Source of the DNA: Selaginella moellendorffii
Taxonomy: Eukaryota; Plantae; Lycopodiophyta
Direction: 5' to 3'
Assembly (NCBI RefSeq): GCF_000143415.4
Contig: NW_003314306.1
Coordinates: forward strand, 62,001 to 126,000
DNA: 64,000 nucleotides
Every line of letters starts with the position of its first letter. The first letter of the stretch is position 1. Shown here piece by piece: positions 1 through 64,000 of the stretch. A program made the translations under genes and the position numbers. The notes beneath the pieces were generated by a model. That model had not been told where the DNA came from and did no database searches. It worked only from the letters and a program-made list of their open reading frames with translations.

Positions 1-2553
1 CTAGTTGAGCACTGATGAGCTTTGCCAACTGCATCAACGATTCAGAAAATCAGATCATGCTACATTGCATTTGCACATTACTTGTTCTTGCATGTGTTCC
101 CTTATATCAATGGATGAACCAGTTTGAACCTTCGAAGCGCTTTTAACCATTTCGTTGATAGTCCGGTACAAGCCACTGAAGCAAATTTGAACTTCCTCGG
201 ATAAGTGGCTCACGAGAGATGGATCCCAGCTGTAGACACTGTTTGATGAGAAGTTCTCGCTTTTCAAAGCTTTGCTCACCTCCTGATAGCCTCAAGAATA
301 CATCTGGTCTGTGCAGGGCTGCCATAGTAATCGGCTAAATCGTCGAGCGTCGAGCTGAGGAGAGCGTACTTTGTGTAGAAGAGCCGCAACTCCGAGAACT
401 CTGGCTCAAACATGCAAGACGCAATGCTAAAGTGGGCTGTCACGACCTTGTCACCAAAAAATGGAAGATCTCCAAACTTGAGCGCGGCCCACCACCTTTA
501 CACAAACACAACTTAATCAAGGTGTGATTTTGAGCTTTATATTGTACCTCAAGAGCGTCTGGATTTCTGATTGGTGAATTGACTGGCATGCGTTGAAGTC
601 CTCTTTTGCCAGATTTATAAAGAGCTCATTGTTTACAAAAGGCAGCCTGTAGTTGATTCCTTAAGGAATTTCAAAAGCAAATAAAGAAAATCACCTGTAA
701 ATTGTTTTGGCTATCCATATATCGTTCGGGCCGTAATTGTGAATATAAGATTTAGAATACGCCCTTGGAAGACATGAATTCCACTGGTTCGATAACTCAA
801 ACTCTACCTGAATTGAGATTGAAAATGAACTATATCAATGTGTTAATTAGATGTGTACCTCTTGGAAAAAGTTTTTCTTGGCTGACCATTTGTCTAAGTA
901 AGCTTTATCAAGTTGTGATAAATATTTATGAGCATAGTTCTTAGCTTTTGTCAAGATATTGTCGTTTGCAAAAGCGACTTGGGATGCTCTGTATAGATTG
1001 AATATATCAGAAGCACCATGATATGATTCGCCAGGGAAACAGAAGAATTTGTCTTCGCTTGACATAAAATTTAGAAATACATCTACATAAACGCATTTTT
1101 TTCCATATGTATATGCATGAATAAACAGAATAAAAGAACCTTACCTGGTGTCACCTTATATCCATGCAACCTGAGCAGACGAAAGCCCATTGATGTGTCG
1201 TCAATATCTTTGAGATAGCTGTCTCTCCCCCATCCAATTCCTTTTTTATCACTCCAATATCTATCATAAAATTGTTAGTGGACAATTGTTATTGACTATT
1301 CATACTTACTTATACACATAATCTAATATGTTTTTAATTTCAGGTTGAAAATATCGATCAATTCCTAGCCTTTCCAAGGTATCAACAATCCATAAACGCT
1401 CAAATAAATCGATAGCATATTGACATGGCACTAAAGTTATAGTTTTTAGAATATTGACAGTATCAACTCAAACAACATAAATTTACCTGAGTTTTTCACT
1501 TTTTTAACCACTCCTTTGAGATACTCCAAGCATCTGGCGTCCTTTGTGTGCATATATACACAAGCTGTGGCGGAAGGGGAACTTAGAAACGATCCATCAG
1601 TGCCTATGAACTGTAAAATCTTTTCCCAGTTGATGTGATCTTGCAATCCTTCTAAAGAATATAGAATTGTTGTTGGAATAGAATGAACCATCTCTAATGG
1701 AATCCTGGATATGTAAAGAAAAATTAGTGCATTCAACTGACTATGTTAGCAAATTTGAGCTTAATTACTTTTGCAACTTCTTTTGACGATATCCTTGAAG
1801 AATTTTTAGAGCTGGAATATCAATTGGAATGTCTAGGCCCTTCTGTTTGGCTTCCTCTAGCATCGTCATAAAAATGAGCTCAAAACCACAAAGTAAATCT
1901 CCTTTATCTTTTGTAAGTTTGTATATGTTTTGCTTGAGGAATCTTTCACCTGATCACAAAATGTTAGGAGATAACCTTGATTTATACCATGGAAACTACC
2001 TTTATTGATGTTGTCATGTCCCAGGTTCCACGTTTTCAACGCAACTAAGCATGAGACTGTGCTCAATACCCGATCATAAATTTGGAAGTGGTTCCTATCC
2101 CCCCAAGATCCATCAGGAAGCTGGTTATGAGCAATCCACTCCAGTGTTTCGGGGAATTCTGGGCAAGTAGAGTTTGACTGCGAGGGGATCCGACCAACCC
2201 AAGCTGTGTCATAAGCAGAGGGACTGATTTCTCCATCGTCCAAGGATGCAAGCAATTTTCTCATTTCCTCTATCATATATGCTTTACTGTCGGTGGTGGA
2301 TGCTGGAACTGTTTCCTGTCAAAAGCATTGTAATCAGAGTGGAACACGAGGGGAAATACCTCCTCAGAGATTCATGACAAGGAGCACTCTCCTTCGTGAC
2401 GCTTGGTAAAGCCTTACAACGTTGCAATTGGCAGGATGAAAACTTATATTCCCTGCTCTGCAATCTACAACTGATCCGAGCATAATCAGAAGAGCCTGCA
2501 TATGGCACATCATGAACACTGAAGTTGCTTCCATATGCTCTGAATGAAATCAT
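1..2553 (-). CDS. CPSKSL1: Bifunctional class II/class I diterpene synthase (CPS/KS type), probably the labda-7,13E-dien-15-ol synthase; 3' end lies outside the window
   Basis: Hand-spliced GT-AG exons: 2553-2360 (putative), 2286-2000, 1949-1769, 1704-1487, 1430-1310, 1260-1145, 1082-859, 807-695, 646-548, 495-280, 229-82, 28-<1; frame stays open. Motifs: [16 protein letters not shown], class II DIDD (1208-1197), class I DDLAD (344-330). The protein from [23 protein letters not shown] matches my recollection of Selaginella SmCPSKSL1 (from memory, not searched). Confidence 0.92.
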
Positions 2554-2956
2554 ATTAGTGATTGTAGAATCAGGGCATCCCTTTGTTTTAAGCAAAGATC
2601 TGATGTGGACTTGGACTTATTTTGAGCAACGATGACGAACACGACCGCGAAGGCTCGCCACCCTTTCCAGTCTATTAAACTTTCTCGTCAACAATCCAAA
2701 TGCGCAACGATGTGGTTAGGCCGGCATGTTTGACTGACTTGCACATCCCTGGGAGTCGTGAACGACTCTGATAATCGGAGCGTAAAAAATTGCAGACCAC
2801 TTTTGAATATCCAGCTAATTCTGTCGCGATCTCATGCATGCATCACAATTTGGTGTCATGGTTCACGACGGGCACCACGAAACTACCAAAACAACACATA
2901 GATAGATAAGAAATTCTGACAGCCTGATTTGCACTGCTGTGGAAGGTACCCAAGTG

Positions 2957-4398
2957 ATGGATAAGCCTATCAAGTCCCAGGTTCACTTGGTAACTCCAGC
3001 AATCCCATCGTCCCCTGGCTGGAACTATGAGCTCACCAATCTCGACCTCATCAATTGGATCCCCAGGCCGGAGTACCATGAGCTTGTGTTCTTCTTCCGC
3101 GACTGCGTCTCTCCGCATCATGGCGAGCGAGAGCTCCACCAAGGCCTCAAGTCGTCCCTGTCCAAAGCACTGGCCGAGTTCCCTGTGCTCGCTGGCCGGA
3201 TTTGCCACGGCGAGGCACCTTTCAAGCTTAAGGTGAATGTCAACTCCCAAGGTGTGAACGTCATTGAATCCAGGAGCGATGCGAGCCTCGACGAGTGGTC
3301 GGACCTCAGGCAGTGCCCAATTTCGGTCGATTTCTCGCTTTCTGGTGATCATGCTGATCTCTCCCAGATGCCATTGATGCAAGTCCAGGTGACAACGTTT
3401 CGCTGTGGAGGAGTGGCCATTGGCTTCCACTTTCTACACATGGTCATGGACGGGTACAGCCTCGTCAAATTTCTCACGCGATGGAGTGAGATCCACCGTG
3501 GGGTCTCGCCAGTCAACCCAAGAAATCGCCAAGACTTCACAACCGCGGTGCTGAAAGCTCGCAGCTCTCCACTCGTGGATGCCCCGGTGCCTTTCGTCGT
3601 AGAACATGCACAGCAAGACGCACTCGGCTTCGACTTTGGAGGCGCGGAAGAACACGAGTCGATGGTGCTGCGGATGGGCAAACAGGCCATCGATTCCTGC
3701 GCCCGAGAGATCGAAAGCTCCACCAAGTTCGGCTAAGGCAGAGCCACCACCTTTGAGACTGTCTCGGCATTGCTTTGGTCGTCTATAACCGCAGCAAAAG
3801 CCATTCCCGAGCATCTTGATACTTCCTACATGCTGCCCATCAACTTGCGAAGCAAAGGTAGATTTGCGCCCCAGATCCCCGAAGACTACTTTGGCAATGC
3901 CCTCATTCCATGCCAGGCATACGCTGCCAGTGCGGGACAAGTCGCGAGTGACAAGAGCTTTGCTGCCAAGCTGATCCACGAGAAGATCATTAGCTCCGAC
4001 CACCTTCGCATGCGAGTGCCGTGGACTGGCTCGAGTTAAACTCTCCCATGGCACTGCCAGCATCACTTCACTGGAAGCGAGGTTTGCTCTCCACATCTCT
4101 GGGGAGGTTTCCAGTCTATGGCATTGATTTTGGCTGGCGGGGTGGCGCATTGGCTCAGCTTTGCCTTCTTCCGACTGCTCTGCCGCCTTCGTTTGTGGCG
4201 CTGTTTCCAGCTCCAGCCCCAGAGCCGAAATCGATCGATCAGAGCAGGGGCGTCGACATACACATCCGGCTGGCGAAAACTCACAAGGAAAAGCTGCTCA
4301 ATGACGTCTTCTTCACTCGCAACTTTGCTGACAAAGAGATCTCTAGCTGGTCAAAGAGTCTGTGTAAGAAAGCCTTGAAAGTTGCCGTGAAAGCGTGA
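2957..4398 (+). pseudogene. BAHD acyltransferase, intronless, disrupted by an in-frame stop and a frameshift
   Basis: Has LAEFPVLAGR, QVTTFRCGG, the catalytic HxxxDG (HMVMDG), YFGNA and DFGW. TAA at 3734-3736 interrupts a frame that continues to about 4010; the DFGW segment (ORF 4021-4398) is in another frame. Removing 4011-4015 restores DHLRSAVDWLE. Confidence 0.88.
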
Positions 4399-4500
4399 AA
4401 GCGTCGCTGTGTTTTCCTTTGATCTTGAATAAAGACCTTCGTAATCAAACACTTTCAAAAGGCTCATGAAAGATCGTTCAAACACCATTCATATCTCTGT

Positions 4501-4509
4501 TATATAAAT
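4501..4509 (+). promoter_or_regulatory. Putative TATA box of the CYP71-clan gene
   Basis: TATATAAAT about 45 nt upstream of ATG 4553, inside a 154-bp intergenic space. Confidence 0.45.
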
Positions 4510-4552
4510 CTAGGTCCTAAATTGAATCCAATACTTCCAAGTTCTAGCTAGA

Positions 4553-6125
4553 ATGGAACACTTCGATCTTGCCCTCTACCTGGGCTTGATCCTCCTGGCT
4601 GGAGCGCTATGGAGGCAATACCGCTCTTTCAAGGTACGACTACCACCAGGTCCGCGGGGCTTGCCTTTGATCGGCCATCTCCATCTCCTGAGCACACTGC
4701 CACACCGATCCTTGCAAAAGCTGTCGCAAGCCCACGGGCCACTCATGCACCTCCGATTTGGCACAGTACCAGTGATTGTGGCGTCCAGTCCAGCCATGGC
4801 CAAGGAAGTTCTCAAGACCCACGACCTCGCATTTGCGTCGAGGCCATACCTCCTCGTCGGTGAGTACGCTGCTTACAACTTCCACAACATTGGCCTCGCC
4901 CCCTATGGCGATCACTGGAAGATGATGAGGAAGCTGTGCTCCACCGAGCTCTTCACGGCCAAGCGGATCGACTCCTTCTCGTGGGTGAGAGTGGAGGAGC
5001 TGTCCGGCATGGTATCTGGATTGCTGGCGAAATCGGCGAGCAAGGAGGTGGTGCAAATCAAGAGCTTCCTCACCGACTTTACTTTCAATGTCATGACGCG
5101 AATCCTGATGGACCGGGCCTTCTTCGGGCCGGCTGGCGCGGACTCACAGGGCAAGGCACGGGAGTTTCGGGGGATTGTGGAGGAGATCTTGCAGGTGGCC
5201 GGGAGTTTCAACGTGAGCGAGTACATTCCCAGTGCATTCAAGTGGATCGACTGGAACATCCCTCGTTTCAAGAGGCTTCATGCTCGCCAGGACAGGTTCC
5301 TCCAGGAGATCATCGACGAACACAAGGTTGGTCACGATGCTCTAGCCAAGCCTAGAGATTTCATAGACATCCTTCTCTCCTATTTCAACCATGGAGACTC
5401 TCGAATCGACTTGGACAACATCAAAGCTGTGCTTTCAGTGAGTATTTGTTTTTCAAGAACAGCTCTTGACAATTGTGTATCAGGATTTGCTGCCAGGGGG
5501 AACCGACACATCCATCACAACAGTGGAGTGGATCCTGGCGGAGCTACTTCGAAACCCACTTGCATTGAAGAAGGCCCAAGACGAGCTCGACGCGGTGGTA
5601 GGGAAAGATCGCATGGTAAACGAATCGGATTTCCCCAAGCTCCACTACCTGCACGCGATCATCAAGGAGACCTTTCGTCTCCACCCCCCGATCGCGCTGC
5701 TCGTCCCACACATGTCAAGATACGAGTGCAAGGTGGCCGGCTACGACGTTCCAAAGGGGGCTACCACGCTCGTCAATGTCTACGCGATTGGGAGAGACCC
5801 AACGGTGTGGGAGGATCCCACTCGGTTCTCTCCCGATAGGTTCCTGGAGGGGGCGGGGAAGGGCATGGACGTCCGAGGCCAGGACTTCGAGCTCCTTCCA
5901 TTCGGCTCGGGGCGACGTTCGTGTCCTGGGCTTCAGCTGGGACTGAAAACGGTCGAGTTGGCTTTGTCAAATCTCGTCCATGGCTTCGACTGGAGCTTTC
6001 CCAACGGCGGCGGTGGCAAAGATGCTTCCATGGACGAGGCTTTCGGCTTGGTCAATTGGATGGCGACTCCATTGCGAGCTGTGGTTGCTCCTCGGCTACC
6101 ACCTCATGCTTATGAGAAAGTTTGA
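4553..6125 (+). CDS. Cytochrome P450, A-type (CYP71 clan), 508 aa, 2 exons
   Basis: Exons 4553-5437 and 5484-6125 with a 46-nt phase-0 intron at the typical A-type position. N-terminal TM anchor, PPGP, I-helix GGTDT, KETFR, PDRF and heme motif PFGSGRRSCPG. Confidence 0.95.
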
Positions 6126-7175
6126 CTGTTTACTAAAACTTAAAGCAGTTCTCCATATTTTACGTAGAAGTTTCTTGGCATGTTTTACGTAGAAGTTGCT
6201 TGGCCAAGTTCTCCATGTTTTGCGTAGAAGTTGCTTGGCCAAGTTCTCCATGTTTTGCGTAGAACTTGCTTCCTTGTTGTCAAATGTAAAGACTTCTATT
6301 CGTTCATGACTTTGATTGTTGTGTCAAATTACAATATTCGCCGGTGGACTCCGTCGGGCGGCTGGGTTGTGCATCGACCCTGCCGGGCGGCATCCCCCCA
6401 AAAGGGGTCGTTCCATGGCATTTTGTTCCAAAAATAAGTAAAGCCAAGTCAATAATGTTCGGAATCTACACAGTCATTAGACTAGAGCTTTCCCGAGGAT
6501 GGCGACTCGCTACCATGACAAATTTTGACTATTTTAAAAACTTGTTTTAAGAATTTATGAAGTCTGGCTACACGTTGCTTGCCCAAGTTCTCCATGTTTC
6601 ACGTAGAAGCTTCTTGTTCAATTTCCTAGAGTTTCCCATGTTTTACGCAGAAATTGCTTGGTCAAGTTTTCCATCTTTGGGGTAGAACTTGCTTCCTCAT
6701 TGTGAAATTAAAAGACTTTCATTCCTTCAAGACTCCTAATTGTGTTTGATTCAAATTACAATATTCCATGGCATTTTGTCATGGCTAGGCTAAAATCAGT
6801 CAATAATGTTCGGAATCTACAGGTATTAGACTAGAGATTTCCTGACGGTGGCAAATTTGGCTTGTGAAGTGGATGGCGACTCCATTGCTAACTTCGGCTT
6901 ATGACAAAGTTTGACTAACTTAAAGGCTCTTGACACATGTGCTTGGCCATGTTTCACTTACAAGCTGCTTGGTCAATTTCCTAGAAGTTTCTTGGCCAAG
7001 TTTTACTATGTTTCACGTAGAACATGCTTGTGAAGGTCTTCTATTTCCTTCAAGACTCGATTGTTAGTTGAAACTGGGAGTCAAATTACAATATTCGATG
7101 GCATTTTGTCATGGCTAGGTAAGAAACTCAAACACGAAAACCAAGTCAACAATGTTCTATTGGGATCTACACTCT
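6058..7175 (+). repeat. Three diverged tandem copies (about 300-440 bp) of the P450 3' end plus 3' flank, with internal 35-bp repeats
   Basis: GGATGGCGACTC at 6058, 6497 and 6871; CAAATTACAATATTC near 6325, 6752 and 7082; AATAATGTTCGGAATCTACA at 6451 and 6802; GTTGCTTGGCCAAGTTCTCCATGTTTTGCGTAGAA tandem at 6195-6264. Confidence 0.85.
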
Positions 7176-7309
7176 GTTCGTGAAAGGAGTTGTCTGGGCC
7201 GGAGCTTAAGAAATGCGTTCTTAGTCAGTTTCCCACATGGTTAGCTATAGACAGTGGGCAAGAGCTTAAGAAGTTGAGCATACTTAGAGAGATAGCTCTA
7301 GGCGCAGTT

Positions 7310-8837
7310 ATGGTGCCTGTGCTGGTACTTTACCTTCTTTGCATTGGGGCAGCAGCACTCGCGTATCTCCAGCGATGGAGAAGATTCAAAGCGATGGATC
7401 TGCCTCCTGGGAGCCTGGGCCTTCCGCTACTTGGCGAGACCCTCCAGTTCATACGATACACCAAGAGCAACCGGCCCTGGGAGTTTATCGAACAGCGGGA
7501 AGCCAAGTACGGTAAGATCTTCAAGACCTCATTGTTTGGCTCCCCAATGGTGATGGTCAGTCCTCCCCAAGGCAACAAGCTTGTCTTCTCAAACCACAAC
7601 CTCTTGGTGGAGACTGCGTGGCCTAGCCCGATGAAGACGCTGGTTGGATCAAACGCCATAAACTTCATGTCTGGAGAGGAGGCCAAGAGCTTCCGTGACG
7701 TGCTCATGACCTTTCTGAGTGCTCAAGCCGTCCAGAGCCAAGTTGTGCCTACGAGCAATATGATTCAAGATCACCTCCACAAGCACTGGAAGCATGGGGA
7801 GACCGTGCTGGCTTATTCTCTCATCAAACAGGCTCTCTTCTCGGTCACCTGTTGTGCATTCCTCAGCGTGAGTGATGAAGAAGAACAGCTGGAGCTGCTC
7901 GAGCCGCTGGCCAAGATCATCAAGGGGCTCATCTCCTTGCCGCTCGATCTCCCCTGGACGAACTTCCACCACGCCAAGAAGGGCCGGGTGGAGCTCTACA
8001 AGATGTTTGACAAGTATATCGCGCGGAGAAGGATCGAGCTCGAGAATGGGTCGTCTTCCCAGCAAGATCTCCTGTCACTGCTTCTCAGCACCAAGCTCGA
8101 CAATGGCAAGCTCATGAACGACGACCAGATCAAAGACAACATCCTATCGCTGCTCTTCGCCGGCCATGACACCAGTTCCAGCTCGCTAGCCATGACCCTC
8201 AAGTGCCTGGCTCAAAATCCAGCCTGCTACCAGGAACTTCGCAGAGGTAAGCAAACTTGTCGAAGATTTTTGATCGAAACTTACCATGATCATCTATGCC
8301 AGAACACTTGGATATACTATCAGCCAAGCAGCCTGGGGAGGAACTCAACCAGAACGACCTCCGCAAGATGAAATACACATGGATGGTCATCCAGGAGACA
8401 CTGCGAGTGATGCCGACCGGGTTTGGCATCCTTCGCAAAGCCCTCAAAGATATCGAGATGGATGGTTTCACCATCCCAAAAGGCTGGCAGGTAATTACCA
8501 TCTCTTTTGTTTACCTATAGGAAAGAATGTAATCTCTTTGCTGCAGCTCTTAATATCGGGCTACCGGAGCTACAGAAAACCAGAGTTTTTTGCCGAGCCT
8601 TTCAAGTTTGAGCCATCCCGATTTGCAGAAGGCACGGGACCGGTTCCATACACATATATTCCATTCGGTGGAGGACCCCGGATTTGCCCGGGCATCCAAC
8701 TTGCGAAAATGCAGGTGATGGTGTTTCTTCACCACTTAGTCACAAGATATGAGTGGACCCTAGTGGAACCCGATGAACCAGTTTCCTATACCCCAGTTGC
8801 AATGCCGACTAAAGGACTGCCAATTAAGTTAAAGTAG
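7310..8837 (+). CDS. Cytochrome P450, CYP85 clan (CYP716/CYP725/CYP720-like), 471 aa, 3 exons
   Basis: Exons 7310-8246, 8303-8490 and 8547-8837 total 1416 nt in frame. Motifs PPGSLGLPLLGETLQF, KYGKIFKTSLFG, FAGHDT, QETLR, FEPSRF and YIPFGGGPRICPG. Confidence 0.93.
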
Positions 8838-8984
8838 AAATACTCAATGTATAGACCTAAGTTATTGCTAGTCAATAAAGGTACAGTCTTATTTTTTACT
8901 GACCTTTATTGACTCTTGTTGACTTTGAGCTCTTAGGATTTGCATAGTATGATTTTAATATACAAATGTATCGGTATGAAAAGC

Positions 8985-11703
8985 TTAGGATGCGACCATT
9001 GGATCATTTGCTTCTTCTTGTTTAAATCCGTGCCTGTATATGTCATAGTTATTGCGGCTTCCCTGCGCGAATGGACGCTCGCCAAGCACTGCTAAGAGGT
9101 CCTCCTGCCGCAGGACCTCTTTCTCAAGCAGCAGCTCCGCGATCTTGGCAACCCCGTCCCTGTGCTTGTCAATCAGTGCTCGGGTGCGAGCGTAGGCATC
9201 ATTCACTATCGCCCTCGCCTCCTCGTCCATGAGTTTGCTCGTATTGTTGCTAAAAGGCTTGAGCAGCTCCGTCTGTGACTTGCGGGGAAAGGAGACAAGC
9301 CCAACTTTGTCGCTGAATCCATACTCGGCCACCTGCGCGTAGGCCATCAGCGTGACTTTCTCCAGATCGTTCTGCGCACCCGTGGTGATCCTTCCCAGCA
9401 GAACCTGGAGAGAGAAACATCAGGACCTTTTTCCTCCAAGTTTGTTCTTACCTCCTCCGCTGCTCGCCCTCCAAGAGCCATACAGATTATGTCATTGAAT
9501 TGCTGCTTGGTCATGAGTAAGTCCTCGTTGGGAACGTATTGCGCAAAGCCCAGCGCCGCACTCCCTCGTGGAACTATTGTAACTTTGAGTAGCGGCTCCG
9601 CGTGCTCTAAGAACCACCCGGCGACGGCATGACCAGCTTCGTGGTAAGCAACAGTCCTCCGTTCGTCCTTGCTAACTACCTGTGTTGAAACTGTGTTATC
9701 TCGCGAGAAAACTTTGACAAGAAAACCCGTAGTACGTACCCTGTTCTTTCGCTCGATGCCGGCAATAACTCTGTCGACTCCTGCTTCGAGCTCCTTCATG
9801 GAAATCTCTGACTTCTCACGCCTTGCAGCTATGAGAGCAGCTTCATTGCACACGCTGGCAATCTCCGCCCCAGCAAAGCCGTGTGTGAGACCAGCAACTC
9901 GTTGTGAGTAAAACTGAGGCTCCTTGTCCAGCTTCAGTTTCTTGAGATGCACCCGAAGTATCTGTTCTCGTCCTCGCACATCCGGCCTGTCTAAAGCAAT
10001 CTGACGATCAAAGCGTCCAGGCCTGAGCAACGCCTTGTCGAGAATATCTGGCCTGTTTGTCCCAGCGAGTATGACTACTCCTTCTGTAGTTGCAAAGCCG
10101 TCCATTTCAACCAGGAGCTGGTTGAGGGTGTTTTCACGTTCATCGTTTGACCCAAGACCAGCACCTCTTGCGCGGCCGATGGCATCGATCTCGTCAATAA
10201 AGATGATGCTCGGGGCTTCCCGACGAGCTTGAGCAAAGAGGTCTCTGACTCGAGAAGGTCCAACCCCGACGAACATCTCTGTAAAGTCAGAACCGGAGAT
10301 CGAAAGAAATGGCACACCGGCTTCACCTGCAGTAGCCTTTGCTAGCAGCGTTTTGCCGGTGCCAGGAGGTCCGACCAAGAGAGCACCTTTGGGGATTCTC
10401 GCACCGAGGTCGAGGTACTTTTTGGGACTCTTCAAAAAGTGAACGAACTCCATCACTTCTGCTTTGGCTTCGTCGCATCCGGCTACGTCCGCGAACATGA
10501 CCTGCATAGTTAAAATGCAAAGTCAGTAAGCTCTCCAAGAGTAAAACAATATACTACCATGCCTTATCTTTGACGCCTGGATCCATCCTTGCCACCTGAG
10601 CCTTTCCCATGGTAAAAATGCTGCGACCACCATTGCTATCCGTCCCCTGCCCAGTGCCAGCTCTCTTCCATTTCCAGACGGAAAATCCAACCCACGCAAA
10701 GAGGAAGAGAATCGGTGCCATGTTCGTAAGCTCTCGCCGCCAATTCAACTCGGTTTGATACATGACTGGGACGTAATCGTGCGAGTCCCACCCGAGGCTG
10801 GCTTGCGCCCTCTCCAGTTGCTGCTCGAAACCATCAGCACTGCCGATTCGAAAAAAGTGTCGGCAATGACTCTGAGTGTCGTCACTAGAAGCTGGGTCCC
10901 GAACAAAAACGCGGACCAAGCTCCTGTTAACCACGACAACATGGTCTACGAGACACTGCTCCAAGAGCTCAGATCGGAATTGATGGTAAGTAATCTGGAA
11001 AGAAAAAGTGTATGCTGTGAGAAACGAAGAGAAGAAAATGGAGAAGGAGAAAAGAACCTCCGAGACATCTTCACTTCTAGAAACGGTATAGAGGTTCCAC
11101 AACGCCGCCACTGATAAGCCGACAGCAACCAAGGATACAATTCTTGTTCTGAGATCTCCGAGATCCCGTGCTCGGGGTTTCGATTTTCCTGGAAGAAAGG
11201 CAAAACGTAAGTTCTCCAGAGTAGACGTTTGATACCTTGGTTTGACTTCTCCTCGGGACCATCTTTTGGAACCTTGTTCTTTGGATAGAAGTTACTGAAG
11301 CCTGGAAAAACAAAGTATTAACGCTATTGCTAACAATTAATTTCATCTTTCTCAATTCCAACCTCTTTCCGATGCTTTACTCGAATAGAATTGCCGAGTG
11401 CCGAGATTGCTACCTTGGTATCGCTGTTGTTTGTGCGCTCCTCTCAAATCACGGCCGCGCCGTAATCCGCACGCGCCGCCGCTGCCAATCCAGCTTCCGA
11501 AAGACCACTGCGTCGGGATAGGATCAAAACCCAGCCGGTGCTCTAGAATGCTGCCGAGACACGGATTATCCACCAGAATGCCGCGATTCTCCCTGAATGC
11601 CTGGCCGGAGGAGAGGGAAATGAGATCGAGAATGGCTGCGCCGCGCGAGACTTACCGAGAGGATTCGTTTTCTTGCGAGGAGCGCGGCCAGCTGCCGAGA
11701 CAT
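8985..11703 (-). CDS. Mitochondrial m-AAA protease, FtsH3/FtsH10 (AFG3-like), multi-exon
   Basis: Walker A GPPGTGKT, Walker [32 protein letters not shown], zinc motif HEAGH, two TM segments with an FtsH_ext-like region. Probable start [16 protein letters not shown] (11703) resembles a mitochondrial presequence. Confidence 0.93.
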
Positions 11704-11879
11704 CAAAAACCTCTGCCAATCGACGAGCCCTAAAAAAGTGGTCGCAAGGTCGAAACCCTGGCTCGGAAAAAAAAAAAGAGAATCTTAAAACAGCATATTC
11801 TGTCGGCTATAAGAATATTCTCATTTTAAACTGTTCGAATTTAGGGTTCTTCATTTTTTTCTTGTTTGGGTGTGGCGAG

Positions 11880-13740
11880 ATGGGGAAGAAGATGACGACG
11901 GAGCAATGCCTCGCGTATTTGCAGAGGAAATCCGCCACGAATGGAGATTCTGTGTTTTCGCATCTCGCACAACTGATCCAACTGGTAAGTAAAGCTCGGG
12001 CGGATCGATTTTGCCCCAATTCTTTTTCTCTGTTTTGTAGATCGTTGTGACGCAGCCAGAGAATGCCGTGGACATTTTAGAGACGAGCTTGCTGCTCAAG
12101 CAGACTCGATTCGTCCCCGAGGAAGGCCCCAAAGTCCCTCGCTCGTGGAAGGATGACAAAGACGAGAAGTTTGTCAAGCAGTTTATCGGCCTCCAGAGGT
12201 ATTTCCACTGCTAGTCTACGGGGAAAATAACTTGCAAAGAACTTTTCCATTGGTGAGCTCATCGTTTCTTCCTTTGTTCCAGTGCTTGTTTGCAAGGTCT
12301 AAAGTTTGTTCTTTTGCTCTTGTTTTTCTTTCATAGCATTCCCGAAAAGAAGCCTCCCCCAGCGGCTGTCGATCCCGAGTCCGAGGAGCCTCCTCCAGAA
12401 GAGAAGCCGGAGGAGGAAGAAGGAGAAGGCCCCGAATACGCAGTGGACAACTTCCTCTCGGACAGTGCGTTTTTCGAGGCGATCGGATCCGGGCTGGGCC
12501 GAGCGGAAAACTACCAAATTGTTTTGACGATGCGGCAGCTGGGAGGCACCAAGATCGTCTCGAAAATGAAGTTCTTTGGCAAGTTCTTCGGCATCAACAG
12601 GTAAAGCTTACGAGCAATCTTTTCCGGATTGAACTATTTTGTGTCTAGCAATTATTTCGTGTTTGAGACGACGAGCGAACCAGCGGCAGAGCCAGAAGGT
12701 GGTGGCGAGGAAGGAGAAGAGGGTGCTAAGAAGGGGCCGTGGGGAAGGCCAGTGGAAACCATTCCAGTGGAAGCAGGCATTGGACCAAACGCAAATACGT
12801 ACTGGGTTTGCAGCCGGCCAGGCGACGAACTCTACAGGCTTCCAGACGTGACACCACTCCAGATCAAAACCGCGAGGCAGATAAAGAAGTTTTTCACCGG
12901 AAACTTGAAGGTGCACTCTTTTTTTTTGCTTTTCCTTCTCACCTCTATAAACTCTCTTCTCAAGTAATCTGACCAGGCTGAAGTTTCGGCATATCCACCG
13001 TTTCCTGGAGTCGAAGAGAATTATTTGCGCGCACAGATTGCACGGATATCAGCCACTTGCGAGATTGCTCCCAAAGGTTTTTACAAGGTGAGCTTCAAAA
13101 GCATGGCTTGCATTCTAATGCTCTATTCTTTTTCTCGTTTCTCCATCAGGCTCCAGAAGAAGGTGAAGAAGGTGGCGAAGGAGGGCCACTGGAGCCCGAC
13201 GAGGAGTATCAACCTCTTGCCACGGCCGAGCTCCAGTCGCTAGAAAACTGGGTACACAAGAACAAGTACCTCAACTTACAAGGCCGGACAACACTCTTCG
13301 TCCCGGAAAAGGAAGAGGGGGAGGAGGCCGAGGAAGAAGAAGGCGAGGAGAAGGAAGAGCAGCCACCGAGCCCCGAGGAGCTGGAAGAGATCCCGGGAGC
13401 TCTCACCTCCATCGACACAGACAAAGATCTCCCGCAGCAAGGCTGGAAGCCGTGGTCTCTCATCACCAGCTCGACGCACAAGAGCCTCAAACACCAAGTT
13501 CTCGGTTTGAGGTCGGCAATCTGGCCGGGTGCCTGTACCGTGGTCACTCCAGCCGGGTTTAGCAGCGTCTACATCGGCTGGGGGATGAAACACACGCCTT
13601 TCGTGGCACCGCTACCGCCTCCAGTGTTGAAAGAGTTTGAGGGGCTCACGCCGGAGAGCTTGGAGCTCCCGCCCATACCAAAGCCGCCAGAGCCCGAGGC
13701 TGGAGAAGGCGAGGAAGGTGGCGAAGGCGAAGAAGAATAA
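11880..13740 (+). CDS. Flagellar radial spoke head protein RSP4/6 (RSPH4/6 family), multi-exon
   Basis: Segments AYLQ..SVFSHL, FFGKFFG, GANTYWVC-like [56 protein letters not shown] and VYIGWG, with Glu-rich linkers, as in RSP4/6 proteins. Confidence 0.9.
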
Positions 13741-13877
13741 TAATTTCTCTAAGCAAGCATTCCAACATGAGTATTACGTGTTAGAAAAGGATATTTTGAA
13801 GGAATATTTAACATGAGAGAGAACTAAGACCTTAAGAAAAGGACTGGTCACCATCATAGAAAAGACCTAATCCTATT

Positions 13878-14399
13878 ATGGCGAGAACATTAGTATTGGA
13901 TCTTGATAACACGCTAGTCTGCGTGTCTGACCACGACGATGACAATCTCCTCCAGTGCGTGACGAAGCGACCGGGTTTGGACAAGTTCCTGAGAGATATG
14001 TCACAGGTTTACGAGGTCGTGGTCTTCAGTGCCTCGGGCGCATCGTATGTGACGAAGATTGTAAGCAGCTTGGATCCCAGCGGAGAATTAGTGTCCGCCA
14101 TCTCCACCGGGAGCGATAAAGATTGGGTGAGCGGCCAAGTGGTGAAGGATTTGAGGAAACTGAAAAGGGAGCAAGATAGTCTCATGGTGTGGATCGATGA
14201 CAACGCGAGCTTGTATCTCTACCATCCCAAGAGTGGGATCCAAGTCCCGCCCTTCCATGGCGATCCCAATGACTCCATCCTCGAGGCCTTGACTCCGCTG
14301 CTACTCAAGGTGGCATCGAGCCAAATCAGTATAGAGGATGCAAACAAGATGTTTGTTTCGAGTGTTAAACAACATAAACAAACTCCCAGATACTGGTGA
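13878..14399 (+). CDS. FCP1/SCP-like (NIF) HAD phosphatase, intronless, 173 aa
   Basis: TLVLDLDNTL (DxDxT), KRPGLDKFL, EVVVFSA, KDL and WIDDN motifs. Confidence 0.85.
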   Translation: MARTLVLDLDNTLVCVSDHDDDNLLQCVTKRPGLDKFLRDMSQVYEVVVFSASGASYVTKIVSSLDPSGELVSAISTGSDKDWVSGQVVKDLRKLKREQDSLMVWIDDNASLYLYHPKSGIQVPPFHGDPNDSILEALTPLLLKVASSQISIEDANKMFVSSVKQHKQTPRYW

Positions 14400-14589
14400 A
14401 ATTTTGCAAAATACCATTTTTGTTCGATTATATTACATTTGAATCGTTAAATCCTCTGCACATTCTACAAACTTTTTTGGCACTCCAAGATGTTTCTATG
14501 AAAGCTTTGGGATCAAAGTCAAAAACTTTGAGAGAAAGAAAACCAAACAAAGCCAAACTTTTCAAACTTCGTCATAATCGTTTCTGCTC

Positions 14590-16530
14590 TCAATCCACCA
14601 CCACCATGTCCTCGTAGATCCTGTCCGAGATGGCACTCCGGAGGATGAGCATGGGATCGATAGCCCCGCTGTTCTCCAGGAACATCTTGAGTATGTTCTT
14701 GGAGAAGCCCGAGACGAGCGCCACGCCAGGCTCGTCCTTGAGCACCGGGACGCTCTCCGAGTCCCTCAAGTTCCAGAAGACAATCTGCGGCGGCTCCTCG
14801 TACCCGGCCTCCTTGAACTTGCGCTTGATCGCCATATGATCCGTCTCCCAACCTGGCGCCTGTTCGCCACCCCACCAATCCGGCCGAGGATTGTACACGC
14901 CGCCGTAGTGTTTCCCCCTGGCCTCGTCAAACTCCATGTCGCTGTAGACGAAGAGCCTCTTCACCATCTTCTCCGGCGGGACGTTAAACTCGCGGGCTCG
15001 CTCCAGGATCCGATCAAACACCTTCTGGAAGTCGGTGTTCATGTCCCACGGCATCCTCGTCGTGAACTCGTACTTCTCCGCCAGCGTCTCGCCCCGGATC
15101 TCGTGGAAGGCCGGCTCGTCGCTGAAAGTTATCAGCCGACCCTTCCACGGCTCGTCGCTCAGCTCCGCCGTGATCATCCCCAGCGCGATGCAAACCTCCA
15201 TCGGCGTCCCGGTCATACTCCCGGACACGTCGCAGACGGACACCGAGTTCTCCAGGGTCCCCTTCCGCCGCAGCTCGTCCACCATCGCCCTCCACTGCAG
15301 CTCCGCCGCGTCTCTCTCCGCGCCATCCTTGGTGACAGCAGCGCGGAGGATCTCGTGCGGGAGAACCGCCCCGGCCGCGATCTTTTCCTTGCCGGACTTG
15401 ACGTCCTCGAGGTACTGCTTGAACCGCTCCTCGTCGTGCTTGGTGAAGATCTTCGAGTACGTCTTCATCGCCACCGACGCCACCCGGTTGTATGGCAGCT
15501 CGTCCCACCTCTGCGCGCTCATGTACACCTCCGGGAGCTCCAGCGCCTTGCGCAGTGGAACCAGAACCTCCTTGCGCAGCTTGTCGCGAGCTCGGTACGC
15601 GTACTGCCTCTGGTCCAGCTCCGCGAACTCGGAGGTGCTGTTCTTCGGGAAGAGCTTGCACGCGATCGCCTCGCACAGCAGTGTCTGCTTGTCATAGGCG
15701 GAGTCGAGAGATGGACACCACTTCGCCGCGAGACTGATCCTCGCATTGTTCTTGTGCTGCTTGTACGCCTCCAGATCCTTGGCGAGCGCGTCGGCGAAGA
15801 CGCGAGCAACGCCGGCGTACACCGCTGCAAACTCGGGATCCTTGGCGAGCCTGTCGATCGCGCGGCGAGCCAGCGCCAGCGATCTCTCCTTGCGCAGCTC
15901 GGAAGCCTGTTGCTTCTCGGCCTTGTCCTTGGCGATGCTCGCCGCTACTCGCTCCTCCCGGTCGCCTTGCGTAGCGATCCTTGCTCTGTCCGTGATCCTT
16001 GCGCATCTGTCCCGGCCGCTCCGGCGGATCCTCGAGCGCCACCGCCGATCACGTCTCTTGTTCTTCCACTCCTCCTTCTCGCGCATCCTCTGCGCCGTCA
16101 CCACCTCGCCTTCCAGGATCCGCTGGACGAGCTCCAGGAGATCCTTGAAGTAGCCGACCGGGGCGACCTTGGCGATGTTGGCGGCCAGCGTCCGGGGGTG
16201 GTGATCGTAGAGCCAGCATGCAGCGTCATAGAAGTGGAGCTTGTCCGATTTGCCGCTGCCACGGATCCCCCGGAGCTGGAAGATGAGCTTGAGAGTCGTC
16301 AAGGGATCTTCTTTCCAGGCCATGGTGGCCAGCTCCTTGACGCGCGAGGAATCGGTGGTGTCGGGGACGATGTGGAAGAAGAAATCGAGGCAGGCCGAGC
16401 CGGATGCGAGGTAAGTGTCGGCGAGATTCTCGGTGAGGCCCTTGAGTGGGAGAGGATCGATCGCCATACCTTGGAGGGCGAGCTCCGGCGGGCCGCAGAT
16501 CGTGAGTACTTCCTCGTTGATCAACGCCAT
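14590..16530 (-). CDS. DUF2828-family protein with C-terminal vWA-like domain, intronless, 646 aa
   Basis: TEN..T..SGSACLDFFF, LRGIRGSGK, SLAAKWCPS, YNRVASVAM, CDVSGSM (MIDAS-like), SDMEFD, IVFWNLR and LVSGFS. Confidence 0.9.
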   Translation of the reverse strand: MALINEEVLTICGPPELALQGMAIDPLPLKGLTENLADTYLASGSACLDFFFHIVPDTTDSSRVKELATMAWKEDPLTTLKLIFQLRGIRGSGKSDKLHFYDAACWLYDHHPRTLAANIAKVAPVGYFKDLLELVQRILEGEVVTAQRMREKEEWKNKRRDRRWRSRIRRSGRDRCARITDRARIATQGDREERVAASIAKDKAEKQQASELRKERSLALARRAIDRLAKDPEFAAVYAGVARVFADALAKDLEAYKQHKNNARISLAAKWCPSLDSAYDKQTLLCEAIACKLFPKNSTSEFAELDQRQYAYRARDKLRKEVLVPLRKALELPEVYMSAQRWDELPYNRVASVAMKTYSKIFTKHDEERFKQYLEDVKSGKEKIAAGAVLPHEILRAAVTKDGAERDAAELQWRAMVDELRRKGTLENSVSVCDVSGSMTGTPMEVCIALGMITAELSDEPWKGRLITFSDEPAFHEIRGETLAEKYEFTTRMPWDMNTDFQKVFDRILERAREFNVPPEKMVKRLFVYSDMEFDEARGKHYGGVYNPRPDWWGGEQAPGWETDHMAIKRKFKEAGYEEPPQIVFWNLRDSESVPVLKDEPGVALVSGFSKNILKMFLENSGAIDPMLILRSAISDRIYEDMVVVD

Positions 16531-17102
16531 GGAAGAAAAGGATCCCTAAACGAGGACCCCTGGCCGCTATTTAACCGTACTCGCGCCTTGGGAGCCAAGT
16601 AAACGCTTTGCTTAAATTAACTCCGGGTTTAATGGGTTCGCTCGCTACGTGTTTGAAATGCAAAAAACCAAGCACGCGGCTGGATTTGACAAGCACAAAA
16701 CTCAAAGAAATTCTTATTTTCGGAATGGTGCTCACGACGATGGATTTGGACTGACTGGAATTGCTATAAGATTTGGAATGAACGTTTTCAAGTTGGAAAC
16801 GAGGTTACCATGTCTGGCAAATCCCAAGTAGACACACAAGGGTGGAAATTGGAAGCCCAAGACGCATTTAGTCAGGCCCTTGGCACCACCACATGTAGCA
16901 GCAAGTGCCAGGCATGAGCATTTTGTAGGAAGTGTTTTTCGCTACTTGGAGATGGTCCAAGAGTGTGTTCTTCCAGACAGAAAAAAACTTCTCTTTCCAT
17001 TTTGTTTTGGAGATTTTAGCTAAATTTTCAAAAGACTTTACGGCTGTTTTTATGCTGTAAAGCATTCCAATTGGCACTAGTATGTATCTATGATATCAAG
17101 AG

Positions 17103-17530
17103 GCTATGGTGTGCAAAATTTTCTCACTGCAGGAGGAAAGCTTTGAGATTAGTTAGCATTGAGAGCGTCTTGATGTTCATCCAAATGGAGCTGTGTGAGA
17201 CGAATCATTCATTCATTCATAAACTGCTTATAACTGGAGGATGTAAATAGCTGTGGTAGAGTGGCAGAACTCCTCCAGAGCCTTGCATTGACATTCATGG
17301 GGAAGATGCTAACTGAGCAATTGTAGCATGGCAGTGCTATGAAGCACCTACATTTGCATGGCATCAGTCACCTGGACATGAAGGCCACATTGGCAAAGGC
17401 GTCTATAGGATACTAGATGGAACCATGTTCATCTTGTGCTAGAAAAAAACTAGAGACTGAATGGGTGGCATTGTCAGACCTGCAAAGTCTATGCACTATT
17501 GCAAAGAGCTTGTGCATCAGGGAGATGGTC
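17103..17530 (+). pseudogene. Degraded protein kinase fragment
   Basis: Short in-order pieces with stops and frameshifts: AMVCKIF (17103), LMFIQMELCE (17170), AMKHLHLHGISHLDMK (about 17336-17383). Confidence 0.6.
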
Positions 17531-18252
17531 TAAATTTGAGTTGAGTTTAGGAGTTTGAGCTTAATTCAGCTTAAGTCAATGTTAGTTAATATAGTTAACC
17601 ATAAGTCTTATAAAGAAATGTTATATAAGAAAGATGTTATTCTTTGGTGAACTTGAAATTCATTTTTTTAATTGTCAATGGTTTAGAGAAATTTTTATTT
17701 TTTGAATCTATCATGGAGAAAACTTTTTAATGCGATCTATACAATAAAATATTGATTGAGTAGTTTCTAGAATTAGAAGTTTATCCAAACCCATAGAATT
17801 TTTTGGGTTTTTTTGGTTCCAAATAAAAATGGGAATATTGAGAACCTGAAATTTCTATAGTATATTTTGATAATTTAACATTTCAAAAATTGACTATAAA
17901 TATATAAATAATTCGAAACACTAATTCACTCATTCATTATTTAGGGTTTTACAAAGATAGGAATCAAATAAGACAAAAGCTCTAGGAGTAATTCTAGTAT
18001 ACAAAAATGTGAGAATGTTAATTTTGTTTCACTACCACAATCTCTATATTACACTTTTAGTTTTTATTATTCATTTGGGAATATAAAAATTATTATCACT
18101 ATTGATAGAAATACTTCTATTACTTTTGAAACAACAGTCTAGAGTAAAAAAAAAGAAAAAATGGATAGCATAGCAGAAAGCACTAACAAATCCACTTCAT
18201 AAAACTTTCTATAGCTTTTGTAATCTACTAAAATATTATAAAGATAAGTAAA

Positions 18253-21200
18253 TGTCGCGAATATGACTTCGGGTATTGAAAGTTATCTGTTGGTTAGTCT
18301 TTTCGGATATTCTTTCCTTACTATCACGACGGTAGAAGGTGGGTATTGCTGGACCCGTTATCAATTCCCACTTGAGCTAGTTGAGAAACTGGTCAATAAA
18401 CATGCACTTAAATTGGATAAACATAAAATTAGGAACCCTATGTGTTTTTTGTAGAGCATACTCAGCTTGGTTTGAGAAACTTGTGTTATTGGCTTCCACT
18501 TGTTAGTATCAAGAACTCTTGCGATATTAAGATTAGTCCCTCAATATTCACTAAATGATAGCTTACCGTGTCTACCAAACACCTTCACTATCATGCCCTT
18601 TGTGTTAGTTTCATTTCGGTCCCAAATGTTATTTATGGAAAGTGTTTAGATTTGCTCATTTGATACATTTACAGAATGTAAAGATTGTCTTGAACACAAT
18701 AGTGTTCGTTCTGTGTCCAAATTCACAATCTAAAGACATTCCATATTTAGTAAGTTTCAAACTTGTCCCAAAAACTAACTCTTGACACTAAGGGAGGCTT
18801 GCAAAACATGTGTTCCTCACGGGAGGGGGGTTGTGGGGGGTTCCAAATGTATAATAGGGATAGTGGGTTGATCGGGCATGGCCGACCAACTTGAGGCATA
18901 GTCTAGCTTCCGCTTGTGTGCCTGTCCTTGTTTTGCATCCGGCTTGGGTCTAAGCCTGAGTTCCATTCCATGCTAACTGGTGGAGTACCTATATCCTTAC
19001 GTTAGGCCATTGATATGCTGAAATAGCGCCAGACTTCGTTTAGCTTCGTTTTGCATGTTAATCCTGGCATTGGGATGTTGGTTGCTCTAAGATTGATCCA
19101 AGTTGCTTGGAGCTTCTATTCCTTTGCTCCTTAAGCTGTATGCTCGGGAGTTGCTCCATGGTTTGGTTCCGTCATTCTTTGGCTCCATGCTTGGGAGTTT
19201 GGCACCGTTCCTTCGTTCAATGGCTCAAAGCCTTGAACTTCAGGTTCCACACCACTATCCTATGGACAGATGGCATATAGGTTTTGCTTCGTGGTTTTAT
19301 CCTATAGTAAATCACCATAGGATAAAGGGTAAAAACTAAGTGCGCTACATTTGGTATCAGAGAATACGTCTCAATGAGTACTATTCAATGAGATTGGGCA
19401 ATTAGGCTCGTTGCATACACAGAGATGAAAATGATGATCCAAGTGGATACACGTTTGGGTGCAAAGGCTTCACAATTGTTCATTGAGTATGGATTTGATT
19501 ACCTTGTTGAACCTTATGATGTGAGCTAGCTCTTGGGCTTATAGGATGGATTTGAGATGTTCTGTTTGCACGAGTTTGCGCTTGGGCTCGTGAGTGAGGC
19601 ACATTAACAACTCAAGGTTACACTTTGAGTTGGCAGGATTAATGTTAGCATATCAGTAGTTCCATGAGTTCCATGTACCATGGGTGAAAGTAAACTTTCC
19701 TTGGGTTTGCTATAAGTGGCAAATAAGCTGGTCCGTTGCTGTTTAGCACGACACTAGTGGATCCTTCTTAAGCATGATTACAAGTGAATCAATCAAGACT
19801 GTAAGGATTAGTCTATTGGTTCAAGTAGTCATTGCTGTGCTCTCTCATAAACTTTTCTTGGATTAGACTGAAGGCAGTGCAAAAACAAGTTTGAGGTTTG
19901 GTCAAAGTAGAGACCGAAAAGAGAGTTGTTAGGGACAAAAGATCAAATACGTAAATCATTTTTTCTTTTTGGAGAAATGATTTGCAACGAGGTGTGATTT
20001 ATTGCTCATATTCACAGTATGCAATCAAGAGTCTCTATCTTAATGCATGTTGGTTATGATAGTCTTACAAATAATAAGTTATGGGATGAATAGTAATGAA
20101 GCGCTAAACCATCTTGTCTAGGTTTGCTATTGAAGACTTGGGTTGCAATGTTCAATTCTTTTTAGGGGAACTTTGCTATTGCTCTTAAGTAGTTGGTGTT
20201 GGATTAGTGTTGAGTTTGGTTGGAAAGAGAGTGGCATGAGCTTGTTCATGTTGTGAACAAAAGTTAGTGGTGTTAGGTGTTGTAAATCTCTATCGGTGGA
20301 ATGTGGCATTTATATTATATTTTATCAAATCGATTTGGCACTTGATACTCATATAAACTTTTGTAGTAATGATATGAGCATTACTCATGGTGTTGCTCAA
20401 TTGATGATCAAATTATTGTGATTTCTATTTCATATCTATGTGATCATGAGTTGCGTTTAGTTCATAGTGTTAGATTTCATTGAGTCTTGAATGTAGTGAG
20501 TCACTCTTTGATGAAGTGTTATCTATAACTAAATATTATTGAAGGATTGGTCTCAGATACTAATTAAAGTATCTTCGACTTTAGTTAGCTTAGTTGCTAA
20601 AGAATTTTGGGTGGTGATTCACCTTTGCTTTCTTCTAGCTTTATTTTGGTGTTGATGGTATTGAAGTGATGTTTTGTCGTTGACATTGTTGATGTTGAGA
20701 TTCAAGTGAAATGATATATGATCCATAGGATTGATATTGAGTTTCATTAGTCTCGATGAAGATAATGTTGATGATTTAACTATAGCTTTGTGTTAATAAC
20801 ATTCATGCACTTGCTAGTTAGCAACTGTATTGACGTTCAAATGAATTGAGTGGCAAATTTGAGTTAATTGTGTTCTAGACGAGATTGTTTAGTAGGGGTT
20901 AAACTTTGAGTTTTTCCTTGAAAAATGATTTAGTTGTGAAGACAATGCTTACCTCTATAATAGGAAGAGTTAGTGATTGGTATTGAAGTGATTGAATCCT
21001 TATTGGATTTCAGTTGGGATATATCAATCATTGATGATTTTTCTTTTGCTTGTTATGAAGTGAGTTATGTTTTGCTAAAGATGGATTCATGGAGGATTGG
21101 TTTGATGATCACTTATTGAACATAACTTTGTTATGTTTGGTTTTTGAATTTATGCAAACATGCTCTTCATTAGCTTTGCATTATGAAGTTTAGCTTATGG

Positions 21201-23403
21201 ATGTGTTAAAGAGGATATTGTGAGTTGTACCATAATTTCTTCTTTAGCATTGAAATTAGTTTATGTAAGACTTGTGATCATTATTAGGCAAGACTTGGCT
21301 ATTATTGATATGGAATGATTTACTATTTTTTAGGATGGTGGATTTCTTCTTTAATGATGATTATACATATCTCTATTGATGGGATGATTTATAATCTTTC
21401 GTGATGGTTAGTTGTTCTCTTTGGTGGTTTATGGTTTTTTGCATTACCACATGTTCTTTGTGGTTTGCTTTAGATTAGTCTTTTGGGTTCGAGACATTGG
21501 TAGGATGTTGCTAACATTTGCTTAAGCAACTTGAGTTCCTTCGTATTATGACTGGGATCTATTCAGATTGGCTAATGCAATAATTAGCATGAACACTATG
21601 TTTGTTGGTCTTGCAACATTCATTCTATTTTGTTGATCATTGCTTGAGTTGGTTCTGATAGATTGGGATGTTATTTCCTTTAGGTAATACATTCGCAAGC
21701 ATGATATCATTGTTTCTGACTTTGATATTGTATTTCTATTGATCTTTGAGTTTGGGCCAGTATAGGCAGACTAGCTTCAACACTTTGTGTGCATGGTGAA
21801 ATCTCTAGTTATGGGGTAACTACTGTCAACTAGTCACATAATCCGCCTCTCTATTGATGTTCCTTATTTCGTTAAAAAGGGTGTGACCCTATGAACAATT
21901 CTAATTGCCTGTTTACAGTAGTTTATCTAAACTTTACTGACGGGTTTGGTTTCTTTGCTCATGAGGGTTAGGGCCTATGGCTTCTCTCTCTATATCCCTG
22001 CAGGCAAGGGCATATCACACTTTTGTAAGCTAGGTGACACCTAGAGTAGCAAAAGTGACTAACACCATTGGTCATTTCTTTGTCGACGATGGCCGGAAGG
22101 TGTCTGAGTGGTAGCTCATTTGTGTTAGACAAAGAAGTTGCCTCCTAACTCATTTAAGTTGGTGTATTTCTCATATAGTGTGAATACCGTGAATTTTTTC
22201 TGGAGTTGTTTCCTTGGCGGTATTTTAGACTGGAGTATGCATCGACAAGGATGTTGATCTTTCCTAGGGGGGGAGAGTGTCGTGAATATGACTTCAGGTA
22301 TCGAAAGTTACCTGTCAGTTAGTCCTTTCGGATATCTGCTACAACAGCAGGAGGTCGGTATTGTTGGACTTGTTATCAGTTTCTATTTGAGCTAGTTGAG
22401 AAACTTGTCAATGAACATGCACTTAAATTATAAACATAAGCTAGGAACTCTATGTGTTTCTTGCTGAGCATACTTGGCTTAGTTTGAGAAACTTGTGTCA
22501 TTGGCTTGCACTTGTTAGTATCAAGAAACCCCACGATATTGAGATTGTTCACTCAATATTTGCTAAATGATAGTTTACTGTATCTACCAAACACCCTCGT
22601 TATCATGCCTTTTGTGTTAATCTCATTTCGCTCCCAAATTTTATTTATGGAAAGTGTCTAGATTTGCTCATTTGACATATTTACAAAATGTAAAGATTGT
22701 CCTGAACACAATGGTGTTTATCCTGTGTCCAAATTTGCAATCTAAGGATATTCCATATTTAGTAAGTTTTGAGCTTGTCCCAAAGACTAACTCCTAACAC
22801 TAAGGGAGGCTTGAGGTGAAAACCCAAAGTGGTCCTCATAAGAGGGGGGGATGTAGGGGGTTTCAAATGTATAGTAGGGATAGTGGGTAGGTCAGGCATG
22901 GTCGACCAACTTGAGGCATAGTCTAGCTCCCGTTTGCGTGCTTGTCCTTGTTCTACGTCCAGCTTGGGTCTAAGCCCAAGTTCCATTTCATGCTAGCTGG
23001 TGGACTACCCATATCCTTACGTTAGTCTACCGGTATGCCGAAATAACGCTAGACTCCATTTGGTTTTGTTTTGCATGCTGGTCTTGGCATTAGGATGCTG
23101 ATTGCTCTAGGACTAATCCAAGTTGCTCCGGTTCCTATCCTTTCACTTGTTGGGCTGTATGTTCGAGAGTTGCTCTGTGGTCCAGTTCTGTCACTCTTTG
23201 GCTCCATGCTTGGGAGTTTCGCACCATTCCTTTGTTCAATGGCCCAAGGCTTTGAACTTCGGGTTCCACACCACTGTCTTATGGACATGTGGCATGTGAC
23301 ACGTGGCATATATGGGGGGGGGGGGGGGGTTTAGGTTCTACTTCGTGGTGTTATCCTATGGTAAATCACCATAAGATAAAGGGTAAAATCCACGTGTGCT
23401 ACA
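18253..23403 (+). mobile_element. Full-length non-coding (non-autonomous or decayed) LTR retrotransposon, probably Gypsy-derived
   Basis: 5' LTR 18253-19349 and 3' LTR 22278-23403, both TGT...ACA and alignable over their length. tRNA-Met PBS TGGTATCAGAG at 19352, PPT AGGGGGGGAGAG at 22266-22277, imperfect 5-bp TSD GTAAA/TTAAA. No long ORF in the 2.9-kb interior. Confidence 0.9.
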
Positions 23404-26249
23404 TTAAATTTTTTATATATATCTTATTCCTCTTAATATGTTATATCTTTGCAAGGAGTATAAATTTATAATATATATAATATGGATGAATCAAAGAGTC
23501 TAATTTATATATGTTTTCAAGATTGAAAAGTATTATTGCAAAAAGGTGTGCTTGTGTGTTTGCATGTGTTTGCCATTATTTTATATGGCAAACCAACTAT
23601 ATAGAATAAGGCTATATATTAATTATATGTTAGTTGTTAGCTTTTGGATTGTCTCTAATTTGTAAGTTGTTTGTAATTTGTAATTTGTAAGCCATTTATC
23701 TCTAATAGTAAGTTATAATTACTGAGACTAACAATTATGATTCAATATATTGCTATGTCATAATAAAATGCATTCTTGAGATTAAAATGTAGTATATTAA
23801 TTATAGAAATCTTACTGTTGTAGAGTTTAATTCTTCTTGTGTGTTGTAATGGTTCAGAAAAAGTTTACTTTTGGTCTTGAATACTTTTTATATTAATCTC
23901 CACCTTTATCTCCAAGTTTAATCAATAATCCACCTTCACCTCTACAACAATCCCTCTTTTTATTTTGAGAGGTGTTGTGAGGCTTTTTCATTTGTGACTT
24001 TGACTGCAATTGAACAAGAGTTCCCTCCTTATAATATTGTTAAAGTGTTAAACTACCTCTAATGCTCCAAGAGTGATGTCAATATTTTCTTCAAGATTTT
24101 GCTTTAGATATGGCAAGAGTGCTTGGTGTAGATATGTTCAAAATCAAGCTCTATATTTGATATGGGAAAATCAAAGGAAAATTCCACACTTTCAAAAGAA
24201 CGAATAAACTCCTCACTAGTAATAATAAAATAAAGACTCTCAATAAACTCATTTATAACAAAGGAAATATGCAAAACTGTTGCAAAAGTGACTTAACTCT
24301 TGAAATATAAGAATACTTTAATGGAACTGATCAAAGACTCAATCAATTAAAAAAAAGTAAAATTGTCATCTTCACACACATACTTAACATCCAAATTAGC
24401 ATGTGGAGGACAAAAAACACTTAACTCAATATTGAATTAAGAATGAGAATCATAATAATCACAAATAATTGATATGAAAAGATAAGAAATTGTTGTAGAT
24501 AAGGAAAAAACAAAAGAAACACAAAGAAGTGGTTTAGGTTGGGATATAAGACAAAATTGGGAAAGAGTAAAAGACAAAGAGAAAACAATTATATAACAAA
24601 TTTAAAGATTAACATTTAACTTGTAAAATCTCCAACTTATCCTCATAGTTATTTCCAAATTATTTGAGCTCATATATTACGTTCCCATAAGTTCAATCCT
24701 AAGAATATTCTCTAAGAATGAAATTGCAACTCTCTAATTAATATCACAACCATATGAGAGATAATAAAATACTAAGAACAAGAGACACTATACAATCATA
24801 TCCCTTAAAAGTTGATGACAACATCTTCATGATTGGTGCAATATTAATATGATCACAGTTCATAGCACCAAAAGTTCAATCCATTTGAATGTTTTTTGAT
24901 GGGTTTGAGAATCTTGTATCACTTGCTAATGATTTATCATTTTAGCATTTACATTTTAAATATTGATTTAAAAATGATTTTTTCATTTTGTGGGGACAAA
25001 TCTTGATGACCATTTATGGCTAGTGGCGCCTTTAATATTTATTCCACACTTTTTCTATGCCCTCCATAGCTCTCTTATTATTATATATACTAGACATTAT
25101 TGTATAATTAAGAAATTATGCAAGTCTTTCTATTGACAAAAAATGTGACATGATGTTATTTGGTATGTGTATAATAGCATTTGCTGCTAATCTCATAATA
25201 CTTCCTGTCATATTACAAAAGGATAATTAGAGTTAATTGAATTTTCTCATCCATTTGAGTTAGTAGCATTTAATATGATGGGGCTTTTTCGATGGTTGAT
25301 TGCTGGCAATAGTATATCATTATTGCCTCAATTCCTTGAATTATTATATGGAAGTCAATGCTCTCTCTAGTATGTTTATAACTGTTATTAAATAGTTTTT
25401 CCTCAATTAATTGGTAAGATAAAGGGTAAGATAAATATAGTTTATAAGAGACCAATTTATGATCCTTTTACTCTAGATACATAATCAAGATTTTTTTATA
25501 GAAGCACTAGGACTAGATAGGGTCAAGCAACCAAAAGCTATAAAAATAATATTTTTAAATACATGCTCGCCTCTCTTTCATAAGGAAGATCCTTGACCAT
25601 GCTTGAGAAGTAGCATGCATATGGTTAAAACAAAATGTATAAATGCAAAACAAAGTAGCAATAGGAGAAATGTAATAATAGACAAAGTTGGATACCTTTA
25701 GGCCTTTGTTTGGTTCTCAACTTAGAGCCTTTGCATACCCTAACCTTTAGAGAGAAAAGCCTAGTGTCTTAAGGGGTTTTTTACCTCCCTTTCTTTGTTT
25801 ATATGTTTATGTGCAAGTCCCTCAAGTTGATACATCTACTATAACCTCTAAGTAAGGAGATGTGATGCAAACCCCACCATAATTGATGCATATAGAAGTA
25901 GGCATGAAGGAGAGATGATGAGAATCAATAGTTATGCTTCTTTATTGTTTCAAACATAACTTCAAGTATTGAAAAGTACTTGTTAACCACTCCTTTTGGA
26001 CACTCTTTCATTATTATCATAACACCAAGAAGTTGTTATAGTTAGATTCCTTTATTAGCTCCTTTTGTGCTACTGGAGTTAATTAGACATTTCAAGTGTA
26101 CTTAGACCGAATGAGCATAAATATGAAATTCTTATATACTATTAACTAAATCAAATATAGTATCTGGCACTAAAAATTATAAAGGCATTATTGTAAGTCA
26201 AGAAGTTTCTATTGTCTAAAGTGATGTCTCTCTAATACTTACCTTAATA

Positions 26250-27150
26250 AAGAGTTCTCATGGTTAGTGACAAGAACCTCACATATTAAATCTAGTCCCT
26301 TACTATATCCACCATACACCCTTATTATCATGCCTTATATCTTAGTCTCATTTCAATCCCATGTGCTAATTATGGTAAATATCTAGATCCATTAGTAGTG
26401 TATATGTATGGAATGTAGAAAGTGTCTTGAACCTTATAGTGTTATTCCTACTTCTCAATTCTTGATCTAGTGCCATTCCATATTTAATAAATTTTTCAGT
26501 TTATCCTAGATACTCATTCTTGGGATTATGGTGAAAGCTTAAAGCATGTGTTCCTCATATTAAATTATTAGTATATTTAAATATTGCCAAACACTATTTG
26601 ACACTATTTTACATGTAAAAGTTGGATATAGGGAGCTGATGCTTATAAAGGATATTAAGTGTATATTGAACCCTTACTTTGTAGTACAACAAACTTAAAG
26701 TTCAACTCCAAAATACACATATGTACTTAAATTGTTATAATACATATAAACTTAGCCCCAAGTTGAACACAAAACCAAATGTATAGTAAGGATAGTGGTT
26801 AGAAATATGGCCAACCACCTAAAACACTAATTTAACATTTGTTGAGCTATGTTGCCCCTTGTTTTGCATCTAATTTGGGCCTAAGCCCAAGTTTTATACA
26901 ACTTTGGTCAGTTGTATAAAAAAGAAGTTGTGTTTAGAATATTATTTTATGAATTATATAAATTTTATGCTCTAGTTGGTTGAGTACTTAATTTCTTGTG
27001 TTAGGCCACCAGTAAGCTGAAATTGTGCTAGACACCTTTCAACACTATTTTGAATGCAAGAGTTGGATATGAGTAATTAGTGTTCATAGAGGATGTTAAA
27101 TGCATATCAACTCTTTTTGTAGTGTAACAGGCTTGGAGTTTAGTTCCAAA
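26250..27150 (+). repeat. Older, heavily decayed sequence related to the LTR above
   Basis: Blocks such as TTATCATGCCTT..TCTCATTTC, TTCCATATTTA, CAAATGTATAGTA.GGATAGTGG and CTAAGCCCAAGTT recur in the same order and orientation as in the LTRs. Boundaries are approximate. Confidence 0.6.
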
Positions 27151-28753
27151 TTCATGTGCATTACATTTGTTGACGTTCTCTCACCTTAAAAAGAAACACG
27201 TGTATTTAAATTATTATAACACTTATATGTGATTCAAAAAATAATATCTTAAACATAACTTTTTTTTTATGCATGGGCATGCATTGGTGCCCACCACAAA
27301 TGCATAGCAATGTCCAAGTTAGCATTACACGTGTGAATTTTTGTATTGTATAAATTTTGATTCCATGTTAGATTTTTTAACACAATCATTAAGATTTAAA
27401 TTTTGGGTTAGAGTTTGTGAGTATGGTGTTTTTCATCACACATATTAATTTTTGAATATCTTTTGGATGCTATAGGTTGAACTTGCCACCACTGTGTATT
27501 TAAGCCATTCCTTTTTATTAGGGTAATGAAAATCCCTTTACACAATAAACTAACATTCCTAAATATAATAAATTCACTATAATGCTAAAAATATGTATAT
27601 TTGATTAGGAACGCAAAGTTCTACTTTATTGCCTTTAGAACACATGTCTAAAAGCTTTACTACATCAACAATAAAATCCACTTGTTTACAGAAAATCTAT
27701 TGCACTCAACATTTTAAGCATCCAAAAAAAAGCTTTACACTCACCTCTATGCCTCTACCTCAATTGCCACTATGCCAATCAATTGCTATATAAATTAAGG
27801 TGTTGCACAACAAATAAATTGTGAAAAATGAAATGCACTTCCAAGAGCAATCAAAGTACTATGTTTATAGTAGTATGTGCTACAATTGAAATATGCTCTC
27901 AAGCCATGTAAAACAAGGCATAGCCATACAAAATGAGAGGCAAATAAAACATATGCAAAGGAGATAAATCTACACTTAACGACACAAGAATAAAACAATA
28001 AAACCCTTACTAAAATGTTATTTGAAATGATGTGACATTAATTTCTCTTAAATTTCATACCCCATACATATATGGTATATCCCATAACAAAAATATTATA
28101 CACACAATTATATTTTATTTAGCAATTGAAAAGTGATTGTGTGCATAATAGTTTTTCATGCAATTCAAAAATAAAATAAAATTCACACATATGTAAATAT
28201 ATAATGCTTCTATGCATTTCTTGTGATATTTAGAATATGCTTGAATAACTTTCCTAAACAGTTACTAGTAATTTCAATCAGATTAATCATGTATTTATAA
28301 ACTACTAATTATGAACGATTGACATAAACACATTTTTTAATATGGGTTTCATTCTAAAATATTAAAGAGTAGCATTGGACTATAATCACTTATAATATGA
28401 TATAATTTTGTTAAGAGATGTAGATGTATGATTACTCAAAGATTTAATTATGGAATATAATATAATATCAATAGCCAAATGTGAGTTTGGAGCTCTTATC
28501 AAATTTCATTATGGCAAAGGAAATATATAGTTTAGTAGTATTATCCTTGTTTAATAATATTATTAATCCATACATCACCAAACATTAACATTTACCCTAT
28601 TTAGTCTTAAAAAAATGCATAATCTTAAATTATTGAAAAAATGGGCGTGCTCAGGATTACAGAAAACCATATGATACAGAGTATATTCTCTAAGCCTAAC
28701 CAAAAATCTCCAAAATTAAACCGAATATACCCTAGAACCCTACATTTCCACCA

Positions 28754-30778
28754 ATGTCGAGGATCATCGCTGCCGCCAGGTTTGTCACTCCACCCCGATC
28801 GCGCTTCCTCTCCACCGCCGCCAGGACCGCCACCACCAGCGATGATCGCCACAAATTCTCGCTCTGCGGCCCACCCGCGGCCCCCAAAAGTCCACTCATG
28901 GGAACCACCGAGAACCTGGGCCTCACCTTCTACGAGTCGGGCTCCGCATGCCTGGATTTCTTCTTCCACATCGTCCCGGTGACCACCGATAAGTCGCGCG
29001 TCCAGGAGCTGGCCGCGGCGGCGTGGGCGGAGGATCCTCTCACCACGCTCAAGCTCATCTTCCAGCTCCGGGGCGTCCGCGGCACGGGCAAATCGGACAA
29101 GCTCCACTTCTATGACGCCGCGTGCTGGCTCTACGAGCACCACCCTCGCACACTCGCAGCAAACATCGCCAAGGTTGCCCCGGTTGGCTACTTCAAGGAT
29201 CTCTTGGAGCTCGTCCAGAGGATATTAGAAGGCGAGGAGGTGACCGAGAAGAGGATCGAGGAGAAAAGGCAGCACAAGCGGAGGAAGCCACCGAAAGAAT
29301 CGGTGATGAGCTCGACGAGGGGCTATAGGAGGAGCTTGTTCTCCTGGACGAAGCCATCGGGGAAGAACAAGTGGGCGAGAGCGTCGTCCAAGCTCAAGAT
29401 CGGCACCAAGGAGGACAGGATCGCGGCCAGCCTCAAGAGGGACAAGCTGTTGAAGCAGCAGGCGTCGGAGCTTCGCAGGAGGAAAGCGCTGGAGCTGGCC
29501 AAGCGCGTGATCGAGCGGCACGAGAAAGATGACGAGTTCGCGGCGATCTACTCGGGTGTTGCGCGTGTTTTCGCCGAGGCTCTGGCCAAGGACATGGAAG
29601 CGCTTCGCAGCGACAAGGAGAAAGCGAGGCTCAGCCTCGCCGCGAAGTGGTGTCCATCGCTCGACTCGTCGTATGACAAGCAGACGCTGCTATGCGAGGC
29701 GATCGCGCGGCTGCTCTTCCCGAAGGACAGCTCTCCCGAGCTCGCGGAGCTCGAGCAGCCGCACTACGCTTACCGGATCCGCGACAAGCTGCGCAAGGAG
29801 GTCCTGGTTCCACTGCGCAAGGCGCTGGAGCTACCGGAGGTGTTCATGAGCGCGCAGAGGTGGGATGAGCTGCCATACAACCGGGTGGCGTCGGTGGCGA
29901 TGAAGAACTACACGGAGATCTTCATGAAGCACGACGAGGCGCGCTTCAAGCAGTTCCTGAGCGACGTCGAGGCCGGGAAGAAGAAGATCGCGGCGGGGGC
30001 TTTGCTCCCGCATGACATACTCAGGGACGCGGTGGAGGAGCACCGCGAGACGGCGGAGCTGCAGTGGAGGGCGATGGTGGACGAGCTGCGGCAAAAGGGG
30101 AGCTTGCAAAACGCGGTCTCGATCTGCGACGTGTCCGGGAGTATGTATGGGACGCCGCTGGAGGTGGCGATCGCGCTGGGACTCCTCACGGCGGAACTGA
30201 GCGATGAGCCGTGGAAGGGGCGGCTGATAACTTTCAGCAACGAGCCCGCATTCCACGAGATCACCGGCAAGACGCTGGCGGAGAAGTACCAGTTCACGGC
30301 GAGGATGCCGTTGGACATGAACACCGACTTCCAGAAGGTGTTTGATCGCATCCTGGAGCGAGCACGCGAGTTTAACGTCCCGCCCGAGAAGATGGTCAAG
30401 AGGCTCTTCGTCTACAGCGACATGGAGTTCGACGAGGCCAGGGGCGGACCGGCAAACAATCCTAGTCCGAATTGGTGGGGTGGAAGCTCGCCATCGCCGC
30501 CAGCCGCTTCGGAGGGATGGCTCACGGATTATGAATTGATCAAGCAGAAGTTCAAGGCTGCCGGATACGATGAGCCGCCGCAGATCGTGTTCTGGAACCT
30601 GAGGGACTCGGACAGCATCCCGGTGACCAAGGACGAGCCTGGCGTGGCGCTCGTCTCGGGCTTCTCCAAGAACATACTCAAGATGTTCCTCAACTACGAC
30701 GGCCGGGTGAATCCCATGATAATGCTGCACAACGCCATCTCGGGCCCGATGTTCGAGGACATGGTAGTCGTTGACTAG
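28754..30778 (+). CDS. DUF2828-family protein with vWA-like domain, second paralogue, intronless, 674 aa, with a presequence-like N-terminus
   Basis: Same motifs as 14590-16530 (SGSACLDFFF, SLAAKWCPS, CDVSGSM, SDMEFD, IVFWNLR), plus the N-terminal extension MSRIIAAARFVTPPRSRFLSTAARTATT. Confidence 0.9.
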   Translation: MSRIIAAARFVTPPRSRFLSTAARTATTSDDRHKFSLCGPPAAPKSPLMGTTENLGLTFYESGSACLDFFFHIVPVTTDKSRVQELAAAAWAEDPLTTLKLIFQLRGVRGTGKSDKLHFYDAACWLYEHHPRTLAANIAKVAPVGYFKDLLELVQRILEGEEVTEKRIEEKRQHKRRKPPKESVMSSTRGYRRSLFSWTKPSGKNKWARASSKLKIGTKEDRIAASLKRDKLLKQQASELRRRKALELAKRVIERHEKDDEFAAIYSGVARVFAEALAKDMEALRSDKEKARLSLAAKWCPSLDSSYDKQTLLCEAIARLLFPKDSSPELAELEQPHYAYRIRDKLRKEVLVPLRKALELPEVFMSAQRWDELPYNRVASVAMKNYTEIFMKHDEARFKQFLSDVEAGKKKIAAGALLPHDILRDAVEEHRETAELQWRAMVDELRQKGSLQNAVSICDVSGSMYGTPLEVAIALGLLTAELSDEPWKGRLITFSNEPAFHEITGKTLAEKYQFTARMPLDMNTDFQKVFDRILERAREFNVPPEKMVKRLFVYSDMEFDEARGGPANNPSPNWWGGSSPSPPAASEGWLTDYELIKQKFKAAGYDEPPQIVFWNLRDSDSIPVTKDEPGVALVSGFSKNILKMFLNYDGRVNPMIMLHNAISGPMFEDMVVVD

Positions 30779-31204
30779 GTACGTTGACTCTAGGTGGTTT
30801 GACTTTCTCCTGTTGACTTTTTTATCTCATGTTCCTTTCACATGTTAAACAATGATTCGTAGTCACTAGCACTGAAGTCTCTATCTCAGTTTATATGAAC
30901 TCTAGCCTAGAGGATCAACTTTAGAAAGATCACAAAGAATTATATTGCTGCAAATCTTGTAATGATTCCGTACCCATGTAAATTATTCATGATTCGCAAA
31001 GAGGTTATAAAAAATCACTACATGACTGTACCTCACACATCTATCTCATAGTGATTTTATATGGCCTCTGGGAAATCAAGAATAATTTACATAGCTACAA
31101 GATATCCACAGAGTACTTCTCAGTGATTTAGTCAGTTTTGTATGACCCGCTCGCAAATCAAGAATAATTTAAGATCTGAAACAGCACATACATACATTCG
31201 CATG

Positions 31205-32212
31205 TTATTTCATAGTGATTTCCTCAGAATGAGTTGACAATGTGACTGCCGCAAGCCTGCATAAGTGGTATATGACAAACACCAGCTTCACCACAAGCAT
31301 GTTTGCTATGCACTTGGGAAGCCAGCCAGCAGGATCAACCTGCAGAAACCATACAAAATCACTCACACTTGCACTGAAACAGCGAGATTTAGACATACCT
31401 GGACGATGTAAGTCACCATGCAAGCATTGCTCTGTTGGATCCGCTCCACCACCCAGCCGGAGTAGAGAAGCAAGCCACGCACGAGTTGGCCGCGGGGTGG
31501 CAAGATTCCAGCAGCCATTTCCTGCGGAAGAGACGTCACGGCAACCACCTGGGAGTTGAATCCACCAAGAACACACAAGTTCGTGAGCTTCACGGCGGCC
31601 GTACATGATCATGTTCTCAACTTGATCATCAATCGGGAAAAAGTTTAAAGGTTTTGGAGTGAAAGCTTACCACCGTACCGTCGTCCATGATCTCGCGCCT
31701 CTCGTGAACGATGAACTCCCGGTTTCTAAAGAGCGGTGATCTGGAATTGCGCCCAAAGACGAGCCGGAAGATGTTTAGATTGTCTTCCAGGCGATGCAAG
31801 CACTGGCCTTCAATGAAGCTCTTGTCCCATTGCTGGTAAAGGAAAAGAAAACCATCAGCGAAAACAAACACACCAGATAGTTGGGAAGTTTGTTCCCTCG
31901 TTTTTGGCTTTTTTTTTTCTTCTCGAAGAAGATCCTTCCGTGCTCTCGAAAGAATAGAAGAAGTACCTTGGCAGTGTCGATCGCGTTGGTGACCGCTTGG
32001 AATTTGGAAGGGGAGATGTTGAGCACGCTCTGGCCTCGCATCACGATCGTCTTGTTGCCATCTCTCCGGCAAGAGATCGCAATGCCGCGCTTGCTCTTGA
32101 TCGGCTTCCACCCTTCCGTCTCGTCGGCCCGGGAATCCACGAGCAAATCCTGGTAGCATCTGTAGCTCGCGTGCTCCACGTAGCGCTTGAGAGATTCCTC
32201 GCTCACGCTCAT
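31205..32212 (-). CDS. START (lipid-binding) domain protein, multi-exon
   Basis: Spliced segments GWKPIKSKRGI, QWDKSF, PLFRNREF, VRGLLLYSGWVVE and VTYIVQ|VDPAGWLP are typical START motifs. Confidence 0.85.
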
Positions 32213-32683
32213 ATTCTCGCTCCTCTGGAAAAATATTTCGAGGATTCTCCCTACCTAATAAAGAACCTGATCCAGCATCCTGGCGATCGATCGCGCCAGA
32301 TCCCTCTGTGCGCTTAGCGAGGGCTAGAATGCTGGCGATTGGCCGTGGAAGTGACGGATTCTCGAAGAAACCTATCGATTTCGCCTGGAATCATCCCGCG
32401 ACGACAGAGAACACTAGCGAGATTGCGGTGATCGATTGATCCAGGGAAAAGAGAAGCGTGGAGTGCGCGCCAAGATCCACTCCACCGCGCCTTGGCTCGA
32501 GCTGCGCGAGCTGCAAAAGCGCTGGATCACTAGTGCCAAGGCATATCCTGCCAAAGGGGCTAAAGATTCCATGGCCGAGCATATCCCTGGCATATGCCTT
32601 TAGCGCGTTAAAGGTTTCGAGCACGCAACTTCGTGAGCACGTTTGGAAGAAAAGGAATTTCTGACATTATTTTTCTCAGATTG

Positions 32684-32720
32684 GCCACGTGTTCAATAGC
32701 CCCTGGATGAGCGCCACGTG
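32684..32720. promoter_or_regulatory. Two G-box/ABRE-like motifs in the divergent START/UBP12 intergenic region
   Basis: GCCACGTG occurs twice, at about 32684 and 32713. Confidence 0.35.
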
Positions 32721-32944
32721 GATGCCACCTCACTCCTCGCGAGGGCAGCGAGGGCGTCCCTCTCAGTCTCCTTTGCTTGCTCCCTCGTTTTCACACTGCC
32801 CAGTTTGTAGCAAAGCGAATAAGAAACTTTGATCTTTTATCCTAGGTCTCGCCCGCTTCGTCCCAACCCTAAGGCCTCTCCAATTCTCTAAGCGATTCCA
32901 ATCCGCGAGACAGCGCCGGGCGGGGCGGAGGACGCGCGCGCGCG

Positions 32945-35900
32945 ATGACAGCAATGGCGATGGCTGTGGAGGTGAGTGCCGCATTCTTGTCCTAGAATTT
33001 CTAGGTTTTGGAGCTCAGATCCGGCGCGCATTCTGTGAGCTCTGGGAATTTCGCGTCCCGGGAGTGAAATTGGCGGTGCTTGCTGTGTGATAGGAGGAGC
33101 AAGGAGGTGTGCTCGTTGCCGCCGGCGCTAATCCGAATGCCACCGACGCGGCGGAGGCAATGGAAGGTAGGATGATGGATAATTATCGTTTTGGTTTCAT
33201 GCTTGTTTCTCATCAGTTGTTAGCCAAGCCGAGACCGTTCCAGTGTCTGGAGAGAGCCGAGCAGCCGAGGATCCACTGTGTGGAAAATTCACTTGGCCGA
33301 TCGAGAATTTCTCCAAGATCACCATAAAAAAATACTACTCGGATCCTTTCGTCATCGGTGGATACAAATGGTACTGAATCTCAGCTCCTTTTTTTCGCGC
33401 TTGTTGATCTTTGTATGCAGGAGGATACTGGTGTTTACCCAAGGCAACAATGTGGATTGCCTTTCCATGTACTTGGATGTGGCGGATTCGGCAAGCCTTT
33501 CTTACGGCTGGAGCCGATTTGCACAGTTCAACTTGGCGGTTATCAACCAGTTTGATCCCAAGCTGAGCATCAGAAAAGGTGACATTCTTTTCTTGGAATC
33601 TTGATCAACGTTTTTATATCTTTTCAGATACTCAGCACCATTTTAACGCCAAGGAGAGTGACTGGGGGTTTACTTCTTTCATGCCTCTACATGATCTGTA
33701 TGATCCCGGTAGAGGATACCTTGTCAACGATACACTTATACTGGAGGCCGATGTTAACGTGCGGAAGATGATAGACAGTTTCTCTTACGACTCAAAGAAA
33801 GAGACGGGATTTGTAGGTCTGAAAAACCAAGGAGCTACTTGTTACATGAATTCTCTTTTACAGACACTGTATCACCTGCCATTTTTCCGAAAGGTAACCA
33901 TCTCGATTTTCTTGCTTGTTTTACAGTTATTCGTGTTGGCAGGCAGTATACCATATGCCAACAACGGAACATGATGTTCCATCCAGTAGTATACCACTGG
34001 CACTTCAAAGTTTGTTCTATAAGATCCAGTATAGCGACACGAGTGTTGCAACTAAAGATTTGACTAGATCGTTTGGTTGGGATACGTACGATTCGTTTAT
34101 GCAGCATGATGTGCAAGAATTGAACCGTGTTTTGTGCGAGAAGCTGGAGGATAAGATGAAGGTTTACTGCTATTTTCTTCACGTTAAATGTTTTCTAACA
34201 CCAAGCTCCACTACAGAGTACTGCTGTTGAAGGTACCATACAGCAGCTTTTCGAAGGCCACCATATGAATTATATTGAATGCATCAATGTGGACTACAAG
34301 TCCACTCGAAAGGAATCTTTTTATGGTTTGTTTCTGCATTTTCGGGAATTTCAGGCAATATTGTTAACCCGTTGGAATAACAGATTTGCAGCTTGATGTA
34401 AAAGGCTGCAAGGATGTTTATGCGTCGTTTGATAAGTACGTCGAGGTAGAGAAGCTCGAAGGGGATAACAAGTATCACGCTGAACAGCATGGCCTTCAGG
34501 TTTGTTTTTCGTGTTCCATGTCAAGAAGGTTTAATGGTTGTTTCTTTTAGGATGCACGCAAGGGCGTGCTCTTTGTGGATTTTCCCCCTGTTCTCCAGCT
34601 TCAACTCAAGCGGTTTGAATATGATTTTGTGCGAGACACAATGGTTAAGGTAATAGCTTGAACTACGTTGTGTTGGTGGATGGTTCCTAGTTCCATTCAC
34701 TGAATTTGGGCTGTTTATTGAACAGTGCCTAATTATGCTGGCAGATAAACGATCGCTACGAGTTTCCTCTGCAATTGGATTTAGATAAGGAGAACGGCAA
34801 ATATTTATCGCCGGATGCCGATAGAAGCGTGAGGAATTTGTACTCTTTGCATAGGTAAACATTGAATAGCTTATCCACGTAGTCTGATCCGGGTTTTGAT
34901 ATTCCAGCGTCTTGGTGCATAGTGGAGGTGTACACGGAGGGCACTACTACGCATTTATCAGACCAACTTTATCTGATCAGTGGTACTTTCAGATACTGAC
35001 TTAGGTAGTTAGTTTTGAATGCTAAAATGACGCTAGAAGTTGATCAGGTTTTCGGAACATTCTCGCTAAGTCTCGTTTCCTGGCAGGTATAAGTTTGACG
35101 ATGAACGCGTGACAAAAGAAGAAACCAAAAGAGTTCTCGAGGAGCAATATGGTGGAGAGGAGGAAGTATGTTTCTTGCTAATTTTTGTGCGATTTTTGCT
35201 AATGTGCTGCGCAGCTTCCACAGGCGAATCCTGGTTTCAACAACACTGCGTTCAAATTTACGAAGTACTCAAACGCTTATATGCTTGTTTACGTCCGAGA
35301 GTGCGATAAAGATCGGATAATTTGCAATGTGGACGAAATAGATATTGCAGAGCATTTACGGGTATGCTTATTATGATTTTCATTTGTGTTTTATAACTAT
35401 ATGGACTTCAGGTGAGGCTAAAACGGGAGTACGATGACAAAGAGAAAAAACGGAAAGAGAAGTCTGAAGCTCATTTGTACACTGTCATAAAGGTAGTCCA
35501 CCATTGTCTTTGATTTTGGTCTGTTGACGCTTTTACCAGGTAACGAGAGAAGACGATATTTCGGAACAAATAGGAAGAGACATTTTCTTTGATCTCGTTG
35601 ATCATGATAGAATTCACAGTTTTCGAGTTCTGAAGCAGCTGCCATTCGCAAAATTCAAGGTCTGTAGCCCAACGCTCTGCTGTCCGAAGTTTTTGACTTT
35701 GCGCTTTTAGGAGGAAGTTTCCAAGGAGTTCAACGTTCCCGTAAATTGCCAAAGGTTTTGGCTATGGGCTAAGCGTCAAAACCATACTTACCGTCCGAGC
35801 AGACCATTGAATGAGCAAGAGGAATCACAGATGGTTGGGAACATCAAAGAGACAGCAACAAACAAGACATACAATGGTGAACTGAGGCTGTTTTTGGAGA

Positions 35901-36646
35901 TTCAAAAGGCTCAAGTAAGGAAATGTTCGTCAGAGAAACTCACTTTAATGCTTCACGTGTGCAGGACACGTACATTCCATTATCTCCATCCGAGAAAACG
36001 AAGGATGATATCTTGCTTTTCCTGAAACTGTATATTCCGGATAAGGAAGATTTAAGGTATGTTTAGAACTATTTCTAATCCATCAAATTATTCTTTTTCC
36101 TGTTCAGATATGCGGGAAAGTTAATGGTGAAGGCCAATGGAAGAGCTGCGGACATCGTAGAAAAGCTGAATGAGATCGCGGGTTATCCATCTGGTGAAGA
36201 AATTCTACTGTTTGAGGTAGATAATGTTTTTATTCTATATTGATTTGCTTCATCATTGTTTTCGACAGGAAATTAAATTTGACCCGAATGTGATGTGCGA
36301 ACCAATTGACAAGAAACTTACGTTTCGAGACAGTCAGGTACGGGTAGAACTATTTTTATATTTGACCCTGATTGTACGTTTCTCAGTTGGAAGATGGTGA
36401 CATCATATGCTTCCAGAAGGCAGTAAGCAAAGAGGACTCGCAGCAATTGTCGCTTCCAAACGTTGCTATGTTTCTGGAGCATGTCCGCAGCCGTCAGGTC
36501 CATTCTCTCGTTGCTTCTTTCCTCCATTCTCTTCGTTGAAACTTACGCATTGTTCTTCACAGGTTCAAAGAACTTCACAAGCGCTAGCCGTGTCCAGAGC
36601 TCCTGGAGCCCGTGCTTTGTGCTGGCGAAGTCCACAAGTCCAATGA
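32945..36646 (+). CDS. UBP12: UBP12/UBP13 (USP7-like) deubiquitinase: MATH + USP + first UBL domains, C-terminally truncated
   Basis: MATH domain (DWGFTSFM), Cys box [22 protein letters not shown], His box [38 protein letters not shown] and FEEIKF. Homology ends at FLEHVRSRQ (36497); the next exon stops at 36646. Confidence 0.88.
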
Positions 36647-36679
36647 AACAACGCTGTTCACTCTTCTATAGGAGAAACA

Positions 36680-36705
36680 ACACACACACACACACACACA
36701 CACAC
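36680..36705. repeat. (CA)n microsatellite, about 12 units
   Basis: Read directly from the sequence. Confidence 0.95.
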
Positions 36706-37082
36706 GCGCTACTTATGCAATGCCAGCGGAGAATTCGATCGATCGAGCGAGAGTTTGTAAGGTTTGTGCGGACTAGGAGGAGAGAGGGCGAGAGATTTGC
36801 GACGGGAAAAAAAAAGGAAGGTTTGTTGTTTGTAGGAGGCGCGACGAGAACGACGATGTGAAGCTTGTGTAAGTTATATAGCTAACATCATCGACACTAT
36901 TGTGTAGCACAGATTTAATACACACAGGAAAGATTTATTCCATTGACAAGTAGCCGTTGGATGGCGACAATCTCGTTGCCATTCCAAAGTGGAAAGTAAC
37001 GGGTCTCGTGAACGGGCGGCCTGGATTATCACAGAATTATTTCGAACTCTTTTCTAGGTCGTGCTTCTCTCAGTGCGCAGCG

Positions 37083-38105
37083 ATGGCGGTGGAAGAGCGC
37101 AGCGGTGGCGGCATCGGGAGCAGGGAGATTTGGAGCAATGTGTCGAGGAAGGCCAAGGCGGCATTTGCAGATGATCGGAGCCGCGGGCGCGTCGGCAGCT
37201 GGTTTCACAATCGCGGTCGGGATCTTGAGACGCGGGAGCAAAATCTCTGCGAGGTAGGCCATGCAAGTGATGATCGAGTGGAGATTGAGTGAAATACCGC
37301 AGGAATTCTCGGCGAGAGCAGGATTTGAGAGCTCTGCGCCGCCGCTCCAGAAGAAGCTGGAAGCGTTTGCATCGAGCCTGTCGCAATTCGGCGGCTCAAT
37401 CGGCAAGGCGATCGAGGTATTTGGCAGATTCTTGGACAAAGCTAAGTTTCTCTCGTGTTTAATGGCAGGATGGTTTTACTAGAGTAGAAACGAAAGCTTC
37501 GAATCTCATGTCTATGAGAAGCCCGTCGCAGAAGCCGCGCAAAGAGGCCGCCGTGTTGCCACTGGATCCAACTCGCGAAGGAGAATTTGAGACTTTGGAC
37601 ATCCAGCATTCTCGAGAAGTAAGGTGAATTTGGAATGAAACATGGGAACAAGAGAACTAATCGATCTTCTCTTCTCAGGTGGTGGTGGAGCAGCAGGAGA
37701 TGAAAGCTCTTCGAGAGGAGCTCGAGTTCGCGTTGAGACGCATCGAGAAGCTGGAAGCGAACAACGAGAAGCTCGAGCAAGAGAACGAGAAGCTGGAGCA
37801 AGAGAACGCGAAGCTGATCGAGAAGCTCAAGCAACAGGCCGAGATAGCGATAATGGCAGAGGAGGACGATCTGGTAAGCAGTGATTGATGGCAAGTTCTC
37901 GAGTTTTCTTCTCTTTCGCTCACGAAGAACATCGTTTCTTCCTTTCGTTCTTCCCCAGGTGAGATCGCAAATGGAGAAACTCCACCAGGAAAAGTCGAGA
38001 CTGGCGAAGGAGAACGAGAACTTTGCGATCGAGATTCGCTGCTTGAGAGGATTGATGGAGTTCCATCAGCTAAGTTTGCAAGAAGTTCGTCTAAACGAGG
38101 AGTAA
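37083..38105 (+). CDS. Plant-specific coiled-coil protein of unknown function, multi-exon
   Basis: WSNVSRKAKAAF N-terminus, heptad-rich LEQENEKLEQEN region, and the C-terminal EDDL|VRSQMEKL..EKSRLAKEN..FHQLSLQEV motif that I recognise from a conserved plant coiled-coil family. Confidence 0.7.
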
Positions 38106-38692
38106 AGAGAACTAGAATGACGCGAAGAACAAAACCAAAGAAGAAGAAATAGTATAATTGTCCAGGGATTCGAGCCGCGGACCTGGACGAATATCTTTGT
38201 ACTGTTGGTATCGAACCTCGGACAGGCTGTGATTCTCGCAGGCCAGCCTGGTTTTTTGCGCTAGCTTGGTAGCTACCGGCTGACAGCTGTGAGGCAAATT
38301 AAACTAGCGATTAGCCCCTTACTGCGTAAGCCGCGTTCTAGGGTTTGTGTGAGCCGGGGCGCTAGGTCGTGCGCCATCGCCATCGCTCTCGTAGGTACGC
38401 TGGGATTTCAGGATCGATCGAGAGCACGGATTTGAGCTGCTGCGGGGCTTCGTGCCGGTCGATTCGGCTTGATTTGGCGTAGCCGCGCGCCAATGTGGGA
38501 GGGAGGCACGGGTTTTAGGCGTGGTTTTAGCGCGGGAATGCTCGCATTGGCGAGAAACGATGATCGGGGATCACTGGGAGGGATGTCAGGGGCTGGATCG
38601 GTTCGACGGAGGTTTTGTAGCTGGAATTCCGTGCTGATGAAGTGAACGATGAAGGCAAGCGCACCGTGGCCCCAGCAGAGTTTTTGGGTAAA

Positions 38693-41600
38693 ATGTCGCG
38701 GCATTCGTCGGCTTCTCATTTCCACAAGTCAAAGACGCTCAATGATAAATATGTGAGTTTTTCATTCTCCTTTTTTTGGTTTAGGGAGATCGTGATCATT
38801 TTCATTATCTTTTGTATCGTGCTGATCAGTTTTTCCTTCTTCTTTTGTATCGTGTAATTAAACAGATAATAGGAGATGAAATCGGGAAAGGTGCATATGG
38901 CAGAGTTTACAAAGGCTTGGACCTGGAAAATGGGGACTTTGTGGCAATTAAGCAGGTTTCTCTGGAGAACATCCCGCCAGAGGACCTCGCAAGCATCATG
39001 GTAAGATGGAAGCTACTCTCTTTCATTACGAACTCATGCCTTGTCAATGTATGTTTTGTAGCAAGAGATCGATTTGTTGAAGGTATGCAGTTTCTTGTTT
39101 TGGTAAAGATCTCATCTAATAATGTTCAAGCTTTTCAGAATCTAAACCATAAAAACATTGTCAAGTACAGGGGATCTATCAAGACCAAGACACATCTGTA
39201 TATCATTCTTGAGTAAGCTAACCGTCAATGTTAGCCTTGATTAGTGTGGTTTTCTCTGCAGGTATGTCGAGAATGGTTCTCTGGCTAGCATTGTTAAGCC
39301 GAACAAATTTGGCGCATTTCCAGAGTCACTTGTTGCCGTATACATTGCTCAGGCATGTATAAATTACAAAGAAGTGGAGTGCTAACTCGATATTCACAGG
39401 TCTTGGAAGGACTGGCATATCTTCATGAACAAGGTGTTATTCACAGAGACATTAAGGGGGCTAACATCCTCACGACGAAAGAGGTGTTTACTACTTGAGC
39501 CAGTGGCTTGCTTGCTAACATGTAGAGCTTTCAGGGATTCGTAAAACTTGCGGATTTTGGAGTTGCCACCAAATTAACTGAAGCTGACGTGAACACTCAC
39601 TCCGTTGTTGGGACTCCGTATTGGATGGCACCAGAGGTGCGTTTCACTGTGCGCGACCTTGTTTAATCTTGAACGATGCTTCTGTTAGGTAGTCGAAATG
39701 TCAGGAGTCAGTGCTTCGTCGGATATCTGGAGCGTTGGGTGTACTGTTATAGAACTGTTGACATGTGTGCCTCCTTACTATGATCTCCAGCCAATGCCTG
39801 CACTTTTTCGCATTGTCCAGGTATCTGTATTTTTTGTTTTCTGCTTGTTGTGCGAAAATATAAAATAATCACATGTTTGCAGGACGAACGACCTCCTATT
39901 CCTGAGCATCTCTCACCTGGATTGACAGATTTTCTGCACCAATGCTTTCAAAAAGTTCGCTCCCGATTGTCTTATAGTGGCAATACTGAAATCTGATTTC
40001 AGGATGCGAAGCTCCGTCCAGATGCCAAGACATTGCTGAAGCATTCCTGGATTCGTAATTCACGACGAGCTTTGCAAAACTCTCTTCGTTTGAGGTAAAT
40101 ACCTTTATGAGTTTGAGATGTACTTAAGCTTCTTTTTTTTGTGTAGCAATATCCCGCAAGATGTTTCTACGGTTTTGGAAAGAAGCATTGAAGATAGCAA
40201 AAAGGAAGACAGGAAGTCTTCATCACCTGAACCAGCGACATCCTTGGAGTTTGTCTTGGTAGTACTGAATTTCTGTCTCTTCTGTTGATGACACGTCTTG
40301 CTGGTTTAGGATGATGATGCAAAATCTCGTTCTCAAGAATTGGCGAGCGTATTGGTCACAAGTGAGGCAAATGGAACGAAAAGGAACAATGACTTGCTGG
40401 TTATTGACGAGTCGTCACAAACCGGGGATCAAGACGAGCCAGAGGGGAGCCTAAAAGCTCCCCGTCCTGTGGTCTTTCCTGGAACAGAGGAAACAATGGG
40501 AAGACCTGAAGCTGTTGAAAGATCTTTGACTCCCGAGAGACTGATGTCACCCCCTCAAGAAGTGGATGAAATGTTGCAGCATCCGAAAATGAACAGCAAA
40601 GATCTACCCACAGAGCCATCGCAGGTTTGTTTTTTTATTATATATTCATTCTGTTTGAATTTGCTCGTCTAACATTTGTGCTTTAGTCTGTGAAGGGTGT
40701 AACTTCAACTATTCGAGAGCTGAGTAAGTTCAGTGACACTCCAGCTGATGGAATTCTCGATGATCTGTTCGAAGATTTTCCTGCCAAAGTTGAACGGAAG
40801 GAAGATAAGTCACCTGCTCCTCTGGCAATTCCGAACAGTGGGAGAGACTCGTCAGCTCTAGTAAAGAAGCTGAACGATAAAATGGCTCGAAAACGAGCCG
40901 AAAATAAGAACGGAGAAACGAACTTTATAGCTATTGTGGATGCGGTTGAAGACGAAGACTTCGACAGCACTGGTTTGGTGAGTCTCAGGTATTTCCTGAC
41001 TGTGATAAAGTAGATTTTGATGCTTATACAGTTGCATTCAGGGTTTCGATGGCAATGTGGAAGGAAGAGACTACTATGGCAAACAGGTAGCATTCTCATT
41101 ACGTTGCAATGTCCTTACGTCTCACACTTCGGCAGGCTGTGGAAGTTACCCGATTGATTGGTCTATTGAAACCAGAGGAGCCCGAGGAAGCAATAGTTTC
41201 CACTTGTCAGAAACTCGTGTCCGTTTTTCGCGAATTTCCCGAGCAAAAATCTCATCTTATTCTGCAACATGGGATAATGCCATTGCTTGAAATGCTGGAG
41301 GTGAACAACAATCGAGTAAGCGTCTGGTTCTATCTGAAAATTTCTAATAAAGGCTTGCAGGTCATGCATGCAGTATTGCAACTTATTAACCAGATTGTCA
41401 AGGACAGTTCTGATATACAGGAAAATGCTTGTTTAGCTGGTTTGGTAAGTCTCTCTTTATCTAGCAATATATTATCGATACATGGTGCCTACAGATACCT
41501 GTTGTGATGAACTTTGCTGCGCCAGAAAAATCAAAGGAAATGCGTATGCAGGCTGCGTACTTTGTTCAACAAATGTGCAATAGCAGGTTATCTAGTTTTT

Positions 41601-43959
41601 TGCATTTCTTACTTGAAGGGACTAACATGTATATTGCAGTAATTTAACGCTGCAAATGTTCATAGCTTGCAGAGGCTTGCCTGTGCTCGTTGGTTTTCTA
41701 GAATCGGACTATGCGAAGTACAGGTAGTGTTTCTTCAAAACTTATGCAGGTTCTAACCTTGATTTTACAGAGAAATGGTCCATCTTGCGATTGACTGCAT
41801 GTGGCAAGTGTTTGAGCTAAAGAGTCCAACACCAAGGAACGATTTTTGTAGAATTTTCTCAAAGAGCGGCGTCCTTGTTCGACTTGTGAACACGCTTCAT
41901 AGCTTGAATGAGGCGGCGAGGCTGGCTTCTGCAAGTGGCGCAGGCAACTCGGCCATCGGTGGTGAAACTACGTCTCAGCGTTCACGTTCGGGACCTCTTG
42001 AACCATCTCGAGTGTATGCTGATCACATTCGTCCAAGATCCGGACAGCTGGATCCGCTGCGAGTTCGACATGACTTTCTCCGTCCGCCTACAGATTCTCC
42101 GAAGGCGCAGCAGCCACAGAAGTCTCCACTAGCGCAGCCTGAAAGCTCAAAGCAAGGCGAGTATAGTGGGGACGGGAAAGTACTGGGTCATAATCGACGT
42201 CGCTCATCATCACAAGAAAGAATGCCGCCGGAGGTGTCAGGAAGGACCGAGAAGACGGCAGAGAATCACTCCGATCAGTGGCATCTAGAAAATGGATCAG
42301 ACATGCCCCGGAAGTCGTATGAACAACTTCCTCCGCTTCTAAGTATGCTGGATAAAGAATCGACGAGGCCCGCTACTTCTGGTCGTGCAACAACAGAGAA
42401 GGCTGACAGCAGTTTCTTACCTCTCCTTCACCACTCTGGTGCAACGCGGAAGAACAACGGGGACCTCGAAACGTTGATGCGAGCATTTGCAGGTAATAAC
42501 CTTGTTTTTTTTATCGATTCTACTGACAGATTACATCCAGAGAAAGGTGATATTCGTGCGTTAGGACTCAGCCACGAAGGCAGCTCCTCAAATGGCCTGA
42601 CGACAAAGCAAACCTTACCTCAGCAGCCAACAGCTGAAATGACGGCGTCAACCTCTGGTTTAGTATCACAGTCGGCATCGGGTCTACTCTCGCTTTCTGG
42701 CGTCCTCAATGGAAGGCCCGGAAGCGCAACGTCTTCCGGCGTGCTTACAAGAATGACATCGACGCTAAATGCAGAAGTGGCGAGGGAGTATCTTGTCAAA
42801 GTTGCCGACCTGCTGCTGGAGTTTTCTCGCGCAGATACTGTTGTCAAGTCGTCGATGTGCAGCCTGAGCTTGTTGATCCGGCTGTTCACAATGCTCAGCA
42901 AACTGGAGCCTCCTATACTACTCAAGGTAAACACTTCTTTAGCCGAGTCTTCGCTCTATAACTGGCCTTGACTTTGCAGATATTGAAGTGCATCAGTCAG
43001 CTTTCGATGGATCCGTATACCCTTGAGCCACTCCAACGAGCTGACGCTATGAAACATCTAGTCCCGCTTCTGGAAGGACAATATACTTCGCAAATACACA
43101 ACCAGGTCCTCCAGTTCTAAGACCATCCGAGGCTTACAAATCTTTTGCCTGCTGCAGGTACTGAATGCTCTTTACAATCTATGCAAGATCAACAAAAGGA
43201 GACAAGAGCAAGCTGCTGAGTGTGGCATTATTCCTCACTTGCTACACTTCATCACCACAAACTCGCCATTGAAGAAGTTTGCGCTGCCGCTTCTATGCGA
43301 CATGGCTCACGCATCGCGGTATACCAGAGAGCAATTACGAGCTCACAAAGGCCTGGACGTGTACCTGAACCTTCTGGACGACGAGTTCTGGGCAGTCACA
43401 GCGCTGGATTCTCTGGCGGTGTGTTTGGCCCACGACAACGACCAGCGCAAGGTGGAATCGGCCTTGGTCAGGAAAGACTCGGTACAGAAGCTGGTGGCCT
43501 TCTTCCAGTCTTGCAGTGGCTCGTCTTTTGTACATATTTTGGAGCCCTTCTTGAAGATCATCACGTAAGTTCCATGCTTTGTGCTTTTATTTTCGTCTGA
43601 CCATTTTGATTTTTGGTGCAGGAAATCTCCACGACTCAACACGGCGCTTGCGGTGTCTGGATTAACTCCCCTGTTGGTTGGACGGCTCGATCATCAAGAT
43701 GCAATTGCGAGGCTCAACTTGCTAAAACTCATCAAGGTAATGGGTGAAACGTGGAGTTTTCTGGGAGTAAAACTAGTTCTTGCAGGCTGTATACGAGCAC
43801 CATCCCCGGCCCAAGCAACTGATTGTGGAGCATGATCTGCCCTCCAAGCTGCAAAAGCTGATCGAGGAACGCCACGGTGAGCGCTCGGGTGGCCAAGTTC
43901 TCGTCAAACAAATGGCTACAGCTCTGCTCAAAGCTCTCCACATCAACACTGTATTATAG
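38693..43959 (+). CDS. MAP3KE1: MAP3K epsilon (CDC15/Cdc7-like kinase with ARM-repeat C-terminus), many exons
   Basis: [12 protein letters not shown] start, [26 protein letters not shown] and [10 protein letters not shown]-terminal [19 protein letters not shown] and ALHINTVL* match the MAP3K-epsilon pattern. Confidence 0.93.
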
Positions 43960-46900
43960 TGATACAATTTACTCTATTAGGAACCTATTGTATGAGAGTT
44001 GAATCTTCTGTGGTAGAACTTCTTTGCAAAAAGTATAATAAATCTCATTCTATAATGTTTACACGGTAATATGGTGTTAATTTCTTGTGATTGATCACGA
44101 GAACTAAGAGGTAATATGGTGTCCATTTTTCATGATTGTAATCCTGATGGAGTCATTCAGAATATATGTCAAATTAACGAAAAAAAACCGGATATACTCA
44201 AAATATGCTTGTCTATTTTGGTATATTCTACCATTTATTCATCTTGTGTTTTATAGTTTGTATAATATATATTCTTCACAGTGTGGTGGGCAAGACAAGA
44301 AAGAGATACTTGTTCTAGACATTGTGACTAATACCATGGAACAGTGATGAAGTAAATTTGCTTATTGTTTATAGGTACTGATAAGCCACCATTTTGGACT
44401 ATGGCTGCACTTTCAAAACTTTTCTTTTTTCATTATTATTTATAAGCTTTCCTAAATCTATATTCTCACTTTTTCTACCATCTAATTTTTTATATGCAGT
44501 TAAATTAATTTTTTGTTTTTTATATTGTTTGTCTTAATAATAAGATTGTTTTTTTTGACAAAAAATTCAGTTCTAGTCATGTAAAAGCTGGTTTCTTTGG
44601 GCCAACTCCAAGTGAGCTGTTGGGACACAAGAAGTTTCTTATACTGAACGCTAGGTTATCTTCATTTTGTCTCTACAAACCAGAGCTTTTTAAACCTGAA
44701 GGTAATGCAACTTCGCTTTGTTCTCTCGGCCTTGCGAACAAGTCTGATCCAAGCCAGCATTTCTCAAACTTTCCAAACTGCTGCTGGACTGCAAACCTTT
44801 AGCTCCGGTCAAAGTGGAGTGGACCGCTTGCCAGGGACCCCAAGCTCGGACCCTGGCGTCTTTCCAAGTTGGCTCTTCGATCTGGACTCCTCCTTCGTGG
44901 ATTTGGAGGATCTTCTCCAAGGATCTCCCTAAATGAAGACAACAAACGCTACAAACTTGTTCGTGGTAGACAGTTTCATTGTCATCTCCCTCCCAGCTCA
45001 CTGAGCTGATGAAGTGCAGAACTGTTGGAAAAATAAACCATCTGCTATTTTCCCTACCCTAGCCTAGCTTGGAAATTGGCTAGGTGAATCATGTTTCTAT
45101 TGGATCCCATGGGAAGTGTCCGCAATTCTTAAAGAAGAAGAAGTCAAACGAAGAGCAACTTCTCCTCCTGCTGGTATGAAGTCGTGGTCGTTCATGTCGT
45201 GGTCGTTGGCGCAGATGACACAGACAGGCACACCCAGGGCATGGACGTGGTCGCTCTTCTCGCCCAAGGGTTCCACGGAAGATCTGACCACATGAGCGCC
45301 AGGAACCATTCCTGGTGTTTGAAATCCAGTATAACAATTAAGAAATGTTTCCTAGCAAAATTCTTCTCTTAAATGCACAACTGCAGCATGAACAACAATC
45401 TCTTTGTTTTTCTGCGTATTAGATATGTGTTAACTGATTTACTCTTTTTTAACGGTTCAATCTAGTAACAACATATTAGAATAAAATATGCTGTAGTAAA
45501 TAATGCATTGCAACGTGCAGAAAATTATTATTTATTTGTACAATCACAAACAATGTACTCATTATTTTATATATGATAAATTAAATGAAAAATTAAAATA
45601 GTAATAAGTTTATAATTTTTTATTTAGATATATTATAATAGTATACAAAGTATTTAAGTTTTCAAAAAAATTAAAGTTTTAAGTTTTAAGTATAGATATA
45701 TTAGCTCATTCACTTTTATTTATCCTATGAGATTTGAACTAACCTCCATTATCACTGCAAAGACGTTTAACAAGACAACCCGTTTGCACTTCTATCATGT
45801 GTTTCTAAGTACAAAAAGTTGGGACATCTGAGCAAGAACATAAAGAAAACACCGTTGAGAGTAATCAGGATTCCATATACACATAAGTATACATACTGAA
45901 TGGTGTATATACTAATTGCCTAAACAAAAAGATTTCCTAAAAGCAAAGCTAGAGTGCCACTGGCTCAAACAGTAGAAATATGGGAAGCGAAGCATTACAT
46001 CATCTAAACGGGCCCTTGTCTCTAAGTAGTGGAATTCTGACTTTCAGTGCATCAAGGTCGAAGGAGTGGAAGGAAGGCCAACTAGCAGAAAACCATTGAT
46101 CTCAACCGCTGTCAACTTCTTAAACTCTGACTAGCAATAATTGTTTGTCTATGAAAGTATATGACGAATTAAAAAATGAGGTTGCTATAGGATGATTTTT
46201 TACACATTAGTAAGGTATAAATATAGCAGAGAAGTAATATTGGTTTTGGAAATCTCTATCGTCTACTGAAGCCCTGCCCAATTGGACCAGGCCATGGCAG
46301 TTGATTTATGGAACGTACTTTAGATGGTTTTGATTGTTGATTTGAAGTTTACCATTTACTGGATGATTAAGGAAGGCACTAGAACCAGGACAATAATGTT
46401 CTTATTACCAAGCAGCTGGACTCCCAGGACTACTTGGGCTTCCCCCCGGGGAGTCCAGGCATTCCCGGGACTCCAGTGACCAAATTGCAAGACTCCCAAG
46501 ACTCGTGAAGTGAACAAATAACGTTGGGACCATGTGGGTTCCATGTGCTTCCGTTTTATGGTTCTGATTCTGAGATATATTTAGTTTCTAAAACTGTTTC
46601 TAGCAAGGTTTTATGGTTGATTTCGTCCGGTTTGCTCTAGTCGCTTAGATTGGCCACCCCGTTGCTAAGATAAATAAACTTTCTATCAATTCAGGAAAGC
46701 ATCCATACACACACACCCTTGATCTTGTGTCTGAGATGTTCCACAAGCTGCGCATCTTAATCACGAAGGAGCTTGTCTAGGGCCTTCATATGGAGCTTCC
46801 TTGTGCCTATGCTTACATTACAGCACCATAACCAACCAAGCCAGTAGCACTAAGAGCACGCTTGACTAGCTGGAGTACAAGGCTTGCAGCAGGATAAGAT

Positions 46901-47192
46901 TATGGGAAACTCTCAATGTGTCCAGTCAGATTCCCAGGGTCTATAGTGCCAGATTGACACACACAGCATTTGATGGTTGTCAAGTGGAAGTGAAATACAT
47001 CTGCAGCTAGTGGGCGGCATCTGCTTTTGTCAGGAAAAACATCTTCCTGGAAAGAATTCCTGGTATCCTGTACTAATCAGCCAAAGGAATCAGCTGCTAG
47101 TGTCCATAAATTTCTAAAAGAAGACGAGAGTTTAGCAATAGCGTTTAGTTTGGTTTGAGTACACAAGTTTAATTTAACTTTGTTTGGTTCCT

Positions 47193-49108
47193 TTACTTAG
47201 TTTTAGTTTTAATTTTAATTTTAGTTTCCTCGCTATTTTGACCACCTTCCATTAATTCCACACGGAACAGGCCATCCCCATCAGCGAGTAGCCAGTTGAT
47301 ACATGCTTTGAAGCTAGCGGGGAAAGTTTCATTTCTTACCGCAGCCGACAAGGTTGAGTTCTTGTCGGCTCCTCCTCCATACCAACCTAGAAGATCCAGA
47401 AAGGTGAGCACCAGCGAGTACCAGTCATCCCTGTACAGGAAACCTTCAGCCCCATCAAACAGAGGAGACTCAAAGTACGGCGCACCGACCCTCATCCTCC
47501 TAATCTCCACGCTCTCGTCCACAAGACATGAACAGTCGAAGTCATTCAACCACAGCTCATCATGGAAGATGAGCATATTTGACGGCTTGATATCACGGTG
47601 AAGAACCCCGCGAGAGTGCAGCCCGACTAAAGCTGCCGAGGCTTGGTTCCAACAGCCCTGAAAATCCCACAGTACATTGTCCGAAGTCACCGGCCTGCCA
47701 AACCCCGCCAGTACCATCCACTCAAGGCCGTCGCCCGCACCAAGCACTTGACCGCACCAGCGCAGACCTTTCCGCTGAGGACGAGTGAAACTGGTTCCAT
47801 CCACGCGCTCGTGAATGAAAGTTTCCCTACCGATTCTGCTGCGGTCGGAAACCTTGATGACGCAATCTTCCCCCGGAAGTTTAAAAACGACTGACTTGTA
47901 CCCCTGCCCCACTATAGAAGCTGTGCTCAAGTCAATGCTTTTGCTACCGTCGTTTCTTGCAAGCTCGAGGGGAGCCTTTGGAATGCTGTACAAAGTGCAG
48001 AGCGTGTCGACATACCTGAATTTCAGAATTATCAGTATGAAAAAGGCAGAATAAGGAGGAGTTACCTGACTAAAAGGTGGAATCCATTGTTCGGCTCCGA
48101 AGGACATATATCAATGAGCTTGCTGCCCTCTTTGGCCGTGTTGAGAAGAGCGAGGTCGCAAAGCACGTTACTCATTTCCCACCCTGGACCGCAGGGAAAC
48201 TCCGGAGCCACTTCACACGAAACCACCGCTTCCCCACGCTGCTCGTATCGGAACTTTACGAACCAGACGTACTCGCAACGAGTTGCGAAAATCCCCAGGT
48301 GGCATGGCAGACCTGCATACTTCTTATTTGACTTATACATCTTACTGATTCCGGCAACGTTTCTCTCGATGCCTGTCTCTGGCTTCCCACTCACAGCCAG
48401 ACTGAAAGCAGCTTTCACTTCATGTGCTTCGTTGAATTTTCCACCCAAAATGCTGCTACTTAAATCTTCGCGTGCCCCTCCCACATGAACCTCCCTGAGA
48501 AATTTCACTTCAGGCTGCCCTCCAGATGACGCTTCCATAAACTTGAAGAGCAACGGATGGTATTCGAGTTCCTTGTCATTCTGTGTTTTACTTCGGCCTT
48601 TCCTCATGTTCAGCACGTCGGTCAGATCAGTCTCTTTGGCTTCATACAGCAAGAAATGCAGCCATCTTAGTTCTGCCACCAAATGTCGAGGACTTTCCAG
48701 TAACTCATCCACACCGACAATCTGCCGAGGAATATTATCCTTCCAGATGACTTTCTCCTTACAGTCCTCAAAATTAACAGAGACGATTGAAGAATTTCGT
48801 AGCAGAGAAGCCTCCGGCAGTCTTCGTTTTTTGAGCGGACAGAGAGATAGGCGCTTTTGCTCGTAATCAAGCTCCTTCCTCTTGGTAAATTCGAGGTGGT
48901 CTTCCACAAGAGTCTTCCTGTAGGCTGTTATTCCATCAGTGACCTCCTTGAACTTCTCAAATCCCTTCTCCCGTATTACTTCCGCCGCTATACTTTGTGC
49001 CCAAGCCAATTGGCGGTTGATGCTCTCCCAAGAACGAGCAAGCTCAGCATCGTAGGGCTTCCAAGCCTGCAATTCACCATCTACGTTACTCAATTCAGAC
49101 GCCTCCAT
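47193..49108 (-). CDS. Two-exon 621-aa protein: putative PD-(D/E)xK REase-like region fused to an atypical protein kinase (Crinkler/CR-effector- or FunK1-like architecture)
   Basis: Exons 49108-48066 and 48015-47193 join through a 50-nt phase-2 GT-AG intron with the frame open. Kinase motifs: VGQGYKSVV, VIK, LHRDIKPSN, NDFD, VGAPYF and DDWYSL. The N-terminal part has E..YHP, REVHVGGAREDL and AHEVK; the REase call is less certain than the kinase call. Confidence 0.8.
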
Positions 49109-51065
49109 GATACCCAAGCCCCGCACAAACTCGCTAAATCTGCCCTAGGTTGAATTAAATCATTTCTGAGATCAATTTGAGTTTTTGTTTGAAAGCAAAT
49201 TTGACTGATTTGATTTTCGAGCAGTTTGAACTTGGTTAGATTTTTTGTTTGAATGCTAATTTTGTAAAAGCTCAGAATACAGAATTATGATTATATACAA
49301 AAGCAGCCCAGATTGGAACCAATCTGATGGCATCATAATTATACATTTAGACTTTACATCATCAAAAAAATGGAAGGTAATTAAAATTATTTAATAGATG
49401 TGGAGGGACATCAAAAGGAGGCACTAGTGAATTTTGAATCTATAGGCAGTGCTATATGTTTTTGACTTTATATAACATGTAATCACATTACATGCACAAT
49501 TTTCAAAGGATCAACTTGCTAAATATAATGTTAAACCAACACTCCCTTTGAGAGCCTTGTACCATAAGCTTGGAAAAAAACCAACATTAGATCATCCACC
49601 TTGTATTTAGCTAATGGACAATGATGAGAATTGTGATGCTATTGTTGTCCTACACAACACAAAAAGACAATGTTGAAAAGTCATGGTCAGGAGTGTGGGC
49701 TATGTATTTTGTCTATGTGTTTGCAAAAATTATACTAGAAGACATCATGCTTCCTTGTAAGCTTTCATGTCCTCTTTTCTATAAACTAACTATGAGTTTG
49801 ATAAACTAATTACATGGTCATTTAACCATGTCTTCTTACATTATGTTTTTTTATCAGCATATATTGGTGGAAGGGAATGTTATTTTATTCAGGTAAAGAA
49901 ACTTTGATCGATCAGTTGGGCTTGAGAGTGAGAGCATGGCAAGCCTGTCCTATTTGTATTGATAAATGTCCCATAGCTGTGTTGTGGTGAAGAATACAGT
50001 CAAGAATCACTAAGGGTTACTTGCTAGGTTGAAAGTTGAAGGTCCCCTACCAAAAGGTTTGACAATTGTGGTATCATAAACACTTGACAAGAGGTGGTTT
50101 CTTGTCTCGTACGGTTAGTGCATAGGGTGCGTAATCAATTCATTTGAATAGAAAGGAGCTAAGTGTAGCAATATTTTCTGAGGATACAGATGCTGGTGCA
50201 ACAATAGTTTCTAAGATGCAGAGGCATAATTAAAGTATGCTCAGCTGCAAGAAAAAGATGATGTAGACTTTTCAGAAGACAATGTGGAACATGAAGAAAT
50301 TGTAGGTGATTTTTCAGATGAAGAAGAGGAGATAATCCTTGTTCAAGAGTTTGTACAGGTGATCTGTTATTGAAGGCAATTGTGCAGCTCTATTGTTTTA
50401 AGGTGACAGTTGCATAGCATGGCTTATCATGAAATACAACATGGCTTGAAGATTCTTATATTACAATAGGTATCTTATATTCGAGCATGTTTTTAAAATT
50501 ATTATCATGAACAAAGAAAATGCTGGAAGCAAATAAGATGTTGAAGATATTGAAGATATTGAGTTGTGTAGTGATTGAATTCTTTTCTATCTGATTCTAC
50601 AAGCAGAAAACTTGGTGACCTTTTTTTGGGAGTGACCATTTTTAGATTGCAATTGGATGTGCTTTATGGACAGATGCCATGGCAGCACCAAATGCTAGCA
50701 TGAATCTTTTTTTGTATTGTAAAAGCAGTATATTACCAAGCCAAGGTAGAACATACAAAAAGTAAACTTACATGCAAAAACAAAGGCATAAGTAGTTCTG
50801 ATTGTAATCTTTCTCCTCTTCACCTTTGGCAAATGAAGCATAAGTCAGCATCAAAAGTGATTAAAATAACACTCTTGCTTGACAACTCACACTTCAAACA
50901 GTTTTTACTTAAATGTAATCTCAAATCTCTTTGTTATAGTGTAATATATTATACAATTTTTGGTTTTATACAACAAATTGTTTTTGTATAATATTAATTT
51001 GTTTTGTACTATACAATTTCACTTTTGTATTCTAGTATAAATTTATATTTATTTTTATATGATGC

Positions 51066-54000
51066 TGTAAGGTCCAAATATATGGCTATAATACCATATA
51101 CTAATATTACCATAGTGGGATTTTGATAGCCGTTGGATTAGTTTCAATTCATATATAAACTAGGGTTTTTGGGCTAATTAATACCATTTTCATATTTGAT
51201 TGAGAGGTCACTTTAATTATCCTTGAGGAGTGTTTAGATTTAGGATTTTAGTTTGAATTTAACTTTTGCATTGTCTAAATCTCCCTTTCCTTATAGCTTT
51301 TTCAATTTTTTCTTTTTTGCTTTTTTCTTTTCGTTCATCTTTATAGTAGAGCGGCAGGCTCCTCCTCCTTTGACTTTGGAGTAAGTTGGTGCAATTGCTT
51401 GATACTATATGGTTATAGTTGAATAATCAAACTCAATTAGTGGTAGCATTCTATGGTATGTGCGTACAACTCCATCATGCTCTAGCGTGCCAATCCTTGC
51501 ATTTGCCAAAGTTCTTCCATATGTTCCTTAAGAATTATACTATTAGTTTAATCATTTTACAGTGATTGCCACATATCATTCTTGGGACCACTCATGAGGA
51601 TTAGAGTATTCTCTTAGACATTCAAATTCACATTTGAACATGTTAATAATTATGATAATGCCTTCTAACAATTGCATTGTCTTTGTCAAAGGCCATTTGA
51701 GTCAGTGATGCAATTTAGCATTCGTTTCCGAAACACTTTGTTTTGTGCAAAGTCAAATATATCAGAGCAGATCAAGTTTGGAATGTTGTGGTTAACACTT
51801 CATCAAAATCTTGTAGAACTTGTACATACGCTTGCTCTAGCCACCCTTGATAATGCTCTTCGCTTAGCATAACATTATAACATGTTACATCTTTCACTTT
51901 TCACTACATGTCCTTAAACTTCACTTCATATAGGAGATAATCTTGTTCCAATAGAGGTTGATACTATTACTACTCGAGTTCAAGGACAAGGGTGAGGATG
52001 TAATTGTGGCTGTAATGTCTACTATTAGGTGTGTGATGAAGTTAATCACACTTATCGTTGTTGTTAACGTTTTCTAGATTAATAGCCTCCATTTTCTGGG
52101 TGAAGACCTTAGTGTTAATAACATCCTGTTAGTGTTGTTGTAGTAGAAGGTTTGGACACCGAGATGCTTCCGGCAAATGAGGAGTTAAGGTTCTTATGCG
52201 AAAAAATCATTAATCCCTCCATATTTCTTTTAGGAGTATTATTAAGGGGTTCACTTGGCACCAATTAATCCAGTGTTTACTTTCCAAGCTCACTTTTATA
52301 ATAAGAGGTCTCCTATTATTCTCTCTGTATTGGTTGATATAAGCTTGAGTTTATCCTTTATTACTCAATTTACTACCACATATTGCCATTTAAATTTACG
52401 CTGTATGGCAAAGCTAATTTTCATTTTTTATGGCAACAACCATACACACGTATATGCACGAGATGAGGCAGACCTAGTTATGCATGTGGGTAATCTTGAA
52501 GTTGAGTTGAAGTCATTACGGGTGGTGCCGAATCAAGCTTTTAACTTCATCCTTGGTATGGATTGGTTACGGCACAATTACCAAGTGTGACTTTGAAGCT
52601 TCTATTTCTTTTATTCCTCTCACTTATGTTCTTCTTTATCCCTCTACTTTTACTTTTGCTTCATCACTTTTGTTTTCTCATTACTTTATTTTATATTTCC
52701 ATTTTATTCCTCTATTCCCTCTTCTGATCCCCTCAATAGTCTTTATGTTGTAGTAATTGATCAGCTCATGAAGGAGTATGCCTGTCTTTTTGAATTTGAC
52801 CTATCGTTTGGAGCCAAGATTGCAATATATCATCTTATTCCAACTAGGGATGCTCATCTAATCAAAGTTCCTATTCATAGTCAGTCACCATAAGCGATCA
52901 AGATTCTACGTCCAAATATCAAGAAGATATTGAAAAATAGTGTTATTTAAAAGTTGCAAAGTTTTTGGGCATGTGAACTTTTTTATGATAAAGCCTATTA
53001 GAAGTATTTGTTTCTGCATTAATTATCGTTTGTTAAATGAAGTGACAATTTTAAATGTGTACCCTTTTCCTCACACTGTTGATCTCTTAGATTGTTTGGG
53101 GAGGGTTCACCAAATTACATTTTGCTTCTGGAATCTGGTAAGTGCTGATAGTTGAGAAAGATATTCCCAAGACTATTTTTCTTACACCCTTTGGTTTGTA
53201 TAAATTCTTGATAATGCCATTTGGTTTAAACAATGCTCTAATAACTTTCTAACAGATGATGGATGAAGTTTTTTAAGATATATTAAAGGTAACTACTGAC
53301 TTGATCAATGATGTCTTGATCCACTTGAATAGGATGTGGGAGAAACATGTCTATGATATTTGTAAGGTGTTAGATTGGCTACAGGAAGTTGGTTTAAAGT
53401 TTAAGTGGTTGAAATGTGTGTTTAGATCTAAGGATATGACTTATCTTAGTTACAATATTTCTTATAAGGGTTTGCAAATTGATCTTGATAAACTTATGGC
53501 TATTTTAAAGTTCCTTATTCCAAAGTGTGTGAATAATGCACAATGCTTCTTATGCAAAGTGTAGTATCTTGGTCATTTTGTTGATCATCTTTTTTATCAC
53601 ACTACACCGTTGCGAGGGTTGCTGAAGTCGTGAATGTCGTTTTTCATTTGGTTTGTGGACTATGAGCAAGCGTTTATGGATCTTAAAGAACTATTGATGA
53701 CTCTTTTAGTTTTTATGTACATAACTACATTTGACCTTTTATTTTGCACATGGATGCTTCTAGTATAGGTCTTGGAGGTTTGTTAATGCAAGAGAGCCCG
53801 AGTGTGCTTAATCAGTGCCGTCCCATTATATATATCAACTGTACATAATAATTGATGGAAGTGAATTACTCCACGATAAAGAAGAAGTGTTTAGTAGTAG
53901 GTTGGGGTTGTGAGAAACTTTATGTTTATTTATATAGTTCTTGGACATTACTAGAAGTTAATTATGTTGCAGTTACTTCATTATTGAAATGAAAGAATTT

Positions 54001-55700
54001 GGTTAGTTGTATTGCTCGATAAGCTTTGAAACTTTAAATATATAATTTCGATGTTATTCATCACCTAAGGAGTTCTATGACTAATGTTAATCCCTTTATC
54101 GAGCTTCTCTTTTTTCTTCATTCTCTTCTCATATTTTTGACAAGTCTATTATTCTAGCATTTGTGGATTTTTTGGACCAAGATTCTATGTTATGAGTGGT
54201 TGTTGTATTTGATATATAGTGTTCATAATGTATGGAACAAAATTTACCTTCTTTTAATAAGGTTCATGAGGCTCAAAAGGTTGAGCCATAAATCCAAAAG
54301 TTTCATAATAGGTTTGAGAATCTTAAATCATTTACTGATGATTTGCCATTTTGGCATTTACATTCTTAATATCACCTTAAGAATGACCTTCTCCTAATAT
54401 TCATTTAAAGTTGGTGGTGCTTTTGATCTTTATTCCATATTTTCTTCATGCTTACCATGATTCTCCTATTTTAGGCAAGCATATAAAATATCATTGTGTG
54501 ACTGAAAAGTTGCATACGTCTCTCTATTAGCCAGAGATACGATGTGATATTATTCAGTATGTGCATAACTGCGTTTAGCTCCCTCATGTTGTAGAAAGAC
54601 AGTTAGAGTCAATTATAGTTTTCCATTTATTTGAGTTGGTGGCATTTGATTTAATAGAGTCTTTTCCTTGGTCGATTGTTGGCAATAAGTATATTATTAT
54701 TGTTTCAGACTACTAGGTGGAAATTAAAACTCTTACTAGTGCATCTATAATTGTTGTTGGATAGTTCCTCCTTAATTAAGTGGTGTTTCATCATTACTGT
54801 CTAGAACGAATTCTTTCGAATAATGGTCCCGCATTTATGACTGAGGCATTTCACATTTTAACGTCTTAATTGAGGATACACCACACTTTCATAAAAGTTT
54901 ATCATCCACATCAAATAGGTTGGTAGAATGGGTTGTTCGGACCTTCAAAGTGATGATTACAAAGTATATAAACTTTTAGCATTCGGATTAAGATGGTTAT
55001 TTGCCGTATCTTCGGTATAGATATGTCACAAGGATGCAAAGTTTTATTAATGCTTCACCATATAAACTCCTATATGGTCATGATCTGATATTACTAACAT
55101 AATTGAGTTTACCATTGCAATTGCCATTAGTTATCAATGCTAAGTCTTGGGATTAGTATTTGATGAACATTCTTCCATTAATTTGAGTAGAGTCTACTGA
55201 ACACTTGAACTACATACAAATGGGACAACAATAACATTATAATTTCCATTATCATCCACTTATGGGATACAATGTTTATGTTAATTCGTTTTCCCAATCT
55301 TAAAGTACATGGTTTGTCTAAAGGGCTCTTTGTTTAGTGGAAGGAATTATATCAAATGTTGCAACAAATTGGATTACAAGTTTATGAGGTTTGGCATAAC
55401 ATCCAATAGATCAATTCTTTAAAAATTGTATATGTGCAACAGCTAAAACGTTTTGTATAAAAGGATCAAGAATAATTAACACCACGTATAGATCCACTGA
55501 TGCCTTTTCCTGATGTTCCTTCAAATCTCGGTTTATTCACTTTGATTGTCTTCCATTGTTCCAAATGGAAGATTGTATATTAATATTAATGTAGTGGGAT
55601 TTTGATATCCATTAAATTAGTTTCAAGCCAAACCATACATAAATTAAGGTTTTTAAGCTAATTAATATGCACATTTACATATTCCATTTCTATATTCCAT
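51066..55700 (+). mobile_element. Highly degenerate Gypsy LTR retrotransposon
   Basis: Fragmented pol in Gypsy order: protease FILGMDWL (about 52550), RT FCINYRLLN..YPFP, MPFGL, NDVLI, KWLKCVF, RNase H HMDASSIG, then integrase remnants. Direct-repeat LTR remnants TAGTGGGATTTTGATA..ATTAGTTTCAA at about 51113 and 55592. Boundaries are approximate. Confidence 0.85.
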
Positions 55701-56671
55701 GCATTCACAATGCAAATTCTATATGAACTGCAATGGATACCCTTGACCTCATGCATGAATGAATCATGTGTCAGGTCTTTAAAAGGCAAGACTGATACCA
55801 CCTTCTTCTCCCTTTGTCTAACAAAATGAAAATCAACAGGTACCTTGTGGCTTGCAACTGCAGTCTTGAACAATCCAGAGGCATCCCTACACATTATGAA
55901 AATGCAAGCTTCTTGAACCTGGCTTTCTTGAAGCCTTGTTCCACCTGAGTATTTGCAAAAGGCATTTACTGGAAGAGTTGCAATGACAATAGAGGTTACT
56001 TTACCTCAAAGCTGGTTGGCTGTGGATGCATTGCTGAACTTGCTTTGCCCCACACATTTCTCGTTACTGCATGGTCCTTCTACAGGACTGGATTCTTCTC
56101 AACCTTTCTCAATGGTAACAAAGCTAAAAAAAAACTCTACCTCATGGATGTTTTCCAGATACGAAGAAGTTTGGTGCTCTTACCACTGGGAGGACGAATT
56201 CACCTGTATCGGCACCCCAACTGGTGTACTTTCCACAGGCGAACGTGAAGCGATCGATCGAGGCCTGCTGCAGACGTTGTTCAGGCTCAGTTTGTGAGTT
56301 TCTCCGGAAGCTCAAAAACCACCGCCTTCCCAAGCTTTATCTTCTATCTTCTGCAAGTCCCACTGAAGAGTGTGAGAAACACGGCAGAAATGTGTGGAGG
56401 ACAAAAAAACATAAGATCGAGCAGACGTGGGCGACTTACACTGCTATCTGCAAACAGGTATGCGGGATGCTTCCCTGTGACTGTCTTGAGAAAGAGTTCT
56501 ACTCCGCAAAGTACTGGGAGGCTGTCTCCAGACCTAACTGTGATCGACTCCTTGCTGCTGCTCACAGCTGGAGCATGGGAAAGCGCTTCCGTGCAGAATA
56601 TGCTCTCTTCGGCTTCCCACGTCTCCCTGACACCAGATCCTCGTGGTGCTACTCCAAGTTTTGCAACCGAA

Positions 56672-57583
56672 TGGATGTCTGCGACGGAAGCAACTCCACC
56701 ACCCACGGGAAGGCACACCCTTTTTGAACGGGAGGCCTTTCGCGTTGGCGCCTACTTTGGAGCTCACCATCCTGATGGTTAGTGCCCAGCCCAAACGTAC
56801 GCGCTCCTTAATCCAGTCCACGATAACGCCCTCCTTTTCGTCGCTGAACATCACAGAAAGGCCTTTGCTTTTTGTGGTGGTGCGTCCGTAGAGCCAGTCT
56901 GCAAGAGTAGTAGGCGGGACTGACTCGTTACTTTGCGCTTCTGCAGGGAGATCATGGGATGGTGTTTGTGCTGCTGGAACTGGAGTATGTTAAGTTTCCG
57001 GAGCTGTTACCGTGGCCTAACTCTGAGATCAACCGAAACTGTGGAGCAGAGACGTGCAGCAACGATTGTGCCCTGGACCATTGAGCCTTTCTTCCTTCGC
57101 TACCGTGCAGTGCTACAGCAAGGTGAATTCCCTCTGAGCCAGATCCTGAACTTTGATGAAACAGGGCTGAATTTCGGGCGAGAAAGAGCAAGGTTGTTGG
57201 GTACTCGCTCAGAGAGGCTGCACACAAGTCACCAGTATCGGATGCAACGAAAGAAAAAGAATTACTGTTGTCGCAGCAATCCTGGCAGACGGCGGTCGTT
57301 TGCAAAAAATTTATATCTTCAAGGGGAAACGTCGGCAGATTGCGTGGATGAAGATTGTGAGCCTGAAGCTTCCTTTGCAATGCAAGAGAACGGATGGATG
57401 AAGGCTGAAGTATTTGTTGAGTTCCTGGCACACAGAGAGAATTCGATCGCTGGGGGAGTTTTTCTCCTTCATCCTCTTCTGCTCATCTGTGATGGACACA
57501 AATCACACATTACTGAGGACGAATTGAATTACGCAGCAGACAGGGGCATGGTTGTCGTTTGCTTACCTCCTCATACAAGCTGA
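56672..57583. mobile_element. Pogo/Tigger-like (CENP-B HTH + DDE_1) transposase relic with its N-terminal part inverted
   Basis: Plus strand 57014-57583: LTLRSTE, LNFDETGL, ENGWM, LLICDGHKSH, LPPHTS, with frameshifts. Minus strand about 56930-56672: VPPTTLADWLYGR, then IVDWIKERVRLG..PFKKGVPSRGWWSCFRRRHP. Confidence 0.85.
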
Positions 57584-58433
57584 TGTGTCAGGAAAATATG
57601 TTGGAGCCTAAAACGTGTGGTCTGCAGGCTGTGGGACTGGAAGGGGTAACCGGAAGTATTAGTGGGTATAAGGGGTTATACTACTCATCCACAAAAGGTA
57701 CTAAACTAAAGCTATTTAGAGAGTGTGACGAGGTGGTTTCCAGAAGTGATTTTCTGGCACTGCCTGCTTTCCAATTGCTCAAGGACTCTTGGCAACACAG
57801 TGTAGCTGTGTGATAAGTCCGGGGCCAAGGCCAGTGGGCTTCCCAAACCGTTATTGGGGAGTTAAACTATCCAGGTACAGGCGGAGCTTAGAGAGAGCTG
57901 AGCTAATTGATCTCCTCAAACTGGAGCTAACTTGTAACTGAAAATAGTTGTAACACCTTGTCTCTTGATCATAGCTGCTCGAACTCGATAACAAAGTCCC
58001 TCAGTTAAAAATATTCGACTGGCCTTGTTTCTTTCTCTTATGCTCATGGCGCGTTAAAGGCTCCAAGCATTCAGCTAAAATAGCCTCCTCCTCATTGCCA
58101 CCACCTTTTCACTTTATACCTGATCAGTCTCAAATAGAAGAAGATCAATCCCGAGTGCTTCCTTCTTTATACTGAACAGTCTTGTAAAATGGTGCTTTCA
58201 AAAGTCTCATCTTAGTTCTCAGCACGAACGGCCTTGGGAGGTAACTCCTTTTCAGGAAATCCATCTGCCTTCCTCGCTGAGTTCTCTACTGTTCCTAACT
58301 CCTTACAAGGAAAAATAATTTTTTTTAAAAAGTAAAAATCAGGATTCTAGTTTGTTTCCTCAAGACTGATACTTTACTTTCAGCATCACCTGTCTATTAA
58401 ACAAACTAAACAGACAGAATTTCAGGGGTCCTA

Positions 58434-58900
58434 CTCAACCGGAGTTTCTCAAATTCACAAAGTGTTCAGGGAACCTTTGCCTCAACTTGAAGCTCTGGAA
58501 TTTCTTAAGAGTGTTTCATGAGTTCCAAACTCAACCGGAGCTCTGTTATTACTTCAGAGTGCCAGGCCAATCCCGCTATGAGCCTCCACCAGAGTTTCTC
58601 TGGTTTCACTCTCAGACTCAACCAGCACTCTAAAATTATCTCAAACAGTCCAGGGAGTGGTCCACTCTAGGTCGCTTCAAGTGGTCCCAAGAGTCCCTAA
58701 GAGTCTGAGCTCAATCCCAGCATGTCCCGAGAGTTATAACTCAACTGATCATTGAGCATAATCTCAGACTGTCACGGGAGTGCCCAACTCAACCAGACCC
58801 CATCTGGGAGTCCACGTCAGCGTATCCAAAGAGTCTCGCCACGTCAGCGTTCCACCAAAGCACTGTCCCGCCATGTCAGCGTGTTCTGCCACGTCAGCGG
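58434..58900. repeat. Array of short repeated motifs, resembling a transposon subterminal region
   Basis: CTCAACC at 58434, 58530, 58617 and 58788; CCA(C/T)GTCAGC at 58812, 58839, 58870 and 58889; GAGTC at 58691, 58701, 58808 and 58831. Confidence 0.6.
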
Positions 58901-61286
58901 GTCCGCTTTTATCTTAAATATTATTTTTCTTGGTTTACTCTATTATCTTGCATATTCTCAAGAATTTATAGGTATGAACTAAGGTTTGAATTAGGTTTCT
59001 ATTTAATGTCTTTTTACTTACAATTTCGTTTTAAAATAAATGTAAGAATAACAAACCTCTCAAAGCATTAGCAGTGATAGTCATGGATTGATTTAATTGT
59101 ATAAGTTTAATATCATTTTTATAAAACTTAGTAAATTAATTCATAAGAAAAAGTATATACAATTGATTTATTAGTTAGAAAAATCAGCATATATATATAT
59201 ATATAAATATATATATAACTAATTTTAATTACTGGATTGTCCTTTATATAACTATATTTACAAAAATATTAAAAACAATTATAATTTTTTATTCTGAATG
59301 GTTTAAAATTTTATTTAAAAGTCAGAATGTTGTACTAGGCCCCTCTTTCAAACCATTTAGTCAGCCACTGACAATGTACCCTCTACTATACTTTTACACA
59401 GCAAGCCTAGCTCTTTCAACCTACGCTTAAAGCCCTTAGCTACGCTTCCAAAATTGACCTTAGCTAGCTGGCTGGAAGTGTCCACTTCCATGCAGATCTC
59501 TCTCACCCCACCTCCTCGGAAGAAATTCATTTAAACCACTAGGATAGTTGCAGTAGTAGATTGTTTAGCAGTTAGCTAAGTAGCTATAAGCAGTTCTTGC
59601 AAGCGGCAAGAAAAATTGGTGTTTATAACCTGTCGAGGAGCTATGTCTTCAACTACGCCAGAGACGTATTAACCAGCGTATCAGCGTACGATTCTACGGA
59701 CGTGCTTTAGCACGTGAGACAGCAATCCCCCGCCGTCGTTTGTCGCCGTCAGAGGAGATGAGCAGACTGACGGAAAACTCGGTTTTGTTCCGTTTGGCTG
59801 ATGTACATGCATGGTCACACCCATGCCAGGCTTTGACGCGTGGCATATGTCATGATGGGTGACGCCCATGGCCATGCTATATCTACCGTTGGATGGCAAA
59901 ACTATGTGTGCAAAAATGGGTGGGAAAACTCTATTGCTGGCCGGGGAGTGTGGCATTCCAATCTCCTCTTTTGCTCGTCGCGCCCTGTGCTTAGGGTTTG
60001 GGGTTTAGGGCGAGGCGATCGTGCGCGCAGGCGCGAATGCGAGGGCGGCAGCGCGCGTGGGGAGCAATTCTTCGCGAAATCCTTCTGGCTTTCAGGTAAT
60101 CATGAGGGATTCCATCGATTCTTGCTTCGTGCTGCCGCTGCATTTAGAAATCCAGCTTGCTTTTCTGCGATTCCTTGCGAATCCGGTTGCTTTCGTAAGC
60201 TAGAACCTTCTCCTTTTGTTTTTTGTTCTGTGGATTTGCTATATTTTTTTTTGCTTTGGTTGTTGCTCGCTCTAGCGCTATGACCAAGTACTCTCCTTTG
60301 TTGGATTCGAGCGATACTATGATTGATTAATATTTTGTTTTCTTGTCCACTCTAGTGCTTGGCATTTTTTGTATTCGATTTCTTCTTGGGCTGTCGGGGC
60401 ATTGTCTTATACTTTACTCTTTCCTTCATCCCTGCGTTGCTTTTTTCTTCAACTTGCCGCCAAAGTCGTTTCCGTTTGCTGTTCACCAGTTAGCTTTTCT
60501 CCTCGCATCCAGAGCCCATCAAAGATTTCATATGTTATGTTTTCCAAGAGTGGGCTGCCTGTTCCCGGGAATGGTTTGTCTTTCCTCTCGCACGGATGCG
60601 GTGGATTTATGTGTGCAAGACGGGTTTCTGGGAGAGAAGGAAGTCAGTAACATTCCCAACATTGAAAGCTCTCCCTGTGATTTCTTTTCTCCTTTTGTCT
60701 TATTTTTGCGTTCCTTGACATTCGCGAGAATGAGATTCCTTTGTTTCTTCCTTCCTCTTCACCCCAGCTTGAACTTCCTCTTCTTGATGAAAGCCAGCTC
60801 ATTGGAACGACAACAATCATTGTTCTTCCGCTTTGTACCTCGCTTCTTGTTTCCAGAATTCATTAGCCTCGCCGCGCGCTGAGCCTACTCTCTGTGTGCA
60901 TGTTTTGGGCATCAATATTGCTAGCTGGTTGGATACTTAGCCTGCCTGTGCGTTGTGCATCCTTACATGGTCGTAGATAATGTTTCTAGTACCCATTGAT
61001 TTCAGGAGAGTCCCTCTTGTCTGTTGTGAGTGGTGAGTGGATGCGTGTGTTGTCTTGAAAGCAAGCCGTGTGTAGCTATAGTGAGCGACTGAACGGGAAA
61101 TTGCCGGAAGAAAGCATTGCTGCCGTAGAGAGACAGCATTACCAGAGGACGCACACCACTGCCCAGTGGTGGAATCAGCATCCAAAGGCCCAAAAAGGCA
61201 GCATTTTGGAGGATAATAGATTCCTCATAGTGCATCATAAAAGCATTGAAAGGAGGAGCTTTGCTTGACCTGCCTGGGAAAAGAAA

Positions 61287-64000
61287 ATGTCTTGCATTTC
61301 TCTATCCAGGCTGTGCTCACCGAATTCTATTTCACTTGCGGCCTCTCCTGATTCTGACTGTGATTCTTTGGTAATGGAAGGTCCCAGCAGATCCAATGCT
61401 ACTGCTATCCCCGCTCCTGCTTCATGCATGTGTTTGACAATGCCAAGTAGAGCGGCCGCTGGAACAGGAAGTAGTCATGGATCTGAGTCTCGGTCGTCTC
61501 ATCTGGACAAGCATGTGCACTTGACAAATTGTATTCATCTGAGAAATCGGTTTCATGTGCAGAGGCACAAGATGACGGTGGAAGCAAGGCACCACCTGAG
61601 TGCCGGTGGAGTAGCAGCAGCGGGCCTCCCTCTGATGAGGGAACTTACAGCTCTCAGCCGAACCCGTTCGCTCAGGGACCCTTCCACCAGCTCCATCCTT
61701 AAGTCGCCGCTGATGAAAGGCTCCAGTCCAGGAACACGGAAGCTGGAGCAGGCCTTGCGAGGTAAAGATAAGAGTACAGTAGCTACTGACCAGCAGCAGG
61801 AGCACAGGAATGACTCACAGACAGGAAGTAGTAATTTTGAGGCTAACAGGGGTGGAGAGTCTTACAAGTCGGCAGCGGTGTCCGAAGATCAAGACCCCTT
61901 GACCAAAGTTACAAAGCGAAACAGGAAAGTTCACCTGGATAGGTCCTCACTTGGCAGCCATGGAAGTGGAAGCCTCTCTAGGAAGATTGTTACTCAACTC
62001 CAGCAGCAGCAGCAGACTTTAGCTACGAATGTACAGGGACAGACCCCTTCTCCTCTGTCTCTGGGTGTCTACGACGATCCCAGCATTCTCCTCAAGTTCG
62101 CTGCTGGTCCTGCTGCTCCGAGAAGAAAAAGCAAGAATAACTCTTTTGAGAGTGATCCGGAAGCATCGGCCGAGGATGAGGTAGAGGAGAAGCAACAGGT
62201 CCAGAAAGTAAACGCAAGGTCCCGGTCACATTCTCCGTTGCTGTCGTCCAGAGATATTTCCAACAAAAGCAGGTCTCCAGTTGTCTCACGAGAAATTGCT
62301 AACACGAGAGCCTTCAGCTTCCCAGATCCCGGTCAACAGCACTACCACTATACAGGAACCAACGAAGATGAGTTGGAGTGCTCGCAAGAACCAAAGCACG
62401 GGTGTGGGATACCGTGGAACTGGTCCCGTCTGGGCCAGAAACCGAAGGGAAAAGGTTTCCTCGACAGCACGGGTAAAATGCTTCGTCCGGAAGTTTTAGC
62501 AAGGAGGAAGGCTGGAGAGCATACGCTCTCAAGAAGCCAGTCCGAGTCAGGCCGGGAACTCGCTACGGCTATGTTCCAGCAGGACTGTCTATCGTATTCT
62601 TCTGCCGGAAACTCGGACGCTGAGGCTCTTCCACTTTTGACAGAACCAGAGGCATCCGTAAGTGGTGACGTCGCTGCTTCGTCAGTAGAAGTTGACAGCG
62701 ACAATGTCGTAGCGGCGAGAGGAGAATTAAACCCGAGGGGTATTTTAGCACCGAAAGGGAGGTCTCAAGTTACGACGGAAGCTCTCCAGGCAAGGTTGCG
62801 AGAACGGCTGGGCTGGATATCCGAGCGAAGGGTGGTAGAAGGTGGTGGCAGTGATTTTAGGCAGAACAAAAGCTTAAGCTACAAATACCGGCCAAAGACG
62901 TTTCGAGACATGGTTGGCCAGAACGTGGTGATGCAGTCGCTCGCAAATGCGGTTCTTAGAGGACGCATCGTTTCGCTCTATCTGTTTCAAGGTCCGCGGG
63001 GCACAGGCAAGAGCTCCGCAGCTCGGGTTTTCGCTGCTGCTTTGAACTGCCTTTCCTCCGAGGAGCTCAGACCGTGTGGCCTGTGCCGGGAGTGCGTTGC
63101 GCTGAACCTTGGCAAGAGCTTGGACGTTCGAGAATTCGACGCCTCGAGATTCAACGGCCTAGGCAGCGTGAAGGAGCTCTTGGAAGTTGCGATTCTACCT
63201 CCCTCCTCTGGTCGATACAGGCTTTCGGTCGTGGACGAAGTTCACACTCTGACTGCCGAGTCATGGAATTTCTTCCTGAAAGGCATGGAAGAGCTTCCGG
63301 GGAACTCGATCGTGATTTTGATAACGAGCAACCCAGAGCAGCTACCACGGACGCTGGGTTCAAGGTGCCAAAAGTATCCGTTTACCAAGCTCAAGGACCC
63401 GGACATTATCAGCAGGCTGCAGAAGCTGGCGACGAAAGAAAACATCGACATCGAGATAGAAGCTCTTGAACTCATTGCGTCGAGGTCGAATGGATCACTC
63501 AGGGACGCGGAAATGACCCTCGACCAGCTTGGCCTTTTGGGACAAGTAGTGACACTGTCTACATTGCAAGAACTTGTAAGTTAACGAGAGGTTAGTTGGC
63601 TGGTGGGCTGGAAAATTGATATAACGTTATACTTCTCCAGGTTGGGCTCCTTCCCGATGACAAGCTGATGGATTTGCTGGATTTTGCTCTTTCCGGAGAT
63701 ACCGTGAGCACCGTGAAAAGTGTGAGGAATCTGCTGGAATCTGGTGTCGAGCCTCTCGCTCTCATGTCGCAACTAGCTACTCTTATCACGGACATGCTTG
63801 CGGGGAGCTACAAACCGGTTTTAACTCAACGAAAGAGGCGTTTTTTTCACAAAATTGCGTGTGAGTCCTTTGTTTTCTTCTTGAGTTGATGCTGACGTGC
63901 GTCTTTTTTTATCAACAGTGAGCAAAGAAGACTTGGAGAGGCTACGACAGGCTTTAAAAATACTTTCTGAAGCGGAGAAGCAAGTCCGGGCTTCAAGCGA
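61287..64000 (+). CDS. STICHEL-like protein (DNA polymerase III gamma/tau-like AAA+), partial; continues past the right edge
   Basis: ELTALSRTRSLRDPS, GCGIPWNWSR, KYRPKTFRDMVGQ, YLFQGPRGTGK, the zinc module PCGLCREC, SRCQKY and GSLRDAEMTLDQL. Later exons start at 63641 and about 63918. The start codon is 61287 or 61571. Confidence 0.92.

What the first reader, a model, noticed from the sequence alone, without database searches (positions are those of the whole stretch)
1..8837. Candidate lycophyte diterpenoid (labdane) biosynthetic gene cluster: diTPS + BAHD + two unrelated P450s
Seen: four contiguous genes of specialised-metabolism type in under 9 kb with no unrelated gene between them. They are a bifunctional diterpene synthase (DIDD and DDLAD), a BAHD acyltransferase 403 bp away head-to-head, a CYP71-clan P450 154 bp downstream of that, and a CYP85-clan P450. 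Known: scaffold synthase + P450s + acyltransferase from non-homologous families is the standard plant terpenoid cluster architecture, and the two P450s belong to different clans, so this is not a tandem array. Inference: if the synthase is the labda-7,13E-dien-15-ol synthase, the P450s would oxidise the labdane and the BAHD would acylate a hydroxyl such as C15-OH. I know of no characterised lycophyte terpenoid cluster, but could not search. The cluster may extend left of the window.
Basis: partly seen in the sequence, partly recalled or inferred. Interest (0 to 1): 0.92.

Follow-up and report, generated by a model that had tools for sequence, protein, structure and literature searches.

The report
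Spikemoss labdane synthase gene cluster candidate
In the spikemoss Selaginella moellendorffii, the gene for a known diterpene alcohol synthase sits directly beside an acyltransferase gene and two unrelated P450 oxidase genes, a plausible but untested biosynthetic gene cluster, and the copy in this window is partly broken.

Summary
Window 1-8837 (S. moellendorffii GL377610.1) carries four contiguous specialised-metabolism genes:
- a bifunctional diterpene synthase (minus strand, cut by the window edge);
- a BAHD acyltransferase 403 bp away, head-to-head;
- a CYP71-clan P450 154 bp further on;
- a CYP716-like (CYP85-clan) P450.

The synthase is the allele (about 99% identical) of the characterised labda-7,13E-dien-15-ol synthase SmCPSKSL1. 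The cluster does not extend left or right: its neighbours are a CURT1-like gene, a PPR gene and a mannosidase on one side, and FtsH on the other.

All four genes are transcribed in the same RNA samples, with silent intergenic DNA. Two samples cannot test co-expression. The synthase changed 3.2-fold between them and the others 1.0-1.3-fold.

New here: this window is the degenerate haplotype.
- Its synthase allele has a 10-nt deletion that stops the N-terminal presequence, and it gives only about 3% of the synthase reads.
- Its BAHD allele has a nonsense codon and a 1-nt deletion.
- The other haplotype (GL377628.1) has all four genes intact.

No paper I could search describes this cluster or any lycophyte diterpenoid cluster. 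A shared pathway remains unproven. I class it as a new member of a known kind, of moderate interest.

The parts
1..2553 (-). Diterpene synthase gene, the window-haplotype allele of SmCPSKSL1 (TPS-h, bifunctional class II/I). Exon 1 is 2360-2553, intron 2316-2359, exon 2 is 2000-2315, and nine further exons run down to position 1. The last ~560 bp of the gene lie left of the window.
   Evidence: Exact exon chain found by mapping protein P0274 onto the locus. It is 98.9-99.1% identical to the characterised enzyme (P0275, P0121). Spliced reads confirm introns.
2365..2366 (-). Site of a 10-nt deletion in exon 1, relative to the other haplotype. It shifts the frame of the 81-residue N-terminal presequence. 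The spliced reading frame from ATG 2553 stops at codon 79 (window 2273-2275).
   Evidence: Alignment of the two haplotypes; translation of the spliced exons. Reads carrying the 10 extra letters are the ones seen in RNA (tables 5 and 5c).
1197..1208 (-). DIDD, the class II (DxDD) catalytic motif of the synthase.
   Evidence: Read directly; residue 284 of P0274.
330..344 (-). DDLAD, the class I (DDxxD) metal-binding motif of the synthase.
   Evidence: Pfam Terpene_synth_C hit on this exon; residue 501 of P0274.
2554..2956 (.). 403-bp divergent intergenic region between the synthase and the BAHD, a putative bidirectional promoter. It carries an 11-bp insertion (2901-2911) relative to the other haplotype.
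   Evidence: No RNA at 2700-2899, with transcripts running outward on both strands; indel seen.
2957..4398 (+). BAHD acyltransferase, single exon, a pseudogene allele in this haplotype. HMVMD is at 3437-3451 and DFGWR at 4126-4140.
   Evidence: Pfam PF02458. The other haplotype has an intact 480-aa ORF. The nearest paralogue is 43% identical, and the best solved relatives are HCT-type BAHDs at E 2e-34.
3734..3736 (+). Premature stop TAA in the BAHD (TAT, Tyr260, in the other haplotype).
   Evidence: RNA reads show both letters (A in 4 of 15 reads in X23, 0 of 17 in X24), and a DNA-run contig carries the A.
4014..4015 (+). 1-nt deletion (a C is missing) that frameshifts the BAHD.
   Evidence: RNA reads both with and without the C: 9 of 12 and 9 of 15 carry it (table 4).
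4553..6125 (+). CYP71-clan P450, 508 aa. Exons 4553-5437 and 5484-6125, with a 46-nt intron. The heme-binding motif FGSGRRSCPG is at 5901-5930. Intact on both haplotypes.
   Evidence: It is 99% identical to SELMODRAFT_120910. The intron is confirmed by 63 and 60 reads. The best solved relative is ferruginol synthase CYP76AH1, E 7e-92.
7310..8837 (+). CYP716-like P450 (CYP85 clan), 471 aa. Exons 7310-8246, 8303-8490 and 8547-8837. The heme-binding motif FGGGPRICPG is at 8664-8693. Intact on both haplotypes.
   Evidence: The translation equals P0286. It is 40-46% identical to named CYP716 members. The best solved relative is taxadiene 5-alpha-hydroxylase, E 2.8e-113.
8985..11703 (-). FtsH-type AAA protease gene, the unrelated right-hand boundary of the cluster.
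   Evidence: ORFs; annotated as a 774-aa AAA + Peptidase_M41 product.

Best explanation
This is the SmCPSKSL1 locus of Selaginella moellendorffii. I think it is most likely a small biosynthetic gene cluster for decorated labdane diterpenoids.

Shown:
- The synthase is the allele of the enzyme that converts GGPP to labda-7,13E-dien-15-ol.
- It sits head-to-head with a BAHD acyltransferase across a 403-bp shared upstream region.
- Two P450s of different clans follow, all within about 9.4 kb and with unrelated genes on both sides.
- All four are transcribed in the same samples.

Inferred pathway:
- The plastid-targeted synthase makes the C15 alcohol.
- The CYP716-like and CYP71-clan P450s on the ER hydroxylate or further oxidise the decalin ring or side chain.
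- The BAHD esterifies a hydroxyl (C15-OH or one introduced by a P450) with an acyl-CoA.

The copy in this window is the decayed haplotype:
- Its synthase allele has lost its presequence reading frame and contributes about 3% of the synthase mRNA.
- Its BAHD allele is a pseudogene.
- Both P450 alleles are intact and expressed.
- The allelic haplotype on GL377628.1 has all four genes intact and would be the working version.

The confidence given is for at least two of the three neighbours acting on the synthase's product.
For: Identity of the synthase:
- The 90%-identity cluster of the synthase holds AEK75338 and UniProt G1DGI7 (SmCPSKSL1), together with the two genomic alleles.
- Pairwise identities are 98.9-100%.
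- The DIDD, DDLAD and NDIGTYQFE motifs are present.

Physical clustering:
- The same four-gene order is found on both haplotype scaffolds, with unrelated flanks.
- There are no further biosynthetic genes in the other 55 kb of the window.
- The SmMDS locus and the locus of the closest CYP716-like paralogue are not clustered, so this arrangement is not a general feature of the genome.
- The chance expectation is far below one per genome (rough estimate, partly from memory).

Family fit:
- P450-2 is 40-46% identical to CYP716 members, and its best solved relative is the diterpene hydroxylase taxadiene 5-alpha-hydroxylase.
- P450-1's best solved relatives are the labdane-related diterpene oxidases ferruginol and sugiol synthase.
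- A BAHD (CcLAT) acetylates this same alcohol, labda-7,13E-dien-15-ol, in Cistus (PMC11156806).

Expression: stranded RNA reads give four separate transcription units in the same two samples, and similar contig depths in a third run.

Selection:
- dN/dS between haplotypes is 0.26 for the synthase and 0.18 and 0.11 for the P450s, which indicates constraint.
- Each gene is a diverged singleton rather than a tandem copy. The nearest paralogues are 43-53% identical.
- The synthase and its head-to-head BAHD partner are both disabled on the same haplotype. That is what relaxed selection on a dedicated partner would produce.
Against: - No enzyme assay, metabolite or genetic evidence links the neighbours to the synthase.
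- No oxidised or acylated labdane is recorded from Selaginella in the 2013 review, and the role of the synthase's product is called elusive.
- Between the only two quantifiable RNA samples the synthase changed 3.2-fold, while the BAHD, P450-1 and P450-2 changed 1.1-, 1.3- and 1.0-fold. This is no sign of tight co-regulation, although n = 2 proves nothing.
- The P450s are 2-6 times more abundant than the synthase.
- The BAHD's closest solved relatives are hydroxycinnamoyl transferases, not terpenoid acyltransferases.
- The solved-structure matches of the P450s are biased by how few plant P450 structures exist.
- The genome is compact, about one gene per 2.4 kb, so nine kilobases is simply four ordinary gene slots.
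- Many computed plant clusters have not proved functional (my knowledge).
- Co-decay of two alleles out of four genes, against none clearly broken in six flanking genes, is not statistically significant.
- Synteny in other lycophytes could not be examined.
Confidence: 0.42

Rival explanations
1. Adjacency without a shared pathway. The four genes lie together through the history of a compact, rearranging genome or a shared permissive chromatin neighbourhood, and each acts in a different pathway. For example, the BAHD and the CYP71-clan P450 could act on phenolics and the CYP716-like P450 on triterpenoids or sterols.
For: - The BAHD's closest solved relatives are HCT and rosmarinate-synthase type enzymes.
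- CYP716 enzymes are best known as triterpenoid oxidases (PMC5303825).
- The synthase's level moved independently of the other three between two samples, and the P450s are expressed several-fold higher.
- Both P450 alleles on the haplotype with the dead synthase stay intact, constrained and expressed, as expected if they do not depend on it.
- No Selaginella labdane derivatives are on record.
Against: - A run of TPS, BAHD and two P450s from different clans is expected far less than once per genome under independent placement.
- The control loci show ordinary neighbours.
- The divergent 403-bp arrangement with the BAHD suggests shared regulation.
- Intact P450 alleles on the decayed haplotype are also expected in a heterozygote, where products of the other haplotype's synthase are available to them.
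Confidence: 0.3
2. Partial link only. One neighbour, most likely the head-to-head BAHD or the CYP716-like P450, works with the synthase as a two-gene module, and the others are bystanders. The locus would then fall short of the formal three-gene cluster definition.
For: - The synthase and the BAHD share the divergent upstream region, and they are the two genes disabled on this haplotype.
- BAHD dN/dS between haplotypes is 0.68, against 0.11-0.26 for the others.
- A BAHD acetylating the same alcohol is known in Cistus.
- TPS/P450 pairs are a recognised unit in plant genomes (my knowledge).
Against: - BAHD transcript level did not follow the synthase between the two samples (1.1-fold against 3.2-fold).
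- Nothing separates one P450 from the other as the better candidate.
Confidence: 0.23
3. The breaks in the window's synthase and BAHD alleles are assembly or sequencing errors, and both haplotypes carry fully working clusters.
For: - The 10-nt deletion in the synthase could not be checked against an independent DNA run, because run X1 has no contig over 1900-2699.
- NCBI still annotates a 750-aa product from the internal ATG.
Against: - Both BAHD lesions are seen in RNA reads of independent 2026 runs alongside the intact letters, and the stop letter is in a 2024 DNA-run contig.
- Synthase reads come about 97% from the other allele at five separate SNPs in two runs, and the contig of a third run carries the same five letters. 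This fits a real defect with mRNA decay or a cis-regulatory loss.
Confidence: 0.05

Closest known systems
Momilactone gene cluster of the moss Calohypnum plumiforme (cited in PMC9945934)
   Same: It is a non-seed plant locus. A bifunctional class II/I diterpene synthase lies next to P450s of different families, and the cluster was assembled independently of seed-plant clusters.
   Different: It is functionally validated. It contains a dehydrogenase and no BAHD, uses other CYP families, and makes a pimarane-type product rather than a labdane alcohol.
Rice labdane-related diterpenoid clusters Os2BGC and Os4BGC (PMC9945934)
   Same: They combine diterpene cyclases with non-homologous tailoring enzymes (CYPs) in one locus. 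Allelic or haplotype variation and co-inheritance arguments apply to them as well.
   Different: They have separate class II and class I synthases and several tandem copies. They span hundreds of kilobases, contain dehydrogenases instead of an acyltransferase, and have proven products and inducibility.
Cistus creticus labdane pathway: CcLDDS1/2 plus the BAHD acetyltransferase CcLAT (PMC11156806)
   Same: It has the same intermediate, labda-7,13E-dien-15-ol, and a BAHD that esterifies its C15 hydroxyl. This is direct chemical precedent for the proposed BAHD step.
   Different: It is an angiosperm pathway found from a trichome transcriptome, and no clustering was reported. The synthases are class II only. 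CcLAT groups with alcohol acetyltransferases, whereas the Selaginella BAHD is a lineage-specific branch whose nearest solved relatives are HCT-type enzymes.
Taxane and forskolin pathways (diterpene synthase, then CYP725 or CYP76AH oxidation, then BAHD acylation)
   Same: The same three enzyme classes act in the same order. P450-2's best solved relative is taxadiene 5-alpha-hydroxylase, and P450-1's is the CYP76AH ferruginol synthase.
   Different: Sequence identity is only about 40%, the scaffolds differ, and those pathways are largely not encoded as a compact four-gene block.
Other candidate terpenoid clusters noted by this scan in the same genome (microbial-type terpene synthase + P450s; s1-334485, s1-420466)
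   Same: The organism is the same and a terpene synthase lies beside P450s. One of them was also judged a decaying copy.
   Different: Those involve microbial-type (MTPSL) synthases and other partner families. This locus involves a canonical, biochemically characterised plant diterpene synthase. I did not re-examine those notes.

Membership tests
Plant biosynthetic gene cluster (three or more non-homologous genes, adjacent, acting in one pathway) | Three or more genes of distinct enzyme families lie physically contiguous. | tested here: met
   TPS, BAHD, a CYP71-clan P450 and a CYP85-clan P450 lie in about 9.4 kb with no gene between them, on both haplotypes.
Plant biosynthetic gene cluster (three or more non-homologous genes, adjacent, acting in one pathway) | The genes contribute to a shared metabolic pathway. 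| not testable with these tools
   This needs enzyme assays or genetics. Only family-level plausibility is available.
Plant biosynthetic gene cluster (three or more non-homologous genes, adjacent, acting in one pathway) | The members are co-expressed. | tested here: inconclusive
   All four are transcribed in the same two raw-read RNA runs and in one assembled run.
Plant biosynthetic gene cluster (three or more non-homologous genes, adjacent, acting in one pathway) | Linkage is conserved in related species. | not testable with these tools
   No other Selaginella or lycophyte orthologues appeared in the protein searches. The best non-moellendorffii hits are 44-49% identical, and the locus collections hold no plant genomes.
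SmCPSKSL1 / TPS-h bifunctional class II/I diterpene synthase | Class II DxDD, class I DDxxD and NSE/DTE motifs. | tested here: met
   DIDD (residue 284), DDLAD (501) and NDIGTYQFE (647) in P0274. The first two lie inside the window.
SmCPSKSL1 / TPS-h bifunctional class II/I diterpene synthase | Sequence identity to the characterised enzyme. | tested here: met
   The window allele P0274 is 99.1% identical to AEK75338 and 98.9% to G1DGI7. The other haplotype's product is 100% identical to G1DGI7.
SmCPSKSL1 / TPS-h bifunctional class II/I diterpene synthase | Intact full-length reading frame, including the N-terminal presequence. | tested here: not met
   For the window allele only: a 10-nt deletion gives a stop at codon 79. 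The other haplotype's allele meets it (831 aa).
SmCPSKSL1 / TPS-h bifunctional class II/I diterpene synthase | The product is labda-7,13E-dien-15-ol. | not testable with these tools
   This is known for the cloned enzyme (Mafu et al. 2011, as cited). The window allele differs at 8 residues and was not assayed.
BAHD acyltransferase | HXXXD catalytic motif, DFGWG-type motif and the Pfam Transferase domain. | tested here: met
   HMVMD (residue 161) and DFGWR (391) in the intact allele; PF02458 at E 7e-31.
BAHD acyltransferase | Open reading frame. | tested here: not met
   The window allele has TAA at codon 260 and a frameshift at codon 353. The other haplotype has an intact 480 aa.
CYP716 family (CYP85 clan) | About 40% or more identity to family members, plus the P450 signature motifs. 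| tested here: met
   40-46% identity to proteins named CYP716 from moss, gymnosperms and eudicots. AGHDTS, ETLR, PSRF and FGGGPRICPG are present. These names are mostly automatic, and the official nomenclature name was not looked up.
CYP71 clan (A-type P450) | Best relatives lie in CYP71-clan families, with the signature motifs. | tested here: met
   41-45% identity to proteins named after CYP92, CYP71AU and CYP736, and 50-53% to Selaginella paralogues. GGTDTS, ETFR and FGSGRRSCPG are present. No single named family is clearly closest.

The most novel reading that the evidence does not exclude
The locus is a working four-gene cluster that makes oxidised, acylated labda-7,13-dien-15-ol derivatives. 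That would be the first diterpenoid biosynthetic gene cluster shown in a lycophyte. The reference plant would be heterozygous for a working and a half-dead version, with synthase and acyltransferase lost together on one haplotype. That would be a natural snapshot of cluster decay and of co-inheritance acting on a cluster outside seed plants.
Probability: 0.35. Interest if true: 0.72.

Novelty: new member of a known kind. Interest (0 to 1): 0.55.

Why it matters
SmCPSKSL1 was characterised in 2011, but what the plant does with its product is still described as elusive (PMC6779861). This locus supplies three named, intact, expressed candidate genes for the next steps, so the question can be tested directly by co-expression in a heterologous host.

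The diterpenoid clusters listed in a 2022 specialist review are from rice, Lamiaceae, Euphorbiaceae and one moss. A validated lycophyte cluster would extend independent cluster assembly to another ancient lineage.

The two haplotypes also give a natural comparison. On one, the synthase and acyltransferase are intact. On the other, both are broken. This bears on whether cluster members are kept or lost together.

Tried and rejected
- Cluster extension to the left: rejected. The next genes are CURT1/CAAD-like, a PPR protein and a GH38 mannosidase.
- Further biosynthetic genes in the other 55 kb of the window: none. It holds DUF2828 twice, kinase-like ORFs, a transposase remnant and a clamp-loader-like gene.
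- TPS-P450 clustering as a general habit of this genome's canonical diterpene synthases: not seen at SmMDS, nor at the CYP716-like paralogue.
- Neighbours of the closest BAHD and CYP71-clan paralogues: the look-ups failed because those products are not on record.
- Reads reaching 5968-5999 with loose ends on both sides (about 43 per run): at first I suspected an allelic rearrangement in P450-1. The two haplotypes are collinear there, so I take these reads to come from another transcript that shares about 31 nt.
- Papers: Mafu 2011, Li 2012 and Banks 2011 are not held. The expression-atlas preprint contains no physical-cluster analysis. The TPS-evolution paper's table of plantiSMASH clusters was cut off in storage. 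plantiSMASH 2.0 was run on S. moellendorffii but mentions only an unrelated cluster. An automatic prediction of this locus may therefore exist that I could not see.
- Full-length search of the synthase by reference was impossible because the exons are short. I reached it through one exon in the representative library and then through cluster members.

Full report
**Source and alleles**

The window is Selaginella moellendorffii scaffold GL377610.1, positions 62001-126000. The second P450's translation is identical to an annotated protein on that 1.5-Mb scaffold. The fetched locus L002 matches the window exactly at an offset of 2691.

A second scaffold, GL377628.1 (locus L001), carries the same genes in the same order at 97-98.7% nucleotide identity. 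Synonymous divergence is 0.017-0.035 in every gene tested. These are the two haplotypes of the heterozygous reference plant. Conserved linkage between haplotypes therefore holds, but it carries little weight.

**The four genes**

Synthase. Pfam and direct reading confirm a terpene synthase on the minus strand, with DIDD at 1197-1208 and DDLAD at 330-344. Mapping the annotated protein back onto the DNA gave an exact exon chain. Ten and a fraction exons lie inside the window, and about 560 bp lie beyond its left edge.

BAHD. It is a single-exon gene at 2957-4398 with HMVMD and DFGWR motifs.

P450-1. Its exons are 4553-5437 and 5484-6125, encoding 508 aa. It has a 46-nt intron that 63 and 60 spliced reads confirm.

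P450-2. It has three exons between 7310 and 8837 and encodes 471 aa.

**Which synthase**

One exon, searched against the representative library, led to a 90%-identity cluster. That cluster contains:
- the cloned labda-7,13E-dien-15-ol synthase (AEK75338; UniProt G1DGI7, SmCPSKSL1);
- the RefSeq product of the GL377628.1 gene, 831 aa and identical to G1DGI7 over 750 residues;
- the product annotated on the window's scaffold, 750 aa and 98.9-99.1% identical.

The miltiradiene synthase SmMDS is only 47% identical.

**The neighbours' families**

- P450-2 is 40-46% identical to proteins named CYP716 from moss to eudicots. Among solved structures it matches taxadiene 5-alpha-hydroxylase best, at E 2.8e-113. 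A kingdom-wide study lists lycopod-specific CYP716 subfamilies.
- P450-1 is 50-53% identical to Selaginella paralogues and 41-45% to several CYP71-clan families. Its best solved relatives are ferruginol and sugiol synthases. Few plant P450 structures exist, so these top matches are suggestive only.
- The BAHD is a lineage-specific branch. Its nearest paralogue is 43% identical and everything else is at or below 30%. Its best solved relatives are HCT-type enzymes at E 2e-34.

**Boundaries and chance**

- Left of the synthase lie a gene whose first exon is CURT1/CAAD-like, a PPR gene and a GH38 mannosidase.
- To the right come FtsH, a radial-spoke protein, a NIF phosphatase and DUF2828.
- The rest of the window holds nothing biosynthetic.
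- The SmMDS locus and the locus of the closest CYP716-like paralogue have only housekeeping neighbours.

With rough family sizes, partly recalled from memory, independent placement predicts far fewer than one such run per genome. The physical cluster is real and non-random, and it consists of exactly four genes.

**Expression (window 1900-7899)**

Two stranded raw-read RNA runs show four clean transcription units on the expected strands. Depth is zero at 2700-2899 and 6300-7099.

| Gene | Mean depth, X23 | Mean depth, X24 | X24/X23 |
|---|---|---|---|
| Synthase | 10.7 | 34.8 | 3.2 |
| BAHD | 15.1 | 17.2 | 1.1 |
| P450-1 | 52 | 69 | 1.3 |
| P450-2 | 69 | 68 | 1.0 |

The genes are expressed together, but the synthase changed independently of the others. 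Two samples cannot decide co-expression. A third run's assembled contigs cover all four genes at similar depth. RNA-like assemblies from six studies each hold 0.30-0.55 of the stretch's words, which fits broad expression.

**The window is the decayed haplotype**

BAHD:
- Relative to L001, the window's BAHD has TAT changed to TAA at codon 260 (3734-3736) and a missing C after 4014.
- RNA reads show both variants at both sites, and a DNA-run contig carries the stop letter. The lesions are therefore real alleles.
- BAHD dN/dS between haplotypes is 0.68. The comparison values are 0.26 (synthase), 0.18 and 0.11 (P450s), 0.05 (FtsH) and 0.33 (DUF2828).

Synthase:
- The intact allele's mRNA starts upstream of the annotated ATG of the window's allele and encodes 81 extra N-terminal residues across a 44-nt intron. 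Spliced reads confirm this.
- The window's allele lacks 10 nt just before that intron, so the frame from ATG 2553 stops at codon 79.
- Only internal initiation could then give the 750-aa protein. That protein begins exactly at the conserved core and has no presequence. That the extension is a plastid transit peptide is my inference from its position and composition.
- At five SNPs in two runs, 92-100% of synthase reads come from the other allele (about 97% pooled), and a third run's contig carries the same five letters. The window's alleles give about 35-50% of P450-1 reads and 25-40% of P450-2 reads.

Both P450s are intact on both haplotypes. Loss of the synthase and its head-to-head partner on the same haplotype is what one would expect if the BAHD serves the synthase. 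However, two of four genes against none clearly broken in six flanking genes is not significant.

**Literature**

- The 2022 review of plant diterpenoid evolution, from the laboratory that characterised SmCPSKSL1, lists clusters from rice, Lamiaceae, Euphorbiaceae and one bryophyte, and none from a lycophyte.
- A 2019 review calls the role of the SmCPSKSL1 and SmMDS products elusive.
- None of the 5 papers naming SmCPSKSL1, or the 14 pairing its product with the species, appears from its title and abstract to describe downstream genes or a cluster. Only four of them were read in part.
- In Cistus a BAHD acetylates the same alcohol.
- plantiSMASH has been run on this genome, so an automatic prediction of the locus may exist. 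I could not check this.

**Verdict**

The most likely reading is a small labdane-decorating cluster, at about 0.4. A partial link is about 0.23 and mere adjacency about 0.3. The locus is a new, unvalidated member of a known kind. Its main value is that it makes the downstream fate of a known diterpene directly testable. It also offers an intact and a broken haplotype for comparison.

**Constraints**

Noticed in passing
window 1900-2553 (synthase 5' part): Expression of the synthase is almost entirely from one allele. At SNPs 2085, 2171, 2194, 2246 and 2439, 92-100% of RNA reads in two runs carry the other haplotype's letter (about 97% pooled), and a third run's contig carries the same letters. 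The adjacent BAHD and the two P450s show both alleles.
   Followed up: partly
window 5968-5999: About 43 reads per RNA run match only this roughly 31-nt stretch of P450-1 and diverge on both sides. The two haplotypes are collinear here, so another well-expressed transcript, probably a paralogous P450, shares this short stretch.
   Followed up: partly
window 6888-7290: The intergenic DNA between the two P450s is largely unalignable between the haplotypes; only 7082-7175 matches. The DNA run shows further small indels at 6495, 6936 and 7212. This is a haplotype-specific insertion or deletion in a silent spacer.
   Followed up: no
window 14590-16530 (-) and 28754-30778 (+): Two full-length DUF2828 + DUF7788 genes lie 12 kb apart in opposite orientation, a local duplication of a gene of unknown function.
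   Followed up: no
L001 19130-19632 against L002 16569-17090: The NIF-domain gene is annotated with 139 aa on one haplotype and 173 aa on the other, and the radial-spoke gene with 514 against 510 aa. Allelic length differences are therefore not confined to the cluster.
   Followed up: no
window 47193-49126 (-): Two adjoining ORFs lie in an AT-rich region with a transposase remnant nearby (DDE_1 at 56933-57583). The downstream ORF has a partial protein-kinase domain. Another first-stage note (s1-419447) covers this place.
   Followed up: no
window 2571-2579 (-): A two-codon upstream ORF (ATG CCC TGA) lies just 5' of the synthase start codon at 2553, near or beyond the transcript's poorly covered 5' end.
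   Followed up: no
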